A DNA stretch of 64,000 bases from Thalia democratica (Eukaryota), in NCBI GenBank assembly GCA_965202585.1, contig OZ241829.1, positions 16,492,001-16,556,000 on the forward strand. The letters are read 5' to 3'. Position numbers and translations under genes: made by a program. This document shows positions 1 through 64,000 of the stretch, piece by piece (position 1 is the stretch's first letter; each line of letters opens with the position of its first letter). The notes under the pieces were generated by a model. That model was not told the DNA's origin. It was given only the letters and a program-made list of their open reading frames with translations, and ran no database searches.

Positions 1-576
1 AAAGATATAGGTGTTAAACAAATAAATAAACTTTTTGTAATGAAGTAGAATAATCTTTTTTTTTTTTTATGTTTTTCACATTTGTTTTAAACATTAAAAT
101 TTTTACTATAGCTTTATAAAATTAGTTTCTAAAGCTTAAACTAGTCAAATTATAAAACTACCAAAAAATTGTGGTTACAACTAACAGTTTAATGAAAAAC
201 ATAAAATGTAGAAAGATAAAAGTAATTCATATAAAGCTAGATTTTATAACAAACAGTGGCAAAATGTAAAAAGTAAAAATATAGATCTACAGTCTAGTAA
301 TAAGAAAACGCAAAAATAAACATTTTAAAATAAAAAATCAATATAAATCAATATAAATACCTGTAAATTCGAAAATACTTAGGTAGAGTTTTTATACAAA
401 AAGGTAGGAAAAAAATTACAAATAGACTATTTTATTACCCTTTTATAGTTCAGTTAAAGAACCAGAACATTTTTTTATAATTTAAACGTTTCTATTAAAT
501 ATTTTAAAAACTCTTTTACAATGAGATTTATAAAAATATTAAACAAATAAATTATTTTTATAAGTATCGAAAATAC

Positions 577-3500
577 CTCCAACCGGCGCTCAGCCACGTA
601 AGCGTTCAAATTTTCCCTGAAGCGATCCGCGTCGACCTGATCCTCCTCCGCGGGAGAGTGCCTGTTGTCACAATTATTGTAAAATCTATTCACTTTTTTC
701 AACTTATATGTTACAATTATACTGCATTTAAACTTTTTCAATACTCGAATAACGTTATGTGATGTTATGAAGCAACCGCATAAAAAGTTAAGAAAAGCTC
801 ATCTCATTAAACGCGGTGTTGTAAACTTGTTTTAACAGTTGAGTGGAACGTTTCTGATAGCTTATAAATAATTTTGCGTCTTATTATGATACAATTTTTT
901 ATTTTTTGAACGCACTAACAATTTTTAGCTAGTTTCAAAAGCTCACCTGCTAAGCACGGTCAGGCACAGTTTCTTCTCGAAGCTCTGTATGCTTGTTGGG
1001 AAGTGGAACTTGATGTTCTCGATGTAAACGGTGGACGTTTGCGCGGTGGCCGGCTCCAAGTACAAGTCGTAGTCTTCAGTGCCTGTGCATTGTTTGGTGG
1101 TAAGTATGACTGCAAGAAAGTTGTTGCTCAGACGGTATAAAATACATAGAGTCGCCACTGGTTTTTGGAAATTTTTCTCCAGGTTTACAAAATTACACTT
1201 TTTAGGGTCTATTTTTAGTCCAAAACTACGTTTAAGGTAAAAAACTGTGTTAAATAGTATAACATTATTAAAAATATACTGTAAAGCTACTTTAAATGTG
1301 TAGTTTGATGAAAATGTAAAAATTGTTTGACATTCCAGGTTTTTTAGCCTAAATTTTCAATTTCTAGGTTTTCCAGGATTCCAGGTTTTGTGGCAACCCT
1401 GTATACACAGCATGACAATCAAGAAAAGATGCTTTTTTTAAAGATTAACTTCTAACTAAATTTATTTTTTAAATAATAACTTGTAAACCTCAAATTTATA
1501 AATGTATTTTTATGAAAACACAGAATTAAAAAACTTAAAAAAAACCATACATATTATATACTTAAATAATTTCTTTATATAATTTCTTACAAATTCTTAC
1601 ATTAAAGTTAGTATATAATTAAATTTTGAAAAACTAAAAATTATACAATAAGATTGTGTACATTAATATTAAGGCGTTCTATGATGAACTAGACCACGCA
1701 AAGACTTTAAAACTTTAATTAAATTTACAAACTCTCATACATGAATCTGCATACATGGCACCAATACCAAGTATTTAAAAGCAAAGTTAAAGGACACAGA
1801 TAGTCAAGAACAATAATACACTGCTAGCATTTACTTCACTACTTAAAAACATATTTAACCTACCAGGTATCCGCACAGCTTCATTTTTCAAACCGGGTAT
1901 TTTGTCGGAGTGCGCGTAGAAGTGGTTTTCAACCATGAGGTGGGAAACGGTGAATAATGCCGAATGTTTGAACATGCTCAACTCTACATGGGCTCCTGTG
2001 GCGCTTCTCCTGACAATCTCGTTTCCTGAAACAAGTTTTACTTTGTATAAGAAAGACTTCAATTATACAATATTTTATAAATAAAGTTTAAACCCTGTCT
2101 AAACTCTGATATAAATTATATATATTTCAAATATCTTAGCAACTAGGCCAAATATTTTTCTATACTGTATTCATAAATAGTAATTTAGTATAAAAACACA
2201 TAAAAAGTTAAAAGATAATGACTTACTAATTTTTTTACAGTCAAAACTTTTATAATCTTTTATGTTTTTTTTTATATTTTAACTGAGTTAGAACAGTCAA
2301 AAAAACATAGCATTTAACAACAAGTTCACTATAATAAACAAGTTTTTTATTCTAGATAGTAATTTTTAATTGGTTACAAACCCTCAAATCCTTCATATGA
2401 ATCTTCTATATACAACAAAGCTTTTGGACTTCCTCGATATATTTGTATCCTACAATAATATAAAACAAATAGGTTTATTAAGAAATAAAAACAAACAACT
2501 GCTTTGAAATATAGCTGAAAAATAAATAAATATGAAGTGGTTAGTGTTAAGTTATAGTAAAAGCAAAAATAAAGTAAACATTAAGTAAATTAACTTTTAC
2601 TTGAGCAGTATTTTAAAATATTGTAAAGTAAATTTTAGATAAATGTATGTCATACTCATAGTCATTAGTGAAAAGTTTAATCAATAACTTTCTTTCAATT
2701 GACAGAATAAAACTAATTAAGACAATAAATCTTGATAAATAATTTACAATTTTCAAAACACAAATTTTAATTGCGAATGTTTTATTTATAGAGTTGACAG
2801 TTTGCCTTTGTAAAAGCTTCATATTATTTACATTGCTTACTACTGTTGTTTGATACAGGTTGATTATGACAATCAGGTGCAAATTTCAATGAATAAAGCT
2901 AATAACTTCAAACATTATATTGGGAGGTCAAAACTAAAACTATTACAAAAGAAGAAAACAAGTTGAAAATGTTTACTTTTTAATTGTAGAACTTATCTCT
3001 TCTGACACATCATACAGTTTATCGTTATATTGGAACAACTGACATGATCCCCACCCAATAGAACTTATTTTTGCCTCAACTGAGCTTTCTGGTAGCGGAT
3101 TTTTGGGTAAACTTTTTGAAACTACTTCAACAATTAGCACTAGACTTGCGTCCGCAATTGTTGAATGAAAGTATATTGGCTGTTTATAAAAATATATATT
3201 TTAATTATATCTAAAACTGTGACACCTTTCTGAAGAATTTTTTCTTTTAAATTTAACCACTTCAATAAAAACTATTTTGTCTGTGTTGAGGTAGTTCAAA
3301 ATGCATATAAAAGTTTTAAGTAAAAATATAAAAATTGTGGTGTAAGTTGAGCACAGAAAACGTAATGTAACTGACTAAAATAAAATTGGTCATTAATCTA
3401 ATTACACAAAAAAGATAAATTATAGATCTTATAGTTATTTTGGAAATTAAAAATGTGAAGGAAAAATAAAATAAAATAAACTTTACCATGTTTAGAACTA

Positions 3501-5047
3501 CTTCTTGGTCAATTTGTTTGTAAAACTTGCTTGAATATGTTTTTCCAATAAACTTTTTGTGAACAACATCAAAGAACGAAAGACAAAGTTGGTACTCATT
3601 GTCCATCGCATTTGTTACTGAATTATGCTAGAGAATATACAAATCAGCTTGAATATTTATACTTTACTATTAACTTTACAAAAAAATACTTAATAAGTAT
3701 GGAAAGTAAACCAAAAATTGAAACATATGTTGTAACTTGAAGCATCTTGATAAAGATAAATAGATATTTTCTTTTACCAAGATGGTCTTGGATTTAACAT
3801 TTGTCTATTAGAAGTCTCTTGTTTGAAATTTCTTAAATTTATATTGTAAAGACTAAAACATAAATGGTTTGATAGGTTATGTATTAAGGCAACAGGAGGG
3901 GAAAGAAAACAACTTTTTGTATGTATTTTTATTTGTGAGTAACAGTTAAAAACACCTTAAAGAAGAAACCAATGAAACTATCAAACTGCTTATAAATTCA
4001 AAGCTACTATTCAATTACAAGCAATCAAAGTTTGATACTTTCATGGATTTCTTATTAAAAGCACAAATTAAAAAGGAGAAAAAATATATATTATACTAAA
4101 AATCTATCTTCTCTAAAGTTTTTTGAGTAATTAGTTGCAAATTATCTCAGTTTAACTTTTATAAAGTTTTAAATGTATCTTGAAGAGATATTTTTAACTA
4201 ACAACATAGACAAAAAAATATCATTTTTATTTTTAACCATAACCTATAAAATTAACTTTTTTATTTATTTTTATAACATTTTTAAAACCTATAAATTTTT
4301 AACCATAACCTATATGTTTAATGTTTTCCAATTTTTAAAATACTGCTAGAAAAAATTAGTATAAATTTAGTGTGTTTAGCTAAAAAAACAAAAAAATGGC
4401 AAGATATTTTGTGAACTTTTAAATTTCTGAGAAAATTTAGGAAAAATATTGCAGTCCATAACTACTCCACATCAAAATAAAACTAAAAAATGTTGGTTTT
4501 CTAACAAAACTAACTTACAGTTTATAATTTAGGGTTTTATTTACACGGTAATATTTTTTTAAGAAAAGTTTTTCAACCCCCAAAGGTCTTAATAGCATAG
4601 TGAGTACAAAAAAAAGCTATTTTTGTATGCATTTTTCTGAACGTTTTAAACAACTCTCTAAAAACTTTTACATTTTTTTGTAGAAAAATATTATTTTACT
4701 TTTAAAAAACTGTTTGTATAATTTTTATGTATATTTTAAGTTAGTTCACTCTAACTTAAACTTAGTTTTTCAAAAAATTGGCCCAGGTTTACACTTGTAC
4801 TCAAATAAAAGTTATAGTTAGATCATTTTTTAAACAGAAACTCATGGTGTATAAAATTTTTAAGTTATATTTTATTTATACTTATTTACAAACTAACCAG
4901 AGCTCTAAAGGAAGTCACTTTGTCAAAATGCAGCTGATATCCCATGCTGTAAGGTAAAGAGGAGGATTCAGTCGAGGCCTCAATGCCAACGTTCGATTTT
5001 AAAAGCTTCAACCATTCTTGGCTGACTTGATTCAGTTTTTCTTTCAT
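577..5047 (-). CDS. NPHP4: Nephrocystin-4, 5' exons (partial; continues beyond window start)
   Basis: Phase-consistent GT-AG exons 5047-4898, 3627-3487, 3179-2977, 2449-2382, 2025-1864, 1109-947, 685-577. They translate to MKEKLNQVSQEWLKLLKSNV...EYQLCLSFFDVVHKKFIGKTY...LNMPIYFHST...IQIYRGSPKALL...HLMVENHFYAHSDKIPGL...SFEKKL...YVAERRLE, collinear with remembered NPHP4 N-terminal motifs (VSFFDVTYRHFFGRTW, FNEPLYFHTS, LRLYHGTPRALL, HLLPENLLVSGLQQIPGL, ILERRL). Confidence 0.92.
1147..1401. mobile_element. Non-autonomous TIR element (CAGGGTTGCCA family, hAT-like), intronic in NPHP4
   Basis: Degenerate left end TAGAGTCGCCAC, right end GTGGCAACCCTG, internal TTCCAGG repeats; related copies at 18786, 57700 and 62555. 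Confidence 0.7.
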
Positions 5048-8000
5048 GATTAAGTAATGACTTTTTACATTTGGTATTTTTAATTTAAAAGTAGCTGAGT
5101 TTTATCAAATAATTTGTTCAACTAGTAGTAAAAAGTATCAGTTTTAATATAAAAATGTTTTTATATATTCTTTAATAAAATTTTATTTACAAAAAACAAA
5201 TTTTATTGTTCAAAAGAAATACATTTTTAACAGCAAAATAAATTTGCAAAGTAATAATACTACCAGTAACTAAATAAACCATATTTTAATATACATATTT
5301 TGATTTAAAAGCAAAAATCAGGGTGGTCACTGCATTATTTTTTTTTAGAAATTCCTTCCGAGCTTTTTTTCTTCCAGCTTTTTTTAGTAGAAGTTTTATT
5401 GTTTCTTTTCAGTAAAAATAAAAAGGTTAAATTGTTTTCAATATAATTAATTACTATAAGGAATAAAAAACAACTTTTACTGTTAATAAACTGAATACCA
5501 TATATACTTAATTATATTCAATAGTTATTTCTTATTGAATCTAATTTGCATTATTTTAACAAAGAATTAGTTCAAAGCCTTAAGTTTTTGAATAGTGTAA
5601 GTTAAAAATCAAGGTTTTTTTAATTACAAATTCCAGGTATTTTCAAGTAAAACTTTTACCCTGCTAAATTTTATGAAACATATAAAACTTTCCTTATAGT
5701 AGGAAGATTAATGTTATCAGTCACAACTATAACTGATTTAGTCAATGTAGAAACTAAACAACACATTTAGTTCTACATATTTTAGATAATGTACTAGATA
5801 ACATTCAAAGCCTTTATAAACTAAAAAGCTAAAAGTTTTAAAAGCAGAAACTCAACAGCAACTAAAATACACTATCCGATTGTTCAATTTTTTCTACCAA
5901 AAGAGTGACATAAATAAATCTTTTAGTAGTTTAAATCAAATAATTTTATAATGTTTATTAGTTTTTGTTATTATTGCTTTTAATAAAACATCAGACTCAC
6001 TCTTCTATTTACAGCGATAAGCATTTTTTGAAGATCAAGCAAGTAATTTTTCATCACCTGTAATTCTACCTCCCCCTTTAAAACTGACACTAAACTAACC
6101 AAAAAAAACTATTTATTTGGCTGAAAAAAATCCCTTGGTGACACGCCATTTGGTAAACACTCACAAAGTTGAAGTTTCAACACTAAAAACCAAAAAGATC
6201 ATGGAAAATCATGAAGCTCAAATCCCCAAGCAAGTATTTATCCATGCTGCAATGAAAAACACAACAACAGTCCAATCATGTGATCACTGCCACCAGTTTT
6301 TGTTAGTATTGACTTGACATAAAACTAAAAAAATAAAGATATAAGAATAATAACAAAAAAATTATATTTTTTTTAACTTTTACTTTTACCTCTAACTTGT
6401 ATTGAAGAAAACAAAAGGAACTGTATTTTTTTTCCAAGGAGAAGTATTTAATATTTAATCTAACACAATAACAAAAAGATAACAAACAAAATATACACAC
6501 AATTAACATAATTTATTTCAGTAATGTATAACATTGACTTTTTCATTAACAAGACAATCATTTAAAAGACTAATCATGATCTACTGCACATATAACTTGA
6601 TAAATTTTCAATACAAATATAGCATACATATAGAAGCACTTTAGGTCTACTCAGTGTACTTTTTAAACAAAATGTTTTTATAACTATATTCTAATAGTTT
6701 TTATAAGTTTTAGGGACATTCGACCAAAACTTTGGACTCAAATACCTAAAGCAGTTTAGGGAAAGTCTTGTTCTAGGTCTTTTAGTAATAAAATTCATTT
6801 TATTAGAAAACCTTGTGTTGTATTAGTGAATTAGCAAGGGAAAATCCATTGTACTCTACATCATATACTTTCATACTACAATACATAAAATAATTTTAAG
6901 TGAGGCCTGATGAAAACTTTCAAATTTTCAAATCCATTGGTCACACATAAAATATTTTATCATTATATTATTTGACTGAAAAGTTTTATGTTTGTATTAA
7001 AAGCTTGAATTAAAGATGTATTAACCACTGTTAATGCAAGAGAGCTTGCTTTGCAAATAGTGGTTTTAACATAATATTTTAACAAATAATAAAAAATCCA
7101 CTGTATGAAGCAAAGCAGCCTAAATATCAACCAAGTTACTAATTTTATATAAACAGCAATTCAAATACATAAAATATTATTTAAAAAAACTATCACAAAA
7201 ATTATAACGTTTGAAATTAAGATATCTTGTTGTTTTTAGTTGTTCCTAAGATAACAAATTTTTAAATTTTATTTTCTTTTATAAAATATATGATATAATA
7301 AAATATAAAAATTTAGAGGTTCAAAATTACTAAGAAAATTAAAAATAATTTTATCTATATTTGCTTTTTAAAGTAAAAAATATATCATTTTATTTTTTGG
7401 TGTAATAATAGTAAGAAAAAAATTCGAAAAACGACAAAAATGTTTTTTATTAGAAACTCACTTTGTATTCAACTAACTTTAAATTTTATTAAAATGTTGA
7501 CCTTTGACATAAGTTTTAATCAAAGTTCAAGAAATTTGTCAGTTTTTAAGAAATATAAAAAAACATGTTAAATTTTAATCTTGCCTTGTACATTTTTTTT
7601 TTTTTTTTTTTTATGGTAAAAAAACATCAGTCTCAAAATGAAAATGTAATGTAATATAATTTATGTAAATATAAGTACGAGTTGTTTTTATGTAATTAAA
7701 ATATTTTAAAATTTTATATATAAATATATAAAAATAAAGCAGCGAATGATTTAGTAACTAAAGTACAATTTTTATTTTTAGTATAACTGGGCACAAGTTA
7801 TCACATTTTAAAATGGTTATGAGCACTTTTAAGTTATTTACATTTGTAAGTGTGTGGGCTGTGCATTTGATATATTTTTCAATGTCTAAATCCTAAATTC
7901 TCAAGTAAAAAGTCGTATTAAGCCAAACTAAAAATAAAATTAAACACGTTTATTATCAAATTGGTTGTAAAATCCATAGTAATGTGATTTAATTCTATGA

Positions 8001-8099
8001 ATGTACATGTTTAATATTTTTTTATATTTTTAGAAAATGGTAGTTTGATGATTTTTTAATTAATGAAATAAATTAGTTCAAAATCGATGTGAAATGTTT

Positions 8100-9240
8100 C
8101 AATTAATGCAAAATTTCCTAGAGACTATAAAAGAAAAAATGTTTTAGATTTAAGTCTTGAACCTGAAGAAAAAAATGGATGTAGTTTACCACAGTGTTTA
8201 CTTTTTGTTTTTGGTAGGATAAGACAGTTTTATTGCTTTTTTAGTATCATTTTTTAAATACCAACCAGCTTAAAAGGTTTTTCTAATTTGTCGTTTCTTT
8301 AAATAGTTCTAGTAAATGAACCAGTAAGGATATTATTGTTTTAAGTATCTCAAATCTTCTATTGGTTGTGTGTTTTTCTTCGTGATTTTTTTGTCTTTAT
8401 CAAAATCGTTTTAAATAAAAAAGTTTTTTTATTTAACAAAAAAATCTACAAATATACAAAAGATGGTGCTCTCACAGACACATCTGGAAGAGAACAATCA
8501 CAGATGATGTTAGTGATAGAGCAAGCAGCACTTAAAATACATTACGCCAAAAAACATAAAACATCAAAAAAAGATTTAAAAGAAGCTTTTTCAATTACCT
8601 TTGTAGACACCACTAAAAATTATTCAGACTTAGATTTTTTAGAAAGAAAATGGATCAATAAACTCGAAGCAACAATAGATATAAACAAAACTATATTACC
8701 ACTTTACAGATAATTGAATAGGTTACTACTATTTAACATGTATTAATTTTTATAAAGTTTTTTTGATTATACATTTCTAAATATCTTAGCAAGTTAAGGT
8801 AATACGCTTTACTACTTTTATCGACTTACTTATTATAATTATTTACTCTATTTATTTTTGATTTTTTAACTTCAACCAACAATAAGCTCGATTACTATTT
8901 TTATTACTATTTTTATTTTATTTTTACATCTTAAAGTATTATAAAACATTAAATCAAACACATCAAAGTTTAACAATTTAATTTTATTTATTTCTTTGAT
9001 TTTATTTTATTTCATGTTTTTTTTATTTAGTTTTTGGTAGTTTAAACTACAGATACTAATAAGATTAACTATTTGAAAAACTTTTCAAGACAGACGTTTT
9101 AAAAAATAGTTTACTTTAAAACTTGATTTATAGTTACGCCATAATATCTTTTTTTTTAATTTTTTTATGCAAGAAAATTTTGAATTAATCAGTTCTAATT
9201 GCCTACTGAAGAAGAATTTGAAAGTACTTTAGGCAATATA
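8100..9240 (+). mobile_element. Decayed Penelope-like retroelement 3' fragment (GIY-YIG endonuclease remnant plus hammerhead-bearing tail)
   Basis: Frameshifted KKMDVVY...KYT...RHIWKR...ALKIHY...LDFLERKWINKLEATIDINK* resembles PLE GIY-YIG C-termini. The 8190-8430 segment reads best on the - strand (probable internal inversion). A hammerhead motif lies at 9198. Confidence 0.55.
9198..9237 (+). ncRNA. Minimal type I hammerhead ribozyme
   Basis: ATTGCCTA-CTGAAGA-AGAATTT-GAAA-GTAC-TT-TAGGCAAT: perfect 8-bp stem I, intact core, 1-2 bp stem II, palindromic GTAC stem III, CUU triplet. Confidence 0.8.
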
Positions 9241-10389
9241 ACGAATACTAATAAATTTGTAGATTTTTTATTTAAAACGATAGTAAATGAATCAAAATAA
9301 TTTCAAACTTTTTGCAACTTTTTAAAGAAATTTATTTTAAAGTATCAAAACTTGTTGTGATTAAACTAAGTATAAACTTGATAACACATTTTTTACTCCT
9401 TTCCCAGTGTATTATACTCAGCTTGAAAACATTCTAGATAAGTACAAAATATATGGTTGGTAGGCTAAAGCGTTTGAATTACATTTCTTTCGCCAAAATT
9501 TCTTCTGTTTTTTTAGAGTCTCGATTTTTTTAGTAGTAATAGAATTTCCTACGAACAAAAGTTAATATGCAAAAACTTTGTTATTGCGTAAGCAATGAGG
9601 TTTAGTTTTGATAATTTAGGGAAAAAAAAAGACTTTTAAGTTCACTAAGTTTAATGATGCTTCATTAAAAAACAAATATGCTTTTAAAAAATGTTAAGAG
9701 TAAATTCATGAACAAATTTAGATTAAATTTATCCGGCGATGAGATTTTTGTCAGATAGTTATATTACTAAAAAATAGTTTAGACAAATAATTTTGTTATA
9801 GAAAAAAAAACTTTATCTACTAATAATGAAGCTTAGAATCAACATTTTCTGATTAAAACATTTATTAGTAAAAATAAAAACAGACTTTAAACTTTTTATA
9901 TACTTTTTAAACTTAACTAAAAATAGTTGGTGATTATAATATAAATTTTGTCTTTTATTTATTTTTATTCTAGTTATACTTTAATAAGAACATAAAAAAT
10001 ATTGTTTTTCTCCTACTTCACAGTTTGATAATTTGAAAATAGTTTAATGAATTCTAATCTAAAAATAAAATTAACGTGCTTTTTAGAAGAGATAAACATA
10101 GAGGGAATTTACAAAAAAGAAACGAAAGACTGCAAAAAGGTTTTTGGTACGAAAAGTTAGTATATACAGTCTTTACACGATACGTACAAAATGTTCATCT
10201 TAAATTAAGTAAACTTAGCTAACTGAAAAAAAGACTATCTTAAATGACAAAACTATTTTTGTAGTTAGACAATTTGTTTAGCTATACAATGTTTTATGTA
10301 GTATATATTTAAAAACAGATTAATTGATAAAAAACTATAAAGGCTAATAATAAAACAAACAAAACATTTTTATTTAAAAAACTTATTCA

Positions 10390-11136
10390 AAAACCTCCGT
10401 TTTTCGCACAATCAAAGCACGATATTTTATGTTGATAATTTTTCTTGTATTTTCCGAATTTCTTCAAACTGCATTGCTCTAAGCATTTCACGAATTTTTC
10501 TATGGCGGCGGAATCACCTTCGCCGTGTTCACCAGTTGACTTCTCCACGATTTCCATCTAGTTTATCTTGTTTTGTTCGTCAAAAATGATGTTGTCCTTG
10601 AAAGTTGATATTGCTAGATATCATCCTACTTCATCTTTTCGTAAAAAGTTTTTCCGGCACAAGAATTAAACGAGTGGTACGTTTGTTCAAAAAGCCTTGT
10701 CATTCTCGTAAAATATCAAAAATTTAGCCAAGCCAACTATCCGAGCGAGTCGAGTTGATTGTAAATCAAATGCAGCAAGTTTCCTTTTACACGGTTGACA
10801 ACATCTTGCATAATTGGTCCTCTTTTTCGTGGCGGCAATACTCAAAGCTGGTCGCCAACAAGTTAGGGTTAGAAAGGTTGCATCGAACCTGTTTTGCATG
10901 TGGTAACTGATACCCAGTCGCAAGGTTTTCCAGATGTTTTGCTCCATAATGAGCGAGTTCGGGTTTCCAGTATTCCTCGTTCCATGCTTTCAGGTCGCAT
11001 TCTTCCATTTACTGCTCAAATCGTTCCTCCGTACATCTTTTGATAGTAGGTTCAGAATGGTTGGTGGAAATTCCTTTTTTTCTTCAGATTTATTTGAAAC
11101 TGAAAGTCTTAAGTTGCTGTTCTGTTGAGAACTCAT
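10390..11136 (-). pseudogene. Intronless decayed ORF of about 240 codons, unknown product
   Basis: GC-richer island with an acceptor-like tattttcttacag just upstream of ATG at 11136. A protein-like frame can be stitched across about 2 frameshifts and several stops (MSSQQNSNLRL...DLKAWNEEYWKPELAHYGAKHLENLATGYQL...KRKLAAFDLQSTRLARIVGLAKFLIFY...AAIEKFVKCLEQC). Confidence 0.5.
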
Positions 11137-12009
11137 GGCTTTATATACGATAACTTTCTGTAAGAAAATATTTTAAAATTTTTATGTGTTTAAGTCTACA
11201 AGTTAAATTGTATTTTCATAAACACATAGAACATATTCATGTTATAGGTTATAACTTTGATTATAGTTGATTCGAACTTAATGCTTTATGTTCGCATCAG
11301 AGTAGCGTTTATAGGCGCAAATGTTAAGTAATACAGTAAAAACTGTTAGTCGAGTTAGGTACTTCACTGTACTTTACTTTATTCTCTAGTTTTAGAACAA
11401 ATACTTATTTTTCACACCACTGAAAATTACTCATATAAAAACTTGATGCGTAAAGAATCAAGTTTGATAAAGTTGCAAAATTGTGTCTGCTTTCTATATT
11501 GTGCACTTTGTTCTACTTTGTTTTTAAAGTATAAAGCACTAAATACAAAACTAAAAACAAAACTTATCATCTGAATCACATGTTTTTTGTATTTTCGTTT
11601 AAATACTTCATTTTAAAATTTATTTACTATTTCAATTTAAAAAATACATCGTCACCATTTAAAAAATATTTAGGTAAGTGACTAATATGTATTCCTTACA
11701 AAACCTTGTAACTACGTATTTGCAAGAAGTAAAAGTTTTTGTGATTTAAGTAAACAGTTATAAGATTAAACTAAATGGTTCAAACCAACGAAAAACAAAC
11801 CTTATAGGTACAAAGCTATACTTAAAAACAATGGAATGTCTTTACAAAAAATAATTAAAACAAACAATAAAAACTAAACTTAAAACCTTTTAAAGTAGAG
11901 TAGAAAGAATAATTCAAACAGTAGCTGTAAGCATGTAGTTCAACAGTACAGGGCATGGTATAAATTTTTAACATTTTAGAAGTGTTTAACTAAATTTAAT
12001 AATATTGTC

Positions 12010-12125
12010 TTTTCAACGATAAAAAGGCGCTAAAAATGTTAGATCCTAAAACCTAGTGTACGAAAAAACCTTGCGATTATCGAGTCGTACACCACTTAGA
12101 TAAACTTTAAAGTCTTGCGCAGGAC
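12010..12125 (+). repeat. ~120-bp dispersed structured repeat, copy 1
   Basis: Shares GATCC..ACCTAGTGTACGAAAAAACC..TTATCGAGTCGTACACCAC with copies at 13.6, 36.1, 38.7 and 43.9 kb. Confidence 0.75.
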
Positions 12126-12892
12126 TCTTTTAATTAATCTTAATTTAGTTTAATAAATTTTAATAGAGTTGAGTATTAGCACCAATTAAATTGGTTTTCA
12201 CTAGTTTAATTATAAACTAAATAGTTTCAAGCTTAAAAAGTAAATAAAGAATTGAAATATATAATAACGTCAATCTTTGTATTCTTTAGACATTTTTCAG
12301 TAAAAGGGGTGGCTTAAGACTTTTTAAGTAGATACATCCTACACTTGAAAAGAAGAAAATCATTTAGTAACTTTTAACAAATTACTTTACAAAACTAACA
12401 AGGTACTTTTTTTATTATGTTTGAAACATAATCATGTATTGTAACAATTATTAACATACTGTAATTATAAAATAAATAAAACCAAAAACGAGTAACGAAA
12501 ATTTTGATTGTTGTTAGATTTAAAGTTTTCATTCGTCGATGTTGTATTATGAACTGAACACCTCATTTTAGGTAATAAAAAACTGCCTCATTTTAAATTG
12601 AAAAAGTTAGCCCGTACCATGATAAATTTGAAAAGTTAGTAGTAACAGCAAACTTAAAAAAGAAAAAGGTAGAATACTTTTAAAATGGTAGTAAAAAAAA
12701 ATTACCTAATATATAGAAAATAACAGAAGTTTTCATCATTAAATATTTTCAAGTCATGAAAACAAGCTAGATATTTTATAAAAAACCAAACTAACCTGAG
12801 TTCTGCGAAAAAAAGCAAATTTGTCTAAGTAAGCCTGTGTTTTACTAAAGCTTTAAATTGTTAAGTGATTTACAAAATAAACGAATCCAGTT

Positions 12893-13509
12893 TGGCAACG
12901 GTTCAAAATTGCATGAGCTTACTAAATTGCACGAAGGGACATAATTGAAAAATAATAAAATCGCACGAGGGCACAAAATTGCACGAAGACAATTTTGCAC
13001 CAAAGGTCAATTTTGCACAGAGGGTAATTTCTGCACGAGAATAAAAATTAACAAAAATAATATATATAAAAACAAAAAAACTAAAAGGTAAACTAATAAA
13101 AAAACTAAAAGAAAAAAAAACTGACCGAGGGTAAGGGTTAGTGGTAACAGTGATAGTAAATACAAATACTAAAAAAAGAATTAATAAAATTTATTATAAA
13201 GAAAAAAAATATATTAAAAACAAAAAAAAGCTCCGAGGGTAAGGGTTAGAGGTGACAGTGATACTAAAAAATAACAATTTGTTAAAATATAACATTAATA
13301 GTAGTAAGAGAAAAAAAAATAAAAAAAAAAAACAAGTTACCGATCGAGGGTAAGGGTTAAGGGTAATAGTGCTAGTAAAAAAAAAATATTAAAAAACTTG
13401 TAAAAAAAAATATTAACCCGTACAAAAACGTCTCCGTGCAAAATTGTCTGCTCATGCAACTTTCTCCCTTGTGCAATTTTGTGAGCTCGTGCAAATTCGA
13501 CAGCTACCC
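12893..13509. mobile_element. Non-autonomous TIR element with TTGCAC subterminal repeats and three internal GAGGGTAAGGGTTA motifs
   Basis: Imperfect ~30-bp TIRs (GGCAACGGTTCAAAATTGCATGAGCTTAC versus the reverse complement GGGTAGCTGTCGAATTTGCACGAGCTCAC); fragments of the same family at 56551-56770 and 57565-57610. Confidence 0.75.
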
Positions 13510-13614
13510 ATATAGTTTATATACCAAACATGAACTAAAAAAATAAATATTCAAGCTTTTTAAACTACCAAGAAAAACGTTTTTTTAAATCATAAAATGA
13601 AATGTATAAATAAC

Positions 13615-13730
13615 TTATTGAACTAAAAAAAAGTACTCAAAAGGTTTGGTCCTACGACCTAGTGCACAAAAAACCTTTCGGTTATAGAGTCGCACACCAC
13701 GGATGCCTTTTAACATCTTGTCCAAGACAA
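13615..13730 (+). repeat. ~120-bp dispersed structured repeat, copy 2
   Basis: GGTCCTACGACCTAGTGCACAAAAAACCTTTCGGTTATAGAGTCGCACACCAC. Confidence 0.75.
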
Positions 13731-15169
13731 GCTAATGATGTAAATAATCTTTTGATATTTTTGTTCCTGAATTTATATTTTTGTGTGAATGCGAAAGAAA
13801 AGTTAAATGTGGTATAATTTAAAATGTTGTAATACTAAAGTTGTCAATGCAGTATAGCAACTAAATTAGTAAACTACTATTAGTGTTCTGTATGGTTGTC
13901 GTAACTTAAAAACTCAAAACACTGATGTTGAAACCATCAAAATAACTTTATAAGAAAACTTATTCATATCTGATTTGTATAATTTTCATTTTGTTTTAGA
14001 TCCTATTCCAAAGCCATTACTCTTAGCCACAGTAGGTTGAATAAAACGTCATTTGATATAGTAGTGTTTAACATTCAAAATACTTCTAAAACCTATTCAT
14101 TCCATTTATTGAATAATCAAAAACACTCAATAATACTTAGTGTTTGAAAAATTTTTATTATGCTTCATTAACGTTACCATTATAAACAGAAATACAAGCC
14201 TGATGTTTTCAATATTTTAGTAAGTGCCGAAAAAAAAACATAATACTGTTAACAAAGCTTCAATACTTCTATTTTTTGACATTTGTTTGATAATACTACT
14301 CGCCTGACGTATTTAGAAATGGTAGATTTATGACATTCTAATATTCTGGCCACTATGATTCAAATTTTCTTTTATTTTTTAAAACAACTCATTTACCAAC
14401 CTTGAAGTAGCTTTTGTAACACTAGTTAAGTAAGTTAATAATTTAACAAACTTTAATTGTAAGCTAGTTCAGTTTTTTATTACGCATGGTAAAGAAAATA
14501 TTTTACTGTGAGTAGAATGTTAGATAGACCTTCGAAATAAACGTGTATCTTAAATATTCTCCATCCTAAAATTATCTAAAAAATATCTCAATAAAATTCA
14601 AAATAGTTCTGGTCAACCTTTGGTTTTAATTTTGGTTTTTTATACCTTCAAGTATAACAGCGTATATAATTAAAACTAATGAAAAGTGACTTACTTTCCT
14701 TGGGTGGCGTCGTTCTATTTTGTGTCTGTTACAATAAATGTTTTATAAGCTAACTCATACTACATAACAATATATCAATACTTAACTTAGTTTTAAACTT
14801 TAAAACTATAAACGTATGTCTGTATTTATTTAGTTATATAAAAAACACAGTTTTTTACGTATGTTTCATATCTGCAGCAGTATAACATGAAATATATTTA
14901 AGACTCTGTGTTTTATTATTTTACTTAATAAATATTTAGCTCAAGTTTTTAATCAAGTACTGTTGACCAATACTTCACGGTAGAACTAGATATGTATGTC
15001 AGTTTTAATTTATTTGATAAACTTTAAGCTTACTTAAAATTACTGTTAACAGGTTAGAAGTTGACTATAATATAGAACTGGTTGGTATAGCAACATTTCT
15101 AAAAACAGTCTTTTTAGTACTGATTTTTGCAAGCTTATTTTATATAAAGTTTTCAAGCTTGAATGATTG

Positions 15170-15720
15170 TGTTGTAACAAGATATCAAGTTGCACTCGAT
15201 TACTGTTTAGATTTGATGGAAATTTTTGAGCTTAAATCATTGTTCATTCAAGCGGTTAAGAGAAAGCTCGCAAGGTCAAGTTTCATACTGATGCAAGTTA
15301 AACACAGTTAACAAAAGGAGAAAATAAAATGCAGATAAGAAATTACTGATGCAATGTTGCAAAAAGTTAAGAACGCTGCTATACAAACCAGCCACAGAAA
15401 GTAGTGAGAGATCCTAGCTACAGCCTGCTGCAGTAAACATGCTGTTCATGTTGAATAGACACTAATATTGTTTTCTTGTGTTATTTAAAGTTTTTTGTTT
15501 AACAGTGTTACTTTTTGTATTAATTCTTATTTAAATCCTAAGTAGAGGAATCTTTTTTTTTTATACATTTTAAAAATATATTCCTGTTAGATTGATTCGT
15601 GTGTAAAGTTTTGACTACATTTAAAGTAGTTTCTAAAGTATGATGGTATTTATACATTTGTTAGTGTTTGCAATCGTTCTTTAACACAACATGGTCATTC
15701 ATTGTCATGCCTAGTTTTAT
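15170..15720 (+). repeat. Degenerate interspersed repeat with a second copy at ~31885-32300
   Basis: Collinear similarity, e.g. GTAACA(A/G)GATATCAA..TGCA.T.GATTACTGTTTA and CATG.T.TT..T.GAATAGACA. Confidence 0.6.
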
Positions 15721-16379
15721 ATATTATTTAATTTGACAATTTTAGCCTAATTATTATTGAGTAACACTATTTAAAAATTAGTTAAGCTGAAATTATAAGT
15801 TAAGTTTATTACTAAAGGTACCTATATCCATAGGCTACAGTGTGAATTTTGGCAACTACTAAATTGTCGTTCAGAAAACATAATACAATTTTTAATTTAG
15901 GGTAAAACGGATAACTTAATATTATTCGCAATTGTGTAAACTAAATATCTATTTGACTAAATGTACAAGTTATTTGTTTTTTAATTCTTTTATGATCAAA
16001 AGTTATTTTTAGTTTAATTTTATTGGTGTTAGTTCTTAGAAAAAAATAAAGTTACAATAAAACAACTTTTAATTTATCATCAAATACGTAATTTTTTTCC
16101 TTTGAATACCCTTTTAAGTGATAGTAATAATTGTTTTCAAGTTTAATTGTGTTAGTGTTATAGTTTTCTAGGTGCTTATAAAAACACAAGTTGTAAATTT
16201 TTTGCTTTAAAGACAAAGTGTTCACTCGGCGATGTATCTAAGTTTTGATAAGTTTTATTTAGATGTTAATGATTGGTATATAGTAATGAATAAGGTAATT
16301 ACTTGTCATTTAGCTAATACATTTACCGCAAGCCATGTTTAAAATTCAAAAATACGTGGTTAGATCACAAACTTTCTTC

Positions 16380-18760
16380 TTGCTATCTGAAAGTGTTGTA
16401 GCTTCCAGGGCAATTAAATTGTACAGGGTTGCAACATATATAAAATTTTCAAAAAGGATAACTTAGGCTATAATAATTTATTTAAAAACTTTGAACTTTT
16501 TTAAACTCTTGCCAGTTTGATTATATAAAAAAATATCAGGTCGGTATTGTGACTTTTAAATTAAAAAAAAAAATTTGAGTTTTTTTATTAAAACTTACTT
16601 AAAAGTGACTTTTTAGTTTTTGGCCAACAAAAATTAGTTTTATATGCTTCTTGTAAAACAGAGGTTATTAAATATTTAGTAGCAGAATATGAAAAAAAAG
16701 CAATAAAGATTAAAACACAGTTGAAAAATATGTTTTAAATGAGTTTCTATTTTACAACCAAAATTTATGTCATTTTAGTTTTAATTTTATTCTTGTGATT
16801 AAATGAGTCATTCCATTAACGCATGACCGACTTTGAAATTTATCTTTTCCACCAAAATGTAACATTTAGCCAAATTGTAAGTTAAAATGACCACTACTTC
16901 ATTTTTGGTGGAGACGTCATGTTGTTAAAAAGTATTGCACTGGTTAAAATGGAGGAAGGTTTCTGGACAAGAGCATTCTAATCACAGTTGAGCCTATTAT
17001 TTGCTTTTAAGTATTGTTAAGAGCTTTGTAGACTGTTTTGTCACTACTATGTTTAAAAGTAGTGTTTTTAAAATTTCAAATTTATGACAATTGTAATTGC
17101 GTTGCTGATAATCTTATAAACCATATAATATTTATAGGTTTATATGTAGAAAATATTTTGGATGTCAGTATTGTTAAGTTAAAATCTTGTTTTGAGTTTA
17201 AAAGTTTCTGTATTAATTTTATTAAAGACACTGATTACATAAAAGCAGGTTCCTGATATCATTTTAGCTTCATAATTTAGAATAATGTTAAATACTTTAT
17301 TTTTGAAATATTTTTATAGTTTCATTCCAAGTTCTTATGGCTTAAATTGCGATATTCTTATAATTTTATAAAGTTACTACTATACTTACTAACTAATTAG
17401 ATTCGCGTGTTCTAATTATATAAAAACTTCTTATTTAAGCCAAGTTAAGTAGTGTTAGTGAATTTTTTTTTGAATTTTCTAATTAATTATCACACAAGTT
17501 TTTTGTACTCATATTTTTAATAGATCTAAATAATCACTTTTCTGTCTTAAAAAAATTAAAAAAGCTCTATATATATATATATTGATTAATTTCAATGCTG
17601 ACCATCAATCTAATGAATCTAAAGCATGTCCAGCCAGCCATCAGAGTACCTGAATAGCAAGTACGTAACTAGATTGAATACTTTGTTGCTAACTAAAAGT
17701 GCTGTAGCTACTAGGGCAATTATATTGTACATGTTGCCCCACGCTCAAGACATCTAGACAGGCTACAATAAAATATTAAAAAATATTAAACTTTTTTGCA
17801 TTTTTATTTGCAAAACTCAGGCTAGTTTGGATATTTTTCCTAAACATTAAAGTGGTTGTTTTGACTATAATACTTTTAAAATTTTAAAGTTGGTCTTATT
17901 GATAAATTTTGTGTCATTATGTTTTTAAAGTTATCTTGCAAATTATTATTTTTTTATTTTTTGCCTTATACCAGTTAACTCTACAGTTTTCTTGTAATGT
18001 AAATATACTTAGGTACCAAGTATTACAATATTTACTAAACTATCAATAAACAATAGAACATAATATATAAAAAAAAAATTCTTGAGAAATTCCTAGTTTA
18101 CAATCAAAATTTGTGACATTAAAGTTTTAGTTTTATTTAAACCATTAAAAGTACATCATTCAACATTCAGCCAAATGTTATGTTAAAAAGACCAAAAAAA
18201 CTGTTTTAAAAATGTTGCACAGTTGATTATGAAGGATTATTTCTGGACAACCAGTCCAATCACAGTTAAGCCTGGTATTTGCATTTAAATAACTTTTTTA
18301 AATGAAAAAAAAAATATGTTGTATTTAAAACTAAAGGTCTTTAAGTATCAAATCTATACCAAAAAGTAACTGTTTTGATGATAAACTTTGTTAAAACTTC
18401 AGTATTTATTGGATTAAATTTAAAAGTTTTGAGTATTTTCATACTTTTAAATTAAAATCTTGTTTTAAGTTAAGTTGTGTCAGTATTAATTTAAAAAACG
18501 TTTTTGGCTATATTGAAGCAGGTGTTGAAATATTTTTAGCACCATACTACAAAAGGAAATTAAACGTTTAATTTTTTATACACTTTTGTAGTTCACTAAA
18601 ATTATTTAATTTTTCAATTTTTTTTCCCTTAATCAGTAAGACTTTTATTATTTTTAGAACTTCAGGTTTATAAACTATTACTATTGTAAATAATTTAGCC
18701 TACTCTAATTGTATAATTTTTTCTAATTAAAACTAAACTAAATATAAGTTAGTATAGATT
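16380..18760 (+). repeat. Old ~1.3-kb tandem duplication
   Basis: Matching blocks: GCTGTAGCT.C.AGGGCAATTA.ATTGTACA at ~16395 and ~17700; CATT.AGCCAAAT, TTCTGGACAA and AATCACAGTT.AGCCT at ~16.9 and ~18.2 kb. Confidence 0.6.
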
Positions 18761-18785
18761 TTTTAAGAGGTCAGATTACTGTTAA

Positions 18786-19187
18786 CAGAGTTGCAAAAAA
18801 ACTTGATTACTATAAAAACTTGGAATTTAACAATTTAGGCTAAAAAACCCTGGAATTTTAGAAATTTTGAAAAAAATCCTGAAATTTATAACAAAAACCA
18901 CTAAAAGAAACCTGGAAAAACCTGGAAATTCAAACAATTTTTACATATTAAGTAGTAAATTTTTAATTTGACACGAAAAATATACCACTTAAATTAAAAA
19001 AAAAATTTATCATCAATTTTTTTTTAATAAAGAACACATTTAAAGTAGATTGACAATACTTTTTCAATGTTGTTATACTACTTGCACGGTTTTAAACTTT
19101 AAACTTAGCTTTAAACTAAAATTAGACCCAAAAAAGTGCAGTTTTAAAAACCTGTTAGAAATTTCTGTAAAAAATTTGGCAACCCTG
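18786..19187. mobile_element. Non-autonomous TIR element (CAGGGTTGCCA family)
   Basis: Ends CAGAGTTGCA and TGGCAACCCTG; internal CCTGGAA repeats in the opposite orientation to the 1147 copy. Confidence 0.7.
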
Positions 19188-21362
19188 TCTTATTAAAAGG
19201 TTTTTATGTACTTATACAAGTAATAACTCGGTAGTCTTTCATGTTTTCAATAATTTTTTTTATAATTGAAATGACTTTTGTCAATGCTAGCCATTAGTAT
19301 AAATTCAGTATCAGTTAACTGAGTCCGATTTTAAAGCAAAGGTGTTTCCCCTAATATTTGCTGAATCATCAATTTAAGTTTTTATAATTTTTTTAAATAT
19401 TTATACCCTTAAACCTAACCCACCTTATCCAAAATATTTTCAATTTTTTTATTTATACCCTTAACCCTAACCCACCTTACCCAAACATATCAAAAATTAA
19501 TTATAACATGAAATTTTTATAATTTTTGTATGCTGACTAAGCAAACATTGGGAGATTTCCGTCAGATCAACAAAAGGACTTCAGTTAATACTAACGAATT
19601 TAAACAAATACGTTGTTAGATCTAAAAGCTTATAATATCACCATCTAAAACTAGTTACTCTTGACAATTTAAATAAAACACAGCAACATGTGACAACATT
19701 TATAAGTTTGTCACATAAGCTTACTTAATGTTTGTGTTTTAAGCTTGAATATTCATCACCTTTTAAAATCACCAAAAGCTATAGACAAAATGATATCTTA
19801 ATACCAGGTAAAAAGAATCAAATACTTGTATTATACATGAAATATGATATTTTAAAGTTTATTTATAATAAGCTTGACTAATAAAGAATTTAAAAAAATT
19901 GTAGGTTTTAAAGCTTAAAAAGTTGCATCAGTGAGCTTAGAGATAAGTTAAAAAATAATAAAGGAAATTAGATTTATTTGTGAGTTTAAAATATACTGAC
20001 ATGTAAAAGCAGAACAAGCTATTAGCATTAAACCTTTAATTTATAACTATAATGCTGTACAAACGCTTGTTTCACAATAATCTTTTTTAATCAATAACTC
20101 AAGCTTATTAAACAGTTCTAATAAACTCTTTAACTTCAGGAATAAATTGCTTTTTAGATTAAGTAAGCAGTTTAATTTTTTTTTCAAAGTTTGTTAAACA
20201 GGTTCCCTCACATTTTATCAAAATATCTTTCTTTTTAATTTAAAGTCAAAAAATCCTAATTAGAACTTTTAAATTGAAAAACAACTAAATCGCGTTGACA
20301 ATATTAAGCTTAAACATATGCGATATCTTGTTTAATTTAAACAAATAAATTTGTAAAATTTTCTTGTGTATACCATCATTTTGTATCTGAGAAGGTTTTT
20401 ATACAGTTTTTTATAAATATAGATTAATTTTTATTTTCTGTAAAATTTGAGCACTTGTTGTATTCGAAGTTATTTAACTATATTTATTTTTACTTTTTAC
20501 TTTTATTAATATTTTTCTGTCTACAAATTATTTTAGTTTCAATTAATTTTACTTTTTTTAAGTCTATTTTTATTAAGTTCATAGTTGACTGCCAAATTAT
20601 TATATATACGGCTTTATTTTGAAAGCTAAACTAAAAAACAGCCTCAAAATAACAGTTTAGTGTTTTATTTAAGGTAAATTTATAATAAATTTAAAGTAGA
20701 AAAAGTTCAGTTAAAAGTTGTTTACGTATTGCTAAATCTTTTAATAAAATGTGTTTCAAAAGTTTGAGAGTTTTCTATGAAAGACTAAAGAAAAAACAAC
20801 TGCTGATGAAATGTTGATTAAAACATATGCTGAATTTATTTAATTTTATGTTACTTATCATTAAGCACAGTTCCAATACATAAAACTATATTAGTAGCAT
20901 TTAATGGACAAATTTGGAGTAGATTGTGAACAAAATTAAATTAATGAAGTCTATTTTGCTCCAAACTAACTATTGTTAAGCATAATAATCAAAGTGCATT
21001 GATGTTTGTGTAAAAAGATTCAAATTATATTTTCGTAGTTTAATACAAGAATTTTTTTTTAATGAGTATAAACTATTTTTTTTTCAACTTTAAAATATTA
21101 AAATATACTGTACATTGTACATTAATGGTGTTTAGCATAAACAAAACTGCAAATAGAACATGCTATTTTCATAGAGTATTTAATTTGTTAAAATTAGATT
21201 ACCAATTATAAAATATTCAATTAGATTAGAAGAATGTTTTTTAGAACATAGGAACGACCCTAATTGATTGTTTTATGTATTTTATGTCATTCTGTTTTTA
21301 AGTTTGCTGCTACATTTTAACAACGTTAACATTTTTACAAACAGTCTGTTTTAGTGTTAAAA

Positions 21363-24300
21363 ATGAATAGTGAGATGAATTCGAGAGAAGAGAGAGGTTA
21401 TCCTGAAGTTTGCACTTACACAATGAAAAGTGAGGACAACTATGGGGATTACCAAGAAGGTAGTGGTTTGTACATCTGCTCAAAACTAAAGTTTTATTTT
21501 TATTTATAAATAAAACATTTTGGTCAGCTTGATTCAGAATATAACGAACATTAAGGTCACTATCAAAGGTTGCGTTAACATTAAAAATAAGTTTTTTAAG
21601 AGAAACTTCTAAGTTAGTATGTGTTACCAGAAACTTTAAACATACAGATATGGTCCATGGAAGTAGGATGGGTCAGGAAATGAGCGCCCGTGGAAACAGT
21701 TGTCATGGTGACCTGGAAGGAAGTTACTACGGAGATCAATATGAAGATAGAAGGATGAAAGTGTTGAATATGCGTGCAAACGTAGAAGAAGCTATTCAGA
21801 AGGTAGCGGAAGAAAAAGCGTTGGAAGAATGGGAAAAAGAAGAGCAAAAACGAGTTGCTAAAGGTATAAATTAAATATAATCATTACTTCTAAAACAATT
21901 AAGGAAAAACAAAGTTCTGTTTCAGTTTTTGTTGACTTATATTTACAGAGTCTAAAAGAAAAAAAGGGTAACCTGGAATTTTCTTGCTGATCAAATTATT
22001 TCCTATAGTATACTTTTTTTTAATGATACAAAATTTAAACTTTAACAGAAACGTTGAAAAAGCATATTTTGAAGCAAGATGAAGGCTTTACAGAGCTTGA
22101 ATATGCATTGAAGAAGCTTAAAATGAATGCAGCTCAGGAAGAACCTATGAGTTTTGAAAACTTCCAGGTTAGTTGGTTTCACTGTAATGTAGTTGGCTTA
22201 ATTGGGATCTAGTTTTCCTTAGCTTGAAATAAAACATTTATGCAGTTTAACAGTTTACGTAGGTGTTTAACGAATCAAATTTTCTCAACAATATAACTCT
22301 AAATTAATTTAAATTTTATTTAAAATTGACTAAAACAAAGTTTTTCAATAAGGGAACTTATTGTGAAGGAAATGATTGTGATAAAGATGAAATCTACCAG
22401 GTAAAGAAAAACAAAGAATTTGGTGGATCTTACTCTAAAATGGTGAGTAAAGAATTTGTGATTAATTATAAATTAAAAAAAAAACGATTTTGCAACTTTT
22501 TCATAAATAAAAAAATACACGTCTTAAGTAGTTTTATCTTATACTTTAAAACTATATAATGAGGTTTTTAAGCTTAGGTAGTCTTCAAATGTGCTGTTTT
22601 AAAATAAACTGGACTTTATCGAAACCAAAATGCATAATATAAACGTATATAGGTAAATTTATCAAAAAAATTTAACTTTTTTTTTATAGCACAACAACTA
22701 TAATGATGATAAAGAATCAAAAAGAATTAGTATTCAAATGCTTAATGAAAGAAGACGTTCAATGTCTAAAGATTATCTAAGGTTTGCTGGTTAAATAGTA
22801 AGAGTATTATCCTCGTAAACTATTCTAATTAATACTTATCTACTTCTTTAACAAATAAAATAAAAAATTTGACATAAGAAAAAAATTATAATGCCAATTT
22901 GTAATAACTAAATCAAATTTTCTTCAACTGTTTTCTACTAAAAGTAAAAGACAAGTATTTGATTTGGTTTGCCAGTAAACTTTTAAAGGGAAGTATAACA
23001 TTTTTAGGTTGAACTAATTTTTGTAAGTTATGAATTTGTAGTTTATAGCATTTCAAACCACAAATTCTAGAAGAAGAAAACCTTAAAAACTTTCAAAATG
23101 TTTTCTTTGTTATCTATAACTTGTTTTTTAGTAAATTATGTTAGTTTATACTATATAGGTTAAATTCTTATTTGTCTTTAAAACTGAATATTTTGATATT
23201 GTATTCAGCTTATGTTAACGTGTACAACTTTGAACTTGTTTAAGATTTAAAATTAGATTTATAACAAACATAACAAATAATGTTATGTAAAGCACCTTAT
23301 GATATCGCTTATACTAGATGTAAAAAAATATGTGTTTATTGAAGGGTGTCGGAACAATTTCAACAGACGATGAAAACCTTGAAAGAGCAACTTGATGATG
23401 GATTACCGGAAAATGCATACCACAAGTAATTTTCTATTTTGATATCTGATGTACTTCTAAATGATAGTCACAATCGGTATAACTTTTAGCTGTTAGATAA
23501 AAACTATATAGAAAACAAGTAAAAACTTAATAACATTTTTCTTTATAACGTTTACAATTTAAATTTTAAGTAATAAAACAACCACAAAATTTAGGTCAAA
23601 TATATATTTGTTTTCTTTCGAAATTAAAATTGTTCTTATCCAAGTTTACATACAAAATTAAGTCAAACGATCCAGTTACAAAAGTGCAGAGCCGTAGGAA
23701 TACTAAGATTTTCCAAAGAAAACATAACACTGAACTTAGTTTGTACACAAATGTTAAAGTCACACGTATATAATGCATGTATGCAATTTCAGTTTGAGAA
23801 TGAAAGAAATGATGAACTTTCAAAAGTACAAGCAAGAGTTTCACAGGAACTTTTCAAAGCTGAACATGAAAATCGAAAAGAATGAAAACGAAATTGAAAA
23901 ACTTCACAGGAAGTATCAACCGCATTACACAATTGAAGACGCTTACTTTGAAAAGGTTAGTATTAAAAAAAATGAGAAATTTACCGAGTTTCGCTTCTTA
24001 AAATTGAAGTTGTTATAAAAACAATGTTAATTACCAAGTTTTACTCTGAGATGATTTGTAAACTGAAGGTGCTGTACGTTATAAAACTTGTTTGAAATAT
24101 ATAACACTTACAACTTTTCTTTACTTTTAATAGTTTATAGACGTCAACAGCATTATTTTGATAAAATTTCGACATAAATAAAATCAATCAGGGCATCGAT
24201 GGCTGTGATGATGAAGACGTTCACCTTCTTAAAAGAAGCAAAGAATTTGGTGGAAATTGTTCTACGATGGTAAGTTTACACTTTTAATTATTTACTCATT

Positions 24301-27300
24301 ATTCGCACATATAAGAAATATATTGTCCTATTTACGAAGTTGCAGTTACTTACTTTGTTACTATTTAAAAAATTAAAAATTGTCATTCACACCAAATTGT
24401 TATCGAGACACTCTGAAAATGATACAGAAACAACTTGTTAATTAGCATTATTGTCGGGAGGGACATTTCTTGTATTCAAAATATATTTGCAACTTAAATT
24501 CACACTGTTTTTAATTCTAATAGTTTAATATTTAAATATTTTCGAATCGTTAACATTGAGACATAAATACCAAAACCAAGAGGCTTGCTATGAAACAGTT
24601 AGTATGAGCAGAGTTAACTTATTTCATAGATTATTGAAACTTTTCATGTTTACTATTAGAAAATCGATGAAGTTCCTGCTGATCCAAAGCTCACTGAAAA
24701 CTTTTTGAATTTGAAGAAGCAAATTGAGTTTAACAAAAAAAAGTTGGAGAAAATAAACAACGGACTAGTGCATGAGCTTAATAAGAACAAGTTGCTTGAT
24801 GAAGAAGGAGTTTACCAAGTTAAAAAGAAAAAGGAATTTGGTGGAGTTCCTTCTATGATGGTAGTTTTTGCAATTTACTTATTATTACTATTCTCAAATT
24901 AGTGTAACAAAAATAGCTCTGGTGTTTATAGATAGAAGAAAAGGGTATAAAGCTTTTGTGTTTGTAATTGAAAAAAAATCGATCGTGCTGTTTTGAGAAA
25001 TTTTTTGTTTTGTATTTGTTCTTATACTGAACTACAGTATTAGTTTAGATATAATCTATTAGTCTTTTTTTTAAGCAATTTTCTTAAAACACCCTTCAAA
25101 ACTTAAAACAAGCACAGTCGTCTTCAATAACAAACATTTTTTAAACTTTTGATAACACAAAAGCCACATTTTAAATGCACTTTTTTATCTTACTTCTTTT
25201 TGACTTTATTCTAAGTTGTAACACTATCTTAAAGATATCAATTGCAATAATTCTGTATACTCCTTATACGTTGAAAAGAAAATTTGTAATGTTAAATTGT
25301 TTTATAGTTTATTGAACCTTTTCATTTTTAATATTAGCACATCGATGACATTCCTGCGGATCCAAAACTCGCTGAAAACTTTTTGAATTTAAAGCAGCAA
25401 ATTGAGTTTAATAAAAAGAAGTTGGGGAATATTAACAGTGAAGGAGTTAAAGATCAGCTTAATAAGAACAAAATTTTTGATGCTTATGGAGTTTACCAAG
25501 TTGAAAAGAACAAAGAATTCGGTGGAGCTTCTTCTAAATTTGTTTGTTCTTTAAATATTTATTTATCGTCTTTTTTAAACGTTGTTTATAGAATAGAATT
25601 GCTGTAACATTAAAAACTGTAGCAGTCTTAGATATCGTGAATGTAAGAAAGGGTATAAAACATTTTATTTGTAATTGGTAGACAATAAACTTTGGAAATT
25701 TTTCCTTTTGTATCTATCAGCACATACTAAGCTACTAGTTTACGATTAGAAAATTTCTTTTGTATATTTAAAAACCCTTAAATTAAAATTTAAAAAAATG
25801 AATCGTTTTCGATAAACATTAGTTTTAAAAAATATAGATAAATAGAAAAGCTACTATGTTTTTACAAAGTGCATTAATTATGATTTTTCTTTGTTATCTT
25901 ACTTCTTTTCTAGCACTAATGAAAGTGACTTATTTTTCAGTTTTACTGTATACTATTTATTAAAATTTTTAATGTTTACCAGAATATCGAGAACAATTGT
26001 TCTGATTACGATTTAAAGCTTAAACTCCGTGATCTTTTGAAGGAAAAACATGAGATCCAGGAAATGATAAAAACATTGCAGGAAAATTCTGAAAAGTTAG
26101 TTCATTAACTGAATTTAAAAGTAGAAGGCTAATATTTTTTTTAAAGTTTTTGTTTTGTTAAATAAGTAGTTTTAGTCAGTATACGATAAAACATAATAGT
26201 TATTTAGGTAGCTACAAATAGCTAAACAAAATAGTTATAAAGCTAGTAGTACTTTTTAAATGAAATTAATAAAAATAAATAAACAATTATTAATTATCAA
26301 AAGAGTAATAACTTGTACAAAGTGAAAATTAATAAGTGAATATCTTATGTTACACTTGATTTGCGTAAATGGTAAGTAATTTAATATCTGAAAGACCATA
26401 ACAAAATTACATAATTCATATTCGTTTAATAATGTTGTAATTAGATACGGTAAGAACTATCTTCAAAGGCTATTTAACTTGGAAAATGAGCTGACAGCTT
26501 CTAAAATAACAAAAGAACGTTACGAAAGGTAAGTACAAACTTTAAATTAAATACAATAAAAAAAATAATACAATTTTTTCAGTCGGTTATTGAGTTCAGA
26601 TGTACGTACGTTCGATACATGCAAAGTACAACAAAAACGAAAAAATCACATCGTGACGTGAATACGTTTTTAGTGCAGAACGTTTTTGTACAAAAATAAC
26701 TTAAAATTTACTAAAAATAACACACAAAACTCATGTCCATAAGTTATTTAACAAGTTTTAAATTTATGAAACTTTGATAGTTCTTTCTTAATATGCTTAC
26801 TAGAGTAAATGAAGTAGTTCCCCTTGCTTAAGCATCATTTTATATTATATATATATACAAGTATAACTTTTGTATTTTTTTAGTCTGATGCAAAAAGAGA
26901 TAAAAGAGTTCGCACATTACAAAGGAGAATGTAACAACAAAAACTTTGATTTGAACAACCAACTGCAGTTGTTGAAGATTGAATTAGAGGAGCATGGGTA
27001 CGAAGAAGAACTCGATCAAGCAGGAAAGTTCAAGATGAACAGAAAAAATTCTTCTGGATTAGTAAGTAAATTTAAATACTAATTAACAAAACTACTAGTT
27101 GTTGCATGCATATTATTCAGCAATTTCCAAATTAATCACAAGAATAATCTAATTTCTATAAGATACACTATTTGAATACTTCGTGATACAGAACTTACTC
27201 CTATTATATATACAAATACAATTATTTTTAATAATTTCTACTTTAGATTTGCTTTATCTAAATCTGAAAAATTGGTAAGTTTTACAATTTGTCCTATACG

Positions 27301-30300
27301 TAATATATTTTAAAAACATGGAGCTTTTGCATACTTTAAAATTTATAAAATTTTACAAATTATTGTTTAAAATGATGCGTCGGTGATTTTTTTATTTATT
27401 TACTGAAACATCATTAACACATAATAATAGTAACTAAGCATCTGCATAATTACCAGTGCAACAAAGACTATTCCACCGAGAAAAATGAAGAGCTCCGTGA
27501 ACTTTTGATGAAGAAAAACCAGCTGCAAGAAGCTAAGGAGACACTGAAGCTCAACTCCGAAAAGTTGTTTAATTTTATTAAATTTATATTAAAAACTATT
27601 TTATATCAAAACATATTCAAACATAGTTAAGGACTTTCGTCACTAATCAAGTTTACAGTTCTTTGCAAAAAGCAAGTAACAATAAGTACTTGGTAAATAA
27701 TATCAAGCAAATAAAAAATAACTCTAATGTTGTGAAGCTCAATACTAATATATAAAACATTAAACAGTACAAATCGAAGTTATATTCATCAAATATACAT
27801 ATACATGCTTATAGATTTATTTGATTATATAAAAAACAATAGGTTTATACAACCGTTTCGTATATGATATATATAACCTCATATACTCATCAGTAAGCTA
27901 AAGTTTATTTACAATGTTAAACAGAAATTTAGAATTAAAAAATTTATAAGTATTACGACGTATTAATAATGAAGGTTTTTGTACAGAAAATTAAGTTTGA
28001 AAATACGCTAACTTGTTAGTTTAAGGATTTATGCATTTTGAATTTTAGTACGTCATAATACTTATAATTTCTTAAGTTTCTGTTAAACATTGTTAATAAA
28101 CTTTAACTTTACTGATGAGTATATGAGGTAATATATCTCATATACGATTACGATCATTAAAATCATTTATTTTTTTATATAATCAAATAAGTATATAGCT
28201 CAAACTCAAATTGTCGAGCGCTATCGACCATAACTTTTTAAAAAACTATTAATATAAGTTTATATACTTATATTCATATGTCAAGAAAAATTAAGTAAGT
28301 AACAACAAACAAACAGTAAAGCATAATAATATATTTAGACTTGGTGAGGATTTTCGACAAAAGCTTTTGGACCTTGAAAAAGTATTTCAAATTTCTGGAG
28401 TATCTAAAAAAAATTACAACTCGTAAGTAAAAACTTTCAAATAAATATAGTACAAAAAGTCTATAATTGCCGATTATAGTTAGTGAGAAAAATCTTAATA
28501 GTTTTTAATTTTTGTTGTTGCTTTGAAATATTTCTAGTGGCGGTGAAAACATTACCAGAACATTCAAAACTTGTTGTTTCTGAAAAGAAAAGTTATACAT
28601 AACTTTTTTTTTCAGTCTTTTGATGAACCAAGCAGACAGATTTTCGAAACACAGAGAAGAGCAATCCAGGAAAGACTCGGAGTTGAGCAAGGAGCTAAAG
28701 GAGATCCAAGATGAGTTGAAGAAGCTGGGCTACGAAAAAAAAATTCATCAAACTGAAAATAAAAAGGAATTTGGTGGAGTTCCTTCTATGATGGTAGTTT
28801 AAACAATCTTCTTGTTATTACTATTCTCAAATTACTGTAACATAAGTTGCTTTAGCATTCGTATTTGTATAAACAGTAAAAAAAAGTATGACTTGTTTCT
28901 TTTCGTAACTGAAAAATAGTCGACTTCACTGTTTTGAGAAATGTTTGTTCCTCCGTACGTTTTTGCAACTATACTGAGCTATACTTCTAGTGTTTTCTAT
29001 ATACTATTAATACGTTGAAAGGAAATTTTCTAGTGTTAGCTTGTTTATATTTGATTAAAATTTTTCATGTTAGCTCTACGAAGACATTTCTGCTGATGCA
29101 AAACTCCTCAAAAACTTTTTGAACATGAAGAAGCAAATGGAGGCAAACAGAAGAATGCTCGAGAAAGCTCACTCGGAAGGTGAAGTAAGTAAACTTGCAA
29201 TGAACAAAGTGTTTGACGGAAGTACAGTTCATCAAGTTGAAAAGAAAAAGGAATTTGGTGGAGTTCCTTCTATGATGGTAAGATCTTTAAACAATCTTCT
29301 TGTTATTACTATTCTCAAATTATTGTAACATAAGTTGCTCTAGCATTCATATTTGTATAAACAGTAAAAAAAAAGTATGACTCGTTTCTTTTCGTAACTG
29401 AAAAATAGTCGACTTCACTGTTTTGAGAAATGTTTGTTCCTCCGTACGTTTTTGCAACTATACTGAGCTATACTTCTAATGTTTTCTATATACTATTAAT
29501 ACGTTGAAAGGAAATTTTCTAGTGTTAGCTTGTTTATATTTGATTAAAATTTTTCATGTTAGCTCTACGAAGACATTTCTGCTGATGCAAAACGCATCAA
29601 AAACTTTTTGAACATGAAGAAGCAAATGGAGGCAAACAGAAGAATGCTCGACAAAGCTCACTCGGAAGGTGAAGTAAGTAAGCTTGCAATGAACAAAGTG
29701 TTTGACGGAAGTACAGTTCATCAAACTGAAAAGAAAAAGGAATTTGGTGGAGTTCCTTCTATGATGGTAAGATCTTTAAACAATCTTCTTGTTATTACTA
29801 TTCTCAAATTACTGTAACATAAGTTGCTCTAGCATTCATATTTGTATAAACAGTAAAAAAAAAGTATGACTCGTTTCTTTTCGTAACTGAAAAATAGTCG
29901 ACTTCACGGTTTTGAGAAATGTTTGTTCTTATGTACGTTTTTGCAACTATACTGAGCTATACTTCTAGTGTTTTCTATATACTATTTATACGTTGAAAGG
30001 AAATTTTCTAGTGTTAGCTTGTTTATATTTGATTAAAATTTTTCATGTTAGCTCAACGAAGACATTTCCGCTGAAGCAAAACTCATCAAAAACTTTTTGA
30101 ACACGAAGAAGCAAATGGAGGCAAACAGAAGAATGCTCGAGAAAGCTCACTCGGAAGGTGAAGTAAGTAAACTTGCAATGAACAAAGTGTTTGACGGAAG
30201 TACAGTTCATCAAGTTGAAAAGAAAAAGGAACTTGGTGGAGTTCCTTCTATGATGGTAAGATCTTTAAACAATCTTCTTGTTATTACTATTCTCAAATTA

Positions 30301-33300
30301 CTGTAACATAAGTTGCTCTAGCATTCGTGTTTGTATAAACAGTAAAAAAAAAGTATGACTCGTTTCTTTTCGTAACTGAAAAATAGTCGACTTCACTGTT
30401 TTGAGAAATGTTTGTTCCTCCGTACGTTTTTGCAACTATACTGAGCTATACTTCTAGTGTTTTCTATATACTATTTATACGTTGAAAGGAAATTTTCTAG
30501 TGTTAGCTTGTTTATATTTGATTAAAATTTTTCATGTTAGCTCAACGAAGACATTTCTGCTGAAGCAAAACGCATTAAAAACTTTTTGAACATGAAGAAG
30601 CAAATGGAGGCAAACAGAAGAATGCTCGAGAAAGCTCACTCGGAAGGCGAAGTAAGTAAACTTGCAATGAACAAAATGTTTGACGGAAGTACAGTTCATC
30701 AAGTTGAAAAGAACAGGGAGTTTGGCGGAGCTTGTTCAACGTTGGTAAGTAAAAAATTTAAACAACAATAAATATTACACATTATTTACTAATAAGAATT
30801 GTTTTTACCTTCGAATAAAACACTAAGTTAAGTTACTTCTTTACAGTTTAAAAAATGTCTTATAAATACAACTTTTAAATACATTACTAGTAGTAGATAA
30901 ATTAGTTTTAAGTAATATATAGTACTCCAAAAGACTTATTCGTAATAAAAGCGTCCTACGTGAAATGTTTAAAGTTTCAAAATTATTACACATAACACAC
31001 ATGAGTCCGTCGTTATCGAAATTTCGTATGCGCGTTAGAGACTGAATAGGTTGTTTGAAAGGTTAGCGTGTTTTTTGTCAATGACACTGTACATTATAAC
31101 CAGCGCAACCAGGAATCTGATGAGGATGCCGAACTTCGTGAGCTTTTGATGACAAAGAATCAGCTCCTGGAAATGAAGCAGGCAATGTGCGACAATTCTG
31201 ACAAGTTAGTTTTGAATGCTTTTTAAAATGTAAATTACAAATGTTTAATAACAAATGTTTGTTGAAACTAGATAACTACGTAAATAATAATCACACAAAT
31301 GATAAATACGTAACCACATATATTTTACGAAGATTAAATACTGTAACATAACACACTACTATATGTTAAATTTAAAAAGTAAAACATAATAAACAAGTAA
31401 AAAACTATTTACAAAATTAAACTAATTTATTCCAGACTTGGTGAAGATTACAATCAGAGAATTTGCTACTTGAATACAGAATATGCCGCTTCTCGTTTAA
31501 CTAAAGAATGCTACAACGCGTAAGTATAGAAAAAAAAAAACTTAATTACAAAAAAAAAATATATCTATGATGTGCAAGTACTAAGTATTTGTTGAAACCT
31601 TTATGGAAATATATTTAAACATACGGTATTTATGCGCAACTTTTGATCATAAAATGTTCAATTTCAAACAATACAGGACTGTTTAAAAAAGTATTTTTTA
31701 TACAATTTTTTTAGTAATAAATATTATTACTTTCGCGTCATTTAACCGAACTAAAAAATTAAGATTTTTTATATATCAGAGTGTTTAGAAATTTTTTTGC
31801 ACAAAAACAACAAATTTAACCTTACAGTCACTATTACTTTGACTTTGCAGTTTTACCCTTAGGTTCAAGTTACCATTATGTTTAGATGTAACAGGATATC
31901 AAACTGCATTTGATTACTGTTTAAATTTAATAGAGAGTTTTGAGAAACTCTTGTTCATCATCAGTGACATTCATTCTAGCCACATTTGCTGCATTAAACA
32001 TGTTATTCTAGAATAGACATAATTTTTTGATTGTTTTATGCAAAGTTTTTGTTTAAGGTTGTTTTCTTCTCATAATGTCTTTTCATAATCTTAAGTTCAA
32101 GCAGTTAATTCTCATTATAATTTAAACATTCTCTAAATATTTAAAATCTAAACTGTGTTCAAAAGTTTAACAAGTGTTTAAAATAATTTCTAAAGCATAA
32201 AGTTATTCATGTGTTACATATTTCTTTATGTTTGTTAGTGTTTTCATTTGCTCTGTAACTAAGAATGTGCTCATTCATAGGCGTGCCTAGTTTTATATAA
32301 AGTTTATATATAGCTTTATATTAGCCCTAAAAATGTTTCAAAACATTATTAGTTAAGTAGATGTTTTTATTTATTATGGTTAACAGTGAAGTTTACAGCA
32401 AAATTTAACCATACTTACAATTGTGGGTTAAACATCATAAAAAAGTACAATAAAAATCAAGTTATGCAAGTATTAAGTATCTGTAGATAATGTCATGAAA
32501 ATATGTATAAGTATAAGTTATTTATTTCCAAAGTTTAAACATAGAACATAGTACTTAAAACATGTGTTTGAGAAATGTTTCACAAACAGTATTTTTAATA
32601 ATAAACATAATCACTTTCGTATGGTTATTACTTATAAACGAAATTTTTTTTTATATCAAAGTGTTAATAATTTTTTTAATATATTGAAAAACATTTAAAA
32701 CCTTACAGTCACTTTTGCCATAAATTTACATGGTTAACCTTAGGTTTAAGTAAATATTATATTTGCGAAACTTATTGTTAAGATTTCCAAATGCTTTTAG
32801 CAACACACTGGTGTTGTTCTATTTCAAATGATGAAGCCAAAATTGAATTTCGCAAATATCGTACTGTTTTTTTTTTCCTTAAAAGATGTTGATTAGTAAA
32901 AGTTAATAAGTGGTGTATGTATATAGCTCCAAATTTGAAAGTCCTTTTTAAAATTAGGTCTATTGACCTGACCATATTCATAAGTGTATTTTTATCCGTT
33001 TTTTTAAATTTCTTCTCCTTTTATCGCTGTCGACCTCATAAATATTTTTCATAGTCTAACGAACAAAGAGATAGACACGTTTGCAAGAAACAACGAAATT
33101 CGCAAAATAAAAAAGATGGAGTTGAACAAGAAACTGAAGAAGGTTCTAGATAAATTGAAGGAAATGGAAGAAAAAGTTCATCAAACTGAAAAGAGCAAAG
33201 AATTTGGTGGGATGAACTCAAAGATGGTCGGTTTGATTCGAAAATGTAGTCTTATTAAGTTGATTTGTGTTGTAGTTAAGTTACAATCGTTTGTAAACTT

Positions 33301-34548
33301 CAAATGTTGTACAGTTTACTTGATTGGAAAATAGTTTTAAAATAAAACATTTACAACTCTTCTTAACTTTTTATGTTTGTAAATTATTTTTATCATGAAT
33401 TGTTTAGTTGATGTAGAGTTTTATTAGTCTGCTCTCGACAACAAACTACTTGTTTGTGAATTTTAACTTGATCAATACGCACGGCTTTTATTAATCATTA
33501 ATTAAAAGTAGTTCTTATTTTCATAAAAACAAATAAATAACGTACTGAGATATTATTTCACTTAAGTGTTCTTATCTACAGCTTTCCTATGAATATGACT
33601 GGAAGTTGCGACAAATAGATGCTTTAAAAAAGCAAAGAAAGCAATATATCCAGACAAAAAATTCCATGGAAAAAGAACTTGCAGAGTAAGTTGCTGACTT
33701 TTAAGTAGTTTGTAGCATCTGAATTTTTTAAAATTTACCAACATCTGAGACTTTCTACAGTACACAAAAAAAAGTTAGACAAGGAATATAAGAAAACACT
33801 TTAGTTGGTTACAAGCTTGTTTCTCTCAATTATAATAAAAAAACTTTTTTATTTTTTTCAGAAACGAACAGGCTCATCACGAGAAATTGAAAATGTTTAA
33901 AAAAGAACATCTTGCGGGATTAGTTGGAGGTTGTGCCGGGTAAGTTGTATATATTTGTGCATATGTTTATTTACAAGTACTTTCTGTTGTCAAAACATGA
34001 TTCAATACTTTAGCAGAAATTTATGCAAAACAACATAACAAAATTTTGTACTCTTCCACATTATGTAAGACAAATGCTCTTTTGAAAAGTATTGAAAACC
34101 AACCATGTATTCGTGTATATACGAGGAATATTAATGTAGTAGGAGTAGTTTAGGAATTCCAGTTAAAATAAAAGTTTCTTTTAAATTGTTTATATTTATT
34201 TTTTGTTTAATTTAAGTTCTCACAAATACTCTCTGTGGTAGTTTTAGTAAGTTATAAAATTTTTAAGTTGATGCTTTTGAGTTGAAACGAAAAAAAAAAG
34301 TTTATTTATGCATAATAATAGTTTACTATTACATGTAACAAATTTTGACAGGTCTACTTAAAACATAAACAAAACAATTTTTTTTGTGTTTGCTTCGACA
34401 AAATTAATCAGTACTTTTTTATTTCAGTTTTTATTTGAAAAAGTATGAAGACTATAAAAATGAAAGTTCCAAAAGCGTAAAGGGAGTTGAAGATCAGATT
34501 AAGAAGTTGGATGAGAGTATCAAGAACTTGGAGCAACAACTAGAGTAG
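21363..34548 (+). CDS. Uncharacterised ~1186-aa modular coiled-coil protein with repeated KEFGG motifs (candidate polyprotein)
   Basis: 26 phase-consistent exons: 21363-21459, 21648-21863, 22049-22167, 22353-22442, 22690-22781, 23345-23425, 23793-23955, 24192-24269, 24660-24860, 25338-25541, 25983-26095, 26445-26528, 26884-27061, 27457-27563, 28339-28422, 28616-28793, 29074-29277, 29563-29766, 30052-30255, 30541-30744, 31104-31204, 31436-31519, 33055-33226, 33582-33685, 33862-33939, 34428-34548. Total 3561 nt, open to TAG; AATAAA at ~34604. Confidence 0.85.
27810..28200. repeat. Intronic inverted repeat (~150-bp arms), each arm carrying a hammerhead-like core
   Basis: 27810-27965 is the approximate reverse complement of 28049-28200. 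The left arm (- strand) reads CTGATGA-GTATATGA..TCATATAC-GAAAC; the right arm (+ strand) has GATT in place of GAAA. Confidence 0.7.
28755..30744 (+). repeat. Four near-identical 489-bp exon+intron tandem units
   Basis: Exon starts at 29074, 29563, 30052 and 30541 (exact 489-bp period); the introns differ by only a few bases. Confidence 0.97.
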
Positions 34549-35611
34549 AACTTGGAGCTACGATTAGAAAATTATTAAAATAGGAAATCGTTCAGATAAC
34601 TTGAATAAACCTGCCTTACATATTTGTTGTTTCTTGTAAACTGATTATTTTCTTTAAGTTAGACAAATCTTTAATACGTGACGGGCAACAATACATATTT
34701 TTATTAAAATATTTTATTTAAAACCAGCAGATGAAAAATTCAAATTTTGGCTCTAAAAACCTTGACTATTTGTTCTCATAAATTAAATAAATGTCCTAAC
34801 CTTACAATAAGAATGAATTCGATTACTGTATATTACCATTTTTTTAATGGCAAAACATACATCATGTTGGTACAAAGACTTTATTAAGTTACGCCTGATA
34901 AGTTTTTAAAGAAAACTATTATACCGGATTGGCTTATCGAGGTTATAAATCGTGTACGTGTTTTTAATATGATTCAATGATGAAATGAAATCGAAAGTTT
35001 TCTAAGTTCAAATTTTTTATTAAAAAAAAAAACAATAACTGTTTCAATATATGGCTTTAGGCTAAGAATTATTAGTAATTTATTGGTACTTTAATCAAAA
35101 TATGCAACAATTGAATTGGTCATAAGCTAGCCTCTTATTTTAGATTTCATATTCACTTTCTTAAATGGAAATATTATAATTAAGTTAAAGAGAATTTAGC
35201 ACTAATATCAAATTATAGATTTTTATTTTGTTATTAATACAACTTTCATTATTTACTTATGATTATTTCAGCTATTTTAATTAGAGTAATATAAAATAGT
35301 TTTAACGACTAAAAAAAGATAATCTACAAAAAATTTAACTAATTTACACATACATTCATTAAAGCTTTCCAAATTACTTATGATAAAGTAATATTTCAAC
35401 ATTCAATGTTATTTATATTTAAATTAAGTCATTGTATTATGCCCTAATTTTTACTTTCATTGATGAATATATACTAAAAACTATAGGCTAAAACAGTTTG
35501 GTTTAAAAAATCAGTTAACAAGTTACGAATGAATATATATATATATATATATATATTTGTTAATCTAAGTAAAGCAACTAAACAACTATGTGTTAGTTTT
35601 AGCCTGTAGAA

Positions 35612-35880
35612 CAGGGTTTCCCAAACTTTTTTCAAAAAACCCCTTAAAAGAAATTAAAAAAGCTATGGCCTCCTCAAACAACATTAAAATAAAAAACTTC
35701 TATTAAAACCGCCTAAGATCTTCTTTTTGCTCTTTATCATTAATTCCAGAATATTTAAAGCAAGTTTCAAATTATGACTATACACCCCCTGTGACCCCTT
35801 AACTGTTCATTGCCCCCCTTTGGTATTTTTGATGCTCATGTCCCCCATGGAAGCCACTTGGCCCAGTCTGGGAATTCCTG
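35612..35880. mobile_element. hAT (Charlie-like) MITE
   Basis: TIRs CAGGGTTTCCCAAAC / GTCTGGGAATTCCTG; 8-bp TSD CTGTAGAA / CTGTATAA. Confidence 0.85.
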
Positions 35881-36074
35881 CTGTATAATAAATAATTTTT
35901 GCTGAAGTTTTATGCAAAGAAGATAAAAGTACGGCTTATTTGTGATTTGAACAAAGGCTGTTGATCATAGTAGAAAGTTAATACATAAAGTAATAATGTT
36001 AAGAAATAAGAGGCAGAAAAGCAGATTTTAGAACAAATTAACATATATAATAAAGCTTAGTTGAATATATACTT

Positions 36075-36190
36075 TATTGAACGACAAAAAAAAACGCTCA
36101 AAATGAATTGTTCTAGAAACTGGTGCACGAAAAACCTTTGGGTTATCAAGTCGCACACCATTTGGATACAGTTTAACGTCTTGTCTAGGA
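36075..36190 (+). repeat. ~120-bp dispersed structured repeat, copy 3
   Basis: GGTGCACGAAAAACCTTTGGGTTATCAAGTCGCACACCA. Confidence 0.75.
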
Positions 36191-37169
36191 AAAAGTTAGA
36201 AGAAATATTTAAGTATATTTACATATTCAAAATACATTTGTGTGTGTACGTGTAGAAGTGAAAGTAGAAAAAATATGTATACTATTTAAATAAAAAAGGT
36301 CGGTTGTGGAGTAAGATTTATTAAAAAATCTTACCTTTTATCTTGCGTATAAATATTTCGTAAATGTTTCTATCTACATGTGCTTGTTTGGCTCTCTCAC
36401 GCCACCTATGTTGCATTTGGTGTGGTGAAGGATATTTCAAACATTATTTTAGTAAAACTTTCAACAGTTTAGGCGTTGTACCTACATTTCAAGCTTTATC
36501 TATAATCCTGGTACTTTTGTACAATGAAAAAATAACAGAACGAGTGTAACGTTTTAATTATTATTTTTGTTGATGAGCAACACTTGGGTATTAAACTAGT
36601 TGTTAAATACTTTTAAAAAATAGATATAATCATTTAAAAAGTCTATTTAGTTTATTATTGATTAAAATAGTCAACCAAAACTCAGGATAATAGGTTTTAG
36701 TACTTAATTACAATTATATGAGTTAAATGTTAAACTATACTTTTTTTTATCGAAATTAGTTGTAATAAAAAATTGAAATTAAGTATTTATTGAAATACTT
36801 CATTTTGTAGATAAAATAACTTAAGTACTCTTCAAACGAAAAATATTCCAAAAAAATCAGAAAAGTTTAAAACTCAGAAAAATATATTAAGCAGAAAGTA
36901 AAACTCGAGTATTTATAAAAAACTAAACTAACAATTAACATTTTTTTTCACGGTGTGATTTAAACCTAACTTTGCAATTTTTAAACATATCTTATTGTAT
37001 TTGATTTACAGTTATCTACTTATATCTTTAATTTATATAAATGTATAAAAATCAAATTTTATATATTAATAATGAAAACAATAGGTGTTAAAATCTTAAA
37101 ACATTTCAAAGATTAGTTAAAAAGCACAATCAAACTTTTAATCATGTGAAAGTTGTCTTAAACAATTAT

Positions 37170-37400
37170 AAAGTTAAATTATCAAGTTTGAAATTATCAA
37201 CTTTAAAGTAATCAAAATTAAATTTATCGAATTTAATATGATCAAGTTAAAAATTTCCGAATTTAAAATCATCGAGTAAACATTATCATGCTTAAATGGA
37301 TTAAGTTTAACATGGTTGAGTTTAGTATGATTGTTTTAATACAATCAAGTTTAGTATGTTCAAGTTTGTAATGATCGCGAGTTAGAGTTTATCGACTTCC
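37170..37400. repeat. Degenerate 15-bp-period array (~15 units)
   Basis: Unit resembles AAACTTGATCATATT on the - strand; period of 15 visible from 37176 to 37398. Confidence 0.7.
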
Positions 37401-38679
37401 ACCTTTTGCTTAAGGTTTTTAGACATTTTGTTTAAATATTTTGGATTAGATCATTCTCTGCGACAAATATATCACAGCAAAATTAGCATAAGAATCAACG
37501 CATACATTTAGCTTCATTTTTTTTTTCCATGTAGTTGAGGTAGCAAAAGACTTTCTACAAGTTACTGGCAAAATGTACTCAAATTATATTTTTTTTTACT
37601 TTGAAAAAGCTCTTAAGAACTCTACTGAAACAGTAAAATTAAAAAAATCATTGGATTTAGGGTCGTTTTTTATTTACAGTCAAGAAAAAATAAGGAATAC
37701 TATGTGATTTGTTGATACAATAAAGCTAATTTGGACTATCATGGAGCTCAAAGTTTCATAACAAAATGTTGTGAAATAACTACTTTAGATACTTTTTAAA
37801 GACTTTTACACAACAAGCTTACAACAGTCACATTAAACTCTTATTTAATAATATAAACAGTTTTTATATGTTTAAAAGATACAGCATACAATTTAAATTG
37901 TATTATAATAGCTTTAATATGTTAAAATTGTTATAAGTATAAACATAAAGTTTAAAAAAGTAAAGCAAAAAACACAAATAAATATTAAATAAAAAAGTGC
38001 AATATACATTTGTAGTATTTTATTTAGTTATTTGAAAATATTAAAACTTTAATCCTCTTCTAACACAAGTAGGTGTCAGATTTGTACGAGTTTGTCAAGT
38101 TTTATAAAAAAGTTCATTTTCAAAATTAAGGACCAAATTTTTTTTTATTTAAAAAACCTTTTTTTTTAAATTAAAAGTTGATAAAATTTGCAAAAGTGAA
38201 GCTCCATGCAGAAATTAAGCTAGGTGCAAAATGACTCGTATCCTCTAACAGATTTAGTTTGTCTTACAACACACTACGTTGCTCAGAAACTGTGTTTAGC
38301 TTAGGATTACTTTTTCGAGTATGTTTATAATTATCTACAATTTTTTAAGTCATATGATTACGCATTCTTAGAGAAGCTTTTGGCGGATAAGGGCTTAAAC
38401 ATTTTATAAAAAAATAAGTAGTTTACTAAGAGCAGAGTCTATTCTTAGTGGTTAAACCAGATAGTAATTCTTAAAAATAATCTATAGCATTCTAAATGTA
38501 GAATAAGCAATTGAATACTAGTAGAAGCAATATAGTTTTTCACTAGTATAAATTAAAACTGTAGATAGAAAATGATTAACAATAATCCGAACTTTAATTT
38601 TATTTTAATAATTAACAAATGTAGCGATAAAAACGATCGATTTTGTGGAGGACAGTGCTTGTAGGTGCCTTGAGTTTCA

Positions 38680-38765
38680 CACTTTTGTATGTGTAGTACG
38701 ACTCGATAACCGAAAGTTTTTTGTACACAAGGTCCTTAGATCAAACTTTTTGAGCGCTATTCTTT
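38680..38765 (-). repeat. ~120-bp dispersed structured repeat, copy 4
   Basis: Reverse complement reads GCGCTCAAAAAGTTTGATCTAAGGACCTTGTGTACAAAAAACTTTCGGTTATCGAGTCGTAC. Confidence 0.75.
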
Positions 38766-38899
38766 TATCCTTAAATAAACAATAACAGTTTGCTCGTAAA
38801 CATTGTTTTGAAATAATTTTAAATTAATAAATATAAAACTTTTAAGATTTATTTTGTATAGTTTTATTTAATAAATAAAGTAGTAGATTTAAGTTTAAA

Positions 38900-39900
38900 A
38901 ATGGTAAGCAACCGTTTTTATACTAATACTGCCATTATTCACAACGAAAACCATAGTCTACCATGGGCACCACATTGTCTTCTCTATTCGATTTCAATTT
39001 TTACAATTTTAAGTTTTTTATTTACCTTTTATACAACAGCAACCAAAAGACCTTAACAAAAACTCAATTTATAAAAAGGGAGAAATAAAAATGTTACGAT
39101 AAACGAAATGTTTAATATAAATACAAAACACAGTGTAGTTTTAGATAGTGTTAATAAAAGACGTCGCATGGGGTGGAGCATTGAAGAAGATGCACCACCA
39201 ATAAAATTGAAAAACTGTTTTGAATATTATATAACTAGCAGAACTCATATTTTTTGAAGAGAATTTTGCCTAAAAACGATTTGTTGTAATTGTACTCTTC
39301 TTTCTTTGTGAATTATTTTCGTTTTTATGATTAGCTTTCTTTGTAAATTGTTAACAAAAAAATAAAATTTTAAAGCTCTTTTTTGTTTACTTTTTCAAAT
39401 AAACAGATAAACTAATAAATTAAGTTGAAATAGTAAGAAACCTTTTTTGACCTATTACTGCTAGTATTTATCATGGTAACTATAGTCTACTATGGGCACC
39501 ACACTGTCTCCTCCTTTCGATTTCGATTTTTACCTTCAATTACGTTTATATTTTCTTGCTACTTTTTTTACAACAGAAACCACAAAAAATTTAAACAAAA
39601 CTCAATAAATAGAAGGAAGAATTAATGATGTCACTATAAACGAAATGTTTAATATAACCATAAAACTCTTAAAGCACAATGTAATTCAAAACAGTGTTAA
39701 TAAGAGACGTTGCATGGGATGGAGCATTAAAGCAGATGAACTGTCAAAAAATTAAAATATTTTATTAATTTTATGAAGCTACCAAAACTTTTATCTTTCG
39801 AACAAGTTTTTGTCTAAAAATAATTCGTTGTTTTTGTATTTTTTTATCTCTGTAAATTGTTTTTTTTTTTAATAAAAGGGTTTTTCAAATACTTGTAAAT
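38900..39900 (+). repeat. Old ~550-bp tandem duplication
   Basis: Two copies each of ATAGTCTAC.ATGGGCACCACA.TGTCT and AGACGT.GCATGGG.TGGAGCATT. Confidence 0.7.
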
Positions 39901-42900
39901 TTTCCGTACCCCTTAACAAAAATACTACGCGTAGAAATTCCATATGTGTCTACAGATATTTCGTATATGTGCTTGTATGTAGAGGCAACATTTTCTACTA
40001 ATTTTTATTTGCTTTGCTTTATTATTGATTTTAAAAAACTCAGTTATATTAACGAAATCTAACATAAGTAGTTGGTAGAGGCTGTTGTAACGTAATTAAA
40101 TTAATTACTTTAATGTACAATTAATCTTAAAAATTAACCCTAAAAGTCTTTTTAAAGTATTTAAAAGTTCAAAGTGCGTTTAATAAAAAGTAAAAGTAGT
40201 AAACTGAAAAAAAAAAATCAAGTAATAAAGGCTAAAATTTTTAATGTTCTCACAATTTTATTCAGAGTCTCTAACTCCAAAAGGGTTGTTTTAGCACTTA
40301 AAACAAAATGAGTTATACCGATAGTTGTTCAACACCTGAAGTTAGATTGTTTTAGTATTTCTAAGAGCAGAAAGTTATGTAGATAACTTGTTCTAAAGTG
40401 TTAAGGATCGAGAATAAAGCAAATTCACGTCTATAAACATAGGAATGCCTATTTTGAACTACAGTAGTTGCTCAACAGTCGAGATTAGTTTGTTTTAGTA
40501 TATCAAACAACCGAAAAACTAATATTTCACACAGTTTTGTTGTACTTCAACCTATGGCTCACAAGTTACCAAATACAGTATGACTTTAACAAACGAACTT
40601 AATAACACGCACTTAAAAAGTTTAACTGGTTATTTTCTAAAGTTAAGTCCAAAATAAATACGATTCTAAAAAGTAAATCTTCTTTGACAAAGAAAATCTC
40701 AATCAAAGTCTAATAACGATTTAGACAGTGAAGTTACTTTATAAAAAAATCTCAAACGATTTTCCATTTTATACCGAGCTTTCTCTTAAACTGTTTTGAA
40801 ACAGTAAAGCTCTCTTTTTTCTTATTCTCTCAGAGCGAGCGCGAGGCAGCGCTTTCAAAATGACTCTTTTGACCTTAAGCTGTAATTTTACGAAAAAATA
40901 GAGTAGGAATTTGTAGTTTACAAAACCTTTTTCTTTGTTTAGTTTAGCCTGTGGCATTTGGTATAAACGTTTCTGGACATAATGTAAATTTTTTTATACT
41001 TTTTGAGTTACAAATTAAAGCAGTTAAAATGCTCAAGTCAAGCTGAATTACATTACTTTATAATAAACAATTTAAGAGTTAAACTTTAAAGATAAATTTT
41101 CTTGTTATTTTAAATCGTTAACTTTTTTATTATTGGAAACTAAGTTGCTAGGACAAAAATTCAAAAAAATAGATACGTTAGTATGATTTTATTAACTGAA
41201 TATTGATTTATTAGACTTTATTTTACAGTGTTTAGTTTTGCTAGCTCGCAACTTAAAAACTACTTGTAGATTTTTTAGTTAATACAAAAACTTATTTTTT
41301 GTAGTTATTTGGTTATGAGTGCTTTAAGTTTGACAAATTATACATTTTATTTTATTTGACAGTGTATACTAATTTTTTTGTACATTTTTTAGCTAAATTA
41401 AAACAAAGTACTTGTAAAAACTATCAAAAGTTTTAGTTTGACCTAAGGTAAAAAATAGTTATACAGCTATAAATGTTTGATATTTTAAAGAAGTTTAGGT
41501 TACTGTTAAATTTAAGGATAATAGCTTAATTGTAACTAACTAGATGCTTAGATATGGAAAATTAGTTAGTAACATAATTAATAAAACTTTGTGTTTACAG
41601 GAGCATATTTTTTGGACAGTAAAATAGTTTTTATAGTTTAAAAACAATTTAGATCACCTTAAAAACTCTTTATATTTTTCAAGGCTTTAATTTACTAAAA
41701 CTGTTAGTTCAAAGTTTTCTAAATATGTATTAATATTTAAAAAACGCTTTAGTTTTTTTTTACAATTGCTTCCCGCTGTTTATCGTCTAACTATTTACAA
41801 CGATTGTCGTTTATTTTTTCTCTTTTTTTTTCAATTTCTCTCTATCTCTTTTTTTGGCCTTTTTCGAGCGAAATAACTCGAAGCTGGCATTTTTTATTCT
41901 AAACTTTTTTCAACACTGCTTGTTTATGTTAAGTACTTATATAAACTTTGTTCTGTAGACCTTTTTTTGAATTTTAATAAATCACACAAGTATTACAATT
42001 CCAAGTTTTAAATATTGAAAGTTCGCTCTATTCAATATAAAGATGTTTGCAAAAGATTTTACCGTGCTAAACATATTCGTTTGAGTAAGTATTTTTACTT
42101 TTAACTAAAAAAAAGTATTAAAACTTACTAGTGTTAGAACTATGTATAAATAATAATAGATTAAAATAAAATTAAAACTAGATTAACTTTTTGTAAACTA
42201 TTTTAAATGTATAAGTAAAGTATTTAACTTCTCAATGTAATACAACTAAGGTTATAGTGGTTTTTAGCTTAAAAGTTTATTATTATTTATAACCACTTAA
42301 AATTTAACTAATTAAAATTAAAAACCATTGTTTTGAAATAAAATAATTAAAGTTGATTAATAAACAAATTAAAAAAATGTAGTAAAACAAACTGAAGTTA
42401 AGCAAACTAGTTACTTTAAAAAATTAGTTAATCACTTCTTTAATCTAACTTAACATAAACTTATTTTTATTTAGCCAAAGTATTAAACTTATAGTCCGTA
42501 ACTTGCAGAGCATTTTGTTTGTTTAAACAAAACAAAGTAAAAAAAAAATTACTAATAAATTAGGTATGTAGCTAGAAATAAGATAGTGCGAGTTTAACTT
42601 ATAAGAGTTAAAAAAGTAACTTATGTTTGTTTAGAAAACACAAAAGTAAAATATTAATTTTTTTTGACAGTTATTCAGTTTGTTTTGTAAATATCAAGCT
42701 TAATATTTTACGCTAGATTATTATCAAAACTTTTTCAGTGCTTTTAAAAAAGTAAAAAAAAATTGTTTTGCTCACTTATTTCGTGTAAAGTATTTTTAAA
42801 CAAATTTGTACGAAAATAAAGTAAGCACATTGATTTTATGTGTGAAATATTACTTTTTTGAGTTCTAACAGAATAAAGCAGATGTGTTATGAATTAAAAT

Positions 42901-43699
42901 ATGTATTTTTACTCTATACTGCAGAAACTAAAATCAAAAAATTGTTTTATTCTTTTTATTATTGAAGTTTAAGAAAGGTAAATCATGTAAAATGTGTAGT
43001 TTTGTTGATTATGCAATCAGAAAAAATAACAATAAAAATGCTTGTAGTTTTGTTTTTTTCAAATTATTTTTAAACTATAAAAAGTACCTTTATAAAGGTT
43101 ATAAAATATGCAGTGATATGCAACTAATAGGACTTGTTTATAATTTTTTTTAATTAGTTTAACTTTTTTTTTCAGAAAAACATATATATTTTACGCGAAA
43201 AGTATTTTAAAACTGCTTGAAAAATTTAAACTATATGCTGTATTTATTTATATTTAAATTACATTGTTGGGACAGTATATGCTACTCTTAGTACTTTACA
43301 GCAACTTAGTAAACACTGAAATAACTTAGCCTTTTAATCTCAATAAAATTTAATAAATATAACTGATATTGTTAACCTTGTGTTTTATTAGCAACTTAGT
43401 TATTGTTAATCAGAAAGTTTGCACTACCTACTAATGTTACTGTAATTAAAACAAAAAGCTTTGAGTGTTTAAAATAGTTGCAATAAACATTTTATTTTGT
43501 TTAGTTGCATAAAGCATACTAATTAGTAAGCATAGTAAGCAAATTAGTAAGTGTTTTTTTCTAAGAAAAGTAAACTCATTCTGGCTAACTTCAATATTTT
43601 TTTATCAAAAAAAAAAGATATTTACTCGTTCATTAAAGTTATAAAATTATAATTTTAAGCAAAACTTAGTGGAGGTTTTATTGAACTTTTCTTTTAAAG

Positions 43700-46600
43700 A
43701 TGAGTACCGACTACGATACTGATGACTATTTTTATGAAGAATTTCAGCGTAAAGTAAGTTTATAATTTTTCAAAGGGGTTTTTAAGCTTTTTAATTTATC
43801 ACAACAACATTATTGAAGACATAAAACTTGTAATTGTAATTGTATTGAACAAAAAAACGAAAACGAAAAGATGCTCAAAAGATGACTTGGTCCAAGGACC
43901 TGGGTGCACGAACAGACCTCTCGGTCTTCGAGCGCACACCTAACATAAATAATTAATGATCTAAAAAACTTTACACATAAGAATGTTAACTCTCAAATTA
44001 AAAGCTATCAAAATTGGACTACTTTAAACAATTTTTCAAACAACAAATCTTCAAATAGGTGTATGTAATAGTATTTGACACGTAACAATTACTGTTAACT
44101 TTTTACGAAAACATTTTTTTAGATGACCGCCAGCACACTTGCGAAGAAAGTTGTTGACGTGAAAAGTGCTGGGGACGAACAGCTGGTTTATTTCTTTGAC
44201 GACAACTCAATCAGTGTGGTGGACCACTCAGGAAAAACACTCGCAGCAAAAAGGTATAAATTTGTTTCATGCAACTTATGAAAACTTTTTTAATTAATGC
44301 TTTTAACTACTCCGTTTTGTACTTTTTGTAACAAACTTTCACGTGCTGTGCTTGCTGTTATTTTGGCACATGAAGGTCCAGGTTTCGGCTCTGATGACTT
44401 TCGCTGATGCTTTCTTATTGGTCGTATTACAAATGAGCGTACCAGATGTCTTGCTGATTGAACGCATATTTGCACGGAAACTAAACAACCTGATCATATC
44501 AGCAAAATGTAGCTTCGTGGTAAAACATCATGTCTGTTTGTAGCTCTTTTCGGTTACGCCCAACTAACAAAACTTGCAACTATCAAAACTTGTCTTTTAA
44601 GACTTTCAAGCTAAATTTAAACTTATCCGTAAAGAATTTTTCCAACCAACACAAATACTTTACTTTTTTTTCCAGGTTTGCCGATAAAATTTCCACGATC
44701 GCGGCGTGCCCCGACCACTTCTGCGTGTTTTTCGGCGGCTCGTTCAAATGCTTCAAGATCGAGGAACACCGCCGCCTGGCGGACAGAAAGCTCATGGTTC
44801 AAATATCAACGACGACCCTGGCGAACGTCACGTCGCCTGTCAGGTACGCCGACGTGCAGGACACCGCGTCGGGCTTGGTGGTGGCTTGGTCGGCCAACAA
44901 CGGGTCGGTGGGCTTGTACAAACTGAAGGCGAGGACCACCGAACACTTGCACTTGGGCGAACACGGGGCCGTCTGCGCCCTTTCCCTGTGCCAAAACGCC
45001 CGCTTCCTCGCCTGCGCCCACCCCGACCAGATCAAGGTGTTTTCGGTGAAAGGCGGCGGCCTTTTTGGCGTTTTCGGCTGCGACGGGGTCAGTGCGTCCA
45101 CGACCAACGACCTCCTGTTCAGCCGGACGTTCGAGGTTCTGTCGTACGTCAGCCGGGAGGGGAGGATGTTCTTGTACGAGCTCAACGACCTGTACTTCCA
45201 GGAGGACAAGAGTGAGCCGGTGCCGCCCCGAGCGGTTGTTAATGTCGGGGGTTACCCCGGTGCGAGAGCGCTGGAAGTGGACTACAAGGGGGAGAACTAC
45301 CAGGCGGCGAGGAGGGGGCGGGTGATTGAAGCGGTGGTCAACGGGGACGCGCAGAAAGTTAGCCTGACCAAGTACAACGTGAACGAGGATGGTGAAATAC
45401 GTCAGACGCAGATCAGCAGTAAGTTTAATATTTGTTTGGGTAAAAATAAATAAGTAAATTATAAATATTTTGTAGCCCACCATAAACATGAATTTAATTA
45501 AATTGATAAAACTGTAGGTACGGTTATAGTTGCCCATCCCCTATGATACAATTTCCTAAAACTTTCATCAACATTTTATTGGTTTTCACTGTCTTTGATA
45601 TCAGTTGTTGTCATTAGTGTCATCAATATTTAAGCGCCTTACATAGAATTGACATTAGTCACTGTGACTTAAACTGGTTCATTCCCCCATTTTTGACTTA
45701 TAAGAAATTATACTTTGTCAACACTTTGTGACTTTTTTTGAGCTGTATTTAGTACAAAAAATAGAAATCTATGCTAAACGAAATAACTTGGGCTTAATAA
45801 GTGCTTATTAGGCTAATTAAGGTGATAAAAGGTGATAATTTGAGGTGACATGTTTGGGTTATTTGAGCATATTTTTGCTTAGTTTTGCTTTTTTTATGCT
45901 TACTTTTGCTTATTTCTGTTTACTTTGGCTTTAACATTGTCACCAATTTTTTTTGACTTATTGTGACTTAAAATGTTTCAATTTGTATTTTTATTTCCCT
46001 ATCAGCATTTTGTTTAATATGATCTCCTATTGCCTGTTGGTTTTCCCAACCCCGTATGTTTTAATGGTAATTGTTAAACCGCAAAAGCTTTTTAAAGGGG
46101 CACATAGCAAATGGGAGTATTGCTTTTGTTTAATTAAACGCAGGCTTTAATGGTAAAACTTTTCCAAATCTTATCTTAATTTAAATGCACAATGTAATAA
46201 AATGACGTAAATATATTAATGTGAGAAAAATGTGATAGTTACTGCTTAAGATATGAAAAAGTAACCTACTAGTATAATGTGATTTACTACCTTTGTCTTA
46301 TTCAAGTGTTACTTGAAAGATAGGTATTTCTTAATAAATTTTTTGAAGTAGTCGTTTATAACCTACCTTTTGATTAACAGCTATTTCAAGTAAATCTGAA
46401 GTTATTTTAGTGGTTTTTTAGTAACATACGTTTTAATATTTACTTATTAATTTAATTCACAGTTAAACTCAATTTTGTTAATAACCCATCAGTATAAATA
46501 TTGAAATAATCGCCAACATTAACTACATAAATTTCCCATACTAGTAAACTACCCAGCTATTCTGCCTCTTACTAGAAATTGTCCCCTGATATCCAAATTC

Positions 46601-49600
46601 CCCCAAAATGGGGTTGATGTCGCTAATTTTAGCAAATTCAAAAATTATAATTTTGTAGTTTCTAGCTTTCCTACCGTACATATTAAAAATTAAAAAAATC
46701 AAACTGTGGCCGCGCTTAAATTATTAGTTTCAATTCAACAACTTCAAAGATGCGGACATAGATCACGACTTGGAAGATCTCTCCGACGACGATGAGGTGG
46801 CGAAGACGGAGGCGGCGGAAGAGGAGGCGTGGATCAGGGCGGACGGGAGCAGGTGCGAGTTTGCGGAGCTGGAGGGGATAATCCCCACCGACAAGGACTT
46901 TCACTATTTGGGGTGTTACCCCAAACGGGGAGTGTTCGTCATCTTCAACTTCAAATACGTTCGTTTGAGTTTGCTTGCGCACGTGTGAAAGCGTTTTGAA
47001 GTGCTGGAAACAAAACGTTTTTGATTTTAATTTTGTTGTGGTTTATTGTTATGTTGGATAATTTTGTTCATATAGATCCTAGTTGTCATGTACAAGTTTT
47101 AAAATTGTCTTTAAATTTTTTAAAACCATTTTACTAAGTTGGTTTTTTTATTAATAGTGCAGTTGATTGGAAACTTTTAAGTTAGCACCACTAAAAAAAA
47201 AGTAAATAAGATTAAAACTTAATGACATATAGATGCTATGTTTGTCCACTTAGTTTTACTTACAAAAATAACCTTGTTTAATCTTAAAGCTTTATTTCAC
47301 TGCTGTTTGATAACTAAATTTAAGCGGAACAATAAAGAACAACGTAAAATACAATAAAATATGTACAATGTGTAAATAATTTAGAAACACTTTTTCTTTT
47401 CTAAAATGCAAAAAACATTTTATAAAATAATTTTTATAAAAACATAAACAACTTACAGTAGCTAGCTACAGAGTAAAACATAAAAGTAAGAAACAACTTT
47501 AATTGAATATTTAACAGCTTGACAGCAATCAAGATTTGCAACCAAGCCAACCGACTTCGGAAGATGAGGATGAGACGATTCTGAAGAAGATGGCAAGAAA
47601 GCTGGGATTCGATGAAAACTGCATTTTCGTTCACAGAACCGTCAGGAAGAGGAGGCTCCCGCGTTTTCAGGAACCGTACTCTCAAGTCGACGAAGCCCGC
47701 GAAAAAATCAAAGAAAGTTGTTTATTGTAGTTTGTGTTTCTAATAATAATACTCTGTAAACACTTAGAAAAGTATCAGTACTAGTAACACTACAACACTG
47801 TATAAAACTAATAATAAATTTTTGCATATCAGTCTTTATATTAAACCATATTTAGGTAACTTTGATATCTTCACAAAAAATACATTTTTATATCTAACAG
47901 TTGTGAATAAAAAGAAAAACGATCTCAGTCAGAGTGACTGTTTCGTGTGTGTTTTCATATCAAAGGAGAAATTCACAGTTTCGAGAAACCTGACGAAAGC
48001 CGTTGAGCCAAGCAACTGCCCGGCTCTCGCTGGAAAACCAAAGTTGTTCTTCATTCAGGTAAAAACTGATCTTTTTTTAATGATTTTTTATTGAAAGCTC
48101 TAACTGTTACTGAGGCATGGTCAAATATTATTTCTATTACTTAATGAATAGCATATTTGGTTAGTTTACGATAACAAAATTATGCAGCCTGTTGCACACA
48201 AAATCATCAATACATATTTGATTTCTAAAAAAAATAATTTGTTCCCTTTTTATATCAAAATTTTTATTTTAATTCTCTTTTTATTACTCAAAACTCACCA
48301 ATTGCCTCACGGCCAGGCGCCCAGAGGTGAAAAGAAAGATCTGGGGTTCGATTCCTACCACGTTGTCAGGGACGACGAGCCCTCGACATCGGGTCATGGC
48401 AACCAATCAGCGGAACCAGAAGAGAGTGGCCATGGCAACCGGGAAGCCCCGTGCGTGAGACACCTGCTCCACTACGACAACCCGATGCCGCGGCAGATTC
48501 CGTCGCAGGCGGACCTCCTCATCGCGCATTCCACTTGCAAAGGTTGTTTATTTGATAGTTTGATACTATATTAACCGAAATACACCAAGTGCTTAGACCA
48601 AACTTTTTGAGAGCTTTTTTTACCGTTCAACAAATAATATAGTGTATTTACTTGATGGTTGTTAAAGTTTGTGGCTGTTTTAAAATGTTAACAACGTTGC
48701 AAAGCATACAAAATTGGTTTTTTGCGAATGTTGGTTTTGTAGAGGAGTTTTAAGAATTTAATGAAATAATATAAATAAATTTAGTATTAGTTTTTTGTTG
48801 TACTCAAAAGGTATTATGTTTGTGTAACTTAATTGAAACTGTGCGAACTAGTGTTATTTACTTTAAATAAATTTTATTACTTTGTTGGTTAAAATTAAAA
48901 ATTTTACACTTTTCACTTGCAAAGGTTAAATGTTTAACGTTGTTTTAACTTTATTCGTTTATTTGTTTGATGGTTGTTAAAATCTGTGGTAGTTTGAAAA
49001 GAAAAATTAGCTTTGCAGTGCAAAACTTTATTTGTTTGTTAAAATAACTCTATTTGAGACATTTAATCTTTATAAAATTTATGATAGTTTTAAAAGCTAA
49101 AAACGTTACAAAGCATACAATTTTTTTTAACAAACGTTGTCTTTATACAGAACAGGTTTTACTGCCGTAGTTTTTCATACTTTTTGTTTATTTTTTTTCA
49201 AAAAATACTATAACAGTGTAACTTAATTGAAACTGTTTAGTCTTAAACCATTTAGTGTCACAAATAGTTTTCAAATATTTATTTATTTTATAACAAAACT
49301 GCAACCTTATAAGTTGTTATGTAGATTAAAAATAAACCTTTGTACTCAATTCCACCCGTTGTTAAAGAAGTATTTAATGTTAAGTAAGTCTGCTATATGT
49401 TTTAAAAACTAGTTTTCAAACATGTTAGCATTTATTATGCTATTTAAATCTTGTAGACGTTTCTAGTATACTATTTTAATTTATTATTTTATTAGTTTTT
49501 AAAATGCATTCTTATACAGTTTTTACATTATAAAAAGGATCTATGGAACTTTTATATACAAATGTGCTTAATTTCAAAAACTGTATGTTCTAAAAGTAAC

Positions 49601-50162
49601 ACTTATTTACTGAAAACCTAAAAAAAAATAATTTGTTAAAAGTCTCAATATCTTTCAGATTATGAATCGTGCACTAAAACTTACGGCGAGGCTTCTCCTT
49701 ACCTTAAGTATTTGACACACGTCATCATCAAATACCATATGACGCAGGATCTGCTATCCGTGAGTTTGTTAATAAAATTTACAAACATATGTTTTTAAAA
49801 CCGTTACATTTTGACCGTAACAGTAAATTTTGTATAAATTGATTTTACAGCTTTCTGTTGTGATATACAATGCAAACTTTATAAATCAAAATAAAAACTT
49901 GAACATGTTCTGGAGAATAACTAACTAGTTTAAGCCTTAAAATGAATGTTCCAATAACTTTATTTTTACCATAAGTTTACTACATTCAGTAAAAACTCAC
50001 TTGTGACCTGCGTATAACAATTACAACTTCTACTAATTGTAGATGATGACTCACGTGAACTACTTGATGTCGAACAAGCACACGAACGAGGACCAAACCA
50101 AGCAGATGCCCTCTTTCGTCAGTCAACTCACGAGGAAAATCCGGTTCCTACCAAAACATTAA
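43700..50162 (+). CDS. WD40-like beta-propeller fused to a catalytically inactive caspase-8-like domain (~646 aa)
   Basis: Exons 43700-43753, 44123-44253, 44676-45418, 46750(or 46728)-46958, 47518-47716, 47901-48058, 48317-48542, 49659-49759, 50043-50162. Caspase motifs: PKRGVFVIFN, RKLGF, SDCFVCVFISK, CPALAGKPKLFFIQAPRG, IPSQADLLIAHST, KQMPSFVSQLTRKIRF*. The N-terminal part has beta-strand repeats (SVGLYKL, CALSLCQNARFLACAHPDQIKVFSV). The exon 3-4 junction is the least certain point. Confidence 0.8.
43845..43945 (+). repeat. ~120-bp dispersed structured repeat, copy 5 (best-paired copy)
   Basis: GGTCCAAGGACCTGGGTGCACGAACAGACCTCTCGGTCTTCGAGCGCACACC in intron 1 of the pseudocaspase gene. Confidence 0.75.
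44290..44570 (-). mobile_element. Possible Tc1-like transposase N-terminal fragment (decayed), intronic
   Basis: Frameshifted GRNRKEL...SMRSISK...VRSFVIR...PKPGPSCAKITASTARE.LLQKV resembles the paired HTH region of Tc1 transposases. Confidence 0.4.
48650..49250 (+). repeat. ~310-bp degenerate tandem duplication in an intron
   Basis: Two copies of TTGATGGTTGTTAAA..TGTGG, AACGTT.CAAAGCATACAA and TGTAACTTAATTGAAACTG. Confidence 0.65.
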
Positions 50163-50508
50163 ACTCTTTCTGCAATCGATCTGTGTAATTTACTACGTCT
50201 TTCATCGTGTAATAAACTTTCTTTTCTATTCTGATTTTAAAACCACCGAAAACTAATTAAAAATTTTATCGGCGTATAGCCAAGAAGTTTACTATTGTTT
50301 AGGAACATGTACAAAACCTTTTAAGTTGTAGTAGTATAGGCTTTCCGTGGAAAAATTAAAACTTTTGATTTTCTTAAAAAGTTAAAACCATAAACCAAGT
50401 GACATCTGGAATCAATAGAAAAAGTTTACAGTGTTCAGAAAATCAAACTTTTATAAAGTTATAAAATTTACTTGAAAATGATATAGTATAAATATCTAAC
50501 ACATCAGT

Positions 50509-50625
50509 GGTATGTCCCGATGGTGTAGGGGTCCGAATGACTAATTTGGTAACTGTGAGTTGAATAAAGAGTCTACAGAATAAAATTTGAGTTAAAAGTT
50601 GCAGCTCGAGTCCCAGTGGCCGCCA
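50509..50625 (+). other. tRNA-like A/B box remnant (possible SINE head)
   Basis: GTCCCGATGGTGTAGGGGT resembles tRNA-Gln/Glu 5' ends; B-box-like GCTCGAGTCCC at 50604; ends in CCA. No cloverleaf can be formed. Confidence 0.3.
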
Positions 50626-50977
50626 CATGTAAAATAAAAGTTAATTTGTTTTAAAATTTAATAGTTTGTGTTTGTCAAGATTGTAACGTTTAGGTTGTCA
50701 TAACTTTTTAAATCACAATACCATTGGTTAGAAACGTTTTAAACTAAATTGATATTAATCATCTAAAAGAGAATAATTCGCACGCCAGAAAATATTCCTC
50801 CGTATTTTGATAAACGTACTATTTATTCACTAACTGTTTCAATTTCACTTGTCTGTAGTTGCTCCTTATCTATACCAAACCAGTATAAATTTTAACGCAA
50901 ATACACAAAAAAAAATTCATCCGTTCTAATTACAGGCCAATATATTTTGCAAAATTTTTAAATACATGAATTATTAT

Positions 50978-51025
50978 TGTAAAGGCCTGAAGATCCCTTT
51001 TGGGTGAAACGACGTTGCCTTTATG
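50978..51025 (+). ncRNA. Type I hammerhead ribozyme
   Basis: TGTAAAGGC-CTGAAGA-TCCCTTTTGGGT-GAAA-CGACG-TT-GCCTTTATG: 7 Watson-Crick plus 2 GU pairs in stem I, CCC/GGG stem II, intact core, GUU triplet. Confidence 0.8.
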
Positions 51026-52240
51026 CAAGTAAAATTAATATTAGTATATGTAGTTAATAAAAAGTCGATCATATTTTCTCAATAGTCTAATTTAACCTAA
51101 ACTATTTCGTTTTCTCCCTAGATAAGCATCCTGTTATAGTAACTATATTGCTTACACTAATGATTGGAGATTGTTTTTTGCCTACTAAAGTAATCTCTAC
51201 AGATACATGAAAAGTTCTCTGTTCTTTTTCTCAATTAAAATTAATAAATACTTTATCTTAGTACAAAACTCACAATAGTCTTACTTAGTTGGTTCAAAAA
51301 AAAAATTAGGAAAGATACTTTTTACAGTATCACAACTTTGGTTTCAACAATATTTTTTCACTGTTTTCAAAGTTTGATTTAAATATTGCACCACACATGA
51401 AGTTTCTATTTGAAATGACAAAAATATGGAAATTCTTTTTAGCATACTAACTCGATAAATTCCTATTTTTAGCTCCTTCGCAAATTATATTAGTGAGGGA
51501 AACTAAACAGGTTCAAACTTTTGGGACCATCCCAGTGATTACAACAACAATTAGTAGGGACCTTATAAGTTTTAGGTTCTATAAAAAGTTTAAAACTTCG
51601 TTTTCAACTAACGAATAGAAAGCCTACAGGTGGTCATAGTCTTGGACATTTTACAAACGTTTAAAAATTATGCTTTAATATTTATTTTTAACATTCCAAA
51701 AAACTAAACTAACATAACTTCAAAAAAGTTGGCATTTTTACTCAATAAACAACTGTATTTAAAAAATTAAGACTTTTAACTTAAAAATAATGACTAACAG
51801 AATCTTAATGCTCTTATTAGTAAATGGTTTTGCAAAATTAAGATGATCTGTATAAATAATAATAAAAATTGCAATATAAATTTTTTCAAGCCTTCAAGTA
51901 ATATACTACACAATTATTTTTGAAAGTCATAAAACTTCTTTATTCTAGTTTGCATATAACAAATAAAAACGTATCAAATTACACAGTAATGTTAGAAAAA
52001 TTTTCAAAATTTTCACGTTCAAGGAAAATAAAAAATATATTTAAACATTTATTTTTCATTATTACAAATCATTAATAATTGAAAGAAAAACCAAAATCAT
52101 TTTGAAAATAAGTTAGAGTTAGTCAGTATAATAATCAAACACAGATTTTCGATAATCAAAAAATGATATAATTTATAATTTAAAAACTTTGAAACTTTAA
52201 ACAAGCGTAAGTAACATAATGATTTAACCCTAATTAAGTT

Positions 52241-52306
52241 GCATTGTTTTTCAAACTTAAGTTTCCTTAAATAAAAGGTTTGAACAAAAAGTTGTCATTA
52301 AAATGC
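52241..52306 (-). promoter_or_regulatory. SECIS element (type II) in the SELENOO 3' UTR
   Basis: - strand: GCATT-TTA-ATGAC-AACTTTTTGTTC-AAA-CCTT-TTATTT-AAGG-AAACTTAAGTT-TGAA-AAAC-AATGC. It has helix I, an AUGA/UGA kink core, an AAA bulge and an apical mini-stem; ~340 nt downstream of the Sec codon and upstream of an AATAAA at ~52050. Confidence 0.75.
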
Positions 52307-52636
52307 AAAGTTTAGGGCAAAAATAAAAGTTAACTGCAAAAACTAAAATATTATAAGCAGGCAATAATCATAAGGCTTTAAAAAAAATCTAAAAAATTAC
52401 AATATCAAGTGTAAAAAATCAGATCGAATAATAAAATAGCTATCTAAATTTTTCAGTTGGGCACCATATAGTTTTCGCAATTAACTTTTATCGAGCATCT
52501 GAAATTTAAATACCAACAAAGATTCCCTAAAAAAATACCATAAAAGTTGAATATCAACCCGAGATGTGGGTATTTAAATTCAAGACGCTACTTTTGGCTG
52601 AAAACTGATGACATTACTAATTGTGACGTCATCGAT

Positions 52637-64000
<11,364 letters not shown>

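Follow-up and report, generated by a model that had tools for sequence, protein, structure and literature searches.

An apparently undescribed gene family whose products alternate predicted helical modules with a 17-residue di-glycine motif: possible docking array or polyprotein

What purpose might be served by a protein that presents the same short di-glycine motif ten times between predicted helical modules? The question is raised by a gene in the window, by which we mean the whole 64,000-nucleotide stretch of DNA that was analysed. The original prediction interpreted the gene product as a cytosolic precursor cut at Gly-Gly into helical peptides, some of them potentially conjugatable, and offered a repeated docking motif as the alternative. 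As far as sequence can tell, this alternative fits the data from the gene family better than the polyprotein reading. Our best reading, to which we assign a probability of roughly 0.5, is that of an uncut, presumably cytosolic, multivalent scaffold that offers a putative partner one docking site after another. The gene family itself is real and apparently undescribed.

The gene model was built from a reading of window positions 20500-36000 together with a list of candidate exons, and its splicing is predicted. The 26 exons, separated by introns with GT-AG borders in 25 of 25 cases, form an open reading frame of 3,561 nt running from an ATG at 21363 to a TAG at 34548 and encoding 1,186 aa (138.9 kDa). 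In order, the model comprises an N-terminal region, a motif exon, module A1, a second motif exon, two type B exons, A2, A3, four further type B exons, A4 and A5 (Table 1). The highest 19-residue hydrophobicity window of the whole predicted protein reaches only 0.62, which gives no hint of a membrane helix or signal peptide; the spliced product of about 1186 aa without a signal peptide that had been proposed is hence borne out at the level of prediction. Two intronic stretches (window 27514-28515 and 31522-32523) have very high contig depth, indicating high-copy repeats.

Table 1. Features of the predicted gene, in window coordinates
Feature	Position	Strand	Content or basis
Whole predicted gene	21363..34548	+	26 exons, 1,186 aa; exon homology to paralogs
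Exon 1, with N-terminal motif GYPEVCTYT (21396-21422)	21363..21459	+	Pattern and homology among copies
Exons 2-3 (21648-21863, 22049-22167)	21648..22167	+	Tyr/Gly/Ser-rich stretch, then predicted helix
Exon 4, motif-only mini-exon	22353..22442	+	Motif 1 = 22392-22442
Module A1 (22690-22781, 23345-23425, 23793-23955)	22690..23955	+	Terminal motif remnant lacking FGG
Exon 8, motif-only mini-exon	24192..24269	+	Motif 2 = 24219-24269
Two type B exons (24660-24860, 25338-25541)	24660..25541	+	Motifs 3 and 4 = final 51 nt of each
Module A2 (25983-26095, 26445-26528, 26884-27061)	25983..27061	+	Motif lost
Module A3 (27457-27563, 28339-28422, 28616-28793)	27457..28793	+	Motif 5 = 28743-28793
489-bp tandem repeat, four type B exons, motifs 6-9	28744..30744	+	DNA repeat and exon model
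Type B exons of the repeat	29074-29277, 29563-29766, 30052-30255, 30541-30744	+	Exon model
Module A4 (31104-31204, 31436-31519, 33055-33226)	31104..33226	+	Motif 10 = 33176-33226
Terminal module A5 (33582-33685, 33862-33939, 34428-34548)	33582..34548	+	No motif; ends at stop codon

The module layout agrees with what had been claimed, type A being a three-exon module with intron phases 0-2-2-0 and type B a single 201-204-nt exon of phase 0-0, and in the exon model every one of the ten motifs ends at a phase-0 donor. To these units we add a third, the motif-only mini-exon (exons 4 and 8). Type B is a truncated type A, since it aligns with the third and last exon of the latter. The strong divergence described for the module bodies holds for the type A modules, which are 21-44% identical at the protein level within the window gene, but fails for exons 17-20; these constitute a 489-bp tandem repeat with a DNA identity of 96% and a protein identity of 84-94%, and this central repeat is young. 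Shuffled copies of the protein contain [KR]E[FL]GG at a rate of 0.0115 per protein, against the ten motifs observed, which are duplication products and hence non-independent events. The junction at the end of exon 13 (A2) is devoid of the motif and, since the motif has been lost there, one of the 11 products released by cleavage behind each GG would be 248 aa long.

The conserved unit extends well beyond GG alone to 17 residues, V-x-Q-V-E-K-N-K-E-F-G-G-x-x-S-K-M. An iterated profile recovered 108 motif copies from the fetched loci and the window and none from reversed controls, with GT following directly after 92 of the 108. Removal of 14 tandem units and 18 near-identical copies leaves 76 non-redundant motifs, in which V(-11) is kept in 68, E(-3) in 71, F(-2) in 64, G(-1) in 69, G(0) in 66, both glycines in 61, S(+3) in 66 and M(+5) in 50, figures that are inflated by a profile seeded on copies with GG. 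GG is present in 10/10 motifs of the window gene and absent from 15/76 across the family; in ENA fragments, selected by the same profile, it is found in 35/41 and the serine in 85%. Among 23 remnants, that is, exon ends without FGG, the final Met persists in 16 and the Ser in 7, and for this reason we regard the serine as part of the motif and the methionine as largely an exon-end effect. Codons at the fixed positions vary in their third base; therefore, the constraint acts on the protein. AlphaFold2, applied to a paralog exon with a 51-sequence alignment, returned a confident helix over residues 2-50 and the motif as coil (pLDDT 50-58), which would place the motif in disordered linkers between modules.

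The window gene has numerous relatives in the same 802-Mb genome. A search with one exon gave 39 matches at E <= 10, and a DNA pattern for the motif occurs at 35 sites, compared with none for the reversed control. For two DNA patterns, every match (35/35 and 16/16) falls at a family locus or on a small contig with family exons. Fourteen of the 35 sites form an array at C5:18.55-18.86 Mb, mostly about 14.4 kb apart; the array (C5:18.55-18.87 Mb; L052-L055, L069-L074) consists of short, near-identical members of the family, at least 14 in number, whose N-terminus differs. The family has about 20 or more genes, namely 20 gene models (the window gene and 19 paralogs) plus the 14-copy array. The paralogs were modelled by a small gene finder trained on the window gene, and some of their exons are surely wrong; its recovery of 26/26 window exons is circular, since it was trained on that gene. 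They share the plan of three-exon modules split by motifs, and in most the terminal module is motif-free. Between paralogs, dN/dS in exon pairs that are reciprocal best matches with an identity of 45% or more is 0.24 outside the motif and 0.30 inside it, the exclusion of pairs below 45% favouring conserved exons; the value of 0.24 indicates that the family is under purifying selection.

Relatives elsewhere are fragmentary. A profile search of 1.84 billion representatives yielded 50 matches at E <= 0.001, of which 48 are single-exon fragments of the family and 2 are unrelated, and gave no full-length or named relative. The eight family matches that were examined are unnamed ENA proteins on contigs of less than 1.6 kb. 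When 54 family proteins were compared with the fetched family loci, as opposed to the whole genome, the median identity to the best match was 64%, which suggests that the ENA relatives come from related species. A protein search for longer relatives of the motif exons found none, a weak negative. No family was recognised in the original prediction, and this still stands: there was no Pfam match above cut-off in 24 window exons or 27 paralog exons, the best PDB sequence matches had E-values of 0.19 and 0.98, the best Atlas score (0.81) was at chance level and Foldseek found no match to a helix-plus-motif model. Likewise, none of 593 pattern matches in JGI metagenomes was confirmed, 15 DNA pattern matches lacked surrounding family exons, and literature searches on the motifs and related topics, screened by title or abstract, returned nothing relevant. 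The neighbouring SelO gene (window 52649-63998, minus strand) has a near relative, P0060, that is 71-96% identical over 11 exon matches and falls with Ciona and Phallusia in a quick tree (SH-aLRT 100), which makes an ascidian the likely host. The family is likely to be ascidian-specific.

Taken together, the earlier interpretation is partly supported: no known family accounts for the gene, the motif is under protein-level selection and it is located in predicted disordered linkers between modules. Conjugation is unlikely, and several features speak against the named proteases. The earlier interpretation made no mention of a second motif, GYPEVCTYT, which lies near the N-terminus and is more conserved than the GG motif. 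Its core YPEVCTY is invariant in 12/12 aligned copies, which were picked by pattern with 2 divergent copies of the 13 originally found left out; an unbiased search gave 24 matches, 18 of them at E <= 2e-4. Apart from noise, protein searches with this motif returned a single LysM chitinase (E 1e-5), again a weak negative.

How the GG motif has multiplied is informative, for it has been copied independently of whole modules, in mini-exons, in truncated modules and in 18-residue tandem repeats. Spacings between successive motifs (n=84 in the 20 models) correspond to a whole module, 116-160 aa, in 35 cases, are 115 aa or shorter in 41 and longer in 8. Fifteen of the 84 are no more than 35 aa, and 13 of these short spacings represent 18-residue tandem units. 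At the DNA level these are tandem units of 54 bp that correspond to the second half of the motif, found in four paralogs and numbering 23 when the first full motif of each locus is included. The coding frame is free of stops in all 23, whereas the other two frames have stops in 16/23 and 14/23; dN/dS is 0.55 in the coding frame versus 0.73 and 0.91 in the others, and the units keep Ser in 23/23 and GG in 18/23. Two ENA proteins bear the same 18-residue repeats. Conversely, single motif sites have been lost in gene models that are otherwise open. We infer that what is copied most often is the motif together with the helix before it rather than an intact module, and it is mainly for this reason that a docking role is preferred.

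In such a scaffold, modules predicted to form helical hairpins would hold the many copies of the 17-residue motif apart and display them, and the motif likely binds a single partner protein. The serine at +3 probably belongs to the site of binding and may act as a switch through phosphorylation, and GYPEVCTYT, present once per chain, would bind a second partner. A conserved footprint that spans both sides of GG counts in favour of this reading. Against it, the motif is no more constrained than the module bodies between paralogs (0.30 versus 0.24, as above), and the ancestral layout, in which every module has a motif ahead of it but the last has none behind it, is that of a polyprotein; the motif also matched no docking motif among those tested.

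Indeed, that layout is what would be anticipated if a dedicated protease cut the chain at EFGG/x or EFG/G, releasing helical modules of 67-248 aa. We consider such processing somewhat unlikely, though a serious contender: the motif sits in a linker predicted to be unstructured, with E(-3) and both glycines strongly kept, yet GG is missing from the 15 motifs noted above and, given the short spacings, cutting would generate many 18-68-aa fragments of partial modules. If the chain is cut, the enzyme is possibly one of the genome's divergent SENP1-like proteases. There are 62 C48 matches in the genome, 13 of them high-scoring and on contig C8, 4 of these with stops. A cluster of some 13 SENP1-like genes in which WLNDE is altered, and which have an upstream 220-230-aa frame devoid of Pfam matches, lies at C8:12.5-21.7 Mb (L100-L102, L104-L106, L108, L109, L111, L112) and C7:7.83 Mb, and the SENP1 stretch WLNDEII reads LINDVVF in 9/9 aligned copies, with the catalytic Cys kept in 8/9. 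We take the Trp of this stretch to be one of those that position the di-glycine in SENPs. A further gene on C2 (L107:2929-5265) has a single 779-aa frame in which a charged N-terminus and a predicted coiled coil are combined with a SENP domain that bears a similar substitution, and a canonical SENP is encoded on C9. Separately, L115-L117 contain frames of 510-1001 aa ending in an Ulp1 domain, likely transposon genes.

These divergent enzymes keep cleavage plausible. In SENPs, conserved Trp residues position the di-glycine and processing specificity is set by residues after GG (PMC4281951), and because of the latter the conserved Ser is compatible with cutting. Nevertheless, the extra SENPs have possible alternative substrates in divergent SUMO genes ending in GG: L120, L123 and L131 are intronless and end in QHGG, QEGG or QSGG, and several genes carry tandem SUMO-like domains (L141-L147), their matched exons ending without GG. 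Divergent and tandem SUMO genes could therefore explain the additional proteases instead. Many polyubiquitin-like arrays with an intron within each unit were also seen (L127, L128, L132-L140, L148-L149), on at least C5, C9 and C10.

Recognition poses a further difficulty. No ubiquitin-like (beta-grasp) fold precedes the GG, as judged by Pfam on 24 exons, an AlphaFold2 model consisting of a long helix and the lack of a PDB match, whereas Ulp1 needs a broad SUMO-binding surface (PMC3216068). Nor do SUMO and ubiquitin tails resemble the motif in sequence: on an ungapped motif profile, four SUMO/ubiquitin tails from the genome score from -25 to -42, not above the random 95th percentile of -16, against a motif minimum of +6. 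For these GG sites, three features speak against the proteases originally named, namely the lack of a ubiquitin-like fold before any GG, a Glu at P4 and the motifs without GG. Conjugation without a ubiquitin fold likewise finds no support, and GG is never found at the end of the last module. KLHDC2 is a reader of C-terminal GG, and any GG-ending products would more likely be degraded via a C-terminal degron than conjugated. The more specific proposal, of host-encoded polyproteins in the ascidian lineage that are cut at a linear EFGG/xxS by expanded, re-tuned SENP1-like proteases needing no SUMO fold, we regard as unlikely. Were the chain cut, SENP-type proteases would be seen to cleave a cellular polyprotein at a short linear site.

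Comparison with known precursors shows both likeness and difference. Polyubiquitin and SUMO precursors, which are cut by USP, UCH or SENP enzymes, similarly have tandem units, Gly-Gly near the junctions and an extension after GG, but the present family has helical units, a last unit lacking GG, a 17-residue footprint and sites that are lost singly. Gly-Gly-X is the maturation consensus of African swine fever virus (ASFV) and adenovirus, and ASFV pp220/pp62 and the adenovirus precursors are also long, with several GG-X sites between non-ubiquitin domains (PMC4584293); in contrast, the window family consists of spliced animal genes with Glu at P4. Met, Ile or Leu occupies P4 in 0/76 motifs. The adenain rule is P4 = Met/Ile/Leu, and a search without a positive control found no genome match to the adenain family PF00770. 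If processing is true, a host SENP-like system would be the cellular counterpart of viral Gly-Gly-X processing. An ATG8/ATG4 substrate was rejected: Phe-Gly is present, but neither Pfam nor AlphaFold2 gave the ATG8 ubiquitin-like fold. Nematode polyprotein allergens share tandem helical units of similar size and a conserved junction motif; they are, however, secreted and cut at basic sites, and no sequence match was seen.

Alternatively, the motif may be a structural joint, its glycines ending a helix and letting the chain turn or pack on the neighbouring module, in a rod or filament that is neither cut nor bound. AlphaFold2 does locate the motif at helix ends, and the 18-residue tandem units could be read as short helices broken by GG, in a model of low confidence (mean pLDDT 45.6 for the tandem-repeat exon). 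Modules joined without a motif nevertheless exist, the motif-only exons have no helix to cap and a simple joint needs no fixed V, E, F and S over 17 residues; we thus judge this reading quite improbable.

Highly improbable, in our estimation, is that the motif's first half, V-x-Q-V/T-E/D, is a site for the dynein light chain LC8, forming an LC8 array beside coiled coils. An LC8 gene is present in the genome, and Q-V/T-E/D resembles the LC8 anchor and its acidic +2 position; in LC8 sites, a mid-sized residue is needed before the Gln, which is nearly always kept (PMC6607443). Here, Gln occurs in only 38/76 motifs, the residue at -1 is Tyr in 19, Cys in 17 and His in 15, and the better-kept EFGGxxS would be left unexplained. 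Several other resemblances, namely aldehyde dehydrogenase ELGGKS, MACPF, RHIM, the beta-TrCP and KEAP1 degrons, calponin and tau repeats and the histone H3 tail, were dropped for mismatches of register or composition.

Multivalent motif-array scaffolds are what the family, in our preferred reading of an uncut docking array, works most like. ASCIZ, with its many LC8 sites, is an example of such a scaffold. The resemblance lies in many copies of a short motif in disordered linkers and in a variable copy number; unlike ASCIZ, the present motif is not an LC8 site by published rules and alternates with helical modules of about 100 aa. Should the scaffold reading be correct, the family would provide two new linear motifs whose multiplication and loss can be followed with unusual clarity.

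By eye, the middle of the module, LKEQLxxGLSxKEYNxL, resembles SHOCT (PF09851), a two-helix unit with a conserved Gly and Glu (PMC3581485). The stretch is split by an intron; scans of 24 single window exons, 27 single paralog exons and the family loci gave no match to PF09851. Near family loci, intronless frames that we take to be kelch-like and RING-like were observed (L077-L079). Elsewhere in the window, exons of a gene on the minus strand at 475-5101, which had no Pfam match in the three frames scanned, look to us like nephrocystin-4. A WD40 beta-propeller gene that could be assigned to no family with confidence has GC-rich exons on the plus strand at 44123-45453.

Follow-up and report, generated by a model that had tools for sequence, protein, structure and literature searches.

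Among the described systems closest to the locus reported here, the first is c-FLIP(L), or CFLAR, in which Arg and Tyr replace the catalytic His and Cys and which heterodimerises with caspase-8 (PMC7586951). The tandem DED prodomain of this pseudo-caspase places it in the DISC. A second group is formed by the insect decoy caspases, which are inactive themselves but regulate active paralogues, with Ap-Dronc-1 as a candidate example (PMC7768685). Their prodomains are ordinary, being short or consisting of a CARD, and they arose recently by duplication of active caspases that can still be recognised.

WD40 propellers enter caspase pathways by another route, as the ligand-sensing part of Apaf-1. 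In the Apaf-1/Dark/CED-4 scaffolds, one system couples such a propeller to a module of the caspase pathway, Apaf-1 being composed of a CARD, an NB-ARC and two propellers, and recruiting a separate caspase. In bacteria, including cyanobacteria, metacaspase (orthocaspase)-WD40 proteins contain Peptidase_C14 and WD40 in one chain; these are members of the metacaspase branch and not of the animal caspase one, 7-15 canonical WD40 repeats form an additional domain in them, and the His/Cys dyad is retained in the majority (PMC2853523). Finally, lineage-specific fusions of sensor or repeat modules with death-machinery domains are described in passages on the LRR-caspase and TNFR-caspase hybrids of amphioxus, which retain QACxG and are presumed active (PMC2575513), and on the DED-TRADD-N-WD40 proteins of marine invertebrates, where the propeller is present and a caspase domain is not (PMC8195603).

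The gene described here lies in a 64,000-nt stretch of Thalia democratica DNA (the window) and appears to encode a WD40-like propeller joined directly to a dead caspase fold. With c-FLIP(L) it shares a full-length caspase-fold domain, the replacement of both dyad residues, a non-catalytic, putatively recruiting region placed ahead of that domain, and maintenance under selection (PMC7586951). However, the WD40-like propeller stands where c-FLIP(L) has its tandem DEDs, the S1 arginines have been lost as well, and the best overall matches are of the caspase-3/6 type, which leaves kinship with the caspase-8/10 clade tentative at best. DED, CARD and Death gave no Pfam match at E up to 1, either in the N-terminal pieces or in residues 1-320 of the orthologue. 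The "c-FLIP-type architecture" put forward in an earlier note on this DNA is consequently not supported, the common ground being a pseudo-caspase and the idea of a recruiting prodomain, by analogy only. Like the insect decoys, the protein belongs among invertebrate caspase paralogues whose critical residues are substituted, and which in the decoys presumably target other caspases (PMC7768685); unlike them, it has a 312-aa propeller-like prodomain and only 25-31% identity to any named caspase. In contrast to Apaf-1, the propeller is attached to the caspase fold itself, and NB-ARC and NACHT (the STAND ATPases) had no Pfam match on any window piece or on the orthologue. The bacterial metacaspase-WD40 fusions are of independent origin. 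A propeller-caspase fusion is not mentioned in the hybrid-caspase (PMC2575513) or TRADD-N (PMC8195603) passages, and a literature search (pseudocaspase with WD40, caspase prodomains, QAPRG) found no animal example in the portions of text it returned. As far as that search goes, the combination of propeller and caspase is new for animal caspases, pseudo-caspases themselves being already a known kind.

The gene and its predicted product

Positions 43700-50162 of the forward strand contain nine exons, all with GT-AG borders, which together give an uninterrupted 1,941-nt CDS encoding 646 aa. The features, in window coordinates, are these:

43700..43753, + strand: exon 1, with the start codon and an acidic, Tyr-rich N-terminal peptide (MSTDYDTDDY...) that includes a DTDD motif
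44123..44253, + strand: exon 2, propeller-like blade no. 1, with AG/GT borders
44676..45418, + strand: exon 3, most of the WD40-like beta-propeller domain (about 247 aa, 60% G+C)
46750..46958, + strand: exon 4, an acidic linker (DIDHD..SDDD) followed by caspase-fold beta-strand 1 (KRGVFVIFNFKY)
47518..47716, + strand: exon 5, p20-like part, with an acidic stretch at the position of the caspase R-x-G S1 arginine (alignment with active caspases)
47901..48058, + strand: exon 6, p20-like core of 52 aa, with SKE (47960-47968) replacing SHG, and ending in ..KPKLFFIQ
48317..48542, + strand: exon 7, APRG, the inter-subunit linker and the beginning of the p10-like part
49659..49759, + strand: exon 8, p10-like, with S-C-T (49667-49675) at the caspase S-W/H-R position (second S1 arginine) and SP at the GSW position
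50043..50162, + strand: exon 9, C-terminal end of the p10-like part, containing the strand region of the dimer interface (KQMPSFVSQLTRKIRF) and closing with the stop codon TAA (50160-50162)
50206..50220, + strand: 3'UTR block CGTGTAATAAACTTT, with an AATAAA signal inside, identical in the orthologous contig

The predicted product, presumably cytosolic, begins with a strictly conserved acidic peptide. This is followed by divergent WD40-like repeats (about 290 aa), then by an acidic linker, and last by a caspase-fold domain complete with p20-like and p10-like parts. G+C content is 33-60% in the exons (42-60% if exon 1 is left aside) versus 23-35% in the introns. A 243-aa antisense ORF (44806-45537) was put down to the high G+C content of the exon, and an Rfam scan of the window gave no match.

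In a search of 1.84 billion (1.84e9) representative proteins, the sole true relative was a 653-aa protein, matched by exon 3 in phmmer at E = 3.4e-71. Further family members were found neither by a homologue search with this orthologue nor by one with exon 3, the exon-3 ORF had no exact match, and metagenome scans yielded none for conserved propeller peptides or for the degenerate KPKLFFIQAPRG pattern. The best caspase matches, a 625-aa mayfly and a 465-aa snail protein, are tandem double-caspases with an intact QAC and no propeller, and were discarded as relatives of the architecture. At the 5' end of the model, the exon 1 start is preceded by an in-frame stop at a distance of 6 codons, the tblastn match of orthologue residues 1-20 falls on exon 1, and residues 1-10 are identical in the two proteins; exon 2 is 67% identical to orthologue residues 19-62, and the exon 8 block is at least 80% identical.

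Homology of the C-terminal half to caspases is, by its profile scores, far beyond chance. Pfam Peptidase_C14 (PF00656; caspase family, MEROPS C14A) matches the orthologue with 93.1 bits (E = 2.7e-26; cutoff 21.4), exon 6 of the window alone reaches 22.4 bits, above the same cutoff, exon 9 matches the profile at positions 203-231, and PDB caspases (caspase-6/-3) are found at E = 1e-15. Matches to the SARS spike RBD (E about 0.05-1) were regarded as chance. The description "caspase-8-like" given in the earlier note holds for the last exon only, which reads ..VNYLMSNK..KQMPSFVSQLTRKIRF.. as had been stated there and whose best PDB match, a weak one (E = 0.047), is the caspase-8 p10. In contrast, the whole domain is best matched in the PDB by caspase-6/-3 and an ancestral effector caspase, and p20-like exon 6 by the ancestral effector caspase-3/6/7 (E = 1.1e-6). 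Among named proteins, those of the caspase-3-like, caspase-6 and insect caspase-1-like types come closest.

The active site was read from an alignment to amphioxus caspase-6 and other active caspases. At the position of the catalytic His there is the Lys of SKE, which is Asn in the orthologue (SNK), within a loop some 5-9 residues shorter. At that of the catalytic Cys there is Pro (48320-48322), the Q encoded by 48056-48058 being spliced to A-P-R-G (48317-48328); QAPRG is identical in the orthologue, so that Pro is found in both. The earlier reading of SKE for SHG and of QAPRG for QAC(R/Q)G, in an intact frame, was thus borne out by coordinates, alignment and orthologue. In caspases, two arginines of the S1 pocket bind the P1 aspartate. 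The first is replaced in the window by the acidic stretch of exon 5, which is deleted in the orthologue, and the second by Thr (of S-C-T) in both proteins. No compensating Cys/His pair is conserved nearby in the alignment with active caspases. With the catalytic His, the catalytic Cys and both S1 arginines lost, the protein should be unable to cleave, and on this alignment the domain is a pseudo-caspase lacking all the residues needed for cleavage.

Possible roles of the protein

As a whole, the observations are best explained, and with good likelihood, by a single animal gene of nine exons, intact and kept by selection, whose product is a cytosolic protein made of a propeller and a non-cleaving pseudo-caspase. 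The role of such a protein is probably a regulating or scaffolding one, not cutting, and it would act through binding. The caspase-fold half may still pair with another caspase fold, be it a second copy of its own or that of an active caspase, in the manner of c-FLIP(L) and the insect decoys; on this analogy, pairing with an active caspase in particular is a serious possibility, its chances somewhat short of even. The propeller would dock the protein to a ligand or a complex, while the conserved Asp-rich N-terminal peptide and the linker may be sites that active caspases bind or cut.

A more specific scheme, drawn from analogy and speculative enough that we consider it improbable, is that of a one-chain death or immune switch. 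Here, the propeller would sense an intracellular ligand (for example, a danger or pathogen molecule) and cluster or expose the dead caspase domain, which in turn would template or block the activation of a separate live caspase by heterodimerisation. If true, one polypeptide would both sense, as Apaf-1 does, and serve as a dimer partner, as c-FLIP does, with neither a STAND ATPase nor a death-fold adaptor.

It may also be that the protein is non-catalytic and plays no part in caspase regulation. The dead fold would then have been re-used as a module for binding proteins or peptides in general, and the propeller would direct the protein elsewhere, for instance to trafficking, cilia or chromatin. 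The family is tiny (two members in the databases searched) and remote from active caspases (25-31% identity), and the loops of the former substrate groove (QAPRG and SCTKT) figure, together with the C-terminal strand, among the best conserved blocks in spite of the loss of catalysis, which fits a new binding function. In addition, the Atlas neighbours of the propeller, obtained from protein-language-model features, include Vps11, Vps41, CFAP43 and WDR35 types. However, these neighbours reflect the class of fold and not function. The p10 half forms the dimer interface in caspases, and it is precisely the p10-like part, exon 9 included, that is best conserved between window and orthologue (74% identity). 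Moreover, both c-FLIP(L) (PMC7586951) and the insect decoy caspases (PMC7768685) act on active paralogues. A generic binding module is considered unlikely on balance, yet it keeps more weight than any of the alternatives discussed below.

The N-terminal repeat region

The caspase part is preceded by about 312 beta-rich aa with no DED or CARD match, in agreement with the roughly 300 aa of beta-strand repeats that the earlier note had placed where a prodomain would be. Several lines of evidence suggest, with moderate confidence, that this region is WD40- or beta-propeller-like, as had also been proposed there. A profile built from the two orthologues matched, in canonical blade register and over about 1.5 blades, the WD40 domain of PRPF19 (E = 9e-5) and RACK1 (E = 0.0075) in the PDB, and the hhalign matches repeat at steps of 42 residues. 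Pfam Beta-prop_EML_2 matched corresponding positions of both orthologues (E = 3.6e-4 and 1.6e-3), phmmer matched multi-WD40 proteins with library-wide E values of 3e-5 to 4e-4, and the named Atlas neighbours are all propeller families (scores of 0.92-0.96). MAFFT distinguished seven WD40-like units along the domain, which probably consists of seven short blades spanning about 290 aa. When WD40 proteins were supplied as helper rows of the alignment, which makes the result partly circular, AlphaFold produced a model with a pTM of 0.63 and a pLDDT of 60.7, with 150 residues at a pLDDT of at least 70, whose top Foldseek matches were seven-bladed propellers, among them WIPI3, WDR5 and G-beta (TM about 0.5).

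Some of the results would also suit a different beta-rich fold, or partly disordered repeats, instead of a closed WD40 propeller. All Pfam propeller scores lie far below gathering (at best, 20.4 bits for Beta-prop_EML_2 against a cutoff of 90), WD40 itself (PF00400) is absent from the matches listed, and the significant sequence matches span only about 1.5-2.5 blades. RCC1-type repeat proteins were also found among the weak matches; these were repeat-summed, hhalign did not confirm them, and they were rejected. The helper-row model leaves residues 263-320 (the last 60 or so, corresponding to the last blade or blades) unmodelled, and from a two-row alignment AlphaFold could model neither domain of the full-length orthologue (pLDDT 35). 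This failure is nevertheless uninformative, because the undoubted caspase domain was missed in the same run, and four lines (PDB profile, Pfam, language-model features, and AlphaFold with Foldseek) agree on a propeller, as do the seven units delineated by MAFFT. A fold of another kind is thus judged distinctly unlikely, and the propeller remains the preferred reading.

Integrity and constraint of the gene

The propeller and the caspase fold are separated by a 1.3-kb intron (donor 45418, acceptor 46750), and it could be argued that two genes have been wrongly joined, one for a propeller, closed by the stop at 45451-45453, and the other, downstream of it, for a caspase-like protein. The exon-3 ORF does continue to this stop, 35 nt beyond the donor, the pyrimidine tract of the 46750 acceptor is mediocre, and a rival AG lies out of frame at 46727. 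Furthermore, the two read runs that contain exon 3 are both genomic DNA, with even depth over introns and no splice joints, so the junction from 45418 to 46750 rests on frame logic and on the orthologue. The orthologue, however, is located on a 2,163-nt intronless JGI contig in which UTRs flank an unbroken ORF, and which we read as mRNA- or transcript-like; this ORF spans the junction and encodes both halves. The window model is collinear with it over the full length (57% identity, the alignment crossing from propeller to caspase fold), and tblastn with the orthologue matched all nine window exons in order. This argues for one gene rather than a mis-joined model, and it upholds the earlier proposal that propeller and caspase belong to one chain. 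The details of the junction are also favourable, since the exon 3 donor (AGCA|GTAAGT) is strong, no additional exon was found in the 1.3-kb intron, the two halves evolve at equal rates, and exon 4, collinear with the orthologue, has no in-frame Met and hence cannot start a separate protein. Of the two acceptors previously suggested, 46750 is in frame with the 45418 donor and was retained, whereas 46728 causes a frameshift, with a stop after about 22 codons, and was rejected. A wrong fusion of two genes is accordingly regarded as very unlikely.

The disappearance of every catalytic residue could also be expected of a caspase relic that decays as a pseudogene or evolves neutrally. Against this, the 646-codon frame is open across all nine exons with its splice sites intact, and the orthologue has retained the same substitutions in spite of saturated synonymous sites. 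The comparison of the window with the orthologue gave a pN of 0.26 and a pS of 0.68, with a dN/dS of about 0.18 that is alike in both halves, a value to be taken as approximate since it derives from two sequences only with saturated dS. This is the check that the earlier note had called for, and the outcome is not neutral. Within the species, a second haplotype recovered from DNA reads shows, among the exonic differences listed, 18 synonymous and 4 non-synonymous changes and no stops. As judged from these substitution patterns, both halves are under purifying selection, and a pseudogene is effectively refuted. Least credible of all is a protease still active through non-canonical residues: variant pentapeptides around the Cys are tolerated in some caspases, such as those with Dronc-type motifs (PMC7768685), but these keep the Cys, while here it is Pro, the His is Lys or Asn in a shortened loop, both S1 arginines are gone and no Cys/His pair is conserved nearby in compensation.

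Pseudo-caspases are few, and c-FLIP and the insect decoys carry DEDs or other ordinary caspase prodomains. In the gene described here, purifying selection has preserved a dead caspase fold in no fewer than two divergent lineages, with a putative propeller replacing the death-fold prodomain, which would show another way of connecting caspase-fold modules to the pathways of the cell. Should the propeller be a ligand sensor, the protein would offer a very compact model for coupling sensing to caspase control. In either case, the finding adds to the lineage-specific rewiring of the death and immune machinery in invertebrates.

Gene structure and the single-chain fusion

Base composition across the window is strongly A+T-biased, 2-kb bins having 22-33% G+C, and a G+C-rich island stands out at 44-50 kb. 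Reading of positions 43600-50400, followed by the trial of splice combinations, yielded a gene of nine exons whose G+C content (33-60%) exceeds that of the introns (23-35%). The joined exons form an open coding sequence of 1,941 nt (646 codons), preceded by an in-frame stop six codons before the ATG.

Exons of the gene model (all borders GT..AG)
43700-43753, + strand, exon 1
44123-44253, + strand, exon 2
44676-45418, + strand, exon 3 (bulk of the propeller-like domain)
46750-46958, + strand, exon 4 (linker)
47518-47716, + strand, exon 5
47901-48058, + strand, exon 6
48317-48542, + strand, exon 7
49659-49759, + strand, exon 8
50043-50162, + strand, exon 9

The motifs singled out in the earlier note were all recovered: SKE at 47960-47968, Q/APRG across the 48058/48317 junction, and a C-terminal exon reading VNYLMSNK..KQMP..TRKIRF. 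Of the two intron 3 acceptors offered there, 46750 was retained, since it alone is in frame with the donor at 45418; 46728 was rejected because its reading frame runs into a stop after about 22 codons.

Some further features of the locus deserve mention. An antisense ORF of 243 residues, rich in Arg, Pro and Gly, crosses exon 3 on the minus strand (44806-45537); rather than a gene, it most likely reflects the high G+C content (60%) of this exon. Within intron 7, positions 48510-48709 reach a summed contig depth of about 30,000, compared with 40-170 elsewhere, in both DNA runs described below; either a short repeat of very high copy number or a sequence also present in something abundant lies here. 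Exon-sized ORFs at 62159-63995 (minus strand) belong to a neighboring gene, convergent with the pseudo-caspase gene, and carry what we take to be clear selenoprotein O (SelO)-like motifs.

The two public runs containing exon 3 have even coverage across introns and exons and lack splice joints, and are therefore genomic DNA. The evidence for a single chain came from an orthologue. When exon 3 by itself was run with HMMER against all 1.84 billion representative proteins, the sole true relative was P0001, a protein of 653 residues (E = 3.4e-71), encoded as a single uninterrupted ORF (38-1999) on a JGI contig of 2,163 nt that appears transcript-like, having short UTRs, an in-frame stop 5' of the ATG and AATAAA signals 3'. 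Over their entire lengths, the window model and P0001 can be aligned collinearly (57% identity), the propeller/caspase junction included (QISN-ADIDHD in the window, QLSSEYGEDIDHD in P0001), and in a tblastn search with P0001 the only matches in the window were the nine exons, in their proper order. Exon 4 has no in-frame Met and is therefore unable to head a separate protein. The proposal that propeller and dead caspase share one gene is thus upheld: the single-chain architecture is established for the family and very likely at the window locus.

Beyond the coding sequence, a 15-nt block in the 3'UTR, CGTGTAATAAACTTT, lies about 45 nt past the stop, at 50206-50220 of the window and approximately 2026-2040 of the orthologous contig. 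The two copies are identical although synonymous sites are saturated, and a role as a conserved poly(A) or regulatory element is possible.

A caspase fold without its catalytic residues

The fold of the C-terminal half is clear. Pfam Peptidase_C14 scores 93 bits on P0001 and exceeds its threshold even on the 52 residues of the window's exon 6 alone, and PDB caspases were matched at E = 1e-15. Alignment with amphioxus caspase-6 and other active caspases showed that neither orthologue retains any residue of the catalytic machinery.

Catalytic-site residues in the window protein and in P0001
R-x-G arginine (first S1 Arg): within an acidic stretch in the window; region deleted in P0001
SHG (catalytic His): SKE in the window, SNK in P0001; loop shortened in both
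QACRG (catalytic Cys): QAPRG in both
S-H/W-R (second S1 Arg): S-C-T in both
GSW: SP in both

Judged by these residues, the domain is a pseudo-caspase, not a variant active site; the loss of His and Cys reported earlier holds, and both S1 arginines are gone as well. The description of the domain as caspase-8-like fared less well. The last exon alone is closest, weakly, to the caspase-8 p10 (E = 0.047), which explains that impression, while for exon 6 the best match is an ancestral effector caspase-3/6/7 (E = 1.1e-6), and for the whole domain caspase-6 and caspase-3. The nearest named proteins, at 25-31% identity, are caspase-3-like proteins (Ciona, Styela, Nematostella), amphioxus caspase-6 and insect caspase-1-like proteins. 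The caspase-8 label is an analogy only.

Other caspase-related proteins were met in these searches. P0014 (ENA, 488 residues) is an unrelated second pseudo-caspase that keeps SHG and SWR and has QSERG for QACRG; its N-terminus resembles a coiled coil, and its long inter-subunit linker is built of repeated QKEDEDKGMVV units. P0015 (Neocloeon triangulifer, 625 residues) carries two tandem caspase domains in one chain with QAC intact, and P0016 (Batillaria attramentaria, 465 residues) more than two with QMC pentapeptides, an unusual architecture in its own right.

Evidence for a propeller in the N-terminal half

No Pfam family reached its gathering score on the N-terminal half. Six of the eight weak matches of exon 3 were beta-propeller families, and one of these, Beta-prop_EML_2, was also matched at equivalent positions in the orthologue (E = 3.6e-4, below the gathering score). 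After P0001, library-wide phmmer returned multi-WD40 proteins (E = 3e-5 to 4e-4), together with RCC1-repeat proteins whose scores were summed over many repeats. With a two-orthologue profile, hhalign matched about 100 residues to WD40 arrays, the offsets moving in 42-residue steps, and against PDB sequences the profile found the PRPF19 WD40 domain (E = 9e-5) and RACK1 (0.0075) in the canonical strand register. In a protein-language-model feature search, the orthologue's N-terminal half and the window's exon 3 fell among propeller families only (scores 0.92-0.96), the recognition value for exon 3 being low.

With the two orthologues only, AlphaFold was poor everywhere (pLDDT 35), and this result is uninformative since the undoubted caspase domain failed too. 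When six WD40 segments were added to the alignment as rows, the N-terminal domain reached pTM 0.63, with 150 residues at pLDDT of at least 70 and residues 263-320 unmodeled, and Foldseek matched the model to the seven-bladed propellers WIPI3, WDR5, G-beta and PRPF19 (E ~1e-9, TM ~0.5); being partly circular, both steps count as a compatibility test only. Taken with the profile, Pfam, hhalign and language-model results, which lend moderate support to the original claim, the N-terminal half is quite probably a WD40-like propeller.

Constraint, mode of action and related systems

Nei-Gojobori comparison of the window coding sequence with the orthologous contig gave pN = 0.26 and pS = 0.68; dN/dS is about 0.18, essentially equal in the propeller and caspase halves, a value from two sequences with saturated pS. 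As independent evidence, a second haplotype, present in one of the two DNA runs, has 18 synonymous changes among the 22 exonic differences listed, the 4 replacements falling in loops or linkers, with no stops; these counts cover the listed differences only and are indicative. Among those listed, differences per base are more frequent in exons (22 in ~1.8 kb, mostly synonymous) than in introns (18 in ~4.2 kb; window 44110-50109), and GC3 is 70% in the window coding sequence (genome ~25% G+C) compared with 44% in the orthologue; biased gene conversion or a listing bias could account for this.

Best conserved are the first ten residues (MSTDYDTDDY), a few blade strands, the QAPRG loop and its flanks, the block QIPSQADLLIA..STCKDY.SCTKT and the C-terminal KQMPSFVSQLTRK.RF. 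The N-terminus is acidic and has no signal peptide-like stretch, and the product is a constrained, non-catalytic, two-module protein, predicted to be cytosolic. As a speculation, the strictly conserved DTDD (N-terminus) and DIDHD (linker) resemble Asp-directed recognition or cleavage sites.

The dimer interface in caspases is formed by the p10 strands, and the p10-like region is 74% identical between the orthologues, compared with 48-55% in the propeller, linker, p20-like and inter-subunit regions. c-FLIP(L) pairs with caspase-8 by the p10 dimer interface (PMC7586951), and decoy caspases have been reported in insects (PMC7768685). Because of this conservation and these precedents, the most economical reading is that the dead domain would still pair with a caspase fold, that of a second copy or of a live caspase, the propeller perhaps providing localization or ligand binding. 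In a serious rival reading, the dead fold now serves as a binding module in a process other than cell death; the conserved loops of the former substrate groove would fit this as well.

If pairing is the correct reading, the protein would function much like c-FLIP or a decoy caspase, as a pseudo-caspase. However, it carries no DEDs, and its nearest matches are mixed (caspase-8 for the last exon, caspase-3/6 types for exon 6 and the whole domain); it cannot be counted as a c-FLIP, and "c-FLIP-type", as it was first called, survives as an analogy only. Like Apaf-1 it has a probable propeller, but it lacks NB-ARC and CARD. Peptidase_C14 and WD40 are commonly paired in cyanobacterial metacaspases, which represent a different branch of the family, most of them keeping the His/Cys dyad (PMC2853523). 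Amphioxus LRR-caspase and TNFR-caspase hybrids keep QACxG (PMC2575513), and the DED-TRADD-N-WD40 proteins of marine invertebrates lack a caspase domain (PMC8195603). A literature search of limited coverage found no animal propeller-caspase fusion, live or dead, which is not proof of novelty. Support is good for the fusion and for the pseudo-enzyme status, and moderate for the propeller identity; with two sequences so far, the family represents a new domain-architecture variant among pseudo-caspases.
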